DNA of 64,000 nucleotides, taken from assembly GCA_964342815.1 (NCBI GenBank), contig CAYFHS010000004.1, positions 81,338-145,337 of the forward strand, read 5' to 3'. The position numbers and the translations under genes were made by a program. Under the pieces are notes generated by a model, which was not told where the DNA came from, did not search any database, and was given only the letters and a program-made list of their open reading frames with translations. This document shows positions 1 through 64,000 of this stretch, one piece after another (the first letter of the stretch is position 1; every line of letters starts with the position of its first letter). This DNA comes from an uncultured archaeon (GTDB lineage Archaea; Thermoplasmatota; Penumbrarchaeia; JASLWR01).

Positions 1-273
1 AGCTCCACTATATCATCTTCCTCCGCGTCTTCATCTGCCAGCTCCACTATATCATCTTTCTCCACGTCGTCATCAGCTAGCTCCACTTTATCATCTTCCT
101 CCTCGTCTTCATCTACCAGCTCTACTTTATCATCTTCCTCCGCGTCTTCATCTGCCAGCTCCACTATATCATCTTCCTCCGCGTCTTCATCTGCCAGCTC
201 CACTATATCATCTTCCTCCGCGTCTTCATCTGCCAGCTCCACTATATCATTTTCTTCCGTGTCGTCATTCGCC
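1..273 (-). repeat. Coding tandem repeat, 39 bp x 7 or more, encoding ADEDAEEDDIVEL
   Basis: Unit agctccactatatcatcttcctccgcgtcttcatctgcc starts at 1, 40, 79, 118, 157, 196 and 235 with minor variants. It is in frame with the CDS above. Confidence 0.95.
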
Positions 274-3200
274 AATTCCATTTTATCCTCATCTTCATCA
301 TCCTTTCCCATTACCTCTGTGGAATCTTCCTCTCCCTTGCCTTCGGTCCGATCTTCTTCCGACTCTCCGTCAAGTCTCAGCTTGCAGCTCCAGCATATTC
401 TATCCCCCCTTAGTACCGGTCTTCCACACCTTGGGCAGGGAGTCTCTCCGGCAAATCTTCCTGTCTTTTTAGGTCTAAGATATACTATTACGATCAGGAT
501 TACCAAAATGACGATCACAGCAACTGCCGGATAGTTTTCCGAAAACCAGTTTTCCTTCTCATCAGTGGTCTTTTTCTGCTCGTATTGTGTGTAGAATATC
601 TTATCGAACGGATTTTGGAGAGTCGTTCCGTTGGCATCTCTTAGATGTGATTCAACCATGATACGGTACTTTATGCCCGGAAGTAGATTCTCCTTGAATT
701 CGATGATCAATAGTTTGCCGTTGTTTTCGGGGATCAGGTTGAATTGGACGGGAGGAATAATACTTATGTTCCCTGCAAATGAGCCGACGTCCATTGAAGC
801 GCTGAAACTGAACCATATGCTGACGTTGTCCTTATGGTAATCGATCCTTGTCCCATTGGGAGGAAAGCTGTCAAGAATTTTGGTGGGGATATAATTTATT
901 ACCTGTTCTTGGGTGGTGAAAGTAAAATAGAATGGTTTTTCCATGGGAGTCCCATCGGTTACCGAGAGAACTCCGAATACCATAACGGTGTAGGTGGTGT
1001 TGGGCTTTAACCGTGTTAAAAGTATGAATGAAAGTTCTTCACCATCGTAAGATACGATTCCTTCGATAAGGGTCAGGTTATTCTCCCGGACGATTATGGA
1101 ATTTTCTCCCTCACTCCCATTCCGTATTGCCTCGTGAAAACTAACTCGTATCAGCGTGTCAAGGGGGGCATACTCGCTGCCGTCCACCGGCCAGGTATCA
1201 TAGACGGCGGGTGGGAGGTCCTTTTGCTCTTCCGCTTCCGTCTCGAATAAAAGCCATTCGTAGTTCATTACATTTCCGAATATATCCGCGAGTCCGCTTA
1301 CGCCTATTCGGTATTCCTGGCCGTATGCCAAAATACCGGTGACATTTATCACAAGACTGTTTTCAGACTGGTTGATCATCCATGAAAAATTTACCTGCGG
1401 GAAAAATGAAACAGGAATTGTATCTGTAGCGAAAACAGCCTCGTCGAACCAGAATATTATGTTCGATCCAACCGAAACGTCACGTTTGTTAGCTTCAGGC
1501 AGCGTGGATACCACCTTTGGTCTTTCCGTCTCGTGGGTTGTGAAATTGAAATTGAGCGCATGCAGTATCGAAAATCCCGCAAGGGACTTTGCATTCTGTG
1601 AAAGGGTCACGTTATAGAATGTGCTTCCCTTCAAGGGAACCACCGGAATGAAGGAAAAATTTTTATTGTCCATGGAGTGATTGTATTCGAAGAAGACATC
1701 CGGAGTAATGCTGAGAGCTCCGATTATTCTCGATTTGTTCATAGCTTCGCTGAAATTGATATGTATTTCCGTATGTATCGAAATTTTATTACCCACCGGA
1801 CCGAAATCCAAAACTTCCGGGATCACCACCAGTGGTTCGCTAACGGTAGTGAAATTGACATGGTAGTCTGAAGAAAGGCGATTGCCTGCTAGGTCCGTGA
1901 TATTGGAGTGTAGCGTGATTTGATAGGTTGTACCGTAATCAAGGTCATTGCTGGGATCGAAAAGGAAGACCTTTCTCTGATCAGATGAAATGATTTTGCC
2001 TTCCAGAAACGGGAATCTCGAAAAACCCCTGATGAAGCTGGTCTCGTTTACTGACTCTGAGAAGCTGATCTCGAAATTCGATATCAGAAATACCTTTTCT
2101 TCATGGGCATTGACGTGGGTCGCCCTTACCGATAGCACCCGGGGGCTTGTTGTGTCGGGAGCGGTTGTGAAATTAAATGAATAATTTTCCGAGACATTAT
2201 TTCCCGAAGCGTCATTAGCATCGGTGGAAATGTTCACTGTATAAGTGGTAAAGGGATTCAAAGGTAGAAATGGGCGAACGTTGAATGTTCGGTTGTTATC
2301 CGTGAAATACATACTGAGATCAGGAGAGGGTGAGAGCCTGAATGAGTTCTGAACCGAGACTTGATCCATGGGTTCGGAAAAAATTATTTTTATGATCGTG
2401 TTCACTGGAACCCCGGAGCCACCCGGTTCCGTAGATATTATCTGCGGGGCTTCCACATCTGTTACCGTTATCCATCGTTCGGGGCCGAGCTGGGAAGCCA
2501 AAAATTCGTCGTCGTAACTTTGGGCCCGGAAACTGGAATTATTTCCCACTTCAACAGGGGTGTATTGAGTGTAATTAACGGGTGCGGATATATTTGCAAT
2601 CTGAACCCAATTTCCGCTGTCATTATAATATACCAAATGGCCCGATATATCCGGCGAATTTCCTGCTGTCCACGAGATATTCACAATACTGTTGTTAACC
2701 TGTTCAACCTTCAGGTTTTTTGGAGGATCGGGAGGGAATATATCTTCATTCGCCACGATGTTCAGCATAGTTCCCGGTATCAATGAATCGAGAGAATAGG
2801 ACCCGCCGGATTCGTTCCACTCCCCCTCATTCGTTTGCATGTACACGGAGATATTGGCAGTCTCGTTCTTCCAGCTTCCGGCTGAACTGAGATTCGAAAG
2901 CATTTTTATTTTTTGGCTTTCACCCCCGGGACCAGTGACGGGATCGGAGCCGAGGAAATGAGAGGTGGAATATACGGTATGAGAGGAGTTCTCCACCTTG
3001 AGATGGCAGTCTTCAAGCGCTTCGCCGGTATCCTCGAGGGTACGGACAGAGAAGCTTACCCATTCTCTGAGATGTGACGGAGTGTCGTTAAAGTGTCGTG
3101 ATAATGTGGCGCTGGTATAATTAACGCAATCCAGTACCGAAACATTGCTGTTATCAAGTGATATGTCTGTGATGGAGGAATTGCGAAACGACGTGTTTAA

Positions 3201-3755
3201 AAGCACATAAGGGGCAGTGGAAACATCGTGGAAAGCTACGGGAAGGCTGCAATTGATGAAGGTGGAATTCGCAAGAGTACCAGAACCGCGCCATACAAAA
3301 CCCGTTATGTTTTCTATATTCGACCTGTCGATTTCCAAAGTACCTCCGGCTTCTAGTTCTATATAGGAACCACTGCAGTTATGAAGAGTGTCATTCCCGC
3401 TAATCGTCACAGGTGATGAAATATTGCCAGTACAGTTCAACCTGCCTTCCACTTTGATCGAATAATTTCCCTGAAATATCACTGTGACTCCAGAGGTGAT
3501 ATTCAACATCTGGCCTGCCGCAACAGTAAGATTATCTGTTATATTAACCGGGGAATCCATAGCAGTCCAGGTAGTATTCGATATGACGGTCCCCCTTCTC
3601 TCCGATTGGAACCGTTCGATATTCCCGGTGTCTCCAATAGTTTCTATGGAGGATTCGGGGACACTATTATTGAAGGTATGGCTTCCAACAAGCAATGATA
3701 CAAAAAGGATCAATACGAGGGAAAATACTCCCATGATGCGAGTTTTACCTATCAT
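1..3755 (-). CDS. Large membrane-anchored surface protein (partial, runs off the left edge): signal peptide, parallel beta-helix region, several SbsA/Big_5 Ig-like domains, TM helix, CPxCG knuckle, acidic repeat tail
   Basis: Not in the ORF track because no stop falls in the window. ATG at 3755 follows GGTGAG and reads MIGKTRIMGVFSLVLILFVSLLVGS. The frame is the same at 3755, at 1862 (PSNDLDYGTTYQITLHSNITDLAGNRL, Big_5-like) and at position 5. TM helix AVAVIVILVILIVIVYL is followed by CPRCGR. Intervening frame spot-checked, not read codon by codon. Confidence 0.85.
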   Translation of the reverse strand, partial: MIGKTRIMGVFSLVLILFVSLLVGSHTFNNSVPESSIETIGDTGNIERFQSERRGTVISNTTWTAMDSPVNITDNLTVAAGQMLNITSGVTVIFQGNYSIKVEGRLNCTGNISSPVTISGNDTLHNCSGSYIELEAGGTLEIDRSNIENITGFVWRGSGTLANSTFINCSLPVAFHDVSTAPYVLLNTSFRNSSITDISLDNSNVSVLDCVNYTSATLSRHFNDTPSHLREWVSFSVRTLEDTGEALEDCHLKVENSSHTVYSTSHFLGSDPVTGPGGESQKIKMLSNLSSAGSWKNETANISVYMQTNEGEWNESGGSYSLDSLIPGTMLNIVANEDIFPPDPPKNLKVEQVNNSIVNISWTAGNSPDISGHLVYYNDSGNWVQIANISAPVNYTQYTPVEVGNNSSFRAQSYDDEFLASQLGPERWITVTDVEAPQIISTEPGGSGVPVNTIIKIIFSEPMDQVSVQNSFRLSPSPDLSMYFTDNNRTFNVRPFLPLNPFTTYTVNISTDANDASGNNVSENYSFNFTTAPDTTSPRVLSVRATHVNAHEEKVFLISNFEISFSESVNETSFIRGFSRFPFLEGKIISSDQRKVFLFDPSNDLDYGTTYQITLHSNITDLAGNRLSSDYHVNFTTVSEPLVVIPEVLDFGPVGNKISIHTEIHINFSEAMNKSRIIGALSITPDVFFEYNHSMDNKNFSFIPVVPLKGSTFYNVTLSQNAKSLAGFSILHALNFNFTTHETERPKVVSTLPEANKRDVSVGSNIIFWFDEAVFATDTIPVSFFPQVNFSWMINQSENSLVINVTGILAYGQEYRIGVSGLADIFGNVMNYEWLLFETEAEEQKDLPPAVYDTWPVDGSEYAPLDTLIRVSFHEAIRNGSEGENSIIVRENNLTLIEGIVSYDGEELSFILLTRLKPNTTYTVMVFGVLSVTDGTPMEKPFYFTFTTQEQVINYIPTKILDSFPPNGTRIDYHKDNVSIWFSFSASMDVGSFAGNISIIPPVQFNLIPENNGKLLIIEFKENLLPGIKYRIMVESHLRDANGTTLQNPFDKIFYTQYEQKKTTDEKENWFSENYPAVAVIVILVILIVIVYLRPKKTGRFAGETPCPRCGRPVLRGDRICWSCKLRLDGESEEDRTEGKGEEDSTEVMGKDDEDEDKMELANDDTEENDIVELADEDAEEDDIVELADEDAEEDDIVELADEDAEEDDKVELVDEDEEEDDKVELADDDVEKDDIVELADEDAEEDDIVE

Positions 3756-4040
3756 TTGCGCTCACCTGTTACCATCCGATAATAGAAATAATTATTTAAT
3801 CATTATAATGTCCGTGGTATTATTTATTTGCGTGAATATTGTCAAAGGAGCAAAACTCGACATATTGTTAAAGTTGTTTTCATAATTCAAAGAAAAATGT
3901 AAGAATGCTCCCAAAGAGCAAATAAAGAAGATTTTTCCCCCAGAGCTGTGAACCACGGCAAAAATTATTATATATTATAACTAAATTAATATGTTTTTAT
4001 TAAATCCATTAATCTCGAATAATATATAACAATAAGAGGA

Positions 4041-7000
4041 ATGAATATGAAAGCGGTCAAAGAGGTCCGAAAATTTCTTAGATTCGATGAACGCGCCAAG
4101 GTTTCTTTTGCTCTCGTTGCTGTTCTCGTGCTCATGCTTTCCACGGTAAGCATGGTCTATATTGCAGCCATAAACAGGAAGGAAAGGGAGCGGGAAAGGG
4201 AAGATGACACCACCTCAACTATGGAAAGTAAGGTAAATGTGCTGCAGACCGAGATCGAGACCCAGGCATATATCTTGGCCATGAATGCCATCTACAAGGC
4301 GACCCAAGATGAGAACGATCAGAACCGGATAGTCCCGATATTCGAGAAGGACTTTGAAAAATACCTGCGGAAATACACCGATGACGATGGTTTCGAAGAG
4401 GGGGATTTTTTCATTCGTGTGAAGGATTATACGGTAAGCCTGAACCTCGATTCCAAGATCTCGGATAATTACATACCTATTGCCGATCCGGGAGTTACCG
4501 AGGGCGGTAAGCTTGACGGGGTTGATATCGAGAAGCCCGAGGGAATGGAAGACACTCCAACAAACTGCTATTACAATCTGGACGGGAATCTCAATTATCG
4601 GGTCACACACAAGGATTCCCAGGTGGCACTGGACAAGAACATGTCATTTTCGAGATCCATCGAGACACCGTACCCAATACTCCAGAACAAGTTCAGCCAG
4701 TTCAATAATAATGCGCAGTCCGGTTCAAGCGAGCTTGGGAGGATCATACAGTATATACTGGTCACCATTGCCCAGTACAGGGTACTCCAGGGCTACGGCG
4801 CCTCCGAGATCGAAGGGATCGACTTCAACGTTGGCGGTACGAATGAGATAATCACTTATGACGATATTGAACTGGCAGTAAACTTGGCTATACTTCTGGA
4901 GTCGGCGAAACTCTACAGGGATTTCGACCCGGAGCATCTCAAGGAATTCGCGGTAAACAGCGGGGAGACCGAAAAATCCATGGCCTCTCTGATAAATACA
5001 TGGATAACTGAGGACCAGATCGACGGTGCAGATATAATCGCACTTTACAAGGGTATCGAAAGCAGAGAGATCAACCTCGAGATGCTGCTAGGCCAGGCAA
5101 TATACTCTCTAATGGACCAGTTCATTCTTAAATATCTTAACTATTTCGGTTTCATCGACCTGTTGGACGCCATATGGCAGGTGGCCCAGGTAGGTTGGAA
5201 CGCCATCGAGGGATTTTTCGGCTGGTTTGCAGGTCTCTTTCCGCAGGAGGACAAGAGGGCCGAGATCGCCAAGGAGTGGGCCGAGGAACAGCTGCTGGAC
5301 TCCATGCTGGACAGTTTGATAATGTTCGATGTTCCCGTTACCATAGATCAAACAAACTACGAGATCCGCTTCGACGACGAGGATGATTGCACCCACATGG
5401 AGGACACGGACAATAACGCATCCACGCCCGACGAGCCGGTTGATTACCGCTGGACGATTCTTTCAAAATACACGGTTATAATACCCTCGAGTACTGAGAC
5501 TGCCGACTTCGAGCAGATGGACATAATGCGGGAGGCCGTGGACAATGTATGGATCGATTTCTACGAGACCTATTTCAACGACAGCGACGATAATATTGTG
5601 AGAAGTTTATCCCAGACCCTGAAGGAAATTGTGGTTGGGATAGCAGGGAACATTGCCCAGCTGGACGGTTTACGCGAGCTATTTGCGGAATACCGGCATC
5701 TTCCATCCACGGCGGTAAAGCCCAATGACGACGTCAGTCTTCTTTCGGAAATCAGCATTCACGTAACTGAACTCATGGACAAGACCGCCAAATACTTCAG
5801 AAGTGAGGAGGGAAAAGATGGAATCAATGAACTGCTCCATAATCTGATATCGGACCATAACAAGATGTTATACGGGGTCAGCCGCCACATTAGTGACCGT
5901 TTCGACGAGTTTGCCGACAAGAGCGGAAATATTGAGATTGCCACGGAGAGGTTGACCGATGCTCTCATGGAAAACGCCCGCGTCATTGAGGGGAGCGGCA
6001 CCATAACTAAAGTTGATAATCCGGAGGACATCAAATATCCCGATCTGCCGCCGGAACCCATTGCCGAGCCGGGTCTGCTGCCTCGTAGAGTTCCCTATAT
6101 ACATCAGGTATATGACACACCCGGTTGGTTCAACGGGCACTGGGCGTGCGGTGCCACTTCAGCCATGATGGCCCTGGGTTATTATGAAAAGATACCGGCC
6201 AACGACTGGGGAAATTTCATCTGCGAGAGTTATACATACAAGGGACATACGTATAACGTCGGCCAGGCGGACCCGAACGGGCGTATCGCCACAGGGGGTT
6301 ATGGATTCATCACGCAGCAGAACTGGCGAGATACAAAGGGATTCATGGCCCAGTATGCAAGACAGCACGGCCTGGATTCATCCGTGGACTGGTCTCCCAC
6401 ATGGGGCGAGCTGACCGCTGAGATAGATGCCGGTCACCCCGTGGTACTTTTGACGAGTTTGACCGGACCTGGCCATTATGTCCTTGCAGTGGGATATGAT
6501 ACCAACAGCCAGGTTGTGATCGTAAACGACCCTTACGGCAACAAGAATCAGGGATATATCAATTACAACGGCGCAAGTGTGGAGTACGATTGGCCGGGTA
6601 ACAATTTCGGGCATTCAAACCTCAATAAAGTTCACTGTTTCATCTACTTTAAAGGAAATGTCCCGGATACGCGGAGTAGAGGTGACGTTACACCGGACGA
6701 GTGGATGGTAATGCAGTGCCCCTACGACGAGCATCCGGCCATGGATGCGAACTCGCTGCCAAAAAGATCGGATTCGGAAATTCTTGACCGCTTCGATTCT
6801 ACGAAGAGAGATGAGGTAAGAGCCTATGCACGGAGTGTCATCGAGAGCGCCTACGTTCAGGTGAAGAACATAGAAATAAGTGAATTCGAGGGAGCAATGG
6901 AGGGCCTGTCAGGAACAACGAAAATCGAGATACTGGACATGATCATTGACGGTGTCGCAACCGTGGGTCATGCTTCGGGGTTGCTTCCGGTGGCCTGTGA

Positions 7001-9944
7001 ATTTGTTTCGAGGGTTGCTGCCAATATTACATATTCGGCTGAGATGAGGAACGTAGAATATTTCCTCCCGATCAGCATGGGGACACCTTTCAAATTCTGG
7101 AGTGGAGAAAATACTTCCAACGCCTTGCCGCAACGAGATTTTAGAGGAGAAAATAATATCGACGCTGCTCTCAAAAAGGGAAAGGTCGCCTTCGAGTCAA
7201 TCGATGTGAATATCAAACCCGACTACCTTTTAAACAATACCAAGAATCTAAAAATCGTCATCGAAGATCCCGAAGGAGTTCATTATACCAATCTCACGGA
7301 ATTTCACTCTCGTCCTTTCGAGACGACCTGGGAGATAAAGATAAGTGGCTCATTCACCCTTACTACCAAGAGCGAGCGGAAGGATCTCGTCTTTAACGGG
7401 GAGCACCTTGCGGTGGGAAAGACAGATACCATAACACTGAACATTTCGACACCCATTACCGTGTATTCCGGCTGGAACCTCGAGAGCGTGGACTACTGGG
7501 AGACAAGCACTCTCTGGGGTGATATCGCGGCCCTGGCGATTAAGTTCCTAACGGGTTTATGGGATGCCATCACAGGAGTTATTGGATGGCTCGTAGATGG
7601 TCTCATGAAGGTTCTTACCGTTCTGGTGAACATACTTCACGCCATTGTCAATTTTGCCTCGAAGATCATAAAGGTGATAGTTGATGTGTTCACATGGGTT
7701 CTCGAAAAGATCCGGGGATTTATTCAGGGCAGCATGAACATCATTGCAAAGGCCATTCTAGGCATCAGCCTCCTCCTGGGTGATAACTTCAATTTCTCCG
7801 CTTTCGGTATACTCTTCAACGTCACGACGTTGTTCCCCGATGGGGATATTCCGGCTGATGGCTGGGAATGGATGAGCCGTATCTCATCCAGGTTTCAGGT
7901 GAAGTCGTTCGGTTTCGGTTTCGACGTTTCCGTGGTGCGTAAGGTAGGAACGGAAGACTATGATATACTCATTACTTCCGGCCTGAAGATAGGGGATTTC
8001 ATACTGGAGGTTGCAATGGACCCGCTTATGGCTGTCTGGCCCAGGTTTATCGAGGGATATGGCGTCTATCTGAACGAAACGGGACAGGGGTTCGGTCTCG
8101 AATTTACCAGCCCGGAAATCGACACCGGCTGGTCGGTTCTGGGTTCGGTAAAGGTTGAAAAGGGTTCTGTAAAGAAAGTGATAAAGATACCTGCAAGCAA
8201 GGTGACCATTCCCTATGTCGGCACCGTAAGTACCGAGCTAGGCGTAAAGTTGTCATGGCCCACTAAGGTCAAGCTTGACGGGAAAAAGATCGCCGCAAAG
8301 CTTAACGAGAGCTTTTACGAGGTATGGCACGGCCTGGGCGGTCAGTTCCCCATGAACAGCAGTATAATAAACGAATATTCAGAGAAACTGCTGGAAAGCT
8401 TCAAGGAGAACCTTGGTCCCGTATTGGTTGACCTGGGAAGTGACGTCAAGCTGAAGGTATGGATCAAAATGGATATTAAGCCGTTCGGGGGCCGATTCAA
8501 AGTGGCGGGTCTCAGCGGGTATACCGTCTGGACGACAAAACTGCAGTTCGAGACAAATCTGGGAAAGGATATCGTTAAGACCATCGACTATTTCAAAGCG
8601 TATTCCAACAAATATCTGGAAGATCCGGGCCAAAGGCCCAAAAAGGAACCGCTTCCCGAAACGGGAGTTGACGTCAAGTTCAGCACTGAAGCGAAGGTTC
8701 AGGTCAAAAAGATATTCAGCTCTCCCGTGACCATACCGGTGATAGGAGTGCAGGCGAAAGGTGAAGTAGGATTCAAGGTTTCATGCAAATACATCTATCG
8801 CGAAGAGGTCACCACAGCTTGGAAGAACATTAAGGCAAGCCTTGCTGCGGACTGGGAAGAGGCGAAAGCAGGCCAATCCATGAAGAACCTGGCAGACAAG
8901 GCCAAAGGTCTGCTGGAATATCTGGGAGATAATATTGAATTCAAAACATGGATGAAACTTCACTTGTCGAGAGATTTCGGCAGCTACGGCGACCTGGCAG
9001 CCACCATCAACGTCGATTTCATTATCAAGGGTAAAGATACGGTGATAGACGGATTCAACTGGATCAAGAGCAATATCGACAAGTATCTTATAAATCCCGG
9101 AGAAAATGTCACCGCTTCACCCCCGCCGAACGTGATAATCAGGTTCTATGTCACCACGGAAATAGGAATCAGGCACAAGGTGGCAAAGATACCGATTCCC
9201 GCAATCGGTTGCACAGCGGACGTTACCATTGGTTTCAAGTTCACCCTGAAATTCAAAGAGACCACCAACCTTTCGAATTTCATCGATTTCATGAACGGTT
9301 CATTCGATGAGGTGGACAACGAGACCAACTCGACACCCCGGGACGAGAACCTGATAACCATCTATGCCCAAAAGATAATTGCAAAGTTCAAGGCGGCACT
9401 GGACTATATTCTCGATAACGGACAAATTAGTTTCTACGTACGGTTCGACCTGGACGTAGGCGGACTGGACGCTCTCGAAGCGGGCGTGGTGTTGAAATTC
9501 ATCATGAAGTGCAGCCTCAGGGGTGTTTGGGAGGTGGCAAAGTGGATAATGGGGAATATTGGTGCCTTCGTGAATAACATTTTGAATCCGGCCAATGCCG
9601 CCAGGTACCCTGATGTGCCCAAGGAGTACCTGGAAAAGATACATATCGAGTTCGAGGCATTTCTGCAGGCCGGACTTCCGGATATGATAAAGGATGTGAC
9701 CGGGGGAATGGTGGGCTTCAAGGCCAGGTTATCGCTGATCATCAGAATGAACCTGCCGCTCATAGGTGCCTTTTTCGGGCAGGATTGGGGACGCTACGTA
9801 GCGGTCTTCGGACTGGTGCTGAAGCTGGATCTCACAATCAAGATAGGTATCGAAAATCTCTTCGATTTCATGGATGTGGAAATGCATCCCCATGCCTGGT
9901 TCAGACTGTGGTTCTTCCGGGGCAGGGTATATGAGATCGAATGA
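4041..9944 (+). CDS. 1967-aa membrane-anchored protein with a pilin-like N-terminal TM, an internal C39-like cysteine peptidase domain and C-terminal alpha/beta repeats
   Basis: N-terminus DERAKVSFALVAVLVLMLS. Papain-fold motifs WACGATSAMMAL, GHYVLAVGYD and VIVNDPYG at ~6085-6660. Trp-rich amphipathic helices and three ~165-aa repeats follow. Confidence 0.85.
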   Translation: MNMKAVKEVRKFLRFDERAKVSFALVAVLVLMLSTVSMVYIAAINRKEREREREDDTTSTMESKVNVLQTEIETQAYILAMNAIYKATQDENDQNRIVPIFEKDFEKYLRKYTDDDGFEEGDFFIRVKDYTVSLNLDSKISDNYIPIADPGVTEGGKLDGVDIEKPEGMEDTPTNCYYNLDGNLNYRVTHKDSQVALDKNMSFSRSIETPYPILQNKFSQFNNNAQSGSSELGRIIQYILVTIAQYRVLQGYGASEIEGIDFNVGGTNEIITYDDIELAVNLAILLESAKLYRDFDPEHLKEFAVNSGETEKSMASLINTWITEDQIDGADIIALYKGIESREINLEMLLGQAIYSLMDQFILKYLNYFGFIDLLDAIWQVAQVGWNAIEGFFGWFAGLFPQEDKRAEIAKEWAEEQLLDSMLDSLIMFDVPVTIDQTNYEIRFDDEDDCTHMEDTDNNASTPDEPVDYRWTILSKYTVIIPSSTETADFEQMDIMREAVDNVWIDFYETYFNDSDDNIVRSLSQTLKEIVVGIAGNIAQLDGLRELFAEYRHLPSTAVKPNDDVSLLSEISIHVTELMDKTAKYFRSEEGKDGINELLHNLISDHNKMLYGVSRHISDRFDEFADKSGNIEIATERLTDALMENARVIEGSGTITKVDNPEDIKYPDLPPEPIAEPGLLPRRVPYIHQVYDTPGWFNGHWACGATSAMMALGYYEKIPANDWGNFICESYTYKGHTYNVGQADPNGRIATGGYGFITQQNWRDTKGFMAQYARQHGLDSSVDWSPTWGELTAEIDAGHPVVLLTSLTGPGHYVLAVGYDTNSQVVIVNDPYGNKNQGYINYNGASVEYDWPGNNFGHSNLNKVHCFIYFKGNVPDTRSRGDVTPDEWMVMQCPYDEHPAMDANSLPKRSDSEILDRFDSTKRDEVRAYARSVIESAYVQVKNIEISEFEGAMEGLSGTTKIEILDMIIDGVATVGHASGLLPVACEFVSRVAANITYSAEMRNVEYFLPISMGTPFKFWSGENTSNALPQRDFRGENNIDAALKKGKVAFESIDVNIKPDYLLNNTKNLKIVIEDPEGVHYTNLTEFHSRPFETTWEIKISGSFTLTTKSERKDLVFNGEHLAVGKTDTITLNISTPITVYSGWNLESVDYWETSTLWGDIAALAIKFLTGLWDAITGVIGWLVDGLMKVLTVLVNILHAIVNFASKIIKVIVDVFTWVLEKIRGFIQGSMNIIAKAILGISLLLGDNFNFSAFGILFNVTTLFPDGDIPADGWEWMSRISSRFQVKSFGFGFDVSVVRKVGTEDYDILITSGLKIGDFILEVAMDPLMAVWPRFIEGYGVYLNETGQGFGLEFTSPEIDTGWSVLGSVKVEKGSVKKVIKIPASKVTIPYVGTVSTELGVKLSWPTKVKLDGKKIAAKLNESFYEVWHGLGGQFPMNSSIINEYSEKLLESFKENLGPVLVDLGSDVKLKVWIKMDIKPFGGRFKVAGLSGYTVWTTKLQFETNLGKDIVKTIDYFKAYSNKYLEDPGQRPKKEPLPETGVDVKFSTEAKVQVKKIFSSPVTIPVIGVQAKGEVGFKVSCKYIYREEVTTAWKNIKASLAADWEEAKAGQSMKNLADKAKGLLEYLGDNIEFKTWMKLHLSRDFGSYGDLAATINVDFIIKGKDTVIDGFNWIKSNIDKYLINPGENVTASPPPNVIIRFYVTTEIGIRHKVAKIPIPAIGCTADVTIGFKFTLKFKETTNLSNFIDFMNGSFDEVDNETNSTPRDENLITIYAQKIIAKFKAALDYILDNGQISFYVRFDLDVGGLDALEAGVVLKFIMKCSLRGVWEVAKWIMGNIGAFVNNILNPANAARYPDVPKEYLEKIHIEFEAFLQAGLPDMIKDVTGGMVGFKARLSLIIRMNLPLIGAFFGQDWGRYVAVFGLVLKLDLTIKIGIENLFDFMDVEMHPHAWFRLWFFRGRVYEIE

Positions 9945-10316
9945 TCCGTAGGGATTTTGTATATTTCCCATCTTTCGGGATGGCTAACAGAATACCCGAT
10001 GGTATTGGTCAATGGCGAACGCGATCGTAATATGATGGCTGAAAAGTAATTCATAATTGCAGTTTTGGGCCTCCCGACTGACATTCCTTCGGCTGGGATT
10101 CCCAACAATAAATTCAACCATCTTTCATGATATCGTCCCTGGGTGCCAATCAGTTGACCGATTGTCAGTTGAGATAACACCCGATAATTCAATATAAGTC
10201 CAAGGAATTATTTTCAAATATAGTGATGTTCGAGAATTGCCCAAGAAAACGATTGAATCTTTCGGCCCAAAGAAGAATAAAACAAATTGAGGAACTGCCC
10301 ATGAATGTTATACATT

Positions 10317-11168
10317 TTAAAGTTCGTTAGCAAGTTCCACGATGCGCTTTCGACCATCCTTTCCGACCTTGGCTTTCAACTCCGCGGTTATGGCTTTGAC
10401 GGCCCTTTGGTCCGGGGAATCATCAAAAAGATGGGTGAATTTCGTAACGGCACGAGTCAGTTCGTCCTTTCCAGTGATCTTTTTTTGTTCGGTCGATTCC
10501 ACCCGTGCGGGTCGAATTTTCTCGTACCAGAGCGGTTTATTCCGTCTAATGTACCATAAGGGAAGTTTCCCCGTAATGAACGTGGCCTTCAGTCTGATCG
10601 TATCATGATTCCTGATCATCATCAGGAATTGGAAAAGAACCACCATGACGGTCAATCCACCGGGAATAACATGGACCAGTGCCAGAGAATGTCCCAGTAT
10701 TTCGAAGTAATAGAGGATACCGGTGATCATTGCCAATCCCAGGATATAGACAAGACAAATGTAAGTGATCCTTTGTCTCCCGTTGAATTTCCCCTGTGTT
10801 CCGCGTTCCTCCCTGCGTGAAATACCTATGAGATACATACCCGAATGAAGGAATGATTTGAAATCCCTCATTGTGTTAACCGGGAGAAGGGCCCTATCCT
10901 TTGATCTCAAATGAATTATTATATGTATTAAAGAGATCACACCCAGCGCCGCCCCCGACCATAAATGGATTGTTTTTGATCCGGGGGGAGTTGGAATGTA
11001 CACGTCCCCGTAAACACCAAAGCTCAAATACAGCCAGTCTCTAAGTAGAAATAATCCCGAGATAGTGACGATCGCGATAGAAAGGGTAAATAACCAGATT
11101 TCCAATACTGCCATGGGGGAATATTGCGTTATTAGATCGTTACCATGCATCGCTTTCTCTTTTTTCAA
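10317..11168 (-). CDS. Cytochrome b subunit (FdnI/HydC, Ni_hydr_CYTB-like) with a cytoplasmic C-terminal extension
   Basis: Four TM segments, TIHLWSG, KFNGRQR (G-K-F-N-x-G-Q-like loop) and LVHVI. TTG start preceded by GAGGGA. Confidence 0.8.
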   Translation of the reverse strand: MKKEKAMHGNDLITQYSPMAVLEIWLFTLSIAIVTISGLFLLRDWLYLSFGVYGDVYIPTPPGSKTIHLWSGAALGVISLIHIIIHLRSKDRALLPVNTMRDFKSFLHSGMYLIGISRREERGTQGKFNGRQRITYICLVYILGLAMITGILYYFEILGHSLALVHVIPGGLTVMVVLFQFLMMIRNHDTIRLKATFITGKLPLWYIRRNKPLWYEKIRPARVESTEQKKITGKDELTRAVTKFTHLFDDSPDQRAVKAITAELKAKVGKDGRKRIVELANEL

Positions 11169-11189
11169 ATCGATTCCCTCTTTATTGGC

Positions 11190-12578
11190 CTATGGTTTAT
11201 AATGTATTGTCCCTGTATCATGACAGTTCTTGCAGTCCTTTGTTGGATCGTGAGAACTGGGAATTACAGGATCTACCGCATCATGGCAGATTCTGCACTC
11301 GTCGAAATCCACCATTAGCTCATGGTCCCCGTGACAATCCGTACAATCCCTTCTGCTGTGATTCCCGAGAGCCAGTCTTTCTGTCTGAGCTTCATGGCAG
11401 CTGCCGCAGAAGTCGTTTTCTATATCCGTTTCGTTAATAAACGATACCGAACTTTTCGTACGATAATGTATATTCACTTCAGGGTAACCGATATGACAAC
11501 TGGCGCAATCATTAAATGGAGTCGTTATCTTGTGAGGCGGAACTATCGAATCGCTGCCGTGGTCTGCATGGCAGTTGAAGCACCCGTCATCGCCGTATAT
11601 CTCCTTTGAAGCGGGGGAAATTACTGCTTTGGTGAAATTTGTATATTCATCCTCATGGCAGCTGGAACAGAAATCTTCCTCAATGAAAGAAATATTGGTG
11701 AACGATACTTCTCTCCAATCATGTAATGACTTTTCTAAATTGTCCCCGTGACAGGAGTCGCAATCATCATATGGTGATGTTGATGTGTGAGGTGGCTTCG
11801 CTGCTGTTAACCTGTGCTCGGAATGGCATTTCGTGCATCCCTCATCCCCGTAGGATTCTTTGGAAGCAGGTGTAAAATTGGAGTTATATGCTAAAACTTC
11901 GCTGTCGTGGCAGTCCGAGCAGAAATCTGGGTCCAACAGTGCCGTATTGTTGGAAAATGGAATATTTGCTTTCTCGGGGTGAACCCGGTCATGACAGCTC
12001 ATGCAGTCTTCATCGGTTGTAATCCCATGTTCATCCAGTTTTGCTGAAAAATCTACTAGCTCGAGACCGTGACAGACCAGACACGCCTCTTGGGTAAGTC
12101 CGATTCCTCCGGTATGGGACGTATGACAGTCGACACATTCCTTTTCATCGGTATGAGGATCCGCGAAAATACCGGTTGGCGTTGTCACATTCCTAGGAAC
12201 AATTGCCGTCTTTCCATTGATAATTACGGTTCCGTCATGACATTTGAGACAGGCTTCACGCGAACCGTATTCACCCAGGTGATCGGTATCATACGTACCG
12301 GTGACGAATATAAAGACTTCCTTTTGACCCGCTGCGAGACCTCCCGCCGTACCCGCAATTCCAGGCTCGTTATGACAATTCGAACAGCTTATCTCGTTTT
12401 CCGAATGTGCCGCCATGAATGTGTTGTTAACGGGATTCTCGTAAGATTCGTAATAAGGCTCCATCACATGGCAGAGCTCCCCGCAAAACTCGGGGCTTTC
12501 GATTAATTCGAATGCAGCAGCTCCGGCTATAAAGACAAGCGCCAGGCCGATGAACATGAGAAAACCGGAAAACAGCAT
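11190..12578 (-). CDS. Membrane-anchored multiheme cytochrome c, NapC/NirT-like N-terminus, 15 CxxCH + 1 CxxxCH
   Basis: Motifs counted in the translation: CGELCH, CSNCH, CLKCH, CVDCH, CLVCH, CMSCH, CSDCH, CTKCH, CDSCH, CSSCH, CFNCH, CASCH, CGSCH, CTDCH, CRICH, CKNCH. N-terminal TM helix. A possible 38-codon extension to ATG 12692 is interrupted by TAG. Confidence 0.93.
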   Translation of the reverse strand: MLFSGFLMFIGLALVFIAGAAAFELIESPEFCGELCHVMEPYYESYENPVNNTFMAAHSENEISCSNCHNEPGIAGTAGGLAAGQKEVFIFVTGTYDTDHLGEYGSREACLKCHDGTVIINGKTAIVPRNVTTPTGIFADPHTDEKECVDCHTSHTGGIGLTQEACLVCHGLELVDFSAKLDEHGITTDEDCMSCHDRVHPEKANIPFSNNTALLDPDFCSDCHDSEVLAYNSNFTPASKESYGDEGCTKCHSEHRLTAAKPPHTSTSPYDDCDSCHGDNLEKSLHDWREVSFTNISFIEEDFCSSCHEDEYTNFTKAVISPASKEIYGDDGCFNCHADHGSDSIVPPHKITTPFNDCASCHIGYPEVNIHYRTKSSVSFINETDIENDFCGSCHEAQTERLALGNHSRRDCTDCHGDHELMVDFDECRICHDAVDPVIPSSHDPTKDCKNCHDTGTIHYKP

Positions 12579-12783
12579 GCGGGAATCCCCTTTTTCCTGT
12601 TGATGGGATAATTTGCGGAATGAGATGAAAAGGAGTATCGCCTACACGAGACCGATGGTGATCAAAAAAATTGTTGAGTTGCATAATTCCATTCTTTTAC
12701 CCTCTTAAAAACGCCTGAATCGACTGCATCCATTGGAATAAATTTAACTTATTTAAGGATTGCCATAATATATTGAATAGGGA

Positions 12784-12797
12784 TTAACGATTGTTCA
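12784..12797. promoter_or_regulatory. Candidate transcription factor site TTAACGATTGTTCA (TTAACANNTGTTAA family)
   Basis: Lies upstream of the cytochrome operon and resembles palindromes at 12985, 14827, 27964 and 52433. Confidence 0.3.
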
Positions 12798-13057
12798 AAT
12801 ACGGCGAAAAACTACTCGGATGGCGAAACCGTCAAATTCAACCTGATAACGAAAAATGAATATAGAATTTTTTTCAGATAATGATGAATTCAAGCCAGGA
12901 TGAAATGTGCAATCCCGATCTTCACAAAATGCGAACAACCGCTGAAATTATTCAAGAATATCCAAAATTCATAATGAACAACCGTAAACATATGTTAATT
13001 TTTTACCGAAATACATATAAGACCTAAATCAATTTCGGTCTTCCGAGAGGTGAGCTC

Positions 13058-13483
13058 ATGAAAATTGGCAAATATGACTTTCCAGACGATCTGTACTATC
13101 ACAAGGAACACACCTGGGTAAAGGTAGAAGATGACCTTGTCCTTGTCGGTTTTACCGATTTCGCACAGAAATTGGCCGGAACAATCAAAAGAGTTGTGAC
13201 ATTGGAAGAAGAGGATGAGGTCAGCCAGGGAAAACCATTCGGCACCGTGAGCAGCGGTAAATGGACCGGAAAATTATATTCCCCCGTAAGTGGTGAGATC
13301 GAAGAGGTTAATGAAGACGTGGAAGACGAACCCGAATTGATCAATGATGATCCCTTTGGTGAGGGGTGGATCGTAAAGGTTTCACCCAGCGACCTCGATG
13401 CCGAACTTGGTAATTTGCTGAAAGCAGGACCAGAGTTAGTGGCACACATTAAAAAAGAGATTGCTGAGAAGGTAAAAAAATAG
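13058..13483 (+). CDS. gcvH: Glycine cleavage H-like lipoyl-carrier protein
   Basis: YYHKEHTWVKVE, GFTDFAQ, lipoyl-Lys context TVSSGKWTGKLYSPVSG, INDDPFGEGWIVKV. No gcvP or gcvT nearby. Confidence 0.9.
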   Translation: MKIGKYDFPDDLYYHKEHTWVKVEDDLVLVGFTDFAQKLAGTIKRVVTLEEEDEVSQGKPFGTVSSGKWTGKLYSPVSGEIEEVNEDVEDEPELINDDPFGEGWIVKVSPSDLDAELGNLLKAGPELVAHIKKEIAEKVKK

Positions 13484-13500
13484 TCAGGTGGAACAAATCT

Positions 13501-14355
13501 TCACCCGTAGAGATTTTTCCAATCCCTCGACGATGAGTTTGTGTTTTGACTGCGGTTTTGGCTAGGGGCAGTTCTTGATCTTAAGGCAGTCTTTCGTTTT
13601 ATGGTAACCCTTCCGGGACCAACGCCCTTTATGCAGTCCAGACAGCTTTTTACGTCGAGTTTTTCCAACCATAATTTCATCTTTGGGGGCTTCATCATTT
13701 CAAGATAATGATAGTCGCCGCTGGATAGTATATTTATATCTCGATCTTGGAAGAATTTGGCCTTAATTGAATCGATCTTGTCCACGTTCCATATCTCAAC
13801 GGCGTCGATATCCAGATAGGGCGGGATAAATCCTAGCTGCGACACCAGGCTGAAACCCCTGTCGAGATGGGCCGCAACAGCTAATCCCTGAAAATTATGA
13901 ATCATATTCACAAGTTCATCTATTGATATGTCCAAGGGTATGGAAAGCATTATCTCTTCTTCCCCTATCACTGAACCCTGACGGTCTACTTTCAACTGGC
14001 TTCCGAATTGACGGGGATCGTTCTTGATTTTAGTGAATTGGGGTCTTACGGACCTGTAGAAATCATTCAGCGAAATTATATCCGGAAAATAACCCAGCAG
14101 ATGTATTTCCTCTGAACTCTGCAGCTCGATTCCGGGAATAAATAAAACGTTCTTTTCCCTAGCATAAGCCTCGAATGCACTGCAGTTGTGAACTGAATTG
14201 TGGTCGGTGATGGAAAAGACGTCAATATCCAAACTCATTATCTTTTTCACTACCTCGGGAGGTGTCATCCTGTCTTCAGCACAGGGAGAAAGTGCCGAAT
14301 GCATGTGCAGGTCACAGGAGTACGGGACCAACTGAGGAGAACGTCGTTGCATCAT
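13501..14355 (-). CDS. PHP-domain metal-dependent phosphoesterase
   Basis: DLHMHSALSPCA, ITDHNS, PGIEL, EEIHLL, AAHLDR, SGDYH. Confidence 0.9.
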   Translation of the reverse strand: MMQRRSPQLVPYSCDLHMHSALSPCAEDRMTPPEVVKKIMSLDIDVFSITDHNSVHNCSAFEAYAREKNVLFIPGIELQSSEEIHLLGYFPDIISLNDFYRSVRPQFTKIKNDPRQFGSQLKVDRQGSVIGEEEIMLSIPLDISIDELVNMIHNFQGLAVAAHLDRGFSLVSQLGFIPPYLDIDAVEIWNVDKIDSIKAKFFQDRDINILSSGDYHYLEMMKPPKMKLWLEKLDVKSCLDCIKGVGPGRVTIKRKTALRSRTAPSQNRSQNTNSSSRDWKNLYG

Positions 14356-14690
14356 TCAATTCCACATTCCACAAGCTTGCCTGAAAGCTGAAACGCATTT
14401 TCCTGGCTCTTGAAAAGAGCGACATTCTCTTCATCCGCCTTTTCGATCACGTTGTATGGAACGTCATATCCATCGCAGATCACAACGGCCGGGATATTGG
14501 CCATGGATGCAACTCCGATGATGTTCATGTGGCTCTGGATGGTCAACCATATTGTATTAGGTTTCGCTTTTGCCAGAACAACGCTCAACAGGTCGCATGC
14601 ATATCCGTGAGAAACTGGAACGTCCTCATTAATAGATTTCGTATTTATATTTTCAAGTTTCAATTTTGCTATGATCTCCGCTAGAAGCAT
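14352..14690 (-). CDS. DRTGG-domain protein
   Basis: GYACDLLSVVLA, IWLTIQSHMNIIGVA, AVVICDG. Confidence 0.85.
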   Translation of the reverse strand: MLLAEIIAKLKLENINTKSINEDVPVSHGYACDLLSVVLAKAKPNTIWLTIQSHMNIIGVASMANIPAVVICDGYDVPYNVIEKADEENVALFKSQENAFQLSGKLVECGIE

Positions 14691-14835
14691 GGTTACCCTC
14701 CTCTGGGTTATAAATCTCCATTTTCACTCTCCAAACCTTAGTTCATTTGCATTATTTTTTGCTAATATTTTTACTCTTCTCTTAAGCTTAAATTCAGCGA
14801 AATATATATATAATGTGTCGAAATCTTTAACAATT

Positions 14836-15189
14836 GTGAAAATAGAAGATGTCTCAAAATTATTGAATGCGAAGATAATGCATTTACCTGCGGGCTGCAA
14901 TCCGGATATTATTCAAGTAGGAGCATCGGATATGTTGAGTAATGTTCTTTCATATATGACAAAGGATATTCTCCTGGTAACAGCCTTACTGAGCCCTCAG
15001 GTGATTAGAACTGCAGCCCTGATGGATATTCCCGCAATTGTTTTTACCGGAGGCAGATTACCTCACCATATCGTAGAGGAAGCGAAAAATACAAAAGTGG
15101 CAATTCTATCCACTTCCTACTCAACTTATAAAACTTGCGGCTTGCTCTACGTTGCAGGTCTTGGCAGTATTGAAAACGAAATTGCATAA
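14836..15189 (+). CDS. DRTGG-domain protein
   Basis: GASDMLSNVL, LLVTALLSPQVIRTAALMDIPAIVFTGG. Likely GTG start at 14836 (VKIEDVSKLLNAK) just downstream of a TATA-like run; the longer ORF-track start is probably spurious. Confidence 0.85.
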   Translation: MKIEDVSKLLNAKIMHLPAGCNPDIIQVGASDMLSNVLSYMTKDILLVTALLSPQVIRTAALMDIPAIVFTGGRLPHHIVEEAKNTKVAILSTSYSTYKTCGLLYVAGLGSIENEIA

Positions 15190-15199
15190 GAGGTAAGGC

Positions 15200-16153
15200 A
15201 TGTCCTTTAAAAAGTATAAAAAATTGGACCTGAACGGTCTGGATTCACTGCTGATCAGCGGCCAGATAAGGGATTTTATGGCGAAACCCCCCATTACGCT
15301 TCCAAGAACCGCTAAGATGCGAGAGGCAAAAGAACTGATGCGTCAGAACAGGATCTCAGGGATTCCCGTTGTGGATAAGAACGAGTGTCTAAGAGGTATA
15401 ATCTCCATCGAGGACATCATAAATGCTCTTGAGCATGACCAAATTGAGGAAACCGTCGGAAAGCACATGGAGAAGAACGTAGAATGGCTTCTCGATGACA
15501 CGGATGTTCCCACGGCCATGCAGTTCTTTACAAAATACGATTACGGCCGATATCCTGTCATAAACCGGGATATAAAGGTGGTGGGCGTAGTAACCCAGGG
15601 AGACCTTATCAATTACATTTACAGACGTATCGGAGGCATATACCTTCACAACAAGATACGGGATGAAAAACTTCACCATCGTAAACGGATTAAAAGCAAC
15701 GGTCTACAGATCCGTAATAAATCTTTTACATATAGTATCGATCTCCCGGACCTTGATCTGGCAGGTGAAGGTTCCACTCTCTTCAAAAGGTTTCTCAATG
15801 ATAACGGATTCCCAGACGATGCGACTCGACGCGCCAGCATCGCACTCTATGAGGCGGAAGTAAATGTGGTCATCCATGCAGGTGGAAAAGGCGTGATTAA
15901 GGCATATCTAGATAACAATCAGGTATATATTCTCGTAAAGGATATCGGGCCCGGTATAGACGATATAGAACTGGCAGTGCAGCCGGGCTATACCACAGCA
16001 TCTGACGAAATACGGGAAAGGGGATTCGGCGCCGGTATGGGCCTGGATAACATCAAGAGATTCACTGATAAATTGATAATCCTGTCCAGCAGTTCCGGTG
16101 TGAAGATGGAAATGGTCATTATAGCAAAAACGTCCGATGTAAAAAAAAAGTAA
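15200..16153 (+). CDS. CBS-pair protein fused to an RsbT/SpoIIAB-like (anti-sigma type) Ser/Thr kinase domain
   Basis: CBS motifs (ISGIPVVD, GRYPVI) followed by YEAEVNVVIHAGG, DIGPGI, GYTTAS and GFGAGMGL. Confidence 0.88.
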   Translation: MSFKKYKKLDLNGLDSLLISGQIRDFMAKPPITLPRTAKMREAKELMRQNRISGIPVVDKNECLRGIISIEDIINALEHDQIEETVGKHMEKNVEWLLDDTDVPTAMQFFTKYDYGRYPVINRDIKVVGVVTQGDLINYIYRRIGGIYLHNKIRDEKLHHRKRIKSNGLQIRNKSFTYSIDLPDLDLAGEGSTLFKRFLNDNGFPDDATRRASIALYEAEVNVVIHAGGKGVIKAYLDNNQVYILVKDIGPGIDDIELAVQPGYTTASDEIRERGFGAGMGLDNIKRFTDKLIILSSSSGVKMEMVIIAKTSDVKKK

Positions 16154-16167
16154 ATGTGTGACCGGAC

Positions 16168-16722
16168 ATGAGAACATTGTGCCAGCATATATTCGATCTC
16201 GTCCAGAATTCCATAAGGGCCAAAGCCAGGAGCATAAAGGTTTTGGTTGAGGAGAGAGTTACAGAAAATCTTTTCCGGATCATCATCAAAGACGACGGTC
16301 AAGGACTGACACCTGATCATCTGGCAAGAGTAAAGGATACTTTTTTCACAACCAGGTCCAGAAAGGTGCGAAACGTGGGCCTAGGTATTCCGCTCATGGA
16401 TGCAACATGCCAACGTTCCGGCGGAGAATTGAATATCGACTCCCGGCTACGAAGGGGAACCACGGTCACCGCCACCATGGAATATGATAACATAGATCGA
16501 CCCCCCTTGGGAGATATAATCGACCTATTTGCATCCCTTCTCATCTCCACGGAGGAAAACAGGGTAATATGGACTCTCGAACATATCTACGACGGGAAAA
16601 AATATTTTCTCAAGAATCGCAGTACAGGAGACGAATTGAATATCCTTACGTACGGCGAAGCAGGCGTCAAGGCAAAGCTGTTTAAACTTATCACCGTAAA
16701 GGAAGAGCAGATACACAAATAA
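16168..16722 (+). CDS. Stand-alone histidine-kinase-like ATPase (HATPase_c)
   Basis: DLVQNSIRAKA, DDGQG, FFTTR, VGLGIPL, GTTVTA. Confidence 0.88.
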   Translation: MRTLCQHIFDLVQNSIRAKARSIKVLVEERVTENLFRIIIKDDGQGLTPDHLARVKDTFFTTRSRKVRNVGLGIPLMDATCQRSGGELNIDSRLRRGTTVTATMEYDNIDRPPLGDIIDLFASLLISTEENRVIWTLEHIYDGKKYFLKNRSTGDELNILTYGEAGVKAKLFKLITVKEEQIHK

Positions 16723-16728
16723 TTCATG

Positions 16729-17661
16729 CTAGAACTCGTTTGGCATGTTCTTTATCTCACCGTAGGTGAAGACCGGTCCCTGTTTGCAGATATATGTGTG
16801 TCCGATATTGCACCTTCCGCATTTTCCTATACCGCACTTCATGCGGTTCTCGAGAGTTGTATATATCTGGTCCGGTTTCCAGCCCAGCCGCTCAAGTGCT
16901 TGGGTTATGAACTTGATGGCGATGGGGGGTCCGCAGGTAACCGCAATGGAATTCTCGGGCGGCGGCTCAATGACCTCCACCAGCTGCGGTACGAAACAGG
17001 TGAACTTGTTCGCGGTGCAGGTTTTGGTATCCGTATCCCCCGGGGTCTTCATGTTGGCGGCCATCCACCCCTCGGCGGCACTGGCTTCCACGGGCCCCTG
17101 CGGTCCGAACTTCCAGTCTATGCAGCGCCACAGCTCCAGATCTTCACGACGATCGTATTCCTCGAACTCCTCCTTGAAGGCGAAGTCGGCAGGGGTCCTG
17201 GCTCCGTAGATCAGCGTGACGTCCCCGTATTCCTTTCGGTTCTCGAGGCAAAGCACGTACTGGTAGACCGAGCGTACCGGGGATATGCCGATACCGGCAC
17301 CTATGAACACGACGTTTTTACCTTTCCAATCCTCCACGGGAAAAGAATTTCCGTAGGGACCGCGCACGCCCACCTTGTCTCCCAGCTTCAGCTCGTGCAG
17401 ACGCGCCGTTACATTTCCAACCCGCATCACCGAGAACTGCAGGATACCGTCCTCGTTGGGCAGTGAATTGATTGCAAACACGCTCTCACCCACCCCAAGT
17501 ACGCTGACGATGGTGAATTGGCCCGGTTTGTGAAGGAACTTCCTTCGTGAATCCGGATCGTCTACCTGAACGGTAAAGGTCTTGATGGGACGGCCGCCGC
17601 CGGCTTCCAGACAGATCTCCTGTACCGTGGCGATGTGTGGTTTGTATACGTTGTCAGACAT
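16729..17661 (-). CDS. flxA: FlxA/AsrB-like FAD/NAD(P)H oxidoreductase with a [2Fe-2S] cluster
   Basis: PGQF, GPYGN, GAGIGISP, CGPPIAI, MKCGIGKCGRCNIG, CKQGPVF. Confidence 0.85.
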   Translation of the reverse strand: MSDNVYKPHIATVQEICLEAGGGRPIKTFTVQVDDPDSRRKFLHKPGQFTIVSVLGVGESVFAINSLPNEDGILQFSVMRVGNVTARLHELKLGDKVGVRGPYGNSFPVEDWKGKNVVFIGAGIGISPVRSVYQYVLCLENRKEYGDVTLIYGARTPADFAFKEEFEEYDRREDLELWRCIDWKFGPQGPVEASAAEGWMAANMKTPGDTDTKTCTANKFTCFVPQLVEVIEPPPENSIAVTCGPPIAIKFITQALERLGWKPDQIYTTLENRMKCGIGKCGRCNIGHTYICKQGPVFTYGEIKNMPNEF

Positions 17662-18700
17662 TGAGAGCCACCTCCTTTGCGCTTTCCGCTACATCTTTCG
17701 CGCCTTCCGCCACTTCAATGATATCTATGTTCACCGGGCACTTGTTTATGCATCTTCCGCAGCCCACGCATGTGGTCATATCGAAGTTCCTGACCGTATA
17801 AAGAAGCTTGTGGTATACCCGGTTCCTCTGCCGGTGTTTCTTGGCCGGCCGCGGGTTGTGTCCGGAGGCGTGCAACGTATAATAGGGATACTGGCACGAG
17901 TCCCATGTTCGCTCCCTTCGCCCCTTTCCCATTGTGATGATGTCGTTTATATCGAAACAGTGACAGGTGGGGCACAGCAGGGTGCAGGTACCGCATCCCA
18001 GGCACCGCTTGGAGAAACCTTCCCAGTACTGACTGTCGAAGGTGGCCTCCAGCGCTTCGGGAAGGCCTACGATATCGAGGGACCGGGCCACGGCGGCCTC
18101 AGCCGCTTCGTGTTTTTCCTTGGCGGCCTTCGTATTCGCGGGGGCGGCATCCTCAAAAAGGTCACCGCCTGCCGACAGGATACCATCGCCTTTCTCGCCA
18201 GTGGATTCCACCAGATATCGGTCCCCGATATCGGTCCAGAGCATGTCCGCTCCCTCGCCAGATGCGGGTCCTCCTCCCATTGATATGCAGAAACAGTTCT
18301 TCTGCGGCACGTCGCAGCCCAGAGCGATTATTGTGGCCCGTTCCCGGCGCTTTCTATAGTATGGGTCGATATAATCCCATCCGAACAGCGTGTCAAGGTA
18401 TATCATGGCCTTGGCGTCGCAGGGTCTGACCCCGAAGAGGAGGATGGGTTTTTCGGACAGTTCCGGTTCCCGGTAATCCACAAATTTGTTTCCATCCGGG
18501 ACGAAATCGAACATTGTCTCGGTCTGGGGGAAGAAAACCTCCTTGGGAGGCTTGTCGGAATTACCGAAATCAGTGAGGGGAATTTCATCTATACGTCTGT
18601 AGAACATCTTGTCCCCGTCGGCCACGGGACCGTATATTTCGTGATCGGAAAGTTTCCCGAAAAGGCCGCCGAGATTTTCCTTGAGTATTGTCTTTGCCAT
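17654..18700 (-). CDS. flxB: FlxB/AsrA-like 4Fe-4S dicluster protein
   Basis: GVRPCD, CFCISMG, CLGCGTCTLLCPTCHCF, WDSC, CVGCGRCINKCPV. Confidence 0.82.
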   Translation of the reverse strand: MAKTILKENLGGLFGKLSDHEIYGPVADGDKMFYRRIDEIPLTDFGNSDKPPKEVFFPQTETMFDFVPDGNKFVDYREPELSEKPILLFGVRPCDAKAMIYLDTLFGWDYIDPYYRKRRERATIIALGCDVPQKNCFCISMGGGPASGEGADMLWTDIGDRYLVESTGEKGDGILSAGGDLFEDAAPANTKAAKEKHEAAEAAVARSLDIVGLPEALEATFDSQYWEGFSKRCLGCGTCTLLCPTCHCFDINDIITMGKGRRERTWDSCQYPYYTLHASGHNPRPAKKHRQRNRVYHKLLYTVRNFDMTTCVGCGRCINKCPVNIDIIEVAEGAKDVAESAKEVALNV

Positions 18701-18712
18701 ATTTTCGACCTC

Positions 18713-19723
18713 CTAGAGTATTTCCTCCTCGGGATCGCCCACGTCGTAGGACGAGAACATCCTGGGGTCGTCGATGTTTACACCCGGTTCCGTTTTGAAA
18801 CGATCCCAGGCTCTTTTCAGGAGGAATCGGTTGATCTTTCGAATGGGAATTCCCATTGGACAAGATCTCTCGCAGTCGCCGCAGTCCACGCATCTGCCGG
18901 CGAGATGCATGGCCCGGACCATCTGGTAATAAAGATTCTCCCTTAGCTTAACGCTAAACTCGTTCCATTTGAATGGCTTGTACTTGTCGAAGACGCACTG
19001 CTCGCAGTAACAGAGGGGACAAGCGTCGCGGCAGGCATAGCATCGGACACATCGGGACAATTCGGCGGACCAATAATCCCATCTCTCTTCCTGGGACATT
19101 TCCTCCAGATCCCTTGTATCCCCGAACTCGTCCGTTTCGGGATCCTCCACCGGCTCGCCGAATACTTCGTCGGCCACCAGTGGGTTGTGGTGTGTGCATA
19201 CCAGGCATTTTCCGGCCAGCACCCCAGCCGCCGCTACGGTCTTCTTCTTGCCTCCTGCGCTGACCGTTAGCTTCTCATCGTCCAGCTCGAATTCCGATCC
19301 CGCATCATCCCATCCCGGAAGCTCCGCGAGAACCTCTTCAAGTTTTTCCTGTGAGACTATCCCGCGGCATGTGAGGCCAATTATCTTCACCCGTTCCCTG
19401 GGCAATATATTCTCTTTCATCAACTCCACCAGGGTCTTGGAATCGCACGGTTTGACCACGATGCCAACGGGCCTGGTATCGGGTTTTTCGCCTCTTCCGG
19501 GCTTGTACTGGACCTCGTCCACCACATACCGCGTTAGATTGCTCGCGCAGGTGGGGTCAACCACCAGACTCTCAGCATCCTCCGCGTTGTATATGAACGC
19601 CGGCCGGGCTTTCGAGGAATATTTGCCTTTATCGTACCCTATGAAGTATTTCAGGTCCCCGCTCTCCAGCCACTCCCTGGCCTTGTCCCGGACAGATTTT
19701 TCTAATGTCTGATGCTCCGTCAT
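18713..19723 (-). CDS. flxC: FlxC/FdhB-like 4Fe-4S protein
   Basis: VKPCDS, CVRCYACRDACPLCYCEQC, HLAGRCVDCGDCERSCP. Confidence 0.8.
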   Translation of the reverse strand: MTEHQTLEKSVRDKAREWLESGDLKYFIGYDKGKYSSKARPAFIYNAEDAESLVVDPTCASNLTRYVVDEVQYKPGRGEKPDTRPVGIVVKPCDSKTLVELMKENILPRERVKIIGLTCRGIVSQEKLEEVLAELPGWDDAGSEFELDDEKLTVSAGGKKKTVAAAGVLAGKCLVCTHHNPLVADEVFGEPVEDPETDEFGDTRDLEEMSQEERWDYWSAELSRCVRCYACRDACPLCYCEQCVFDKYKPFKWNEFSVKLRENLYYQMVRAMHLAGRCVDCGDCERSCPMGIPIRKINRFLLKRAWDRFKTEPGVNIDDPRMFSSYDVGDPEEEIL

Positions 19724-20145
19724 TATTCATCCCCCCTGCTGAACTTTCGTTGAGGGCCCATTTCCTTGATCTTTTTCGAGAAGTTGGTGACAACTTCTGC
19801 GAACTTCGGGGCCTCCGAAGCCGATATCCAAGATATCACTAATCTTTCGGGGTCCACGCCCATCCAGTCGATGAGATCAGCTAGAAGCGTAAGTTTTCTA
19901 CGGGCGTGATAATTCCCCTCGAGGTAATGGCAGTCTCCAGGATGACATCCCGATACAAGCACGCCGTCGGCCCCTTCCTGAAATGCTTTCAGAACAAACT
20001 GGGGATTGACCCTGCTGCTGCACATCACTCTGATAATCCGCAGGTTCGTTGGATACTGCAAGCGGGAAGTGCCTGCCAGGTCCGCTCCCGTATAGGTGCA
20101 CCAGTTGCATAAGAAACCTATTATCTTTGGCTCAAACTCACTCAT
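19723..20145 (-). CDS. mvhD: MvhD/FlxD [2Fe-2S] subunit
   Basis: [39 protein letters not shown]. Confidence 0.95.
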
Positions 20146-20342
20146 TCAACCACCTCTCTGAAGGAGCGATGCGGACTCCAATTTTCGAGCAGGTGAACCC
20201 GAGTTTCTTCTTTTCCGAATTTTTTTCTTTGCGAGGGTAAGCCAGCACAGAAAATTGCACAAAGAAAAAAACTCCACTGGTTGCATAGAAATCCTATTAT
20301 CTTCGGTTCCCATTGCGAGCCTTCTCCATGTACTTCTGTCAT
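20142..20342 (-). pseudogene. Truncated mvhD paralog remnant (about 23 homologous codons, then a long hairpin)
   Basis: [14 protein letters not shown] matches the start of the adjacent mvhD. Homology ends there, and a 16-bp inverted repeat follows (arms 20217-20232 and 20259-20274). Confidence 0.7.
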
Positions 20343-23300
20343 TTAGCTCACCCCACAGAGAGAACTCTTGATAACTGAAAGGATCTGCTGATCCTTGAAT
20401 CCCTTTTGGTCGATTGCTCCCGAGCGGCAGGTCCCGGCACAGAGGCCGCAGCCCTTGCAGAGTCCGGGATTGACAAGGGCTTTGTTATTGTCTTCCATTG
20501 TAATTGCCGAATAGGGACATGCTTCCACGCAGAAACCGCATCCGCTGCACATGCTCTCGTCCACTTCCGATACCACCGCTTCGGATTCCAGATGAGATTT
20601 GGACAATATCGTACAGGCCCTGGCTGCTGCCGCTTCAGCCTGTGCTATACTCTCGTCTATGAACTTCGGGGAATGTGCGAGACCGGCCAGGAAGACTCCA
20701 GCAGTGGCAAAGTCCACGGGCCTCAATTTCATATGGGCCTCTAGGAAGAAACCGTCCTTGGTCACAGGTAGTTTAAGCATCTGGGAGAGTTCTTTTGTAC
20801 CGTTCTGGGGTAGGATAGCATTCGAGAGTACGAGCATATCCGGTTTCAGGCGTACCTCTTTCTTGATTATGGGATCATAGACCGAAACGCTCAACCCCTC
20901 CTCATCGCTAACAAGAGGCTTGTGTTCATCGTCATATCTGATGAATATGATGCCATTCTCCGCCGCTTCCTTGTAGTATTTTTCACGGAATCCGTAGGTT
21001 CTTATATCCTTGTAGAGGACGTAAACGTTGGTATCCGGACTTTCCTCCTTTATCTTAAGAGCATTCTTTACGGCACCGGCGCAGCACACCCTGCTGCAGT
21101 ATGTTCTCTCCTCGTTCCTGGATCCTACGCACTGGATCATGACGACGTTCTCAGCTTTGAAGGTTCCGGCTGAAAGCTGTTCTTCAAGCTGTTTTCTCGT
21201 AAAAACACGTTCATTCTTTCCGTAGAGGTATTCTGTGGGAATGTACTCCTTTCCTCCCGTGGCGATCACAACGATGCCGTGGGACAATTCTCTCTCGTCA
21301 CCTTTACCCCCCGGGATTACAGTGGTCTTGAAATTCCCGATGAAGCCGTCAATATTCATAATTTTAGTCGCGGTGAACAATTCTACCTTGTCGTGTTCTT
21401 TGACACGGGAAATGAGAGAGTGCAGGAATTCCTGGGGATCATCATCCCCAAGCATGAAGCGCGTGTTCTTTGCGGCACCTCCCAGTTCATCGTCCCTCTC
21501 CACCAGGAAGGTCTCGTAACCCTGATCCGCCAGTTCCAGAGCGCTGGTCATTCCAGCGATCCCACCACCTATCACCAGTGCCCGTTGAACAACATCAAGC
21601 TCAACCCTTTTCAGCGGTTCCAGATAGGCTGCCTTGTTCACTGCCATCCTGACCAGGTCCTTCGCCTTGGCCGTGGCCTTGTCCTTCTCTTTCATGTGGA
21701 CCCATGAACACTGCTCGCGTATGTTGGCGAACTCGAAGAGATTTGGATTCAATCCGGCTTCCCTGATGGTGCTCTGGAACAGGGGCTCGTGGGTTCTGGG
21801 TGTGCAGGCGGAAACAACCACCCTGTTCAGATCGTGTTCCTTGATGAGTTCCAGCATCTTATTCTGTGTGTCCTGGGAACAGGTATAGATAAATTCGTCC
21901 GCCCTGGCCACGTACGGCAGTGTTCTTGAGTATTCCACCACTGAGGGCACATTCACCACCGAGCCGATATTGATCCCGCAGTGACAGACGAATACGCCGA
22001 TCCTCGGTGTCTGTCCCGTGAAGTCCCTTTCCGGAGGATATTCCTTCACTGTAACGAGAGTATCCCGCTCGGACGAAATTATATTGGAAGCCTTTGCCGC
22101 GGCACCGCTGGCATCGGCCACTGTCATGGGAATGTCCTTGGGTGCGGAAGTAGCCCCCGTGACGAATATCCCGTTTCTCGAAGTGTCGAGAGGCGCGAAA
22201 GTGTCTGTCTTCACGAAGCCGTATTCATTGAGGTCGATCCCGAGTTTCTCACTGAGACCTTCCAGGGATTTCGATGCCTCGAGAGCGCAGGACAGCACCA
22301 CCACGTCGAATTCCTTTTCTTTTTTTACCTCATCCTCGAGGTAGTTGATGATCAGATTATTAGTTGCTGGATTTTCCTCGATACTTGGAACCCTGCACCT
22401 TGTGAATTTGATACCGTGTTCGTGCTCTGCCCGGATATAATAATCGTCGAATTCCTTGCCGAAGGCTCGGATATCCATGAAGAAAATGTGGGCCTCGAGA
22501 CCTGGTGAATGTTCCTGGGCGATGATGGCTTCCTTGATAGCATACATACAGCAAACACTGGAACAGTACTCGTTGGCGTTCTCGTCGCGAGAACCGACGC
22601 ACTGCAGGAATGCTATTTTTTTGGGTGGCTGCCCGTCCGATGGGCGGATCACGTGGCCCTCAGTGGGCCCTGTGGCACTGAGATATCTCTCGAGTTCCAT
22701 GCTGTTCAAAACGTTCTTGAATCTACCGTATCCCAGCTCTTCCTTCTTTTTCGGGTCGTACAGGTCGAATCCAGTGGACACCACTACTGCCCCCACATTT
22801 ATCTCTTCTCGCCTGTCCTCCTGGTCGTATTCTATTGCACCCGCCTTGCAGAACTCAGCGCAGGTTCGGCAGTTTCCAGTCCTATAGTAAACGCATTTTT
22901 CCTTGTCTATGACGGGAATCTTAGGGATGGCCTGTGGAAAGGGAATGTATATGGGATTTCTGCAATCGAGCAGTTCGTTGTACTCTGATAGAATGGGGTC
23001 GATCTTGTTCCCGCTGATCCGCTCGACCTTTTTCTGGGTGAACCGGGTGGTGGGGCATATGGATGCACACGCACCGCAGGTAATACACACGTCGGAAAGC
23101 GCCATGTAGGGGGTTCCCAATTCCCGGTCGATACCCCTTCCCTGGAAATTGATGGCGTAGCTCCCCATTTTCTCACACATGCGTACGCATAAACCGCACA
23201 GGATACAGTTGTCGTCCTTGTTCTTGAAACGGGTCTCACCGATTTTGTACTGCTCCGCCAGTTCCAAAAGTACCAGTTCCTCCGGGCAGCGGGAAAGGAG

Positions 23301-23573
23301 CAATTCCACCGTCATTCGACGGCTGGAGTTTACCATATCAGTATCTGTGAATATCTTTGAGCCTTCAACAGCGGGCATGGTGCAGGCCGTTACCAGCTTG
23401 TTACCATTTCTCTGTTCTAGTTCCACGACGCACAGGCGACAGGCTCCGTAGGGGGATACTGCCTTGTAGTTACACAGGGTGGGTATCCTTATTTTATTGT
23501 CATCGGCAACTTCCAATATTGTCTGACCTTCCTCGGCCTCATATGGATTTCCGTCTATCTGAATGCTGACCAT
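20343..23573 (-). CDS. hdrA: Fusion: NuoG/HydA-type N-terminal Fe-S domain + remainder of HdrA + second HdrA module
   Basis: N-terminal PTLC..GACRLC..LVTAC [2Fe-2S] and CILCGLCVRMC / CITCGACASICP. HdrA motifs follow: PIYIPFPQAIP, ELER, QCVGSRD, CSSVCCMY, GVFVCHCG, ACTPRTHE, IREQCSW, GGGIAG, a second QCVGSR/CSRVCC, and a C-terminal 2x[4Fe-4S]. Confidence 0.9.
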   Translation of the reverse strand: MVSIQIDGNPYEAEEGQTILEVADDNKIRIPTLCNYKAVSPYGACRLCVVELEQRNGNKLVTACTMPAVEGSKIFTDTDMVNSSRRMTVELLLSRCPEELVLLELAEQYKIGETRFKNKDDNCILCGLCVRMCEKMGSYAINFQGRGIDRELGTPYMALSDVCITCGACASICPTTRFTQKKVERISGNKIDPILSEYNELLDCRNPIYIPFPQAIPKIPVIDKEKCVYYRTGNCRTCAEFCKAGAIEYDQEDRREEINVGAVVVSTGFDLYDPKKKEELGYGRFKNVLNSMELERYLSATGPTEGHVIRPSDGQPPKKIAFLQCVGSRDENANEYCSSVCCMYAIKEAIIAQEHSPGLEAHIFFMDIRAFGKEFDDYYIRAEHEHGIKFTRCRVPSIEENPATNNLIINYLEDEVKKEKEFDVVVLSCALEASKSLEGLSEKLGIDLNEYGFVKTDTFAPLDTSRNGIFVTGATSAPKDIPMTVADASGAAAKASNIISSERDTLVTVKEYPPERDFTGQTPRIGVFVCHCGINIGSVVNVPSVVEYSRTLPYVARADEFIYTCSQDTQNKMLELIKEHDLNRVVVSACTPRTHEPLFQSTIREAGLNPNLFEFANIREQCSWVHMKEKDKATAKAKDLVRMAVNKAAYLEPLKRVELDVVQRALVIGGGIAGMTSALELADQGYETFLVERDDELGGAAKNTRFMLGDDDPQEFLHSLISRVKEHDKVELFTATKIMNIDGFIGNFKTTVIPGGKGDERELSHGIVVIATGGKEYIPTEYLYGKNERVFTRKQLEEQLSAGTFKAENVVMIQCVGSRNEERTYCSRVCCAGAVKNALKIKEESPDTNVYVLYKDIRTYGFREKYYKEAAENGIIFIRYDDEHKPLVSDEEGLSVSVYDPIIKKEVRLKPDMLVLSNAILPQNGTKELSQMLKLPVTKDGFFLEAHMKLRPVDFATAGVFLAGLAHSPKFIDESIAQAEAAAARACTILSKSHLESEAVVSEVDESMCSGCGFCVEACPYSAITMEDNNKALVNPGLCKGCGLCAGTCRSGAIDQKGFKDQQILSVIKSSLCGVS

Positions 23574-25439
23574 TTAGTCCACCCCCGTTTCAATATCGAC
23601 TGCACTGAATCTGCAAACCGTATGGCACGAACCGCATTTCGTGCAGACGTCCTGGTCGATCACATGCGGTTTTTTCCTTTCTCCGGAAATTGCCTTTACC
23701 GGACACTTCCGGGCGCACAGAGTGCAGCCCATACAATAGTCCGGTTTTATCTTATACCTGATCAGGTCCTTGCAGACCTTGGCTGGGCAGGCATGCCGCT
23801 CTATGTGGGCCAGGTATTCGTCCTTGAAATATCTCAGCGTGCTCAATACCGGATTCGATGAAAAATTCCCCAGACCGCACATGGAAGTATTCTTGATATA
23901 CCTGCTCAATTCCACCAGTAACTGCAGGTCTTCCTCGGAACCGACCCCTGCACAGATATCATCCAGTATCTCCAGCATTCGGGCGTTCCCTTCTCTGCAG
24001 GAAGTACACTTTCCACAGGATTCGTCCACGGAAAATGCCGTGAAATACCTGGCGACATCCACCATGCAGGTGTCCTCATCCATGACGATCATACCGCCTG
24101 AACCCATTATGGAACCCAAGCGGGATAGATTGGCATAATCTATTGCTACATCCAGAAAGTCTTCCGGAACACATCCTCCCGAGGGACCTCCGGTCTGCAC
24201 GGCTTTGAACTTTCGATTATTGGAAATTCCGCCACCTATTGAAAAGATGATCTCACGCAGCGTGGTCCCGAATGGAATTTCCACGAGGCCGATATTGTTT
24301 ATTTTACCCACTAGGGAAAATATCTTCGTCCCCTTGCTCGATAAAGTACCCGTACCGGAAAACCATTCACTGCCCCGGTTTATTATATGTCGCACGTTGG
24401 CCCAGGTCTCGACGTTGTTGATACATGTCGGATAACCCCAAAGACCGGATTGGGCGGGATAAGGAGGCCGTTGTCTTGGTTCTCCCTCTCTCCCCTCTAT
24501 GGAAGCTATGAGAGCGGTTTCCTCTCCGCATACGAATGCACCCGCACCCTGATAAATTTCAAGATCGAAATTAAAACCAGTCCCCAGAATATTATCGCCC
24601 AGCAGTCCCATTTCCTTAGCTTCGGCCATGGCGATTCTCACGTTATGAAGAGCCAGAGGATACTCGGCTCTTAGATAGATATATCCGTGATTCGTACCCA
24701 TGGCATAGGCACCTATGAGCATCCCTTCGATAATGCAATGCGGATTGCCTTCAAGAAGACTCCGGTCCATGTAGGCTCCGGGATCTCCCTCGTCCGCATT
24801 ACAGATTACGTACCGTTTCTCACCGGGAGCATTACTCATGAACTCCCACTTCAGTCCCGTTGGAAACCCAGCCCCACCCCTGCCTTTGAGACCGGCATCT
24901 TTCATTTCTTTTATAACCTCTTCCGGTGTCATCTCTCCCAATACCTTTGATATGGCGGAGTAGCCCCCCAGTGCCAGGTAATCTTCGAAACTAGTTGGAT
25001 CGATGAGTCCATTATCCGCAAAGATAGTTCGTTTCTGGTTTTTGTAAAAGGGTATGTTGTGCTCGTGGATTATAAGACCCCCTGTGGCGGGATCCTTGTA
25101 TAGGAATTCTTCGATGATTTCATCATTGATTACGGTTTCCGTGACTATCCGGGGGACCTGATCCGGTTTTACATTGGGATAGAAATAATTTTCCGGCTTG
25201 ATTAGAACGATGGGGCCCTTCTCACAGAAGCCATGGCATCCGGTTATCCTGAGATCGGTGGAATCCGAAATCCCTTGTTTGACCAGCTCTTCCTTGAACG
25301 CCTCAACAATGGAGTCCGATTTTGACGCCTTGCACCCCGTTCCACCGCAAATCGTTATCACCTTTTTCTCTGTATCCCGCTGTTCAATGACGAACTTTCG
25401 GAGATTAGCCACATCCCGGGGTTTTTTCAACATTAGCAT
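23574..25439 (-). CDS. nuoF: NuoF/HydB-like NADH-binding FMN subunit with N-terminal [2Fe-2S] and C-terminal 2x[4Fe-4S]
   Basis: CGGTGC..GCHGFCEKGP, GRGGAGFPTG, NADEGDPGAYMDR, GAFVCGEETAL, SCGKCTSCREG, CMGCTLCARKCP, CTKCGSCHTVC. Confidence 0.93.
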   Translation of the reverse strand: MLMLKKPRDVANLRKFVIEQRDTEKKVITICGGTGCKASKSDSIVEAFKEELVKQGISDSTDLRITGCHGFCEKGPIVLIKPENYFYPNVKPDQVPRIVTETVINDEIIEEFLYKDPATGGLIIHEHNIPFYKNQKRTIFADNGLIDPTSFEDYLALGGYSAISKVLGEMTPEEVIKEMKDAGLKGRGGAGFPTGLKWEFMSNAPGEKRYVICNADEGDPGAYMDRSLLEGNPHCIIEGMLIGAYAMGTNHGYIYLRAEYPLALHNVRIAMAEAKEMGLLGDNILGTGFNFDLEIYQGAGAFVCGEETALIASIEGREGEPRQRPPYPAQSGLWGYPTCINNVETWANVRHIINRGSEWFSGTGTLSSKGTKIFSLVGKINNIGLVEIPFGTTLREIIFSIGGGISNNRKFKAVQTGGPSGGCVPEDFLDVAIDYANLSRLGSIMGSGGMIVMDEDTCMVDVARYFTAFSVDESCGKCTSCREGNARMLEILDDICAGVGSEEDLQLLVELSRYIKNTSMCGLGNFSSNPVLSTLRYFKDEYLAHIERHACPAKVCKDLIRYKIKPDYCMGCTLCARKCPVKAISGERKKPHVIDQDVCTKCGSCHTVCRFSAVDIETGVD

Positions 25440-26294
25440 TTATTCGACCCCCTTGAGAGGTGTCATAATCTCTTCAACCTTGGGAACGGTGATTTTTCCA
25501 TGCAGTTCATCGTTCACCATTATTATCGGTCCCAGAGCACAGGCGCCGACGCAATTCACCACTTCCAGGGAGAAGATTCCATCCTCCGTATCGGCCATGA
25601 CCGCTTTTACAGCATCGGTTATGGAACGGGCTCCCCGCACATGGCAGGCAGTACCAAGGCAAATCTTGATGTGATATTCTCCCCTCATCTCCATGCTGAA
25701 TGACTTGTAGAACGTGGCAACGCGATATATCTTTGATAGCGGAATTTCAAGTCGGTAAGAAAGATATTTGAGGACATCCCCGGGAAGATATCTGAATATT
25801 TCGTTGACATCCAGCAGTATCTGTATCAGTGGTGCCTCAAAGGTGGCATATTTTTCGATTAAATCGTCTATTGTTTTCTTTTCCCTGACTTTCGGGGCTT
25901 CTGTCGGTTTCTCGGGGATTTGAACCTGAAGTGAGACTGGACAGTTCTCGACACATGTTCCGCAGCCTGTACATTTATCCACATCCACCGAGCGTGCCTT
26001 TCTGTCTACGAGAACGGTAAAGTTACCTTCTTTTCCTACGACTCCTTGGAGTTCTGAATATGTTAGAAGTTCTATGTTGGGATGTCTCCCTACGTCAACC
26101 ATTTTGGGTGACATGATACACATGGAGCAGTCGTTAGTAGGAAAAGTTTTGTCCAACTGAGCCATGGTTCCTCCGATGCTGGGCCCGGATTCAAGAAGAT
26201 ACACCTTGAATCCGGAATTGGCCAGGTCCAGGGCGGACTGCATGCCTCCGATACCTGCTCCCACCACAAGAACTGATCCTACTTTTTTATCCAT
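25440..26294 (-). CDS. Fusion: HdrA N-terminal FAD-binding segment + first ferredoxin half + NuoE/HydC [2Fe-2S] domain
   Basis: VVGAGIGG, MAQLDKTFPTNDCSMC and CTGCGTCVENCP, then VATFYKSF, ICLGTACHVRGA and NCVGACALGP. ATG 26294 follows GGAGGAGG. Confidence 0.9.
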   Translation of the reverse strand: MDKKVGSVLVVGAGIGGMQSALDLANSGFKVYLLESGPSIGGTMAQLDKTFPTNDCSMCIMSPKMVDVGRHPNIELLTYSELQGVVGKEGNFTVLVDRKARSVDVDKCTGCGTCVENCPVSLQVQIPEKPTEAPKVREKKTIDDLIEKYATFEAPLIQILLDVNEIFRYLPGDVLKYLSYRLEIPLSKIYRVATFYKSFSMEMRGEYHIKICLGTACHVRGARSITDAVKAVMADTEDGIFSLEVVNCVGACALGPIIMVNDELHGKITVPKVEEIMTPLKGVE

Positions 26295-26295
26295 A

Positions 26296-27207
26296 CTATT
26301 CGCCTCCTCCCTTGAGCCCATCAAGCTTCTTAAGGAGTGGTCTCACCTTGACCTGATTCTTATTAACTGCAAGATCCTTACGAGGGTGGAATCCCATGGC
26401 AAGGCCCAGGAGCTGTGGATAATATAGTACTGGAATATCGTATTTGACATCGGCCTTTGCACCGATGGTGGGTTGATATTCGTCGTACATAATATCACAG
26501 AACGGGCAGATCACTATCAACGCATCCACTTCTGCCTCTTTTAGATGATCCAACTTCTGTTTTACCATATCCATGGACGTATTCTCTGAAACTGCCAAAA
26601 TGCCTCCCCCGCAACATTGAAGTTTATCCCTGTATGATACCGATTCGGCCCCGGTGACCTCGATGAGTTTGTCAAGGCTCTCAGGAAAGTAAGGACTGTC
26701 GAAGTGGTCGAACAATTCGCTTGGCTTTGTGTAATGGCAGCCGTAATGAGGTGCGACCTTCAAGCCCGTTAAGGGTTCGGTAACAGCTTCTTTCATCTTG
26801 TCTAAACCGATCTCCTCGAAAAGGAAGCGGGAGAAATGTTTCACCTTCACATTTCCTTTGAATTCATAACCCATGTCGGCCAATTCCTCGTTGACCTTCT
26901 TCAACTCCTCTTCGTGGTTCATGTCCGCGTAGTACTTTGCCGCTTTTGTGAGGTGGCCTGTGCAGGCGCTGCACAGGGTGAGGATATCCAGTCCTTCTGC
27001 TTCTGCGAGAGCGAGATTGCGTGCCGCCACTGCCATGGCGGAATGATGATGTACGCCATCTATCGGGAAACCGCAGCATGAAAAACCGGGAATGTCCACG
27101 AGTTCGATCCCAAGTTTCGAGGCGATTTTTCTTGTAGAGAGCTCATAATTGAAACCCCTGACTGATACCGTGCATCCCAGATAAAGGGCGAACCTGTGTT
27201 CACTCAT
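26296..27207 (-). CDS. hdrB: Heterodisulfide reductase subunit B
   Basis: YLGCT, SCCG, LCSAC, HYGCHY, QCCGGG, CPFC. ATG 27207. Confidence 0.92.
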   Translation of the reverse strand: MSEHRFALYLGCTVSVRGFNYELSTRKIASKLGIELVDIPGFSCCGFPIDGVHHHSAMAVAARNLALAEAEGLDILTLCSACTGHLTKAAKYYADMNHEEELKKVNEELADMGYEFKGNVKVKHFSRFLFEEIGLDKMKEAVTEPLTGLKVAPHYGCHYTKPSELFDHFDSPYFPESLDKLIEVTGAESVSYRDKLQCCGGGILAVSENTSMDMVKQKLDHLKEAEVDALIVICPFCDIMYDEYQPTIGAKADVKYDIPVLYYPQLLGLAMGFHPRKDLAVNKNQVKVRPLLKKLDGLKGGGE

Positions 27208-27739
27208 CGCTGCCACCCTCCTTGATCGCGTCATGAATGCCCGCTTTTTTCAGTAAGTCTTTAATTTCCGAGATTTTGAATTCAAGTTCCGGTATTCCCT
27301 TTTTCGCCCGTACCGTGTTCTCGAACTCGCTGACCTCAAGTAGACGGCCGAATTTTTCCAGCAGGTCGACGGCGGCTCCCATTGCCTTTGGCAGATATCC
27401 CTCTCGTACGGCAATGTTTCTGAGAGCGACCATCAAACTCGTTATCTTGACGTCTCTAGGACACCGTTCGTAACAACTGTAACACCCTGAACAGAGCCAG
27501 ATGAACTCACTGCTCAGTACTTCTTCCTTCATACCCAGCAGGACCATCCGGATGATCCTTCGAGGATTGTAGCTATCGTTGACGGATAGTACCGGACATA
27601 TGGCGGCGCAGGTTCCGCACGCAAAGCATTTTCTAATGTTCTCTCCGCCGGGTTCCAGAGCCACCAGATTCTTGAAATTAGGATCCAGGTCATCCATTGA
27701 AACAGATTCTTCTGTTGACGAATCTTCTATCTTTGACAT
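27200..27739 (-). CDS. hdrC: Heterodisulfide reductase subunit C
   Basis: CFACGTCAAICP, WLCSGCYSCYERCPRDV. ATG 27739 follows GTGAGG. Confidence 0.93.
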   Translation of the reverse strand: MSKIEDSSTEESVSMDDLDPNFKNLVALEPGGENIRKCFACGTCAAICPVLSVNDSYNPRRIIRMVLLGMKEEVLSSEFIWLCSGCYSCYERCPRDVKITSLMVALRNIAVREGYLPKAMGAAVDLLEKFGRLLEVSEFENTVRAKKGIPELEFKISEIKDLLKKAGIHDAIKEGGSDE

Positions 27740-27963
27740 TATTATTCCCTCACTTCTTGTGATTATTTTATCACTTTTATAAATTATGCTAAAATTCAGT
27801 CTCAACCCGATTCCAAATTTCACTTATTATATCCTTATATCGAATAATCAGGAAAATATACAAACTCAAACAAACCCGTGTTCCCCTTGATTATGCGATA
27901 TTAATTTTCACATATTTCATATGATTTTGGTCATAATTCTGCAAGATTTTTATACCTCTTTGC

Positions 27964-27977
27964 TTAACAATTGTTAA
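27964..27977. promoter_or_regulatory. Perfect palindrome TTAACAATTGTTAA upstream of hdrC
   Basis: 14-bp perfect palindrome in the AT-rich hdrC upstream region, adjacent to a TATA-like run at ~27948-27955. Confidence 0.4.
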
Positions 27978-28277
27978 CTGGAAACGCGTATTTATATTTT
28001 GTTCATCGGTCATCTGTAAAGGATAAGGAAATGTAATTATCATACTGCTGAAAAGTGCAACTGGAAAGGTTAATAAACGAGTAGAATTAAGGGTTTATGG
28101 ACATTTCGTAATTCGGTCCAATTTGTCAACGAAAACCTTGCGAAAATACATACTCCCTCTATTACACGGGACTGTATCCTACCATTGAGTGCTAGTCCAA
28201 AATAATAACAAATTCCAGGATTATTTGATTCACTGTGGTAGCTGCTCCATGGAAATGCAATAGGGATATTTGAGATG

Positions 28278-29732
28278 TCATTCCATGTTCATAAAGAATT
28301 CCTTGTACGCTAGATATGTATAATATATATCCGCCTTTGAAGATATCTCGAACGGCGAATGCATACTCACCAAAGCAGGGCCGGCATCCATGACATCCAT
28401 GTTATGCAGGGCCAGGAACTTTGCCACGGTCCCCCCTCCTCCTTCGTCAATCTTGCCCAGTTCGGCCGGCTGCCACGGTATCTTTGCGTCGTTCAGGATC
28501 CGTCTCACCTTCGCCACGAACTCAGCCGAAGCCTCGCTTGAATTGTATTTGCCCCCTGAACCGGTATACTTCGTCACCACGATTCCTTTTCCCAGTACAG
28601 CAGCGTTCTGCTTCTCGTGAACATCCTTGAACATGGGATTTATCGCCCCATTCACATCGGCGGAGAGAGCGAACGACCTCTCCAGCGCGCGCCTCAGTTC
28701 TATCTCGCGGTAAGCACCATCTAACTTTTCCATCAACTCACCAACGGCGTTCAGGAGAAATCTCGATTTCACGCCCGTGGGACCGTCGCTGCCAACCTCT
28801 TCTCTGTCGAATAGTATGCACCCCACTGTCCTCTTGGGTATCTTCTTATCCATATCGAGGATGGCTTTCACGGATGTGAAGGCGCATATTCGGTCGTCCT
28901 GCCCGTAGGCTCCTACCAATGAACTGTCCAAGCCCACGTCCCTTGCAGGACCTGCCGGAACCACTTCCAGTTCCGCGGATACAAAATCCTCTTCGGTTAT
29001 TCCGTATCTGTCGTTCAACTCCTTCAGCACCATCAATTTTATTTTGTACTTGGCGTTCTCGTCCTCCAAGGGCCTCGAGCCAACTATCACCCTCATTTCC
29101 TCCCCTTTGATACCCTCCCGCAGAGTTCGCCGGTTCTGTTTTGCAGCGAGATGGGGTAAAAGGTCTGGGATCACTATCACCGGGTCGTTCTTCTTCTCGC
29201 CGATATCTATTTCTATTTCCTTCCCGTCAGTCCGCACCACCTTCCCGTGGAGCGCCATGGGAACGTTCACCCATTGGTATTTTTTGATCCCACCGTAATA
29301 ATGGGTCTTGAAAAGGGCGGTTTGCGAGTCCGAGTCTTCCGCCAATGGTGAGGGCTTTAGGTCCAGACGTGGCGCATCAACATGCGCCGCAATTATGTTC
29401 AATCCATCAGCCAGCGCTTTCTTTCCCACTCGAAAAAGCATGATGTTCTTGTGGCGGTTCTTTATATACACTCTATCCCCGGAAGAGATTTTCTTCATTT
29501 CAGATATTTTTCGGAATCCTTCCTTTCGTGCGATCTTCTCCGCGTATTCCACGGATTGAGACTCGGTCTTGCACTTCGACAGAAACTCCTTGTACCCCCG
29601 CGAGAACGAATAAATTTTTTTTATATCCTTTTTGCTGAGGCCTTCCCAGGTCGATTTTGGCGAGAACGAGAGTTTTTTCTCCAGTTCCGATTCCTCTTTC
29701 TTTTTCTTATCGCCGCTCTTCTTCTTTGCCAT
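28278..29732 (-). CDS. M18 family aminopeptidase
   Basis: AHVDAPRLDLKP, HYYGGIKKYQW, GAYGQDDR, DREEVGS, SADV, MHSPFE. Confidence 0.93.
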   Translation of the reverse strand: MAKKKSGDKKKKEESELEKKLSFSPKSTWEGLSKKDIKKIYSFSRGYKEFLSKCKTESQSVEYAEKIARKEGFRKISEMKKISSGDRVYIKNRHKNIMLFRVGKKALADGLNIIAAHVDAPRLDLKPSPLAEDSDSQTALFKTHYYGGIKKYQWVNVPMALHGKVVRTDGKEIEIDIGEKKNDPVIVIPDLLPHLAAKQNRRTLREGIKGEEMRVIVGSRPLEDENAKYKIKLMVLKELNDRYGITEEDFVSAELEVVPAGPARDVGLDSSLVGAYGQDDRICAFTSVKAILDMDKKIPKRTVGCILFDREEVGSDGPTGVKSRFLLNAVGELMEKLDGAYREIELRRALERSFALSADVNGAINPMFKDVHEKQNAAVLGKGIVVTKYTGSGGKYNSSEASAEFVAKVRRILNDAKIPWQPAELGKIDEGGGGTVAKFLALHNMDVMDAGPALVSMHSPFEISSKADIYYTYLAYKEFFMNME

Positions 29733-29913
29733 TCTGTCTTCCCCCGGATGGATTTCATCCTCTTTTTTTTATTGTAAATACCTGGCCGGAAACCTCTTCG
29801 AGCGTCCGACCATGCCGATATCAGCACTCAAGATCCTCGTCATTACCATTGGTTCGGCAAGGGTGTATCATCATCTACGGCATAAGTTTAAAATTCACTA
29901 TTGAGCAGGACCT

Positions 29914-30900
29914 CTATTCTCCCTCCAATTCCTCCAGGAGCTCTTCGCAGTGATCTCGGATGCTCTTTATATACTCCAGTGCCCGGTTCCTGGTCCTGCT
30001 GTCCTTTATGGTCCTGATGCTTCCCGCGGTCCACCACCGGACGTTGTCCCACATCTGTTTGTAGACCACCATACGTTCCCTGTCCTGTGCATCCTCCCTT
30101 CGTACAACCACGGTTTCCCTTTTTCTATCCGTTTTCCCGCCGGCCCGCTCCATTTCGATATCGATCTTTTTCAACTTCTCCCTTGCTTTTTTCTGTAGAG
30201 AAAGTTTCTCGATGAGTTTTTCCTCTTCTCCCTCCGAAATACCCACCTCTATGAGACGTTTTGCATCGGTGATATCAACTTTTTCTTCTACAATGGCCTT
30301 TCTTAATTTCTCCGGGGCCTTTTTCAATATTCTTACCTTTTTTTCAGGTTCGTGTTTGCTAATTTCCCCTTTTTCGAGTTTATCCAGAAGCCATTGGCGG
30401 GTAGAATCATCAAGACCTCTTGTCTTAGTGATGTCCCGGGTAGTGATGGTATCGCCCCGGTGAAGTTTGTCCCGGTCCTTCTTTGCGGAGATGTAGGCGC
30501 CGACAGTTCCCTTGGTCAATCCAAGCCTGTTTGCCAATTCGCTGTTGCTGTAATCACCCATTTCCTTTATCTGGAATAACATATTCTCCCGCTCTACCGA
30601 GGTGAGGTCCTCTCTCATCCAGTTCTCTATAAGACTTTTTTCGGCAGCCTCGATGTCGCTTTCTATCTCCCAGATTATCGCAGGAATTTGTTTTCTCTTT
30701 AGATGACTGAAGGCCCGCCATCGGCGTTCACCAGCAATGATCTCGTAATTTTTACCCTGCACTCTCACAACTATGGGCTCCAAAAGCCCCTGCGCGTCGA
30801 TGCTCTTGGCCAATTCCAGAATGCGGTCCTTGGGAAAGCTCTCTCTGGGCTGGGCTGGATTTGGTTTGATCAGCTGCATCTTTATCTCTTCGAATTTCAT
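29914..30900 (-). CDS. ParB/Spo0J-like protein
   Basis: NPAQPRESF, GLLEPIVVR, IIAGERRWRA, ENWMREDL, HTH-like region. Confidence 0.88.
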   Translation of the reverse strand: MKFEEIKMQLIKPNPAQPRESFPKDRILELAKSIDAQGLLEPIVVRVQGKNYEIIAGERRWRAFSHLKRKQIPAIIWEIESDIEAAEKSLIENWMREDLTSVERENMLFQIKEMGDYSNSELANRLGLTKGTVGAYISAKKDRDKLHRGDTITTRDITKTRGLDDSTRQWLLDKLEKGEISKHEPEKKVRILKKAPEKLRKAIVEEKVDITDAKRLIEVGISEGEEEKLIEKLSLQKKAREKLKKIDIEMERAGGKTDRKRETVVVRREDAQDRERMVVYKQMWDNVRWWTAGSIRTIKDSRTRNRALEYIKSIRDHCEELLEELEGE

Positions 30901-30909
30901 ACCATCACC

Positions 30910-31134
30910 TTACAATTTTACGAGCTGGGAAGCGATTTCGCTCCAGCTTACCGTCTTCGCGGTCATTTTTTCCCCCCGTATCTCCACCAGCATCAATTCT
31001 ATTTCATCAGGTTCCTTGTGGTTTTGCATGAGCTCTTTTATTCTGATAACCGATTCCTTGAACTCGTCGTACAATGTAATTTCCTCATCGGTTTGAAGTA
31101 CCCAAAACCGGTTATTATCAAGCTTCATTTCCAT
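30910..31134 (-). CDS. Small hypothetical protein, translationally linked to the parB-like gene
   Basis: ATG 31134 follows GGAGG; the stop is 9 bp before the parB start. Confidence 0.65.
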   Translation of the reverse strand: MEMKLDNNRFWVLQTDEEITLYDEFKESVIRIKELMQNHKEPDEIELMLVEIRGEKMTAKTVSWSEIASQLVKL

Positions 31135-31421
31135 GATTCCCGCCTCCGTTACACCCAACTGAATTATCGTATTTTAATATTGTCTCCCAATTAGAATTAC
31201 GCTTATTATCCATAATGGAAATCGTATAAAAATGTCTTAAAAGACTATTGTCGAATTCAGCAGTACTGATCTTCAATACGCGCGTTTCGTTCAGATTCTT
31301 AATGCTCTTGGGGCATGCATCGTTTTCACCTAAACCTCGGTGTGCTCTGCTGTTAAGAATCCCCTGCTTTTTTCCCCATTTACCTCTCCATCGCATGGAA
31401 TATCGCGGCAAATAATTAATA

Positions 31422-32417
31422 GTGACGAAGAACAATTCCCTAAACATGGAGATCAAGGTCCCGCCGGGTATGGAGAAAGATACTTTTTTTATAGTACGCT
31501 ACGGTGAGCTGGGCCTGAAATCCGGCCCTGTTAAGAAACAATTTCTAAAGCAGCTCAGATCCAATGTGGAAACGATGTTCCTTGATGCCAACATTGACTG
31601 TTACCTGAATTTTACCCGCGGCAGACTGTATGCTTATCCCGAAGATATTGTAATAGGGTCAGACATCCTTGCGAAAACCTTCGGGGTGGTATCCATTTCT
31701 CCAGGGATTTCTCTGGATACTTCCGATTTAGACGAGATAGCAGCGAAAGCGGTAGAATATTCTCATTGGCTTTTTGGGAAAGGTGATCGATTTGCGGTGA
31801 GAGCAAGACGAGTGGGCAATCACCCCTATACCTCGCAAGATGTAAATGTCAGGGTCGGTGCGGAGATATTAAAAAAAAATGCTGAGAAAGAGCTCACCGT
31901 AAAGCTTCGCTCACCCGACAAGACCCTGTACATCGAGATAAGGGATAACACGGCGTTTTTCTATCATCAATCGATACCGGGACCCGGTGGACTGCCTCTG
32001 GGTGTCTCCGGAAGCTCAGTCTGTGCCGTGGGAAATGAAGGGAGCCTCCTTGCTGCATACCTGATGATGAAAAGAGGAAACCGACTGCACCTTTTCTACA
32101 CTCCCCGGGTCTATAAGAAACCTCTGCCAAGAGAAGAGATATTATCCTATCTGGGTAGATTCATCCTCCGGCCGGTGATAGAAGAGTTGCCAGAGGCTTC
32201 CCCTGGAAATATTTTCAGCATACTGGATTCGAAGAGCTCCCAGTTGAGTTCCCGCGCCACAGTGCTCGGCTTCGATCTGGATCGCTTTACAGAAATTCTC
32301 GAAGAATATGGGGTAAAACACACCGAGCACCCAGTATTTTACCCTATCATAGGTTTTTCTCGAGATATGATTCATGAAATGTTCATGGATACGCTGCATC
32401 GGAATACCGATAATTGA
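31422..32417 (+). CDS. THUMP-domain ThiI-like tRNA-binding protein with a degenerate PP-loop
   Basis: IVRYGELGLKS, FAVRARRVGNHPYTS, GPGGLPLG and AAYLMMKRG are present, but the SGGxDS loop reads AVGNEGS. Confidence 0.8.
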   Translation: MTKNNSLNMEIKVPPGMEKDTFFIVRYGELGLKSGPVKKQFLKQLRSNVETMFLDANIDCYLNFTRGRLYAYPEDIVIGSDILAKTFGVVSISPGISLDTSDLDEIAAKAVEYSHWLFGKGDRFAVRARRVGNHPYTSQDVNVRVGAEILKKNAEKELTVKLRSPDKTLYIEIRDNTAFFYHQSIPGPGGLPLGVSGSSVCAVGNEGSLLAAYLMMKRGNRLHLFYTPRVYKKPLPREEILSYLGRFILRPVIEELPEASPGNIFSILDSKSSQLSSRATVLGFDLDRFTEILEEYGVKHTEHPVFYPIIGFSRDMIHEMFMDTLHRNTDN

Positions 32418-32458
32418 TTTTCGAAAAATGAAAAGAAAAATTTGGAAGGCGATAAGCG

Positions 32459-33142
32459 ATGAAGGACGAAAAAAAATTAAATTTCAACGTCTTCACGTAC
32501 GTCTATCGAGGATTTGCGGCAAAAAAGTTCCGGCACGCCCTTACAGTTCTGGGACTTACTCTCGCCATAACCTTTCTCATACTTGTCCTGTCAATGGCAA
32601 GAGGTTTTATGCTGGAGGTTGAAGGGGGATTGAATAGCACCATCGATGAAGAGGATGGAACCACCGTACCCGGTGTTGACGACGCAGGCAAGGAGGCAAC
32701 CAAATTTGATCGGGAGGTGCAGAAGACCATTATCATGTGGCTTATTGTAACTTCAGCTTTCATAATTATAGCTTCAACGGCGATAATCTCGAATACAATG
32801 TACCTTTCGGTGAGAGAAAGGCGGAAGGAGATCGGAATATTGAAGGCAGTTGGGCTCACTGATCTTCAGGTAGCAAAGATTTTTATTACCGAATCCATAT
32901 GGTTGTGCGTGCTGGCATGGCTCATCGCTCTGTTCTCGGGGACCATCATATCAGGTAATATTTTCAACAATCTTTATGTAAAGGGCAGCAGTCCTCTGTT
33001 TTTCACTCCTGCGCGGGCAATGCCCGAGATACTTTTAATCGCCTTCTTAGTAACCGTGATAGTCGGCGCATTATCCGCACTCTATCCTGCCATGAAAGCT
33101 GCAAGAATGGATCCGGTTTCGGCAATATCCCCGGGCGAATAA
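32459..33142 (+). CDS. FtsX/MacB-type ABC permease (short, no ATPase partner in the window)
   Basis: SVRERRKEIGILKAVG, ALYPAMKAARMDPV. Confidence 0.85.
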   Translation: MKDEKKLNFNVFTYVYRGFAAKKFRHALTVLGLTLAITFLILVLSMARGFMLEVEGGLNSTIDEEDGTTVPGVDDAGKEATKFDREVQKTIIMWLIVTSAFIIIASTAIISNTMYLSVRERRKEIGILKAVGLTDLQVAKIFITESIWLCVLAWLIALFSGTIISGNIFNNLYVKGSSPLFFTPARAMPEILLIAFLVTVIVGALSALYPAMKAARMDPVSAISPGE

Positions 33143-33232
33143 CTTATGTCACTGGTTGAATATTGAAAGTGCAATTTTGACCAAAACCGATAAGTAGAGT
33201 ATTAATGATTCGCCCCTGATTGGATTTTTCTC

Positions 33233-33883
33233 ATGAATAATAACTGTATCAATAGAGTGGAGGAAAGGAAATTGGCCGATGATAGCAATACAAAAGCTTC
33301 TCCTGTTGGAAAGGACCGAAATAGTGATATTGATCCCGATTATAAGAAATTATCAAAGAAGGATCTGGTCAGCTTGCTCGCGGAAAGGGATCAAGAATTG
33401 GCCGTTCTGAATTCAAAATTAACGGCCTTTCATGAAAGCACGGAGATACTGAAGAACCAGCATCTCCGTTTGGAGGCGGATTTCATCAATTTCAGAAAAC
33501 GGAATCTGAAAGAGCGGCAGGCACTCATTGCTAATGTTAAGGAGGACCTTATAATAAATTTACTCAATGTCAAGATGAACTTGGACCGGGCCTTTGCCCA
33601 GATAAAAGATTCCAAGGATATACTTGGTCTGAAGAAAGGGCTGGAAATGGTGGAGCTTCAATTGATCCAGTTCCTTGAATCCCAGGGAGTTCAAGAGATC
33701 TCCGGAGAGGGGATGTGCTTTGACCCGTCTTCACAGGAAGCGGTCAATAGGGTGGTGGACACGAATATCAAAGAAGATACAGTTCTAAAGATAGTGGAAA
33801 AGGGTTATTTGCTCAATGACAAGGTGATAATTCCCATGAAATGCATTGTATCGGTACCTCCCGACAATACGGATGATAACTGA
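33233..33883 (+). CDS. grpE: Nucleotide exchange factor GrpE
   Basis: RLEADFINFRKR, NLDRA, FDPSSQEAV, KGYLLNDKVI. Confidence 0.9.
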   Translation: MNNNCINRVEERKLADDSNTKASPVGKDRNSDIDPDYKKLSKKDLVSLLAERDQELAVLNSKLTAFHESTEILKNQHLRLEADFINFRKRNLKERQALIANVKEDLIINLLNVKMNLDRAFAQIKDSKDILGLKKGLEMVELQLIQFLESQGVQEISGEGMCFDPSSQEAVNRVVDTNIKEDTVLKIVEKGYLLNDKVIIPMKCIVSVPPDNTDDN

Positions 33884-33904
33884 GAAAATCAATAACGGAG
33901 CACA

Positions 33905-35092
33905 TTGGGTATGACAAAACAGGACCTTTACGAGACCTTGGGCGTATCCCGGGATGCCGATGAGAGGGAAATTACCAAGGCTTACCGGAAACTTGCTATG
34001 AAATATCACCCGGATCGGAATCCGGGGAGCAAGGACGCCGAGGACAAGTTCAAAGAGGCCACGGAGGCTTACGAAGTACTGTCCAATGCGGATAAGAAGA
34101 TGCAGTACGACACATATGGTTCAGTTAGTGATACTCCCGGTGGATTCGACATGCACATGGACATGGGGGATGCAATGAGCATTTTCAGAAGGGTTTTTCA
34201 AGATTTTGGTTTTGGATCCGGATTCAGCGGATTTTCCAGCATGGGTGATGATTTTTTTACCCCCTTCGGCCGCAGAAATGGGGGGAGAGGGCCCAGGGGG
34301 AGGGCTGCGGGGGAGAACGGCAGCGATATTATAACGGATATTGCAATTGATCTTAAAGAGGCGGCGGCAGGCATCGCGAAGACCATAGAGATCGATGCAA
34401 AGACGAAGTGTCCTACATGCAACGGGAGTCGTATGGCGGAGGGTGGTGAAATGGTGGTTTGCCAGGATTGCGGTGGGACCGGCCAGGTCAAGGAAGTAAA
34501 GAGAACACTTTTCGGTCAGATCATAAATATCGCGGCTTGTCCCGAATGCAGGGGAGACGGCGAGATCATCAAAGGTAAGTGCCGCCAATGCAAGGGTAAG
34601 GGCCGTGTTCATAAGAATCGAAGGATATCCATAGACATACCTGCCGGCGTATCCGACCACTCCAGTCTGCGCCTCAAAGGTAAGGGGAACGATGGATTGA
34701 ACAACGGACGGGGCGGTGACCTGTATGTGGTGGTCAGGATTCCCGAACACGATTTCTTTAAAAGGAACGGGGATGACATAGCTGTTGAGATACCTATTAC
34801 CTTGGGCCAAGCGCTGCTCGGCGACACGATAGTGATACCCACGATCCTGGGGGATGAGAAATTCAAAATAAAACCGGGGACCGAACCAGATTCCGTGATC
34901 ACATTGAAGGGGAAAGGCATGCCAAGTTTGAGCGGGAGGGGCCGGGGAGATCAGTATGTACGTTTTTTCTACATTTTACCGGATAAGTTGAATTCCAAAC
35001 AGAAAAAATTGGCAAAACAATGGTTCGCTATTGAAAAAAAGGAACGGGCGGCCATTCGTGAAACGTTGAAGAAAAGGGCAAAAGGTAGTTGA
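33905..35092 (+). CDS. dnaJ: Chaperone DnaJ
   Basis: J-domain HPD motif (YHPDRN), G/F-rich region, four CxxCxGxG zinc motifs, C-terminal domain. Start is TTG 33905 or ATG 33911. Confidence 0.96.
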   Translation: MGMTKQDLYETLGVSRDADEREITKAYRKLAMKYHPDRNPGSKDAEDKFKEATEAYEVLSNADKKMQYDTYGSVSDTPGGFDMHMDMGDAMSIFRRVFQDFGFGSGFSGFSSMGDDFFTPFGRRNGGRGPRGRAAGENGSDIITDIAIDLKEAAAGIAKTIEIDAKTKCPTCNGSRMAEGGEMVVCQDCGGTGQVKEVKRTLFGQIINIAACPECRGDGEIIKGKCRQCKGKGRVHKNRRISIDIPAGVSDHSSLRLKGKGNDGLNNGRGGDLYVVVRIPEHDFFKRNGDDIAVEIPITLGQALLGDTIVIPTILGDEKFKIKPGTEPDSVITLKGKGMPSLSGRGRGDQYVRFFYILPDKLNSKQKKLAKQWFAIEKKERAAIRETLKKRAKGS

Positions 35093-35104
35093 TAGCTTGA
35101 CACT

Positions 35105-36460
35105 TCAGTTCAACCAGGACATGTCGTCGTCTTTTCTTCCGTAGCGCCTGGACCCATGCCGATATTCGCCGCTGCTTCTTTTATTTCTTTTACCGTATGT
35201 TGACCTCGGTTTACGTTCTCTCTCCCTCCCCCTGCCGCTCCGGTCACGGTGCCCGGGCAGTTCGCCCTTCCTCCCGGACCTGGTTTTCCCAATATGGTCA
35301 CCTCTCTTTTCTTTCCTTTCTGACCTTTTATTATACTCTCGTTTACTCTCATTCCGCCTTTCACTTTGCCTATCTTTCTCCGATCGTCCTTCTCTTTCAC
35401 CACGAGATCCATAACGGTCTTCGTCCTCCCACCCGCCGGTATCCCTGCCATATCGTCTTTCCTCACGATTTCCAGATCCGTAATTACTCCCCCATGCGAT
35501 TTCATCTTCATCGGACTCTCTCCGCCTATTCTTCCTTTTCCCGTCCTTCCGCCCTTTGCTTCTGTCGCGCGGCCTTTCATCGCCACTACCTCCCCATGCG
35601 ATATCGTCTTCACCTGCTTCCTCCCGCCCACGTCTTCTGCTGCGCGGCCTTTCATCGCCAACCTTCCCCCAGGAAATATCATTTTCATCCGGTTCTTCCT
35701 CCCATCCGGCAGTGTCGTCATCGTTTGACCCGCCCCATGAAATTTCACTATTGCTCTTAGACTCATGGTGACGTGAAGCACCGAAATCTCCGTTACCATG
35801 GTTTCCCCGGCCGCGGCTGTCTTCCTCCCTCCTTTTCGATCTCTCTTCTTTGTGGATTTGCCTCATCATTCCCTTTATCTGGTCTGTTCCCCCCTTGTAC
35901 AGAAGTGCACCTCCGCCAAAAACAACTATTGCCGCTATAATAATAATATACATTATAAGACCTGGTTCGAATATTTCTTTTGTCTCACTAACTGTGATAT
36001 CTTTTGGTGCTGCGATCTCCACGGTACCATAGTCATCCGGCCCCAATGCATCCGACCGAGATACTCCTAGATAAACTGTTCCTTCAAGCAGCTGTGACGC
36101 CTGAACCACAATGGTATCATTTACTGCAGGTCTATATTTCTCCACAGGCAGCTCTTTCCAGGTTATGAGGTCGGTTGAACTCCACACTACAAGCTCGGAA
36201 ACGTCCATACCTGCCGATTCGGAGATCCCCACTTCGATGACGAAATCACCTTTGGCCTTCATGGGGATGGATGTAATATTGAGAGGCCCCGCATTATCGG
36301 CTCTTCTACCCATTGGATCTACAGCCTCATGTGGGTAAATCATATCCGCAGTTTCATCCGCATATTTCAACCCCAAGGGCTGTGAAAGTAAAATAACAGC
36401 CAGTGCTGAAATGATGATAATGGCCATTTTCCAAGTGAATGTTTTTTCTCGACTCTGCAT
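35105..36460 (-). CDS. Hypothetical membrane protein: signal anchor, small extracellular domain, TM, long R/E/G-rich disordered tail with repeated D/E-I-x-W-G motifs
   Basis: ATG 36460 follows GAGTGA, overlapping the upstream stop. Hydrophobic N-terminus and an internal TM IMYIIIIAAIVVFGGGALL. Confidence 0.75.
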   Translation of the reverse strand: MQSREKTFTWKMAIIIISALAVILLSQPLGLKYADETADMIYPHEAVDPMGRRADNAGPLNITSIPMKAKGDFVIEVGISESAGMDVSELVVWSSTDLITWKELPVEKYRPAVNDTIVVQASQLLEGTVYLGVSRSDALGPDDYGTVEIAAPKDITVSETKEIFEPGLIMYIIIIAAIVVFGGGALLYKGGTDQIKGMMRQIHKEERSKRREEDSRGRGNHGNGDFGASRHHESKSNSEISWGGSNDDDTAGWEEEPDENDISWGKVGDERPRSRRRGREEAGEDDIAWGGSGDERPRDRSKGRKDGKRKNRRRESDEDEIAWGSNYGSGNREERRYGRDTGGWEDEDRYGSRGEREGRSEKDRQSERRNESKREYNKRSERKEKRGDHIGKTRSGRKGELPGHRDRSGRGRERERKPRSTYGKRNKRSSGEYRHGSRRYGRKDDDMSWLN

Positions 36461-36464
36461 TTGT

Positions 36465-39400
36465 TCACTCCCCTTTTCCCGCGTCCAAACTGGGTCCCCC
36501 TGTGATTTCCTTATCTTTTTCCGAATCACTTTTTCTCTGCCTTTTCAATTGTAATTGCTGCCGTTTTCTATCCATGGATTCGGTTCTTCTTTGTACTTCC
36601 CTTCTTCCCAGCCGCGATAAGAATACACCGCCAACCATGACGAGGGCCACAACGATTGAAACCGAACAGATCACTGTCCTAAGGTTGGATGGGTATTCCA
36701 CCTCGATCTCCATGGTGATCGTGTGGTTCAGGCTATTATTATCGGTGACTGTCAGGGTCACAATGTATTTTCCTTCCTTTTCGTAACTGAAATTCGCTAT
36801 AGCCGTATCGGCATCCACATCGTTTGTCTTGTCCCCGTCCCCGTCCGAATCCACATTTGCATCGAAATCCCACCTGTAAGAGATGATCTCCCCGCCATCA
36901 ACGGAAGATGTTGATGCATCGAACCTTACCATCTCTCCCGGCTCTGCATGCGCAGGAGCTTTGATAATCGCCTCTGGTCGGGATGGCTCTTTTGAGGGCT
37001 CTTCAGTAACGGTTATTGGAAGGTCCAGAGTTATTTTACCCTTTTCATATTCTCCGGTTATGAAAAGCTTGTGTTCACCTGTTTTTACGCTTTTATCAAT
37101 GAAAACAGTAATTTCAATGATTTCAGTAACACCATCCTCTACCACGGGATCCGTATCATCCATCGAGAGATAGGCACCGTCGAGACCGGTATAATCGATG
37201 GAAACTGATACGGGCACATTGCCTGTGTTCTCAATGGAAATATTAAAATGAGCAGTTTCACTCTGTTTAATAAATAGTCTCGATAAATTGTCCATTATTT
37301 CCATCGCAATTTCAATTCTGGGTTCGAATGAGACATTGATATCGAACTTCCATATACCGTTTATGCATTTCCCTTCCAGTGTGGGGGTGGTTGGAATGAC
37401 CTTCCAGTAATAGGTAGCGATATCACCAAGATCGGTCAATGGATACCATGTATTCCCGGTAGTGGCAACTTCGATGATGTTATCCGCCCTGGCCCCGAGA
37501 TATATATGATAGGTGGTGTCCTCTCCGACGTTCTCAGACATCCATGTCAGGTTCACCTCCGTCTTATTTAGTGTTATACCATTAAGGGGTGCCTGTAATG
37601 TTACTTCGGGCACGCTGACTTCAGTGTCCACTGTAAAGGACCAGAAGTTTTCAGGAGTGGTGCCGAAGAGCTCACCGTCGAAAGCTTTTACGTACCAGTA
37701 ATAGGTGGTGGAATCCTCCAGTCCCTTTATGAGAATGTGGTTGAGCCTTATGTCACGGGTATGCAGGGCCGGGGGTTGTGTCTCTCCAAGGTAGAGGTCA
37801 TAGGATATTTCGGACGGGTCGTTATCTATGTCACGGGGGGTCCAGGTGAAGTTCACATTCACCTCTCTCACTATTGAGCCGTCCTTGGGATGTGGAGCTT
37901 CGACCTCCGGGAGATCGTTCATCGGGGCGACTGTGACAGGGATCGTGATAATACCAGTTTCCATGGAGTGATTGTTCTGCTGGCGGGCAAATAAATTGAT
38001 TTCGGTTTTACCGTTAAAGTCCTTCGACGGAGTGATTGTGATCCTTGTGTCGTTGCCCACAGTTGCCGAAATATTATCATCGGAAGTGGAGAGTATCAGT
38101 TCCAAGGTGTCTCCCTCGGCATCGAACAGGTAATCATCGAGAGAGAAATCGGTTGTATGCATGTTGTCCTCGACCAGGGAAAGTGCCGGAGGAACTCTGG
38201 ACCAGACCGGACCATCGTCCACATTTATTACGGAGATGTTTATGGGATCGGATGAGATGCTCAGACCGAACGAATTGGTGCAGTTGACAATGATTTCTAC
38301 GTTCCCGGTCCAGTTAACGACCAGCTGAGCTATGTCAATCTTTGAACCGTTCAAAACCACGGTTATGTTAATGTTGTCCGAAATGGATTCCATGGCATAT
38401 CTGGAGGGCCATCTCCCTGCATAAGTGTCGAAAAAATATTCTGCCAGATCGATAATATTGTCTTGCGGAGTGTCTTCTGTGACATTTATTAATGGAGGGA
38501 AATCCTTGAGCAGCTGAGGAGCAATGATCTCTCCGGAGGGTGTCCAGTTAACTCCCCATTCATGGAGGACCGGACTTCCCAAACCATCGGACAGGAATGA
38601 AGCTTTCAGGTAGATACGTCCGTGTTTGGCAGGATGAATGTCCCCTATGAAGATTGCCTCCGAGCCACCTGATGCCGTTTTCATTGTCAATATGTCTCCG
38701 GTGGTGTTGTCGTGCACCGTTATATTAATAAAATTTTCATCCGGGATTGAGGAGTTAATTCGCAAGGTATGCCAGAAATTGCCTTCCGGGAGTTCGACGG
38801 GGAGGGACACTACCGATGCGGGAATGCTCAGGTTTATTATTCTAACGTTTCCTGAGATCATGACATTGGTACTTTCACCTATTTTTTCATCCCGTATAAA
38901 ACTGTCTCTCCAGGTATTTTCCTTAATCCAGTCGACCCCCCACATCGTTAAACCTGGTGTCTCGCTACCATTACCTGATAGGGCCGCTCGAAGCCGAATT
39001 TTCTTGATTCCCATTACATTCAGACCAGTAAGGTCGATATTGTTGCCTGTCAATGCCAGGTAGCCTATGATTGTCGAATTGAACTCATTTTCCACCGATA
39101 TATTGACATAGGTATCGGAAGGTTCGGATTTATTAAGGGAGAGGTAAGACCAATACATATCATCGGGTAGGCTGAGAAGTGGAGAATGGATAATACCAGA
39201 ATTCCGAAAATTTTCAAACTGCCTCGCAATCTCCTGAGAACTCAGGGTACGATTCCAAACAGCAACCTCGTCGATCCGTCCTTCGAACCAATCCGAAAAA
39301 GAGGTCCCGTTCCATAAACATCCAATATGAAGAGAGTCCGCTATAGTGATATTGTCCGTGGTGTTATCGCTGATGTTTCCTTCCCTGATCCCGTCCACAT

Positions 39401-40205
39401 AAAGGATTATCTGGTCCGCCGATGTATCTCTCACCAGTCCTACATGATGCCATTTCCCATCAACGACGTTGGTAACGCTATCTATCCTCCCGACCGTCGC
39501 ATTGTCACCTACAAGTACTGTCACCTTGTGTGTAGCTTCCTCGTTTATGACCATGGCATAGCCCTGTGTTGTGTCTCCGAACCATCCCTTGGCAAATATA
39601 CTTTGATTAGTGGAATTGCTTGTATTGAACCAAGCGGTTACAGTAAATGAATCGTTCTGGTTGACATCAAAGCTTGAGGAATTCTCGAAGTGGATTTGAT
39701 CGTCAATCCCGTCGAACAACAGAGAACTGCCGAATTTCCCCTCTGTCCAATTGGCGCCACCGCTAACGTTCCCGTTGTTACCATTCGCAGTCCCGTCATG
39801 AGCTGTATCGCCGCTTGTCTCGTTTAAGTGCCACAATCCGCTGCAGTTGCGGTAGGGTATTATCTCATTCTCGGCAATTCTTAAAATCCCTTCTTCCAAG
39901 GATACGTTGGTACTGTATTTGATACTTCCATTATCCTGAAACTCATCGTACCATGAACCCCCGAAATCGTCATTTTCCAGTTCGGAACTCCTGGTTGTTT
40001 CCTTGAATTCCTCGACCTCCATCCCTTTTTTCATTCCGGCTTCAGATGCGTTATTTTCCATACTTACTGTCGGTGCACCGGCAGAGATCGCGTGGACCTC
40101 AGCAATCCCGGTTGAGTTGGTAATGTGGGGAGAATTTGCTAAATGAAACCCCGAAAGAATCCGGGTCAGCACCAGAATGATTATCACGAGAGTAATGCGT
40201 TTCAT
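36465..40205 (-). CDS. Large surface protein: LamG-like domain, cadherin/Big_9-like repeats, FN3, CARDB-like, PKD, C-terminal TM anchor
   Basis: GLWHLNETSG..AHD, GKFGSSLLFDG, WHHVG, FEGRIDEVAVWNRTLS (LamG); FDAEGD; VRFDASTS..ISYRWDFD..YEKEGKYIVTLTVTD (PKD). Confidence 0.88.
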   Translation of the reverse strand: MKRITLVIIILVLTRILSGFHLANSPHITNSTGIAEVHAISAGAPTVSMENNASEAGMKKGMEVEEFKETTRSSELENDDFGGSWYDEFQDNGSIKYSTNVSLEEGILRIAENEIIPYRNCSGLWHLNETSGDTAHDGTANGNNGNVSGGANWTEGKFGSSLLFDGIDDQIHFENSSSFDVNQNDSFTVTAWFNTSNSTNQSIFAKGWFGDTTQGYAMVINEEATHKVTVLVGDNATVGRIDSVTNVVDGKWHHVGLVRDTSADQIILYVDGIREGNISDNTTDNITIADSLHIGCLWNGTSFSDWFEGRIDEVAVWNRTLSSQEIARQFENFRNSGIIHSPLLSLPDDMYWSYLSLNKSEPSDTYVNISVENEFNSTIIGYLALTGNNIDLTGLNVMGIKKIRLRAALSGNGSETPGLTMWGVDWIKENTWRDSFIRDEKIGESTNVMISGNVRIINLSIPASVVSLPVELPEGNFWHTLRINSSIPDENFINITVHDNTTGDILTMKTASGGSEAIFIGDIHPAKHGRIYLKASFLSDGLGSPVLHEWGVNWTPSGEIIAPQLLKDFPPLINVTEDTPQDNIIDLAEYFFDTYAGRWPSRYAMESISDNINITVVLNGSKIDIAQLVVNWTGNVEIIVNCTNSFGLSISSDPINISVINVDDGPVWSRVPPALSLVEDNMHTTDFSLDDYLFDAEGDTLELILSTSDDNISATVGNDTRITITPSKDFNGKTEINLFARQQNNHSMETGIITIPVTVAPMNDLPEVEAPHPKDGSIVREVNVNFTWTPRDIDNDPSEISYDLYLGETQPPALHTRDIRLNHILIKGLEDSTTYYWYVKAFDGELFGTTPENFWSFTVDTEVSVPEVTLQAPLNGITLNKTEVNLTWMSENVGEDTTYHIYLGARADNIIEVATTGNTWYPLTDLGDIATYYWKVIPTTPTLEGKCINGIWKFDINVSFEPRIEIAMEIMDNLSRLFIKQSETAHFNISIENTGNVPVSVSIDYTGLDGAYLSMDDTDPVVEDGVTEIIEITVFIDKSVKTGEHKLFITGEYEKGKITLDLPITVTEEPSKEPSRPEAIIKAPAHAEPGEMVRFDASTSSVDGGEIISYRWDFDANVDSDGDGDKTNDVDADTAIANFSYEKEGKYIVTLTVTDNNSLNHTITMEIEVEYPSNLRTVICSVSIVVALVMVGGVFLSRLGRREVQRRTESMDRKRQQLQLKRQRKSDSEKDKEITGGPSLDAGKGE

Positions 40206-40333
40206 ATTCCCGGCCTTTTTTCTTCCATATTGCAGAATATTGAAAGTTTTTTTTTAACGGAATGAAAACCACAAGATCATATTTCCAAGATAGCAGTAAG
40301 TTTATTTGTAATTATTTCCTAGAGTAGTATGTT

Positions 40334-40487
40334 ATTCAGAGGAATCGACCCCCTACGGATCTCGATTTCGCGAACATTGTCACAACTGGAAGCTTCAACA
40401 CCCGGAGTAAACCTGTGGGTTTACGAGGGTGAAGTGAATTTACTAATTCACGACTCATTTTGTCGAGCTTCGCATTTATAACAATAT
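40334..40487. repeat. Hairpin-rich dispersed element, copy A (long form)
   Basis: Hairpins ggaatcga/tcgatttc, gtaaacc/ggtttac, gtgaatt/aattcac, cgac/gtcg, and closing stem gaagct/agcttc. Homologous to 47743-47837 and, in reverse orientation, to 49914-49987 and 50850-50921. Confidence 0.75.
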
Positions 40488-40717
40488 TCTACCTATCAAT
40501 GGATTTAATATTAAATAAATGTTATGTATTAAGCAAAATAGCGGTTATAACCGCCGTTTTCATACATGGGGGTTCGTATTATACGTCCATGTGGTAAAAA
40601 ATCTCCGGTCTATTTCATTTTAATCGTGTATATTTCTCTTTAAAAAAGATAGATGAGTAAATTGCTATATACAAGCACAAATTATAAGAAACAAATATTT
40701 AGACATGTGGTGGTTTG

Positions 40718-42046
40718 ATGAACCGGAAAAAAGTGCTGATACTTGGAGCGGCCGGAAGAGATTTTCATAATTTTTTAACCTATTTCAAGGATAATGACGA
40801 TTATCGCGTGGTGGCTTTTACAGCCACTCAGATACCGGATATTGACGATAAGACATTTCCCGCCGCCATGGCTGGCTACTTGTACGGGGAAGGTATACCT
40901 ATAGTCTCCGAAAGCGAGATGGAGCATCTTATCAAGATTCATGATGTGGATGAATGTATTTTGGCATACAGCGACTTACCATATGATAGAGTCATGAGCA
41001 TAGCTTCAAGGGTCAATGCGGCAGGAGCGGATTTCAGGTTAATGGGGGCAAAGACCACAATGATCCGATCCGGAAAGCCTCTCATCTCCATATGCGCCAC
41101 CAGAACCGGGTGCGGTAAGAGCCAAACCTCTCGTGCGGTGATAAATATTCTCAGGTCTCTTGGTAAAATAGCAGTTGCAATAAGACATCCCATGCCCTAT
41201 GGTGATCTCCAGGCCATGGAAGTGCAGCGTTTCGAAACATACGACGATCTGGATAAGCATGATTGCACAATTGAGGAGCGTGAGGAATATGAACCTCATA
41301 TAGACAATCAAACGGTGGTTTTCGCAGGAGTGGATTTTAAGAAGATCCTTCGAGAAGCGGAAAAGGAGGCGGACATAATCATTTGGGATGGCGGTAATAA
41401 CGATTTTTCATTCTATCACAGCGATCTCTATATCACTGTATTGGATCCGCTTCGGGCGGGTCACGAACTTTCCTATTATCCCGGTGAAACCTCCCTAAGA
41501 ATGGCCGACGTAGTTATCATAAACAAGGTTGATGCCGCCGAGGATTCCGATATAGAGAGAGTACGGGAGAATGTAAAACGTATTATGCCCAACGCTGCCC
41601 TCATAGAGGCCGAGTCACCGGTGACAGTAGATGATATCCCGGCTATTCAGGGAAAACGCATTCTTGTTGTGGACGACGGTCCTACTCTCACACACGGGGG
41701 AATGGCATTCGGCGCAGGTTTCGTTGGCGCGATGAAAGCTGGTGCCGGGGAAATAATCGATCCACGAGAATTCGCCACGGGCTCCTTACAGGATTTGTTC
41801 ACGAAATTCCCCCATCTCAAAAAGGTACTTCCTGCAATGGGTTACAGTGTGGTGCAGTGCAGAGAACTGGAAGAAACCATCAACGCATCCGATGCCGATG
41901 TAGTGGTATCCGGCACGCCAATAGACCTACGACGGGTAATCGATCCAAATAAGAGAGTGGTGCGAGTCAGGTATGAGTTGAAACCGGTCAAGGGCCCCAA
42001 ACTTGAGGATATTCTTTTAGGATTTGTCAATGAAAAATGCACCTGA
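40718..42046 (+). CDS. Cyclic 2,3-diphosphoglycerate synthetase-like P-loop protein (COG2403-type)
   Basis: ILGAAGRDFHNF, ATRTGCGKSQTS, RHPMPYG, WDGGNND, DDGPTLTHGGM. Confidence 0.8.
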   Translation: MNRKKVLILGAAGRDFHNFLTYFKDNDDYRVVAFTATQIPDIDDKTFPAAMAGYLYGEGIPIVSESEMEHLIKIHDVDECILAYSDLPYDRVMSIASRVNAAGADFRLMGAKTTMIRSGKPLISICATRTGCGKSQTSRAVINILRSLGKIAVAIRHPMPYGDLQAMEVQRFETYDDLDKHDCTIEEREEYEPHIDNQTVVFAGVDFKKILREAEKEADIIIWDGGNNDFSFYHSDLYITVLDPLRAGHELSYYPGETSLRMADVVIINKVDAAEDSDIERVRENVKRIMPNAALIEAESPVTVDDIPAIQGKRILVVDDGPTLTHGGMAFGAGFVGAMKAGAGEIIDPREFATGSLQDLFTKFPHLKKVLPAMGYSVVQCRELEETINASDADVVVSGTPIDLRRVIDPNKRVVRVRYELKPVKGPKLEDILLGFVNEKCT

Positions 42047-42067
42047 TCCCTCCAATGACAAATTGTT

Positions 42068-42694
42068 TCAGTATTCGTATTTTTTACCCAGGAGGGCCGC
42101 GATATTTTGCATTATCTTGCCGGTGACCTCACGGGTTGCTTTTTTGTCGTCCCCTCTCCCATAATATTCATTGAAATAGAGGGGTTCGCCGAATACAACT
42201 TTCGCCTTCAAAAACTTTGGGAACCTTTTCCCCCTGGCCAATATGTTCCATGTGTTGAATATCGCCACAGGGACAACAGGCACCTCAGCCTTGAGAGCCA
42301 CTCTTGCGACACCGGTATGACCTTTTCCGAGTTTCTCTCCTTCGAACGTGGTACCTTCGGGAAAGAAAACCACAGCCTTCTTTTTTTTCAGCGCGTTGAT
42401 GGCATTCTGCAGCGCTTCATGATCGCCTTTTCCTCTTTCCACCTCTATCTGACCGGTGGCTGTGAAAAGGAATCGGCCAAAACGGTTACTGAAGAGTTCG
42501 GTTTTCGCAAGATAATGAAGCGGTCTCCACATGGATGCGCACAATATTACGGGATCGTAGTAACTGCTGTGGTTCGACGCCAGAATCACGCCCTGTTTCT
42601 TGAGAACGTTCTCCCGCCCGATCACTTCAGTTCTGTGAAGTAATGCGACAAAATAGGAACCTAGAAAATGCAGGGTCCGATATAACCAGGTCAT
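42068..42694 (-). CDS. plsC: Lysophospholipid acyltransferase (1-acyl-sn-glycerol-3-phosphate acyltransferase family)
   Basis: Catalytic HX4D motif (NHSSYYD), AKTELF, FPEGT, VPVVPV. Confidence 0.9.
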   Translation of the reverse strand: MTWLYRTLHFLGSYFVALLHRTEVIGRENVLKKQGVILASNHSSYYDPVILCASMWRPLHYLAKTELFSNRFGRFLFTATGQIEVERGKGDHEALQNAINALKKKKAVVFFPEGTTFEGEKLGKGHTGVARVALKAEVPVVPVAIFNTWNILARGKRFPKFLKAKVVFGEPLYFNEYYGRGDDKKATREVTGKIMQNIAALLGKKYEY

Positions 42695-42994
42695 AGATGC
42701 ACCTATTCTACCTTAACGAAAAGAGTATCCTTGAAATCATTAAAAAAACTACCGTATTCATTTTTCGTATGTCCTACTCCATATTGCTGTTTCACTTCCT
42801 GTGCCATTAACGTTTTCGGGAAAGAACACATGAATCATCTAGCTTCACACTTCCGTCTGAGCTCTGTTTTGAGTGAAATATATTTATAGGATTACCGGGC
42901 ATTGCTCGTAAACCGATTACCTGGTGAACAGTACTGATTCCCAAGTGGGTGGAAAGTACGACTATCAACATACTGTAAAGATTGTGGGAATAAG

Positions 42995-43777
42995 ATGACC
43001 AAGCACATCACAGATATTTTTGCGGATACTTTCAATAAAGCTTATGAGAAGAAGCTTCTTGAGATGGTGAAAGGTGGGAAGATACCTCATCATCTGGCTA
43101 TAATAATGGATGGTAACCGGCGTTACGCAGAGAGCAGGGGCGATCCTCCTATCATGGGGCACGAATACGGAAGGGAGAAACTGAAGGAACTGCTGCAGTG
43201 GTGCCTGGATCTGGATATCAAGGTCTTAACGGTATACGCTTTCTCTACCGAGAACTTCAACCGTACTGCTGAGGAAGTGAACACTCTCATGAATATGTTT
43301 GCAGAGAATTTTTACAAATTCGCCGAGGATGAAAAAGTAATGGAATACGGTATCAGATTAAGAGTGCTGGGTGATCCGAACGTCCTTCCCAAAACAGTAC
43401 GGGAGTCAATAGAAAATGCCGTGGAGAAAACCAAGGGCAATGAAAATTATTCATTCAACATGGCAGTCGGATACGGCGGACGGGAGGAGATAACCAACGC
43501 AATGAAGAAAATTGCTCGCGACATCGAGGCAAAGAAGATCAAGGTGGAGGATATCGACAAGGATCTCATATCTTCACATCTCTATACCCATGATCTTCCT
43601 GACCCGGACCTGATCCTCCGGACCAGCGGAGAGGTGAGGCTGTCGAACTTCCTGCTGTGGCAGCTGGCTTATTCCGAGTTCTATTTCACGGACGTTTACT
43701 GGCCCGGTTTCACCAAGATCGAGTTTTTACGTGCGATACACTCTTACCAATTGCGATTACGGCGATTCGGGAAATAA
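42995..43777 (+). CDS. uppS: cis-polyprenyl diphosphate synthase
   Basis: HLAIIMDGNRR, YAFSTENFNR, YGGREEI, IRTSGE-type RTSGEVRLSNFLLWQ. Confidence 0.96.
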   Translation: MTKHITDIFADTFNKAYEKKLLEMVKGGKIPHHLAIIMDGNRRYAESRGDPPIMGHEYGREKLKELLQWCLDLDIKVLTVYAFSTENFNRTAEEVNTLMNMFAENFYKFAEDEKVMEYGIRLRVLGDPNVLPKTVRESIENAVEKTKGNENYSFNMAVGYGGREEITNAMKKIARDIEAKKIKVEDIDKDLISSHLYTHDLPDPDLILRTSGEVRLSNFLLWQLAYSEFYFTDVYWPGFTKIEFLRAIHSYQLRLRRFGK

Positions 43778-43794
43778 TTTTTTTACGAAACAAA

Positions 43795-44175
43795 ATGAAG
43801 GATCATAGAGGTGAGGGAGTTCTGAAAGGATTGACCACAACCGGCATCGACCTTGACTTGGCGGATATAATGGATCCCAACGATCCCCGGATGAGAAAAT
43901 TCAGGAGCGATCTACTCGGTATGGATTATTCTGAAAAGGAATTAAGAGCCAATGAGCTCAGCAAACGTTACGGTTTCAATCCCACCCAGTCGAGAAAGAT
44001 TTCTAGGGTACTGAATGAACTGGCAAAACGAAATTTGTGGAGTGAATCGACGGCGGCAACCAAGTCAGTTTCTGGGAGTGACGGGAATGTATCCATTGAC
44101 GGCCCTTCCGAGGACACTTCTGATTTTGCCACAGCCGCGCCTGGTCCACGGATAGTAAAGAAGAAGACGATCTGA
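43795..44175 (+). CDS. Hypothetical protein
   Basis: Open frame downstream of uppS; start uncertain (ATG 43795 or a later TTG). Confidence 0.5.
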   Translation: MKDHRGEGVLKGLTTTGIDLDLADIMDPNDPRMRKFRSDLLGMDYSEKELRANELSKRYGFNPTQSRKISRVLNELAKRNLWSESTAATKSVSGSDGNVSIDGPSEDTSDFATAAPGPRIVKKKTI

Positions 44176-44446
44176 TGAAAAACCACTTTTTATACCCTCC
44201 GGCCCCAAATCCCCCCCCCAAAAAGCGGCCCAAAACTACTTTTTTGGAAAAAGCAGCCCAAAAAAAGAAGAGAAATGTGATTTCAAGATGGCAAAAAAGA
44301 GGGAGGAAAGCAATACAATATGACAAAAAAAGATGAGGTTTCATACTTTATTAACAATAAAAAATAGGACATAAAGTCAGCGAACAGTCAATTGAACAGG
44401 AAACTTAATATTGTGTAAGTATTATCGTCAACTCCCGTTGATATCT

Positions 44447-46066
44447 ATGAAGTTCATCATAGTAACGGGCGGTGTTCTTTCCGGTTTGGGCAAGGGAGTC
44501 ATTACTTCTTCTCTCGGTCTTTTGCTTAAACAGTGCGAATACAAGGTTACGGTCGTGAAGGTTGATCCCTATCTGAACGTTGACGCGGGTACCATGAATC
44601 CCTTCGAGCACGGCGAGGTGTTCGTTCTTGACGATGGGACCGAGGTCGATCTGGATCTGGGTAACTACGAGCGTTTTTTGGATATGGAACTTACCGGTGA
44701 GCACAATATCACCACCGGCAAGGTCTACAAGGCCGTGATCGAGAAGGAGCGGAGAGGCGATTTTCTCGGTGCCACGGTCCAGATCATTCCACATATCGTA
44801 AATGAGATAATCGAGCGTATCGAGCGGGTGGCTGAGGATACCGGATCAGATATAACTCTGGTGGAGATGGGCGGAACGGTGGGGGATATCGAATCCATGC
44901 CCTTTTTGGAGGCGGTAAGGGAGTTGAAGAACAAACACGGCAGAGAGAACGTTCTGGTGGTGCATGCAACCCTGGTACCGGTTATGGGTGTTGTTGGGGA
45001 GCAGAAGACCAAACCGACCCAGCATTCCGTGAAGGAATTGATGCGAATCGGAATTCAGCCGGATATTATCGTGTGCAGATCCACCGAACCTCTGGAGGAG
45101 AGGTCGAAGAAGAAGATCTCGCAGTTCTGCAATGTACAGGAGAATGCGATTTTCACCTCTCACGATGTAAAGATAGTGCATCAGGTACCGCTGTTGTTCG
45201 AAGAGCAGAAGGTCACTTCCGTTGTCGAAAAGAAATTGAAGCTTATTCCAAAGGACCCCGATCTTGTCCAATGGAAGGATTACGTGGCGAGATCGACATC
45301 CCCCAGCGAAAGGGTGCGGATCGCTCTTGTGGGCAAGTACACAGGTCTGAAGGATTCCTACATCTCCCATTTGAAGGCGCTGACGCATGCAAGTGCTGCT
45401 TTGGGTGCAGTTCCCGAGATAGTATGGTTCGATTCCGAGAAGGTGGTGCGGGACGGAGAAAAAAATATTGGCTCGGGACTTGCAGCTTTGGAGGATGTTG
45501 ACGGTATCTTGATACCGGGCGGTTTCGGTTTCAGAGGAATAGAGGGAAAGATAGAGACGGCGAGAATAGCCAGGACCAAAGAGATACCGTTCCTTGGAAT
45601 CTGCCTGGGATTTCAGGTCTCGGTGATCGAGTTCTCACGTAACGTTTTGGACCTGCGAGGTGCCAACAGCAGCGAATTCGATTCCGGGACGGAACATCCG
45701 GTCATCGACCTGCTGCCGGAGCAGATGGATGTGGATGCAAAGGGGGCAACCATGCGGAGAGGGGCGCATTCGGTTCTGATAAGGAGCGGTACCATGGCTC
45801 ATGATATTTATGGGGCTGGAGTAATTAGGGAGCGGCATCGTCACCGCTACGAGGTCAATCCAGAATACATAAAGATGATCGAGAATGCGGGTTTTAAATT
45901 CTCAGCCACTTCGAAGGACGGAGTGAGGATGGAGATCGGAGAATTGAAGGGATCATCATTTCATGTGGGTTGCCAGTTCCATCCAGAGTTTTTAACAAGA
46001 CCCACCAGACCCGCGCCGCTGTTCTTGAGGTTTTTAGAGGAAGCATTGAAGCGGAAACGGGGATAG
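44447..46066 (+). CDS. pyrG: CTP synthase
   Basis: KFIIVTGGVLSGLGKG, DPYLNVDAGTMNP, GGTVGDIES, KTKPTQHSV, GICLGFQ, RHRHRYE, QFHPEF. Confidence 0.98.
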   Translation: MKFIIVTGGVLSGLGKGVITSSLGLLLKQCEYKVTVVKVDPYLNVDAGTMNPFEHGEVFVLDDGTEVDLDLGNYERFLDMELTGEHNITTGKVYKAVIEKERRGDFLGATVQIIPHIVNEIIERIERVAEDTGSDITLVEMGGTVGDIESMPFLEAVRELKNKHGRENVLVVHATLVPVMGVVGEQKTKPTQHSVKELMRIGIQPDIIVCRSTEPLEERSKKKISQFCNVQENAIFTSHDVKIVHQVPLLFEEQKVTSVVEKKLKLIPKDPDLVQWKDYVARSTSPSERVRIALVGKYTGLKDSYISHLKALTHASAALGAVPEIVWFDSEKVVRDGEKNIGSGLAALEDVDGILIPGGFGFRGIEGKIETARIARTKEIPFLGICLGFQVSVIEFSRNVLDLRGANSSEFDSGTEHPVIDLLPEQMDVDAKGATMRRGAHSVLIRSGTMAHDIYGAGVIRERHRHRYEVNPEYIKMIENAGFKFSATSKDGVRMEIGELKGSSFHVGCQFHPEFLTRPTRPAPLFLRFLEEALKRKRG

Positions 46067-46158
46067 GAAGAGTCGTTGTGATCTATTTTCATTGTTTTTA
46101 TACAGAAAGTTTAATATAATGAACGTTCGCTTAATTTGCTGAACGATAATTCAATATA

Positions 46159-46725
46159 ATGAACGGTGAGAATATGTTCGATTTCTTCAGCAAATATGCA
46201 TATTGGAAAGTGCTTCGTTACTTCGCGCTGAATTCATCTTCGAAGGTCTATGTTAATGAACTTTCACGTAAACTGATTATAAGTGCCGGGATGTGCAGTA
46301 TAATTCTGAGAGAACTCGCGGCCTCAAAAATATTAGTAAAGAAAAAACGGGGAACTGCACATTTTTACTGTCTGGAGAATAATTATTTAACCAACGAATT
46401 GAAGCGGTTTATAGGGTTGTTCCACATATCCCGGAGCGGGTTGGTCGAAAGAATAAGTTCCGGAGTATCATCACCTATTTCCATTGCACTTTATGGAAGT
46501 TATGCCGCTGGAGACTTCACCGAACAAAGCGACATTGATATCCTTCTTATAACTCAAGAAAAAACACAAGAAAATTTCGTGGAATTTGAGAATACGTTGG
46601 ATATCGAAATAAATATGGAGAAATTCACTGTTGGTCAATGGTTAAAAATGAAGAAAGAGAAACATCCCTTTTATGAAATGGTACGGAGAGATCACGTTTT
46701 ACTTTATGGTGGTGAACTACCATGA
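46159..46725 (+). CDS. MNT antitoxin (HTH + minimal nucleotidyltransferase)
   Basis: YGSYAAGDFTEQSDIDIL with an N-terminal winged HTH. Confidence 0.9.
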   Translation: MNGENMFDFFSKYAYWKVLRYFALNSSSKVYVNELSRKLIISAGMCSIILRELAASKILVKKKRGTAHFYCLENNYLTNELKRFIGLFHISRSGLVERISSGVSSPISIALYGSYAAGDFTEQSDIDILLITQEKTQENFVEFENTLDIEINMEKFTVGQWLKMKKEKHPFYEMVRRDHVLLYGGELP

Positions 46726-47180
46726 ATATAAAAAATTGTTTCAAAAAAGGATTGCTGAGAAAATGTGATTTTTCCAGTGAGATCGCAGCCAAAGAGATAG
46801 AGAATGCAAAGAGGCATTTGAAAAATGCATCACACTGTTTTGAAGATGAGATATTTGATTTGGCCATAGTATCGGTTTATACTTCGATGTTCCATGCAGC
46901 AAGAGCAATACTTTTTAGAGACGGCATCAAGGAGAGAAGTCATATATGTGTAATGATCTATATCAAGGAGGAATATTCCCATCTTAAAGAATATGCCACT
47001 ATACTGGACACCTATCGACGAAGCAGGCATACAATGCTTTATGGTATCGATGTTGATATGATTGCAGATGACGCAAGTCAAGGGATAAGTTTGGCTGAAG
47101 AATTCATAATTGCCATAGAAAAAGAGTTAAACGTAGGAAGTCAAGACAAAGGTGAAGATAACTCGAAAATAACCACATAA
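46722..47180 (+). CDS. HEPN-domain toxin
   Basis: YTSMFHAARAIL, ERSH and RRSRHTMLY. ATGA overlap with the MNT gene. Confidence 0.9.
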   Translation: MNIKNCFKKGLLRKCDFSSEIAAKEIENAKRHLKNASHCFEDEIFDLAIVSVYTSMFHAARAILFRDGIKERSHICVMIYIKEEYSHLKEYATILDTYRRSRHTMLYGIDVDMIADDASQGISLAEEFIIAIEKELNVGSQDKGEDNSKITT

Positions 47181-47345
47181 TATTACTCAAATCTTTTCCA
47201 GTATCGATGAGTGGACGAAAATATCCTATTTCCATTTAGGTTTCTTAGATATTATTCTTTTAGAAAGTGTGTTCCAGTATTGGTCGGATATGAGGTAATT
47301 ATATATGCCACATAATATCATAATTCTATATAGTGGTGGTGTATC

Positions 47346-47531
47346 AGGAGTGAAGTTACAACGATTCAACTTAGGAAGGCGACTCGCGATGAACTCCGAG
47401 AATTCGGGATAAAAGGAGAATCCTATGTTGATGTTATCCACAAATTGATGGATGCCGGGAGAAAAATAGCATTTTTTGAAGATATTGACCGCATACTTGA
47501 GACAGAGGAGTTTGTTCCACTTGACACGTAA
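47346..47531 (+). pseudogene. RHH-like archaeal antitoxin with its start codon lost (AGG in place of ATG)
   Basis: Not in the ORF track. Frame reads (R)SEVTTIQLRKATRDELREFGIKGESYVDVIHKLM..EEFVPLDT*. GGTGG RBS 6 nt upstream of AGG; an in-frame TAG at 47331 and no ATG/GTG/TTG at the expected position. Confidence 0.7.
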
Positions 47532-47612
47532 AGACGGGAACAAAGTGACTGTCTTCTTGGTAAAGTTGAGCCAGAATGGGTCGGCTTTACGAGTAAAGAC
47601 ACACCTGATGCC

Positions 47613-48008
47613 ATGTCTAACGTGACAAGTGGTGACTTGTCAAGATATGAGGTTTTCCTTTCTGAAACTGCCAGACTGCAACTCAAACGTTTGCCTGCCG
47701 ATTTACAGGAACGTATAAAAGTAGCGTTAGCCGAGTTGAATGATTCAACGGAATCGACCCTTTGGGATCACGATTCCGCGAACATTATCAAGCTGCAAAC
47801 ATCGACTTTTTGTCGAGGTTTGCACCATGGACAATATGATCCATATAGGCCGCGATCAAAAGCAGATATCAAGAAAATAAAAGGGCCAAAAAGAGACTAT
47901 TATCGACTAAGAATCGGAAATTTCAGAGCAATGTACGTAGTTGAAGGAAACAATGTTAAGGTGGCAAAAATATTAGCCCTAAGTACTGCTTATAACTGGA
48001 TTGATTGA
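47613..48008 (+). CDS. relE: RelE/ParE-family toxin carrying a 96-bp in-frame insertion
   Basis: YEVFLSETARLQLKRLP...DPYRPRSKADIKKIKG..YYRLRIGNFRAMY. True start may be TTG 47637. Confidence 0.8.
   Translation: MSNVTSGDLSRYEVFLSETARLQLKRLPADLQERIKVALAELNDSTESTLWDHDSANIIKLQTSTFCRGLHHGQYDPYRPRSKADIKKIKGPKRDYYRLRIGNFRAMYVVEGNNVKVAKILALSTAYNWID
47743..47840. mobile_element. Hairpin-rich element, copy B (short form), inserted in relE and flanked by an ATGAT direct repeat
   Basis: ATGAT at 47740-47744 and 47836-47840. Stems cggaatcg/cgattccg and tgcaaac-tcgac/gtcga-gtttgca. Homologous to both ends of copy A. Confidence 0.72.
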
Positions 48009-48196
48009 TGTATTAGCCTTTATGGATGTCTCTAACCACTGGTTATACTTGAGTTTATGAATAAATTTCCATGTTTATTCAATGTGAGCCTTGGCGTGGA
48101 TACAATCATCGTATCCCAAAAAAAGATAAATTGAAGAATAATTACAAATGTTTAAATATTCTCACGACTAATGATAATGTATAAGGGTGTGAAAAA

Positions 48197-48418
48197 ATGG
48201 AAGGACGATTCACAGCAGTTTTTGAAAAAGACGGGGATTGGTGGATCGGGTATGTCGAAGAGTTACCCGGCGCTAATACGCAGGGAAAAACATTGGAGGA
48301 AGCCCGAGAGAATTTAAAGGAAGCCATAACGCTGGTCCTTGAAGCAAATCGGCAAATAACACTGGAAGAATTAGAAGGAAAAGAGTTCATCCGAGAGGAA
48401 ATTATGGTGACCGCATAA
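48197..48418 (+). CDS. hicB: HicB-family antitoxin
   Basis: WWIGYVEELPGANTQGKTLEEARENLKEAI. Confidence 0.92.
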   Translation: MEGRFTAVFEKDGDWWIGYVEELPGANTQGKTLEEARENLKEAITLVLEANRQITLEELEGKEFIREEIMVTA

Positions 48419-48603
48419 TGAAGCGACGTATATTAATTTCACATCTTGAGAAACATGGATGTGTGTTTCTTCGGGAAGGGGGGAATCATACGATATTTAT
48501 TAACCCGGTTTTAAAAAGGGTTTCCTCCATTCCAAGGCATACCGAAATATCAAATTTCTTGGCAAGAAAAATTTGTAAGGATTTAGGAATCCCCTTACCG
48601 TGA
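48418..48603 (+). CDS. hicA: HicA-family toxin
   Basis: REGGNHTIF, SIPRHTEI, ICKDLGI. TAATG overlap with hicB. Confidence 0.92.
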   Translation: MKRRILISHLEKHGCVFLREGGNHTIFINPVLKRVSSIPRHTEISNFLARKICKDLGIPLP

Positions 48604-48667
48604 TGCGCGTCAGCGTTCTCAAGGAAAAGTAAGTGTTCCCCGTAAATGTGTAATCATCTTACCATAG

Positions 48668-49264
48668 AAAATAAGTAGTGGGTGGGACAATATATTACAC
48701 AAATTATTCTCTTGGGGGTATAAAATAGATAATCATCAATTATGGCTCCTCATTGATAGAGGAGGCATGGGTGGGGGTGGGAAATTACCATATAAACAAG
48801 TGATTTATGGAATAGAGGAATGGGGGAAATTATTTAGAGGAGACGATACCTATTTTAAATATGATCGTTATAATATATTTCATTATGCTGTTTTTGTGAA
48901 TGAATATGAAACGGATGCTTTTTTTTCAAAATCAGGATACGGCGAGTTTGGAGGTGATTATTTTCTAATAGCTAATGTAGACTGGAAAGCAAATGCACCA
49001 ATCTTCGATTCATCTAGTAAGGCAGTTAGACAAGCTAGTATTTTTATGCATGAACTAGGACATAATTTATGATTATTCTAAAAAAATGATGGAACTTATC
49101 CAGATCCACCCCTTGAAGGCGATGGAGAAATGCCGATATTTTGGGGACAATATTTCTCTCAAACCGTTATGAATTATTATTGGTTATTTAAAATAGTAAA
49201 ATATACAAATAATGAATGGAATATGGTGAAAGAAAGATTGAATTATTTTACTCTATCCGATTAA
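48668..49264 (+). pseudogene. AT-rich, 5'-truncated, frameshifted zinc metalloprotease (metzincin-like) fragment
   Basis: ..LIDRGGMGGGGKLP..FMHELGHNL then TGA. A shifted frame continues DYSKK..TVMNYYW..EWNMVKERL* (Met-turn-like). No start codon upstream. Confidence 0.65.
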
Positions 49265-49281
49265 TGCCGGAGAATCTACAA

Positions 49282-49782
49282 ATGACAAATAAAGAAACAA
49301 AACAAATAGTGAAAGTATATATAATTCCTGTTATTATAATCGCTATTTTAGGGTGTACATTTATATTTTTTATGTTTTTTATTGTTAGTTGGAATGATGT
49401 TTTATTAGCTAGGCCTCCTTTAGATTTAAGTATAAAAGATGCTAATAGCACAACTGAAATGATTGAAAATAACATTTTATTTGAGAAGGGAGAAGAGATC
49501 ATAGAGTTAACTCAAACCAACGGAGAACCTATTGAATGGAACGAATTGAATATTATATCAACAGTTCAGCCTTATAAAAAATCTATTGAAATGGAAGTTC
49601 TTTCAATATCGGGAATTCCATTTCAATTGCGTAAAATTTCAAAAACGGGCGATACAATATTAATTGGAATAAAATATGAATCTGATAATGGTCTTATTAA
49701 GAAAAATGATATTATCCATTTAGACATATATAACAAATTGCATTATGTTTGGACGTCTCCTAATGATATTGAAGTATTATGA
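49282..49782 (+). CDS. AT-rich membrane-anchored protein, weakly archaeal pilin-like
   Basis: N-terminal TM followed by ELTQTNGEPIEWNEL, reminiscent of the Pilin_N L-x-H-x-G-G-D/E motif. Confidence 0.55.
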   Translation: MTNKETKQIVKVYIIPVIIIAILGCTFIFFMFFIVSWNDVLLARPPLDLSIKDANSTTEMIENNILFEKGEEIIELTQTNGEPIEWNELNIISTVQPYKKSIEMEVLSISGIPFQLRKISKTGDTILIGIKYESDNGLIKKNDIIHLDIYNKLHYVWTSPNDIEVL

Positions 49783-49851
49783 GAGAAATCCAACCAATTA
49801 TTTCATAAACAGTTGTAGCCGAAAAGAAAATTTCACAGCCTATTGGCTTAT

Positions 49852-50040
49852 ATTCCCCCTGCGTTATCGCTAAACGTCTCCGATCCGGGCCGGTGGGGGC
49901 CGTCAGATGAATCGGTGAATCAAGATTCACCTTCACCCGTAGATTTCGGAAACGAAATCGAGGGTGTAGCAACACCGGAGGAGTTGCGTAATGAAATGGT
50001 CATCCTCGAAACCAGACGGTTTCTGCGGACAGGGGGGAAT
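49852..50040 (+). mobile_element. MITE-like hairpin-rich element, copy C, with terminal inverted repeats
   Basis: ATTCCCCCTG ... CAGGGGGGAAT. Internal stems ggtgaat/attcacc, caccc/gggtg, gatttcg-GAAA-cgaaatc, gcaac/gttgc, gaaacc/ggtttc. Confidence 0.65.
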
Positions 50041-50225
50041 TCATGCAGACTGTAGAGAATCGCCCGAAGATTTCCCACAGAATCAAAGATGCTTGAGGAA
50101 ACAAGTTTTTCCATCATCCTCGGCGGGTATACCAACAGGTCATGCTTGAGGATATGGCACAGTGGGAGTTTTCCAGATAATCATTTATATACATAATGGA
50201 TTATAGATAGGATAAGGTGATACTT

Positions 50226-50450
50226 ATGTTGATAAAATTTGAAATCTACAATGATGGAGAGTACTGGTGTGCTAGGGGTATCGGTGAGGATATTTTTACT
50301 CAGGGTGAAAACCTTGATGAGCTGATGAAGAATATCGAGGAAGCTGTGGCACTCCATTTCGAAGACGAAATTGCCACCGGTGAATCAATAAAGGTATTAT
50401 CTATCTCCGAAACCGAGGTGGGTGAGGTTGTCAAAGCTACCAGTGGTTAG
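50226..50450 (+). CDS. hicB: HicB-like antitoxin
   Basis: YWCARGIGEDIFTQGENLDELMKNIEEAVALHF. ATG 50226 follows GGTGA. Confidence 0.85.
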   Translation: MLIKFEIYNDGEYWCARGIGEDIFTQGENLDELMKNIEEAVALHFEDEIATGESIKVLSISETEVGEVVKATSG

Positions 50451-50673
50451 TGGGAAAAAGCTAATAAAAATGTTGACCCGACTGGACTATGAGATTATGA
50501 GGCAAAGAGGTAGCCATGTGAGATTACGAAAGGTTACAACCGTGGGTGAACATAAGATCACAGTGCCGGATCATAAAGAAATTGCTAAGGGTACCTTAAA
50601 TGATATATTATCAAAGGTGAGTCTATGGAATGGAATTTCCAAAGATGAAATAATCAGACTTTTAAAAAGATAG
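50422..50673 (+). CDS. hicA: HicA-family toxin
   Basis: KLPVVSGKKLIK, RQRGSHVRL, ITVPDHKEIAKGTLNDIL. Confidence 0.92.
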   Translation: MRLSKLPVVSGKKLIKMLTRLDYEIMRQRGSHVRLRKVTTVGEHKITVPDHKEIAKGTLNDILSKVSLWNGISKDEIIRLLKR

Positions 50674-50716
50674 AACAATAAAATACCACATTTTTAAATC
50701 ATCTTTTCCTGCCCCC

Positions 50717-50921
50717 ATTCCCCCCTGCGTCATCGCTGAACGTCTCCGATCGAGTGGCCTCGGTTCCGAAGACAGGGGGAACGACTGGGGAGTGTAGTCG
50801 CACCAGGACCTGGGTGTGGCGGGTCCGGTTCGGTGCCCACTAACGTTCCGTTGCATTGAAATGCAACTGCACCCTCGGAATCCTCATGGATTCCTACGGA
50901 CGTAACCAAACGAAGAGTTGC
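50717..50921 (+). repeat. Hairpin-rich element, copy D: 65-bp TIR mini-element followed by the shared structured module
   Basis: The first ~33 nt are nearly identical to the 5' end of copy C, and CAGGGGGAA lies at 50773-50781. Downstream stems: cgact/agtcg, gcacc/ggtgc, gttgcat/atgcaac, ggaatcc/ggattcc. Confidence 0.65.
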
Positions 50922-51025
50922 CGTGGGCCAGATATGGAACGAAAATCAATGGTATAACAGGGAGATTTCGAGTCCATATTCAGAGTACCAGACGTTAAGG
51001 ATGCTTCTAATAATTCTTATTCAAC

Positions 51026-51766
51026 CTATTTCCTACCGTACATATTGGGTATCCTAAGAATCTCCCTGCTGCTCTCATCCGATACATTGATCTCGTTGAT
51101 GACAATTTCTTCCCTGCCCAAATCCATCAAGTTGAACGATGGGTGGGTGCGCCCTTTGAACCTGCGCGAGGTGGCGGTGCCGGCAGTAATAATAAAAGTG
51201 TCTTCAAGCTTCCATACCCATGGTAGGTGCTTGTGACCGGAAAGGACGAAATTCACTTTTATATCGGTACACAATTTCAACAACTCACCAGCGTCAACGG
51301 CGATGTTTCTCTCTCTACCGGTGCCCGGAACGGAGATCAGATGATGGTGCAGACAGAGTATTTTTATTTTCTCTTTCGCGAGCATTTTTTCCCTTATCAT
51401 ATCATAATTTTCGCGCCCCACGTGACCCTCGGTGAGGTCGGGCTCCGTGGAATCCAGACCCAGAATGACCACTTCATCGTTCTCAAAATATGGAAACCTC
51501 GTTCCGAACAGTTCCTCGAAAATAAGGTATCCCATGTTCTTGGAGTCATGGTTCCCCGGAACGATAATTTTTTTTACGTCTCCGAATCTATCCACGAACG
51601 CCTTTGCCTTGTCATATTCATACGAATGCCCCTTGTCGGTGAAATCTCCGGTTATCAGCAGGACTTCCGGTGATATCGAGGATATTATTTTCAAGAGATT
51701 TTCACCCCATTCGGGAATGAAGTTGCTTCCTGTCATGTGCAGGTCCGATATGTGAGCTATTTTCAT
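51026..51766 (-). CDS. Calcineurin-like metallophosphoesterase
   Basis: HISDLH, TGDFT, PGNHD, LHHH, SGHKH. Confidence 0.92.
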   Translation of the reverse strand: MKIAHISDLHMTGSNFIPEWGENLLKIISSISPEVLLITGDFTDKGHSYEYDKAKAFVDRFGDVKKIIVPGNHDSKNMGYLIFEELFGTRFPYFENDEVVILGLDSTEPDLTEGHVGRENYDMIREKMLAKEKIKILCLHHHLISVPGTGRERNIAVDAGELLKLCTDIKVNFVLSGHKHLPWVWKLEDTFIITAGTATSRRFKGRTHPSFNLMDLGREEIVINEINVSDESSREILRIPNMYGRK

Positions 51767-51785
51767 GATTCTGTCACCTGTTCCA

Positions 51786-52103
51786 TCATGCTACGGCTTC
51801 AACATGAAAACGTTTCATGTCATCAACTTTGATCAATACCTTTTCTCCTTTCTGGAATTTCAGAGCATTTGCCAATTCGGCAGGTATCCTCAATATAAGA
51901 TTGCTACGAATCTGCCCCAATTTCACTTCGTATTCCTTGTGTAGCACTTTGTTCACTAACAGAAAACGATGTGCCTGTTCGGGATCAAAATATTCTTCGC
52001 CGCAGGAACATTTCCATCCATCAATGTCGTATCCTTGAAATCGCAATTGAGCTTTTTGTGCGATCTTACCACAAGATACACACGTCATTCCTTCTTTTTT
52101 CAT
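51786..52103 (-). CDS. Putative antitoxin: MqsA/YgiT-type zinc finger + AbrB/MazE-like domain
   Basis: CVSCG ... WKCSCGEEYFDP, then KLGQIRSNLILRIPAELANAL..KGEKV. Confidence 0.75.
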   Translation of the reverse strand: MKKEGMTCVSCGKIAQKAQLRFQGYDIDGWKCSCGEEYFDPEQAHRFLLVNKVLHKEYEVKLGQIRSNLILRIPAELANALKFQKGEKVLIKVDDMKRFHVEAVA

Positions 52104-52390
52104 GTTTTCACCTTAAGTAATGATGTTTTTCCCAAATGAGTTATTACCCATACATCTGATTCAAGTGAAATGCTATGGGACTTGGCGACTACTACCCTTA
52201 ATGTCTTCCCCTTCCGGTCCAAGCATTTTTCTCTGATTTCTTTGGATCTTTTTCCTTTCTGACAGTCATATCCATTTTCCAGTATGAACTTTAATTCGTA
52301 TCCATCCATCCCTTCCTTGTACATCCCTGTTATTGCCGCTCGCGTAGGAACCAAAGATAATCCTTCATAGAGAGGATAAATTGTTATCAT
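52100..52390 (-). CDS. Putative toxin (DUF4258/BrnT-like RNase fold), partner of the zinc-finger antitoxin
   Basis: Small basic protein, ILENGYD, KTLRVVV, VITH. ATGA-type overlap with the downstream antitoxin. Family assignment rests on gene context plus weak motifs. Confidence 0.6.
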   Translation of the reverse strand: MITIYPLYEGLSLVPTRAAITGMYKEGMDGYELKFILENGYDCQKGKRSKEIREKCLDRKGKTLRVVVAKSHSISLESDVWVITHLGKTSLLKVKT

Positions 52391-52573
52391 TCAACTGAGT
52401 ATGTTATAGGCATACGTTATATAAATATGTTTTTAACATATGTTAACTTGTTTAATTATTCAGGTCATGGATAATGCAATTTTCTTTGTTTTATATGGAG
52501 ACGCTGATATTTCGTAAAAAATAAATCTATATAAATCAACCACAAACGGAAAAATCCGGACCAAAGTTTAATA

Positions 52574-53392
52574 ATGCTCACTGCGGATTTCCAGCTCATA
52601 ATGTTCCTGCTGCACTCCTACGACCTGACGAAGCGTTTCGCACTTACAACACTGAAACTGAGATACAGAAATTCGGTTCTCGGATTTTTCTGGTCGGTTC
52701 TCAGTCCTCTTTTTATAATGATCGTTCTCTCCGTTGTTTTCATTCATTTCTTTCCGGACCGCTTCGACGTCAAGGTCCCCTACCCGGTCTTTCTCATCGT
52801 GGGCCTTCTCATGTGGCGTTTTTTCACATACGGAACCACTTCAGGACTTCATTCTATTACCAACAGCGCCCATATAATAAGAAAAGTATATTTTCCCCGA
52901 GAGATACTCCCACTTTCCGCCGTCATCACCGCTCTCGTAACCGCAATTCTCGAATTCGCCGTTTTTTTTGTACTGATAATATGTTCCTCGTTCTTTTTTG
53001 AGCTGGGCGAGTTCTCCTTCGGTCCCGCAGCAATAATTTTCATCTATTTTCTGTTCGTGGAATTTATCCTTGTCCTGGGCCTCTCCCTCATACTATCCTC
53101 CGTGTACGTGCTGTTCAGAGACATTTCGCACATCTGGGAAGTAGTGGTATTCGCCGGATTCTTCGCCACGCCCATATTCTATCCCATGAGCATTATTCCG
53201 TACCAGTACGAAAGGTTCCTACACCTCAATCCCCTATCCGACATTATCACTGGGGCTCGTGAAGTCCTGGTCTACGGAAACGTCCCCGGTATCAAGGTTT
53301 TCATCTACCCGCTGGCGGGATCTCTTTTCATTCTTCTTGTGGGAATTAGCGCATTCAGGTTTCTCGAAAAACGCATAGCGAAGGAGGTGTAA
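52574..53392 (+). CDS. wzm: ABC-2 polysaccharide exporter permease
   Basis: LKLRYRNSVLGFFWSVLSPL, KVYFPREILP, FRDISHIW, TPIFYP, LNPL. Confidence 0.92.
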   Translation: MLTADFQLIMFLLHSYDLTKRFALTTLKLRYRNSVLGFFWSVLSPLFIMIVLSVVFIHFFPDRFDVKVPYPVFLIVGLLMWRFFTYGTTSGLHSITNSAHIIRKVYFPREILPLSAVITALVTAILEFAVFFVLIICSSFFFELGEFSFGPAAIIFIYFLFVEFILVLGLSLILSSVYVLFRDISHIWEVVVFAGFFATPIFYPMSIIPYQYERFLHLNPLSDIITGAREVLVYGNVPGIKVFIYPLAGSLFILLVGISAFRFLEKRIAKEV

Positions 53393-53395
53393 TTG

Positions 53396-54679
53396 ATGGC
53401 GGCAGTGGAAAAAAAACATACCCGATCTGAATCAGATTGCAGACCTGCCATTGCCGTCAGCGACCTGAATATCTCCTTTCGAGTTCCCTCTGAAAAAAAG
53501 AGAAACCGGCTTTCTTTTCTTAAGGACAATCTGCTGCCTGTTTCCTTCAAGACCAGTGAACTTAGAGCTCTCCGGGACGTTTCTCTTGAAGTGGATCAAG
53601 GTGAATGTGTTGGTATAATCGGTGAGAACGGCTCGGGAAAGAGTACCCTTCTCAAAGCGATCGCCGGAATTTTGATACCTGATTCCGGGACCGTCGTCAC
53701 AACAGGGAAGATATCGCCGTTCCTAGAGCTGGGAGTGGGGTTTCAGGGTGAGCTTTCGGCCAGGGAAAACATTTTCATTTTCGGCGCCATAATGGGTATT
53801 CCTAAGAAAAGAATGGCCTTTCTGCTGCCCGAAATAATCTCATTTGCCGGGCTCGAACGATTCGCCGACGTAAAGATAAAGAACTTTTCATCAGGCATGT
53901 ACGCACGCCTGTCCTTTTCCTGCGCGGTGAGCGTGGAGCCCGATATCCTGCTCATCGACGAGGTGTTCGCAGTGGGAGATGAGGCATTCCGCCACAAGTG
54001 CATAAATAAACTTTTAAAGTTCAAAGCAGAGGGAAAGACCATCGTGGTGGTGTCACACCGCCTGGGTGATATAAAGGTGCTGTGCGACCGTCTAATACTT
54101 CTGACCGGCGGTAACGTAGCGGCTTCAGGCGATCCGGATGATGTGATATCATATTATCTCGATTCCTTCGTCTCTGAGGATAAGCAGATTCGCGGGGATA
54201 CGGAAAGGGAAAGTGCGAAACCAGGGAAATCTCTGTTTCCGAAAAAGGGTAGGAGGGGTGTAAGGACGAAAGGTGAAATGATAAAACGAGTTACGATAGG
54301 CAATTCGAACCTGAAAACTGGAGATAACCTAGTCATGGATATCGAATTCGAAGCCGATGTGGATATAGAGGAACCGTACCTAATGATCCAGGTGTTCAGG
54401 GAAGACGGTCCGCTTGTTTTTGCCACCAATACCGTAAGGGATTCTTTTACAATTCCGGATGTAGAACGACAAAATAAAATAAGAATATCTTTTCCAAAAA
54501 TATCCCTTTTGACTGGTGATTATTATATGAATGTTGAACTGTGGGGCGGCCGATTGGTGGAATGTCTCGAAAAGAATGAAAGATGTGCAAGCTTTTCAGT
54601 GATAAGCAAAAGCAAAGATGGGACCGGGATCTTAATGATGGAGCACCGATGGGAACTGATCCCCCGTGACGAATTTTAG
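53396..54679 (+). CDS. wzt: ABC polysaccharide exporter ATPase with Wzt_C domain
   Basis: GENGSGKST, FSSGMYARLSF, LIDEVFAVGD, VSH, and a C-terminal Wzt_C-like region. Confidence 0.93.
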   Translation: MAAVEKKHTRSESDCRPAIAVSDLNISFRVPSEKKRNRLSFLKDNLLPVSFKTSELRALRDVSLEVDQGECVGIIGENGSGKSTLLKAIAGILIPDSGTVVTTGKISPFLELGVGFQGELSARENIFIFGAIMGIPKKRMAFLLPEIISFAGLERFADVKIKNFSSGMYARLSFSCAVSVEPDILLIDEVFAVGDEAFRHKCINKLLKFKAEGKTIVVVSHRLGDIKVLCDRLILLTGGNVAASGDPDDVISYYLDSFVSEDKQIRGDTERESAKPGKSLFPKKGRRGVRTKGEMIKRVTIGNSNLKTGDNLVMDIEFEADVDIEEPYLMIQVFREDGPLVFATNTVRDSFTIPDVERQNKIRISFPKISLLTGDYYMNVELWGGRLVECLEKNERCASFSVISKSKDGTGILMMEHRWELIPRDEF

Positions 54680-54684
54680 ATGGA

Positions 54685-55482
54685 CTATTCACCCAAGGTA
54701 CACGATATCGCTCTAACGACATTCAGAAGCTTTCCGTCGTATTTTCTTTTACCGAAACCGTATCCTATCTCCATGGGTGTTATTCTCAGACCGGAAAAAT
54801 TCGTAATAAACTCCGGGGAAAGAGATTTAAGCAGTGACACGCCGGTGGGAGTTGCCAGTTCTCCTCTCAGCGGTCCGAACTTGAAAGGCATATCTTTCAG
54901 TATCTCCATTGTGGCAGGTGCGGGTACCGGAACAACTCCATGGCTGATCTCTATGCTTCCCATACCTACCGAAACCGGAGTCGAAAAGAACCTGAAATCG
55001 TTATCCAGGGCGCCAAATTTCTCCAGTAGAAATGCACTTCCGATTATCTCAACGAGAGTATCCGGAGCACCTGTCTCGTGAAGGTGTAGTTCCTCAGGTG
55101 TGGAAGTGTGTATCTTCGACTCGGCGCGCAGTATGTGGTCCAGCACTTCGACAGCGTACTTTCTACCTCTTCGACCAAGATCGACGGTGGAGCACCCTTC
55201 CTCCAAATACGTTTTCATGTCCCCGCCTTTAACGTGATGATCCAGCTTCCTTTTTCTCGAAACCCTTATACCGGCGGCTCTCATACCGGAAACCTTTTCC
55301 CTAAGGATTTCGACTCTGACCTTTCCCATTGCCGCAGTGCTTCTTTCCAATACCGCAACGAGTTCTTTCTCTTCCGCAAATCCCGTAGTGATGGCTAGGT
55401 CTGTTAAAGCACCCAGAAACATGTCTCCGGCCACACCCATCTGGACATCGAAAACCAGGTTGAAAAAAGTATTTAGTGAGAT
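54685..55482 (-). CDS. larC: LarC (nickel-pincer cofactor Ni-insertase) N-terminal domain only
   Basis: FDVQMGVAGDMFLGAL, AESKIH, HLHETGAPDTLVEI, HGVVPVPAPAT, GELATPTG. The conserved FD motif lies upstream of the ORF-track ATG (55440); AGGAGG sits 7 nt before an in-frame ATC at 55482. Confidence 0.8.
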   Translation of the reverse strand: MSLNTFFNLVFDVQMGVAGDMFLGALTDLAITTGFAEEKELVAVLERSTAAMGKVRVEILREKVSGMRAAGIRVSRKRKLDHHVKGGDMKTYLEEGCSTVDLGRRGRKYAVEVLDHILRAESKIHTSTPEELHLHETGAPDTLVEIIGSAFLLEKFGALDNDFRFFSTPVSVGMGSIEISHGVVPVPAPATMEILKDMPFKFGPLRGELATPTGVSLLKSLSPEFITNFSGLRITPMEIGYGFGKRKYDGKLLNVVRAISCTLGE

Positions 55483-55504
55483 GGGACTGCCTCCTAATTG
55501 ATAA

Positions 55505-56491
55505 TCATCCCGGGATAATGAAAGCTACGGCAAAGGCGATCTGCAGCGCCATGAGCATGAGATACATGTGGACCCATACCGGTGAGTTCTCGAAATGTTT
55601 ATCCCGTTTCCGTCCTTCCTTTCGGAGCAGGTGAACGATGTATCCTCCCCAGATTATCAGCAAAATTATTCCTTTGGCGGGCTCTGGAAAGAGCACTCTT
55701 CCCTCGATCTCCCATGTTGCCACCGGGACCAGTAAGAATGGAATGACGAAGAAGGGTGATATGATTGCTATGGACCTCTTTATCCCGTATACCGCAGGAA
55801 GCGTCTTTATCCCGTATTTCTTATCTCCCATTAGATCAGTATAGTCCTTGGTGGTAGCGGCTCCTACCAGAAAGATACCTATTATGGTCCCAACGAGCCA
55901 CGGGGTAGGCTCGAAAATGCTCCCAAAGATGCACCACGGGGCGACTATTCCAAGCAGGCCTCTTGCCAATCCAATGGAAATATTTGATATCCACAGCCTT
56001 TTTTTCAACCTCCCCGGTGGAACGGAATATACAATTGTAAAGATCGCAAGAACGAAGACAAGTCCCGCGAAAACGCCGTTAATCATCAACGACCTGAATA
56101 GAACAACACCGTAGAGAATCCAAGCTATGGCCTTTGCCTCGTTCACGGATACCTTGCCGGAGGGGATGGGTCTGCTGGGTTTATTCACCCTGTCAATATC
56201 TATGTCGTATACCTGATTCAGAACGTTGCTTGCGGCGTTAAGTATCACCAGCGTTACAGCTCCGTAAATCAGTTGAAGATGATAAACTTCCCATTTTAGA
56301 AAGGGGTACGCACCCGAGAATTCGGGTGCTTTCAAAAGTCCCAGGTGTCCCAGAGCCATCAATCCCGCGCATAATCCGCCGATCAGCGGTGCAAGAAGCG
56401 TGAACGGCCGCATGAGAATTATGTAGGCTCTAATCTTTACCGGGAGAAACTGTCTTTTTGACACTCTTTTTTTTTCACTATTCGTAGTCAT
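55505..56491 (-). CDS. UbiA-family prenyltransferase (DGGGP-synthase-like)
   Basis: LMRPFT, NQVYDIDIDRVNKPSRPIPSG, KDYTDLMGD, multiple TM helices. Confidence 0.9.
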   Translation of the reverse strand: MTTNSEKKRVSKRQFLPVKIRAYIILMRPFTLLAPLIGGLCAGLMALGHLGLLKAPEFSGAYPFLKWEVYHLQLIYGAVTLVILNAASNVLNQVYDIDIDRVNKPSRPIPSGKVSVNEAKAIAWILYGVVLFRSLMINGVFAGLVFVLAIFTIVYSVPPGRLKKRLWISNISIGLARGLLGIVAPWCIFGSIFEPTPWLVGTIIGIFLVGAATTKDYTDLMGDKKYGIKTLPAVYGIKRSIAIISPFFVIPFLLVPVATWEIEGRVLFPEPAKGIILLIIWGGYIVHLLRKEGRKRDKHFENSPVWVHMYLMLMALQIAFAVAFIIPG

Positions 56492-56680
56492 AGAGAACGC
56501 TCACCAGGTCAATACTTGTGATAAGGTGTAAGCTCGAAGCAGTATAAATAAGGTATAGTAAAATTAATGGATAGATAGATATATGAACGAAATCTATTGG
56601 ATACACTGTAGGAAAAGTAAGATACGGATGCATCGGGTATGACAATGCTTTGGTTCCCAAACTATGTGGCCAGTATTAAA

Positions 56681-59600
56681 ATGAAGGCTAAACGTGGAAT
56701 AATATTGATGATCATGGTGATGTTTATACTTTCGGGGTTTCCGTTGGTAAATGCCGATAATACAAGTTCCGCAATACCCCAATCCGACTATGGTATTTAT
56801 TCGGATATGAGCGAGCTGATGGCCGAGATGGATGCGAATCGGGATTCCCCTGACATCATAAACGCCTCAGAGAGACGTCTGGAAGAGGAGTTCGCAACCA
56901 ATGAAATGCCCGCAATCGATCCCTCGGATGAGTTCGAGTTGAAGACACTCGCCCCTCAGGACCCTTACGAGAGAACCCCCACAATATTTGGGGATATGGA
57001 GGATTATGAGAATATCTACGGCAAGGATTCAATACTGGAATTTCTAATGGATAGGGGCATTTCCAATTACTATATCTATACAAGATATCAGGGTCGTTAT
57101 CAATTCACCAGGGATTTCTGGAGAAATATACTCATCCTTCCCATGGACCTCAGTAACGGGGCCGAGATCGATATCGACGAGAATCCCAATACGGGAGACG
57201 TTAACGGTAATGAGATATTCGTATCGCTGAAGCCCACGGTCACAATATTAAAAATGCCCACCATTTTCCCATTCAACAGGACGCTGGTGCTGCAGATCGG
57301 ACTTCGAGTGGAATTCAAAAGGCTTGTACCCACAATTCCATACCCCCTTGCCGTACAGGTCATAAAATATGCATCGTATCAGGAAAAGAACTATATTATC
57401 AACATGGGGGTCGATTTTAAAAAAGTACCGTCAAATCTCACAGTGATCCTCTACACCGAAAAGATGAACATCAAACTTGCTCCGGGAGAATTCCTATTGA
57501 ATTTTATTGAAAATTATCTCTCGGGCAACCCCGGGATCGTGGATGGCGATTCCAGCATACTCTCATCAATGCAAGGCCCATATCACATCAGCTACGAGCT
57601 TCCCAAGGAGTCCGCCGAGCTCATCAGTGAAATATCCGTGGGAGTGGGTCTCACCGAGGTATTGAGGGGTGTGAGGGGAAAAGTTTCCTGGCTGATGATG
57701 GATATCGAAAACGCCCTGGGGAACGAATTCATTCCAGTTACGGGAAATATGGTTATGGATAGTGAAACCCTGATGTCCCCTATGGACTATGGTATGTGGG
57801 AAGGTCGTGACGTCCACGGGAATTTCACGAAATGCAACATCAAGACCAACTATTATGACGAAAGCGAAATTCTCACCTATGCTGCCAGCATGATGAACGA
57901 CGTTCCCGGGAAATTCAATATCACCGTGGATTATTCCAAGACCGTGAACGGCACAAACGTCACACCAATCAAATACAGGGGGGCGGACCGCATGAGTCAC
58001 ATGGCTTACCGGCACACCCAATTCCTGGAAGGCTTCGTATCTCGCGAATACAGGACCATGGGTATGACCATGGAGCATATACCAAGGGACTTCAATATGG
58101 AAATCACCAGCGATATAAATCGGGATATGCCATCGGTCCTTACCGCTAACGCTTCACTCAATATATTGTCACAGATGGTAGACGGTCTAATGGGGTATAT
58201 AGTTGAAAGGTTTTCGAGGATCGGCCGTGTTATGGGAGGAATGGCCACAGGTGTCACCGACCTTCCCCAGAGGGATGGGTGGATGGAACTGGAGGTCCTC
58301 GGTGACGATCATTTCGGTGCGGTGGAATTCTATAGAAGTTCGGACGTTTACCTGGCGCCTGTGGAAGGTAAGAATTTCGATTATCTTACTATGATTAACC
58401 GATCAGGATATTTATCGGATTCGACGAACGTATCCGGCCTTGAGCTGCAACCCATGGCCGGAAGAATATCGGGTGTGAACCGCCTTTACATGAATTTTTC
58501 AGACGAAGCTCATCTCGGTATGCTTCTCCCGGGAAGGACTAAAGAGGATGAGTTCAAGATGATGTTCAGGGATGGAGACACTCTCTTCCACGTGGGTTTC
58601 TCAAATCTTCCAAGGGGATTGGAGATGAACGTGGGACGTGATGAGATGCTGCTTCAAATGGATCGGGGGTCTGGTCCAGTGGTCCACATAGAAGAGATGA
58701 CCGCGATATACCAGGATCCGGAGCAGTATATGTGCGCCAGGGTAAGTGACGTATCCCACGAGATCCGATACAGGGAAGACGAAGGCACCCTGGAGATATA
58801 CTCCCCCGTACCGTTCGGCAAAATAGAGTTTTATCTAAGCAATGATACCGGCACACCTTTCAGAGTTATGGAGGGGAATTACGCTCATCTATTCCAGGAT
58901 CGCGATCGGGTGATCCTGTCAGGACAGGTGCACTCACTGAAACACATCAGGTACAAGCCCGGAGCTCAAGGCAATTTCGTGATGGAGTACGAGAACGAGA
59001 CCTCGTTCAAGGGATATCTCTACAATAGCATGGACGGTGGAAGCGAAGCGAAGGTATTGATCGATCCACTCCCCAGCAACTTTTCCTTCGATATGCCAGG
59101 AGCAATCGGTGACCTGGAGTTCCAGCTTCCGGATATAGTAAACATCACTGGAACAATGGACCTATCCTCTCTGATATCCAGTGCCGCTCTGATGGTGAAC
59201 AATATTGTATATCTCAGTTCCCGCCTGACCGTGGCTTTCCTGGAGAACATTGGCGGGATATCTCAGGAGGTCAAGTTCGATTACATACTCCAGGAGGGTG
59301 AGACCCTGGACATCCTTGGATACTTCAGGAAAGGGGATACTTCCGAACTTCGCAAGGTCCATTGGGTACATGGAATATCGCTATCCCAGAGCGTTAGCGG
59401 GGGAACGGTGGGAATGGAAGGGAAATTGTACCTCCAGGGAATGCCAAAAAAGGGCGAGATACGCTCGAACATCACCGGTGACGACGTTACTGTGAATCTT
59501 TCCTTCGACGGTTGGAGGCCCGAACACCATTGGTTATTGATAGAGAGTTTTGGTATACAGGACAGGGACGCGGTGGTCTATTTCAACGGATTGAAGACCA

Positions 59601-60535
59601 ATATCGATTTCCATCTCGACATGGACCTTACCACCAATATGAGCATAGGCGGCAAGATCGCCGGAAACATTTCAATGGACTGCTCGTCGAACCCCGGGCA
59701 GTTGTACGTTCATTTCATGAAATACGGGGTCATTACCGGGGCTACGGAGATCCTTTTTTCATCGCTGCCCCAAAGCATGAGGATTTCCATTCTCGTATTT
59801 GACGAGATCGCTTTCGATTATTCCGCAACTTCTCCCATAGAATATATCTATCTTACCAATTCGCGCTTGATCGATGGAAAATGGTATCATGTGAACGGTC
59901 TTATTCATGATGTGGTGAAAAGAATAAAATTTTCCCTGACCCCAGAGTCGGTTTTCGATCCGAAACGCCCCATATTCATACAGGGACTTCCGAGGATTGA
60001 CCTTTCCACCACCTCAAACGAGGGTAGCCTGGATCTATATTTCAAGGTAGAGGGAAGGGTGATGGGGCTGGTGGGCAATTTTGAATTCCAGGCACAGGAC
60101 GTTTTAGGCTTTAAAGCTTCTCCCGTAGAGAAGGGTAGCGGTTTCAGTATAGAAAGCGAGGGGATGTCTTATTTCTCGTTATTGGCAACTGATCTTCCGC
60201 TTATGGAATCTTTTCGTTTAGGAAATCTTGAAATGCGTGGCTCGGGGTTGGAACGGGTGACTGTGGAGGTGGATATGGTCTTCGGTGTTTACCCTGTCTT
60301 TGAGTTCTCGGACATCAAAACGGACAGCCTTCAGATGAATATAAACGGGATACTCAAATTCGGGGACCTGTCCTACGATGCCAGAGTATCTCTAATAAGC
60401 ATATCCATGGAGAACCTGGGCTCTGCAATGGAAATATACAATAACAAGCTGGCCTTTGGGGAAAAGAGTGAAAAACGTCAGGTCATACCGGCGCCAATTC
60501 TGACTCTCTGGTATACGCTGCTTGATATCGACTAA
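56681..60535 (+). CDS. Large secreted beta-rich hypothetical protein (~1284 aa)
   Basis: Signal-peptide-like MKAKRGIILMIMVMFILSGFPLVNA and a long open frame. No family motif recognised. Confidence 0.75.
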   Translation: MKAKRGIILMIMVMFILSGFPLVNADNTSSAIPQSDYGIYSDMSELMAEMDANRDSPDIINASERRLEEEFATNEMPAIDPSDEFELKTLAPQDPYERTPTIFGDMEDYENIYGKDSILEFLMDRGISNYYIYTRYQGRYQFTRDFWRNILILPMDLSNGAEIDIDENPNTGDVNGNEIFVSLKPTVTILKMPTIFPFNRTLVLQIGLRVEFKRLVPTIPYPLAVQVIKYASYQEKNYIINMGVDFKKVPSNLTVILYTEKMNIKLAPGEFLLNFIENYLSGNPGIVDGDSSILSSMQGPYHISYELPKESAELISEISVGVGLTEVLRGVRGKVSWLMMDIENALGNEFIPVTGNMVMDSETLMSPMDYGMWEGRDVHGNFTKCNIKTNYYDESEILTYAASMMNDVPGKFNITVDYSKTVNGTNVTPIKYRGADRMSHMAYRHTQFLEGFVSREYRTMGMTMEHIPRDFNMEITSDINRDMPSVLTANASLNILSQMVDGLMGYIVERFSRIGRVMGGMATGVTDLPQRDGWMELEVLGDDHFGAVEFYRSSDVYLAPVEGKNFDYLTMINRSGYLSDSTNVSGLELQPMAGRISGVNRLYMNFSDEAHLGMLLPGRTKEDEFKMMFRDGDTLFHVGFSNLPRGLEMNVGRDEMLLQMDRGSGPVVHIEEMTAIYQDPEQYMCARVSDVSHEIRYREDEGTLEIYSPVPFGKIEFYLSNDTGTPFRVMEGNYAHLFQDRDRVILSGQVHSLKHIRYKPGAQGNFVMEYENETSFKGYLYNSMDGGSEAKVLIDPLPSNFSFDMPGAIGDLEFQLPDIVNITGTMDLSSLISSAALMVNNIVYLSSRLTVAFLENIGGISQEVKFDYILQEGETLDILGYFRKGDTSELRKVHWVHGISLSQSVSGGTVGMEGKLYLQGMPKKGEIRSNITGDDVTVNLSFDGWRPEHHWLLIESFGIQDRDAVVYFNGLKTNIDFHLDMDLTTNMSIGGKIAGNISMDCSSNPGQLYVHFMKYGVITGATEILFSSLPQSMRISILVFDEIAFDYSATSPIEYIYLTNSRLIDGKWYHVNGLIHDVVKRIKFSLTPESVFDPKRPIFIQGLPRIDLSTTSNEGSLDLYFKVEGRVMGLVGNFEFQAQDVLGFKASPVEKGSGFSIESEGMSYFSLLATDLPLMESFRLGNLEMRGSGLERVTVEVDMVFGVYPVFEFSDIKTDSLQMNINGILKFGDLSYDARVSLISISMENLGSAMEIYNNKLAFGEKSEKRQVIPAPILTLWYTLLDID

Positions 60536-60536
60536 A

Positions 60537-61172
60537 TTACATTATCCAACGTACTATCTCGAAGGCCTCGGCATATTTGCAGTTGATCTGAACGCCCCTG
60601 GTCTTTGCAAGGGATTCTATGTAACCCGCATCGAAATATCCTCTTTTCTGGAATGATTGGGATGCGTAGCAATCCAATGCTTTTAATTTTCTATCAAGGT
60701 GTCTACGCTCGATAGGGGAGAAGGCGGTGGTGGTGATGGTAATGTTGTTCCAGGGTTCCTCATAAGCCACTATGGTGTTCTTTCTTCTGAACGCTCTAAT
60801 TGCTTCTACTGCCACTGTATGATGGTCCTGGTGAACGTCCTGGAGAGACGGTATGAAAACCATATCCGGAGCTATGTCCACTCTTGCATCCTCCAGCATG
60901 TTGAAGATCTCGTAACGCTGCCTTGGAAAACGCTTGTTCTCGAATTCGCATACCTTCACGTTCGATGATGGGATCCCGAGAATTTTCGTTGCCTCGTAAC
61001 ACTCAGTTATCAGAGTATCCTCCGGAAAACCTTCTGGGATGGTATTCTTGCACGGTGTAACGCCGATATAATAAACCTCTTTCCCCTCTTCGATGAACTT
61101 GACGAGGGTTCCTCCGCATCCCAGTTCACCGTCATCGGGATGGGGGGATAAAACCAGAATTCTGTCGAACAT
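60537..61172 (-). CDS. PIG-L/LmbE family deacetylase
   Basis: LSPHPDDGELGCGGTL, HQDH, AEAF. ATG 61172 follows GTGAGG. Confidence 0.92.
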   Translation of the reverse strand: MFDRILVLSPHPDDGELGCGGTLVKFIEEGKEVYYIGVTPCKNTIPEGFPEDTLITECYEATKILGIPSSNVKVCEFENKRFPRQRYEIFNMLEDARVDIAPDMVFIPSLQDVHQDHHTVAVEAIRAFRRKNTIVAYEEPWNNITITTTAFSPIERRHLDRKLKALDCYASQSFQKRGYFDAGYIESLAKTRGVQINCKYAEAFEIVRWIM

Positions 61173-61387
61173 GTAGAACCTCACTAATATATTCTGACTG
61201 ATGAAAGCTGATGTATACCTTTGAATAAACAGTTTTCGGTATGGGGTGAAGCCGCGGAAAAAAAGGGTAGAGATCGTAGAACGTTATCAGAAAGCTTATA
61301 CATTTTCCTATCCCGTTTTCACCATAAATTATTTATAAACTTTAAAACATCTGATTATGCTTTAAAAGTTCCCCTGCAACTGGAGAG

Positions 61388-64000
61388 ATGGAAATGGATG
61401 TAAAGATTGGAAATAATAACCATGCAACTGCTAAAAGATTGACTTCATTGCTTACTATCTGGTTATTCGTAAGTACCGGGCTTCTTGGATTGCTTCTTTT
61501 GGCTGATGAAGATATTGTTGCCAGCGCAGCAGGTCCTACGTATATCACTTCGAACCCTTATTATGCCGCACCGGTTACGTGGTCCGAGGCAAACAGTCCC
61601 TACGTTCTCAATTCAAGCGTGACCATCAAGGACGGTGCCAAGCTCACCATAGAGCCGGGAGTTATAGTGAAGATCAACGGCAATCACCAGATCTACGTCG
61701 GATCAGGCTCCACCCACCGTGCAAATCTCTGGGCAGTGGGAACCAGTACTAAAAGAATCGTGTTCACCTCATATCACGATGATACGGAAGGAGGAGATAC
61801 GAATGGCAACGGGGGTGATACAGCCCCGGCAAAAGGACAATGGAGCCGCATCTATTTTGATTATATCGATAACATCAATCTCAACAGGATCGAACACTGT
61901 AACATAAAATACGCTAATGAGGGCATACGGTTCGAGGATGGGTCTGTGACGGTCACACAATGTAATATAAGCTACAATAATTATGGAATTCGCGCCTATG
62001 GCACCGGTGTTTCCCCCACCATCTCCAATTGTAACATAACGAATAATACGAACGGGATCTACCTGGAATTTACATCCGCCGGGACCTCGCTTCAATCCAA
62101 TCTGATACGGGACAATAATTACGGTCTGGTCTGCAGCATAGTTCCCACGGTGAACGGAAATACCATAGTGAACAATTCGGTGTGGAGCGGAGGTGAAAGT
62201 CGATTTATTCCTTACAACGTCTGTTTGAAGGGTGACGTTTATGCGGGAAACACCTGGTATTCGTCGCTAAGCCCGTACATCGTGATCGGTGATGTGACGA
62301 TAAGGGATACGTACCTTGTGGAGATCCAGGCAGGAACGACACTTAAGTTCGATCGTTCCGATTATGAATTGCACATAGACGGCAAGCTTACCGCAGTGGG
62401 GACCCCGAACAGCTGGATAACGTTCACATCAAACCGGGCCAATCCAGCAAAGGGGGATTGGGACAAGCTCAATTTCAACCCAATCAATGCAAATTACGAT
62501 GATCATAATAAGCTGCAGTATTGCAGGATCGAATATGCATCATACGGAGTCTATCTGTATTATTCCTCCCCCGCGCTGATCGACCATAATGAGATAGAGA
62601 ACAATACATACGGTATCCGATTGGAGGGAAATTCCAACCCACAAACCGTTACATATAATAATTTCACAAAGAACACATATCCGGTTGATTGTTGCGCACA
62701 CATCCCGGCCCTTGGTACCAATAACTTCACGGCCAATACGTTCAACAATGTGACAATTGGCGGTTATGCTAAGGTTAGCTGCACCTGGCCCGAATCAGAA
62801 AGTCCGTACATAATAAGAGACAGTGTTTACGTAATGGACAATGCCAAGCTGACAATAGAACCGGGCGTTATTGTCAAATTCGATTCGTACAAGCGCATTC
62901 AGGTAGGAACTGGCAGCACGCATCGGGGGGATATCTGGGCAGAGGGTACCGCTGGAAAAAGAATCGTTTTCACGTCTAACAAGGACGATTCCGCAGGGGG
63001 TGACACAAACGGCGACGGGGGGCTGACAAGCCCTGCAAAATCCAACTGGGAATTTATTTATTACTATTACGTGAGCAACAACGCGAACAATAAATGGGAA
63101 TACTGCGACTTCAAATATTCAAATTACGGTCTCAATTTTTATGAAGGAGAGATTGCCGTATCCCGATGTAATTTCTCATATAATACCCGTGGGATAAATG
63201 CCCAGCGGTCCGCATCGAAACCGACGATATCCAACTGCAATATTTCAAACAACACATACGGGATTTATCTGGACGGGACTTCAGCACTGACCGAGCTGAA
63301 TTCGAACCTGATCAGTGATAATAATTACGGCCTTGTTTGCAACATAGTCCCATTGGTTAACGGAAATACCATATTGAATAATTCTTTGTGGAGCGGAGGG
63401 GAGGGGCGGGCCGTTCCCTATAATGTTTGCCTTAAAGGAGATGTTTATGCTGACAATACATGGTACTCGTCGTTAAGCCCCTATATCGTCATAGCTACCG
63501 TCAATATTAGAACTCCGTATCGGGTCACCATTCAGGCAGGGACCGCACTCAAGTTCGATCACTCGTCCTATCAACTCAAGGTCGACGGAAAATTGACCGC
63601 AGTGGGAACAGCGTCCAAGAGGATCACCTTCACCTCGAACCGTCAGAATCCGTCGAAGGGTGATTGGAACAGGATTTTTTTCGAACCGGATGATCCTGGT
63701 AATTACGACCCCTTCAACAAGCTTCAGTACTGCAGGATCGAATTTGCAAGCTATGGAATTTTCTGCACCCATTCCTCCCCCGCCGTACTGGACAACAATG
63801 AGATCGAGAATAACACCTATGGGATACGATTGGAGGGACGCTCAAACCCTACTATCACTAACAGTAATATTACATATAACACATACTCGGTAGACTGCTC
63901 GGCCCACATACCTTCGCTTGTTACCGACAATATCTCTCACAATTCTTACAACAATATCACAGTTGGAGGATATATCTATGATAATGTGATATGGCCTGAA
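61388..64000 (+). CDS. Large secreted right-handed parallel beta-helix repeat protein (partial, runs off the right edge)
   Basis: Not in the ORF track. MEMDVKIG..LLTIWLFVSTGLLGLLLLA signal, then SPY..LTIEPGV and NN.YGI repeats; the frame matches at both ends (871 codons). Confidence 0.88.
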   Translation, partial: MEMDVKIGNNNHATAKRLTSLLTIWLFVSTGLLGLLLLADEDIVASAAGPTYITSNPYYAAPVTWSEANSPYVLNSSVTIKDGAKLTIEPGVIVKINGNHQIYVGSGSTHRANLWAVGTSTKRIVFTSYHDDTEGGDTNGNGGDTAPAKGQWSRIYFDYIDNINLNRIEHCNIKYANEGIRFEDGSVTVTQCNISYNNYGIRAYGTGVSPTISNCNITNNTNGIYLEFTSAGTSLQSNLIRDNNYGLVCSIVPTVNGNTIVNNSVWSGGESRFIPYNVCLKGDVYAGNTWYSSLSPYIVIGDVTIRDTYLVEIQAGTTLKFDRSDYELHIDGKLTAVGTPNSWITFTSNRANPAKGDWDKLNFNPINANYDDHNKLQYCRIEYASYGVYLYYSSPALIDHNEIENNTYGIRLEGNSNPQTVTYNNFTKNTYPVDCCAHIPALGTNNFTANTFNNVTIGGYAKVSCTWPESESPYIIRDSVYVMDNAKLTIEPGVIVKFDSYKRIQVGTGSTHRGDIWAEGTAGKRIVFTSNKDDSAGGDTNGDGGLTSPAKSNWEFIYYYYVSNNANNKWEYCDFKYSNYGLNFYEGEIAVSRCNFSYNTRGINAQRSASKPTISNCNISNNTYGIYLDGTSALTELNSNLISDNNYGLVCNIVPLVNGNTILNNSLWSGGEGRAVPYNVCLKGDVYADNTWYSSLSPYIVIATVNIRTPYRVTIQAGTALKFDHSSYQLKVDGKLTAVGTASKRITFTSNRQNPSKGDWNRIFFEPDDPGNYDPFNKLQYCRIEFASYGIFCTHSSPAVLDNNEIENNTYGIRLEGRSNPTITNSNITYNTYSVDCSAHIPSLVTDNISHNSYNNITVGGYIYDNVIWPE
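61580..64000 (+). repeat. Intragenic tandem duplication with a 1206-bp (402-aa) period
   Basis: Unit-start Trp codons at 61580, 62786 and 63992; the units share GSTHR, GGDTNG, KGDW and NKLQYCRIE motifs. Confidence 0.85.

Follow-up and report, generated by a model that had tools for sequence, protein, structure and literature searches.

A tandem HdrA divided within its inserted ferredoxin by an NADH/ferredoxin (Bfu) module in an archaeal hdr-flx operon

Introduction

Among characterized systems, the one nearest to the operon described here is BamDEFGHI, which serves class II benzoyl-CoA reductase as its electron module. In the Geobacter metallireducens enzyme, BCRII (Bam[(BC)2DEFGHI]2), a HydBC-type module is coupled to a tandem HdrA, all as separate subunits, and electrons from this Bfu module enter HdrA by way of the C-terminal ferredoxin domain and MvhD (bioRxiv 10.64898/2026.04.10.717634). 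Bam-Bfu is the sole Bfu class with an HdrA partner listed by Schut et al. 2022 (PMC9304861). For FlxABCD-HdrABC of Desulfovibrio vulgaris, bifurcation between NADH:disulfide and ferredoxin has been proposed (Ramos et al. 2015, as cited in PMC5947623). In solved HdrA the lysine that contacts flavin N5 is Lys409 of the CCMYAMK motif (PMC6405883).

Organization of the operon

The window, a 64,000-nucleotide stretch of a contig from an uncultured archaeon, carries on its minus strand (27823-16729) the genes hdrC-hdrB-[HdrA N-piece::NuoE]-NuoF-[NuoG-N::HdrA rest::second HdrA]-mvhD-flxCBA. The gene order and domain content had been read from the letters in a preliminary description, and Pfam, NCBIfam and PDB alignments confirm both. 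The host is a marine archaeon. The features are as follows.

27200..27823, minus strand: hdrC, 207 aa from GTG; Pfam Fer4_8, TIGR03290 below cut-off
26296..27234, minus strand: hdrB; two PF02754 (CCG) domains, TIGR03288 at 285 bits, below the 345 cut-off
25440-26324, minus strand: P0001 (A1N::NuoE); the gene from ATG is 25440-26294
25926..26276, minus strand: N-piece of HdrA module 1 (A1N); aligned with 5odc_A residues 146-260, E 2.6e-43
25449..25877, minus strand: NuoE/HydC/BfuC part of P0001; PF01257 E 1.9e-38, 7p5h_C 3.4e-37, 8a6t_C 2.4e-34
23574-25439, minus strand: P0003, nuoF of the HydB/BfuB type; Pfam, and 7t2r_B with E 6.6e-245 over residues 28-614
20343-23573, minus strand: P0002 (NuoG-N::HdrA::HdrA); PDB alignments by segment
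23004..23573, minus strand: NuoG-N/BfuA part of P0002; PF13510, Fer4_7, 9mqx_A (WorA) E 2.4e-31
22029..22997, minus strand: rest of HdrA module 1 (A1C); aligned with 5odc_A residues 262-511
20343..22010, minus strand: HdrA module 2 (A2); aligned with 5odc_A residues 3-235 and 485-647
20146..20342, minus strand: spacer of 197 nt, uncalled as a gene in three assemblies
19723..20145, minus strand: mvhD / flxD; PF02662 E 6.9e-56
18713..19723, minus strand: flxC-like FeS protein; FrhB_FdhB_C-like with 2x[4Fe-4S] (Pfam)
17654..18700, minus strand: flxB-like FeS protein of the AsrA / sulfhydrogenase-beta type; PF17179, with NF040829 and TIGR02910 below cut-off
16729..17661, minus strand: flxA-like FAD/NAD(P)H protein with [2Fe-2S], AsrB / sulfhydrogenase-gamma type; PF00175, PF10418, PF00970

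From hdrB through A1N::nuoE and nuoF to nuoG::hdrA the intergenic gaps are 1, 0 and 0 nt, and the frames are intact. HdrC, for which an alternative ATG start at 27739 gives 179 aa, has two CxxCxxCxxxC motifs. HdrB contains two complete CX..CCG..CxxC motifs whose 10 cysteines make up two non-cubane [4Fe-4S] sites. Both CCG motifs are intact. The two proteins stay below the CoB-CoM equivalog level (HdrB against TIGR03288, 285.7 with a cut-off of 345; HdrC against TIGR03290, 118.9 with a cut-off of 160). The domain composition at the locus fits FlxABCD-HdrABC (Pfam, NCBIfam) with a non-canonical HdrA, the D. vulgaris Flx being compared by domain composition only. Domain searches of the window revealed no hydrogenase, formate dehydrogenase or pterin subunit in the operon; the earlier reading that an H-cluster, NiFe or Mo/W catalytic subunit is absent stands, and the operon has no catalytic subunit for a third substrate.

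The split HdrA

Residues 17-133 of P0001 correspond to residues 146-260 of HdrA from M. thermolithotrophicus, that is, from the FAD-binding beginning of the TrxR domain as far as the first cysteine motif (CxxCxxCxxxCP) in the inserted ferredoxin, and the protein is cut directly after this motif. P0002 resumes the alignment, with its residues 196-447, 522-753 and 910-1069 matching HdrA 262-511, 3-235 and 485-647, respectively. The preliminary description rightly placed the break inside the inserted ferredoxin but took CTGCGTCVENCP for the end of the gene; CTGCGTCVENCP closes the HdrA portion, and the gene continues into NuoE.

A1N holds the FAD-binding GxGxxG, the LDKTFPTNDCxxC motif (K59, C66, C69) and the first cysteine motif of the inserted ferredoxin (C118-C128, P129), and all these residues are invariant in 23 homologues. 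A1C supplies the second half of that ferredoxin (C227, C235, C238, C242), the TrxR-domain cluster (C325, C337, C341, C342) and the N5 lysine K347, with ligands invariant in 120 sequences. An HdrA-type flavin site is thus complete in module 1, formed by K347 and the four cluster cysteines together with C66 and C69 of P0001. A2 comprises the N-terminal domain (C530, C532, C565, C590, C622), a TrxR domain that lacks the inserted ferredoxin and the CxxC pair and retains K836 and the cluster cysteines, and the C-terminal 2x[4Fe-4S] ferredoxin domain. The Fe-S and flavin ligands show little or no variation among 120 relatives (K347 in 120/120, K836 and C622 each in 119/120).

Module 1 has neither the N-terminal nor the C-terminal ferredoxin domain, and module 2 has no inserted ferredoxin, so that each of the three is present in one copy, distributed over two genes and two modules. 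As the sequences show, the tandem HdrA is a pseudo-dimer, with the CxxC pair and the inserted ferredoxin in module 1 and the N- and C-terminal ferredoxin domains in module 2. The N5 lysine is kept in both modules. It had been noted earlier that LDKTFP persists in module 1 only; this is correct, but the lysine that matters for the flavin is a different one, its Lys409 equivalents being K347 and K836, one in each module.

Each [4Fe-4S] cluster of the inserted ferredoxin draws cysteines from both halves, and hence the two polypeptides must co-fold. Complex prediction for the halves in P0001 and P0002 gave a score of 0.85 (0.84-0.86 in three runs), against 0.02 for the best of three controls; the mark applied lets through 58 of 80 solved complexes and 2 of 110 mismatched pairs. 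No less than 97% of contacts are common to the runs, with partner pLDDT values of 85 or higher. In the model, A1N docks onto A1C through its residues 4-127, its first cysteine motif touching residues 204-249, and the interface with the A1N::NuoE chain includes the ferredoxin-like domain of NuoG-N (132-172). Thus, the split ferredoxin is predicted to reassemble, the outcome on which the preliminary description had made its proposal depend, although the high score may stem from likeness to solved HdrA.

The NADH/ferredoxin module

At either end of the Bfu module, the terminal gene is joined in frame to one of the two HdrA halves. P0001 residues 150-292, joined to A1N by a linker of ~20 residues rich in Pro, Lys and Glu, form a NuoE/HydC domain with [2Fe-2S] cysteine ligands and match HydC chains. 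The product of nuoF combines an N-terminal Trx-like [2Fe-2S] domain, the FMN/NADH site ADEGDPGAYMD, an N3-type [4Fe-4S] site and a C-terminal 2x[4Fe-4S] domain, and in PDB alignments it also matches HydB, NfnB and WorB. Its domain set (PF01257, PF01512, PF10589 and two Fer4) and its end-to-end match to solved BfuB/HydB subunits (7t2r_B) bear out its earlier assignment to the bifurcating type. P0002 residues 1-190 constitute NuoG-N, with one [2Fe-2S] (C34, C45, C48, C64) and two [4Fe-4S] motifs (C123-C133, C163-C173); Pfam and PDB alignments detect no H-cluster or pterin domain in this part. Its matches to WorA (9mqx_A) and to HydA N-termini, with invariant cysteine ligands, identify it as BfuA, as those of P0001 to HydC chains identify BfuC.

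Distribution and evolution

The split layout is widespread in uncultured microbes. Of 400 other genomes sampled from the phylum of the window, 20 have it, and it also occurs in many bacteria; relatives of each fusion protein form more than 90 clusters from archaea and bacteria, with the same break point and ligands. The gene order is the same at 15 loci from species-level genomes of Planctomycetota, Acidobacteriota, Desulfobacterota, Spirochaetota, Altiarchaeales and other archaea, and in every lineage the break sits exactly within the inserted ferredoxin. A chimeric assembly or an hdrA pseudogene broken by nuoEFG insertion, to which nothing but the unusual layout points, is ruled out by these relatives, by the intact abutting frames, and by an operon that is identical across three independent ENA assemblies and recurs in at least eight non-source marine metagenome runs from six or more studies. 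The question of chimerism raised in the preliminary description is thereby answered. It had also considered that the architecture might be common and already characterized; common it is, but our literature search found no paper describing the split form and, in agreement with the preliminary description, no characterized archaeal example.

The Bfu module appears to act as an exchangeable recombination cassette in a conserved HdrA frame. In one congener HdrA is 92% identical and NuoF 59% identical; the HdrL protein P0026 and the split-type P0009 share 91% identity downstream of the insertion site; and an AU test for cassette exchange gave p 4.8e-5. Next to the operon lies a companion cassette (13501..16722) of five genes, assigned by Pfam.

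16168-16722, plus strand: HATPase
15200-16153, plus strand: CBS with HATPase_c_2
14671-15189, plus strand: DRTGG
14352-14690, minus strand: DRTGG/HprK_N
13501-14355, minus strand: PHP

The same five genes are found between nuoF and nuoG::hdrA in five bacterial loci (L003, L005, L007, L010, L012) and adjoin the archaeal loci L099 and L100. The DRTGG/CBS-kinase/PHP/HATPase cassette travels with the NADH module. New here are this co-travelling set of genes, the exchangeable NADH cassette and the presence of the N5 lysine in both HdrA modules.

Possible electron routes

The most natural explanation, to which we assign a probability of roughly 0.6, is that the operon specifies a single soluble iron-sulfur flavoprotein complex linking NAD(H), ferredoxin and disulfide/thiol, with no other catalytic substrate and with Bfu placed at the inserted ferredoxin. 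The premise is that, in BamE as in canonical HdrA, low-potential electrons leave the bifurcating FAD through the inserted ferredoxin. As the Bfu module is tethered to this ferredoxin on both sides, the BfuA cluster chain most likely replaces free ferredoxin on the low-potential branch. HdrBC, with two intact non-cubane sites, would be the high-potential branch to a disulfide, and MvhD-FlxCBA a third, NAD(P)H-linked port. Speculatively, bifurcation or confurcation would then take place in two stages in series, with a forward reaction of approximately 3 NADH + 2 RSSR + 2 Fd(ox) -> 3 NAD+ + 4 RSH + 2 Fd(red). If so, twice as much disulfide would be spent per ferredoxin reduced as in Flx-Hdr, and use could be made of disulfides that are weaker, or of a ferredoxin pool that is very reduced. 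For the suggestion, made in the preliminary description, that two kinds of bifurcating centre may be combined in one complex, BCRII now provides an experimental precedent.

BCRII also furnishes an argument against this placement of Bfu, as there the electrons of Bfu reach HdrA via the C-terminal ferredoxin domain and MvhD, not via the inserted ferredoxin. A possible but clearly less probable alternative is therefore that Bfu confurcates NADH and reduced ferredoxin, that mid-potential electrons travel to the bifurcating FAD via MvhD and module 2's C-terminal ferredoxin domain, and that the inserted ferredoxin passes electrons out to free ferredoxin or another low-potential acceptor, the fusions being assembly tethers only. 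This is the path experimentally resolved in Bam[(BC)2DEFGHI]2; mvhD follows the fused hdrA in 12 of the 15 genome-collection loci; and the linkers, ~17-20 residues, look flexible and are long enough for the BCRII geometry too. Against this alternative, the break falls exactly inside the inserted ferredoxin in every lineage, HdrL's NAD(P)H module enters the same domain ~30 residues further on, and the model places the NuoG-N ferredoxin-like domain at the A1N::NuoE interface. Moreover, if NADH, ferredoxin and a disulfide are the only substrates, such wiring leaves ferredoxin without net change, and no mvhD adjoins the operon in L092 and L100.

The 197-nt spacer between hdrA and mvhD contains a T-run and a copy of ~12 codons from the 5' end of mvhD (20279-20309), and it is probably a recombination scar with no gene; of the "mvhD remnant" reported earlier, the derivation from mvhD holds, but its extent is these ~12 codons within a spacer that gene callers leave uncalled. 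The spacer speaks against one complex and is what would be expected if two enzymes lay in one gene string, hdrCB with the three following genes being a self-sufficient Hdr-Bfu and mvhD-flxCBA, joined by recombination, serving another HdrA of the genome. Several other HdrA/HdrL paralogues are indeed present there, and the close relatives L092 and L100 have minimal operons with neither mvhD nor flx alongside, so that the three-port model is not general. We nevertheless consider two enzymes rather unlikely, somewhat more so than the BCRII-like path. The junction is preserved in the congener G077 (MvhD 96%, FlxA 94%), and split HdrA recurs beside mvhD-flxCBA in G077, G011, G089 and contig C15 of the same genome, in differing gene orders. 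RNA-library contigs with 100% identity map to hdrC, hdrB, nuoF, hdrA, the spacer, mvhD and flxB and, covering 20127-20465, cross the spacer; they are short, come from a single study and could be DNA carry-over. From the recurrent synteny in five Thermoplasmatota loci and these contigs we infer that Flx belongs to the same complex as Hdr-Bfu.

That the operon serves to deliver electrons to a class II benzoyl-CoA reductase in the archaeon is highly improbable: all BamDEFGHI component types are present, but HdrB has both non-cubane sites, unlike most BamD, the tungsten AOR-family subunit BamB and BamC are absent from the window, and the genome (89% complete) contains nothing BamB-like, its one AOR-family gene (contig C34) lacking BamC or Hdr neighbours and being closest to Pyrococcus AOR (E 6e-58), with BamB the weakest match (E 1.6e-23).

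Comparison with known systems

With Bam, the operon shares a Bfu-type NADH+ferredoxin module (BamGHI), a tandem fused-dimer HdrA (BamE), an MvhD adaptor (BamF) and an HdrBC-like output (BamD), as well as a small BfuA with one [2Fe-2S] and two [4Fe-4S] clusters and a CxxC pair in module 1 only. By constant-offset mapping, BamE C59/C62 correspond to P0001 C66/C69 and BamE Lys280 to P0002 K347. The Bam-like locus L073 is 56% (NuoF), 59% (A1N) and 48% (A2) identical to the window proteins and nests among split-type sequences in both trees. The differences are that Bam subunits are separate, whereas here NuoE and NuoG-N are fused to HdrA halves cut in the inserted ferredoxin; that the BamBC tungsten module is absent from the operon, while HdrB and HdrC are separate and both non-cubane sites intact; and that MvhD is short, lacks Sec and is accompanied by a Flx module. 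The wiring probably differs as well, Bfu occupying the low-potential port.

HdrL, a large HdrA-like protein with a GltD/NfnB-like NAD(P)H insert (Strittmatter 2009, PMC2702500; Sedano-Nunez 2018, PMC5947623), is built on the same tandem HdrA frame, and the relation to such proteins drawn in the preliminary description is supported. Its cores are 64-68% identical to the window protein. It also has an NAD(P)H module within the same inserted-ferredoxin domain and is often followed by mvhD-flxCBA. In HdrL, however, a single GltD-like insert lies in one polypeptide, ~30 residues on, after FPQAVPxKxTI, whereas in the window a three-gene Bfu insert splits the protein. Pfam finds no PF14691 / GltD domain in P0001 or P0002; true HdrL paralogues are encoded elsewhere in the genome.

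In D. vulgaris Flx-Hdr, compared by domain composition only, flxA/B/C/D (mvhD)-type genes likewise adjoin hdrABC-type genes with no hydrogenase, but HdrA is canonical and single and the Bfu module is lacking. MvhAGD-HdrABC of methanogens (PDB 5ODC, 8RVU) shares the HdrA fold and all cofactor sites, with ~45-60% identity in aligned blocks as estimated from the alignments; it differs in being a homodimer of complete HdrA with a hydrogenase donor and a free ferredoxin acceptor. Finally, the Bfu enzymes NiFe-HydABCSL (7T2R), HydABC (8A6T/7P5H), NfnABC (9N5U) and WorABCSL (9MQX) share BfuB, BfuC and the small BfuA over their full length and with every cluster motif; the window differs in its third partner, an HdrA flavoprotein to which both BfuA and BfuC are covalently fused.

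Operon structure and authenticity

The operon consists of nine abutting genes on the minus strand, from 27823 to 16729. Pfam, NCBIfam and alignment to solved structures confirm the order proposed in the preliminary description, hdrC-hdrB-[HdrA-N::NuoE]-NuoF-[NuoG-N::HdrA-rest::second HdrA]-mvhD-flxCBA. Below, the Bfu module is the HydBC-type NADH/ferredoxin module (NuoE, NuoF and NuoG-N), and the split form is a tandem HdrA cut by this module inside its inserted ferredoxin.

Genes of the operon, in order
hdrC, minus strand: two [4Fe-4S] motifs
hdrB, minus strand: two CCG domains
P0001, minus strand: N-terminal piece of HdrA module 1 fused to NuoE, 284-294 aa; residues 17-133 align to M. thermolithotrophicus HdrA (5ODC, residues 146-260), and 150-292 are NuoE/HydC
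P0003, minus strand: NuoF, 621 aa, matching over its whole length the B subunits of bifurcating Bfu/HydABC enzymes with solved structures (7t2r_B, E 6.6e-245 in the alignment to solved structures)
P0002, minus strand: NuoG-N fused to the rest of HdrA module 1 and to module 2, 1076 aa; residues 1-190 are NuoG-N (best match WorA, 9mqx_A); residues 196-447, 522-753 and 910-1069 align to HdrA 262-511, 3-235 and 485-647, respectively
mvhD, minus strand: follows P0002 and a spacer
flxC, minus strand: FrhB-like FeS protein
flxB, minus strand: AsrA-like FeS protein
flxA, minus strand: AsrB-like FAD/NAD(P)H protein

The intergenic gaps between hdrB, P0001, P0003 and P0002 are 1, 0 and 0 nt. P0002 and mvhD are separated by a 197-nt spacer, beyond which mvhD-flxCBA are again tightly packed. 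The upstream neighbours are an M18 peptidase gene and a ParB-like gene. The domain searches and solved-structure alignments found no H-cluster, NiFe, Mo/W-pterin or other catalytic domain in the operon, which bears out the absence of such a subunit claimed earlier. Judged by their motifs, the gene products other than Flx would together carry about 18 [4Fe-4S] equivalents and 3-4 [2Fe-2S].

A 66-codon open reading frame in the spacer had been described as an mvhD remnant. It does include, at 20279-20309, a copy of about 12 codons from the start of mvhD, but the rest bears no likeness to mvhD, and the frame is called as a gene in none of three gene-called assemblies. The partial copy can be read as a recombination scar. 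The spacer also contains a T-run (GTTTTTTTCTTT on the coding strand, 20261-20272) that could serve as a partial archaeal terminator; RNA-library contigs run across it all the same.

A chimeric assembly is ruled out, because the operon is found outside the source assembly: three independent ENA assemblies, among them one from a Tara Oceans run, contain an identical P0002 with the same neighbouring genes, and a 9.9-kb stretch is present in at least eight non-source marine or seawater metagenome runs from at least six studies. No DNA contig of X4 or X5 covers 25332-26099, a gap that is not informative. Short contigs with 100% identity to hdrC, hdrB, nuoF, hdrA, mvhD/flxC and flxB come from two metatranscriptome runs of a single study, as does one over the spacer and the mvhD start (20127-20465). 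These are weak evidence of expression, DNA carry-over being possible; short and unstranded, they are silent on operon structure and expression level.

The break in HdrA and its predicted reassembly

HdrA module 1 is cut right behind the first CxxCxxCxxxCP motif of the inserted ferredoxin (C118-C128 and P129 of P0001). It resumes near residue 193 of P0002 with a connector of the EF-x-AIYIPFPQA type, followed by the second Cys motif (C227, C235, C238, C242). In the 2x[4Fe-4S] ferredoxin fold, cysteines of both motifs contribute to each cluster; therefore, the two gene products must co-fold. A linker of about 20 residues, rich in Pro, Lys and Glu, leads into NuoE, and one of about 17 residues leads out of NuoG-N.

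The complex of P0002 residues 1-520 with the HdrA-N::NuoE protein was predicted using alignments, two [4Fe-4S] clusters and FAD. The two proteins are predicted to pack together with a score of 0.85 (runs 0.85, 0.84 and 0.86; best control 0.02), a level that 58 of 80 solved complexes attained, against 2 of 110 mismatched pairs. The runs agree in at least 97% of contacts, with a partner pLDDT of at least 85. The HdrA piece of P0001 is predicted to be a strand-exchanged part of the TrxR domain (e.g., P0002 262-266 with partner residues 8-11), its first Cys motif to lie against P0002 residues 204-249, and the interface to include the NuoG-N ferredoxin-like domain (132-172). Since the unsplit fold has already been solved, the prediction demonstrates likeness to that fold, not binding.

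Module 1 lacks the N-terminal domain and the C-terminal ferredoxin. Module 2 possesses both, but has neither the inserted ferredoxin nor the LDKTFPTNDCxxC segment. These losses are complementary, so the tandem represents a pseudo-dimer with each accessory domain in one copy.

The preliminary description stated that only the first module keeps the Lys motif. This holds for the LDKTFP segment, but not for the lysine at flavin N5, which is present in both modules. The N5 contact reported for the solved HdrA is Lys409 of the CCMYAMK motif, not the LDKTFP lysine (PMC6405883). Its equivalent by alignment is K347 of P0002, and module 2 keeps the CC-x4-K spacing (K836). An alignment of 120 relatives (split, tandem and HdrL) shows K347 in every sequence and K836 in 119; both lysines are also found in Bam-like proteins. 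The numbering of the BamE preprint was transferred to two Bam-like loci with a fixed shift (9 in L073, 21 in L076), which equates BamE Lys280 with K347 and Cys59/Cys62 with C66/C69 of P0001. Replacement of the module-2 lysine by Gln in BamE was considered and rejected, as Gln768 maps three residues upstream of the retained Lys. Since Bam-like proteins retain this lysine, sequence cannot separate a bifurcating from a non-bifurcating second FAD; what sets module 2 apart is that it no longer has the CxxC pair or the inserted ferredoxin. The observation behind the preliminary description was confirmed, and its interpretation, largely reasonable, needed correction for the lysine motif and the mvhD remnant.

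Distribution of the split form

The HdrA-N::NuoE and NuoG::HdrA fusions recur in the same order across bacteria and archaea. The former was found in all of the best 120 database clusters for P0001 (length classes of about 285 and 417 aa), the latter in 92 of the best 120 for P0002 (core identity 52-71%); the best named matches are Thermoplasmata archaea. In a species-level genome collection, the full split order occurs in 15 of 80 loci kept, usually as hdrC-hdrB-A1N::nuoE-nuoF-nuoG::hdrA-mvhD (A1N, the N-terminal HdrA piece). The hosts are Planctomycetota, Acidobacteriota, Desulfobacterota, Spirochaetota, a metagenome-assembled genome (MAG) labelled Bacteroides, Altiarchaeales and another archaeon. 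Overall, many uncultured bacteria and archaea with the split form stem from marine, sediment and soil metagenomes. Among 400 sampled other genomes of the same phylum, 20 from eight families encode a full-length HdrA-N::NuoE fusion. The source genome itself carries a second split copy, of single-HdrA type, on another contig (G000:C15:43000-52000; L103): the N-terminal HdrA piece and the HdrA N-terminal domain are fused to NuoE (418 aa), followed by NuoF, NuoG-N::HdrA-C (597 aa) and mvhD-flxCBA-mvhD.

The architecture is therefore common, but not evidently characterised: Hdr-Bfu coupling is known already (Bam-Bfu), and for the split, fused layout no description was found in the full-text literature searched, although the HdrA-module review of Appel et al. 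(2021, BBA) may list it. Current annotations hide the unit under names such as "NAD(P)H-dependent oxidoreductase subunit E," "FAD-dependent oxidoreductase," and "heterodisulfide reductase subunit A."

Several bacterial split operons have a NuoF of 1016-1059 aa, extended at the C-terminus and closing with an RCLRCD-type motif like that of GltD/NfnB. The extension suggests an extra NADPH site, as in Stn/Nfn-Bfu types.

Long NuoF genes
L001:5819-8998
L007:3114-6182
L010:3188-6238
L012:3012-6110
L018:5859-8954

Evidence for exchange of modules within the HdrA frame

The tandem HdrA frame may be uninterrupted (about 1000 aa), carry a GltD-like insert (HdrL) or be Bfu-split. The HdrL insert lies in the same ferredoxin domain, about 30 residues beyond the break of the split form. 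On the HdrA-core tree, the three forms are intermixed inside an archaeal clade. A single origin of the split form is not supported by this tree, where the starred branches force at least five type changes. Every lineage has the same break point, which favours exchange over repeated invention. One pair of metagenomic relatives, the split-type P0009 and the HdrL P0026, share 91% identity over 845 residues from the second Cys motif and are unrelated upstream, a pattern (cf. L092) that points to a very recent module swap or gene conversion between paralogues.

Comparison with a congener (G077) reveals a mosaic of identities.

Identity between the window and G077
N-terminal HdrA piece: 92-98% in the first 80 residues, 84% over the whole piece
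NuoE: 45-72%
NuoF: about 59%
NuoG-N: 50-68% in the first 120 residues, climbing to 72-82% at the junction
Remaining HdrA: mostly 85-100% (range 68-100%); rest of module 1 82%, module 2 92% overall
MvhD: 96%
FlxA: 94%

In the tree of second HdrA modules, the window and G077 are sisters (support 100). In the NuoF tree, the window groups with L092 and L100, and G077 with NuoF of the single-HdrA type (G011 and the C15 copy of the source genome; support 99). An AU test rejected a window+G077 NuoF clade (p 4.8e-5), the tested group having been chosen after the tree was seen. Together, these conflicting affinities, the mosaic and the test indicate that the Bfu module was swapped inside a conserved HdrA frame.

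Companion genes

A five-gene cassette (DRTGG / CBS+HATPase_c_2 / DRTGG / PHP / HATPase) adjoins flxA. The same cassette lies between nuoF and nuoG::hdrA in five bacterial loci and flanks the split operon in archaeal L099 and L100, making three archaeal loci with the window. Like the cassette exchange, this companion is an addition to the preliminary description; by appearance, the five genes are a conserved regulator of Bfu.

DRTGG/CBS/PHP/HATPase cassettes
Window 13501-16722
L003:6182-9004
L005:6214-8996
L007:6179-9004
L010:6254-8995
L012:6475-8997

A GcvH-like lipoyl-carrier gene (13058-13483, plus strand) adjoins the PHP gene. Such genes occur near tandem hdrA in three of about 100 other loci (L061, L015, L016). 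The protein could be a thiol/disulfide partner carrying the HdrB substrate, by analogy with LbpA for sHdr, but this association is weak.

Electron flow and comparison with known systems

The boldest reading, given a probability of about one in three, is that the inserted-ferredoxin loop is a recombination plug-in socket, and that the Bfu form is a serial double-bifurcation machine wired opposite to class II benzoyl-CoA reductase (BCRII, Bam). Whole NAD(P)H modules would swap by recombination while the HdrA frame stays, the occupant being a Bfu cassette, a GltD-like domain or nothing. The Bfu module would occupy the low-potential branch at the flavin of HdrA, altering the gear ratio of disulfide versus ferredoxin reduction. 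This placement is proposed because Bfu is fused on both sides to the HdrA/BamE low-potential exit domain, and because this domain also accommodates the NAD(P)H module of HdrL. In the favoured scheme, the cluster chain of BfuA would stand in for free ferredoxin on this branch, HdrBC would carry the high-potential electron to a disulfide, and MvhD-Flx would be the NAD(P)H port. The forward reaction would be about 3 NADH + 2 RSSR + 2 Fd(ox) -> 3 NAD+ + 4 RSH + 2 Fd(red), a gear ratio unlike that of Flx-Hdr; the reverse would be confurcation. The minimal operons L092 and L100 have no adjacent mvhD or flx, so the Flx port is not universal.

A serious rival is wiring of the BCRII type. The closest characterised system is Bam[(BC)2DEFGHI]2 of G. 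metallireducens, for which the chaining of a HydBC-type and an HdrA-type bifurcation module was shown only in 2026, in a preprint (bioRxiv 10.64898/2026.04.10.717634). There, the HydBC-type BamGHI confurcates NADH and reduced ferredoxin, and electrons leaving BamI reach the bifurcating FAD by way of BamE, a fused-dimer HdrA whose C-terminal ferredoxin they cross, and BamF (MvhD). From there, low-potential electrons exit by the inserted ferredoxin to BamBC and high-potential electrons by the HdrBC-like BamD (same preprint). The long linkers (about 17-20 residues) would permit this path in the split form, but the double fusion to the low-potential exit domain speaks against it. A benzoyl-CoA reductase can be dismissed, since no BamB was found in the 89%-complete genome and the sole AOR-family gene of the genome is AOR-like, isolated and not BamB-like. 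That W/Mo enzyme gene (G000:C34:17800-19950; L105:6801-8951) encodes 716 aa, is closest to Pyrococcus AOR and is followed downstream by two large HEAT-repeat proteins. Membership in HdrL was likewise rejected, the GltD domain being absent.

Flavin-based electron bifurcation enables strict anaerobes to live near the thermodynamic limit. If it works as proposed, the split form would be a widespread, so far unnamed class of NADH/ferredoxin/disulfide redox balancers. With its modules covalently fixed in place, it would lend itself well to structural studies of the coupling between two bifurcation sites. The evidence for swapping of NADH modules in a conserved flavoprotein frame also provides a clear natural case of modular redox-enzyme evolution.

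Among known systems, Bam-Bfu is the sole HdrA-bearing Bfu class listed by Schut et al. (2022; PMC9304861). As a BCRII stand-in we took a complete bamB-to-bamI-like cluster from a Desulfobacterales MAG (L073:5152-15860), ordered AOR-family gene, HdrC-like, tandem HdrA, MvhD, NuoE, NuoF, NuoG-N. Its proteins are nested among split-type sequences in the trees (identity to the window: NuoF 56%, N-terminal HdrA piece 59%, module 2 48%, MvhD 48%). The pseudo-dimeric tandem HdrA of the window, with one copy per accessory domain, resembles BamE as described in the preprint. The nuoEFG-mvhD-hdrA units reported for Desulfotignum phosphitoxidans are adjacent, not fused (PMC4046663). In contrast to BCRII, the split form lacks a catalytic subunit, whether tungsten-dependent or other, and joins the two modules by gene fusion.
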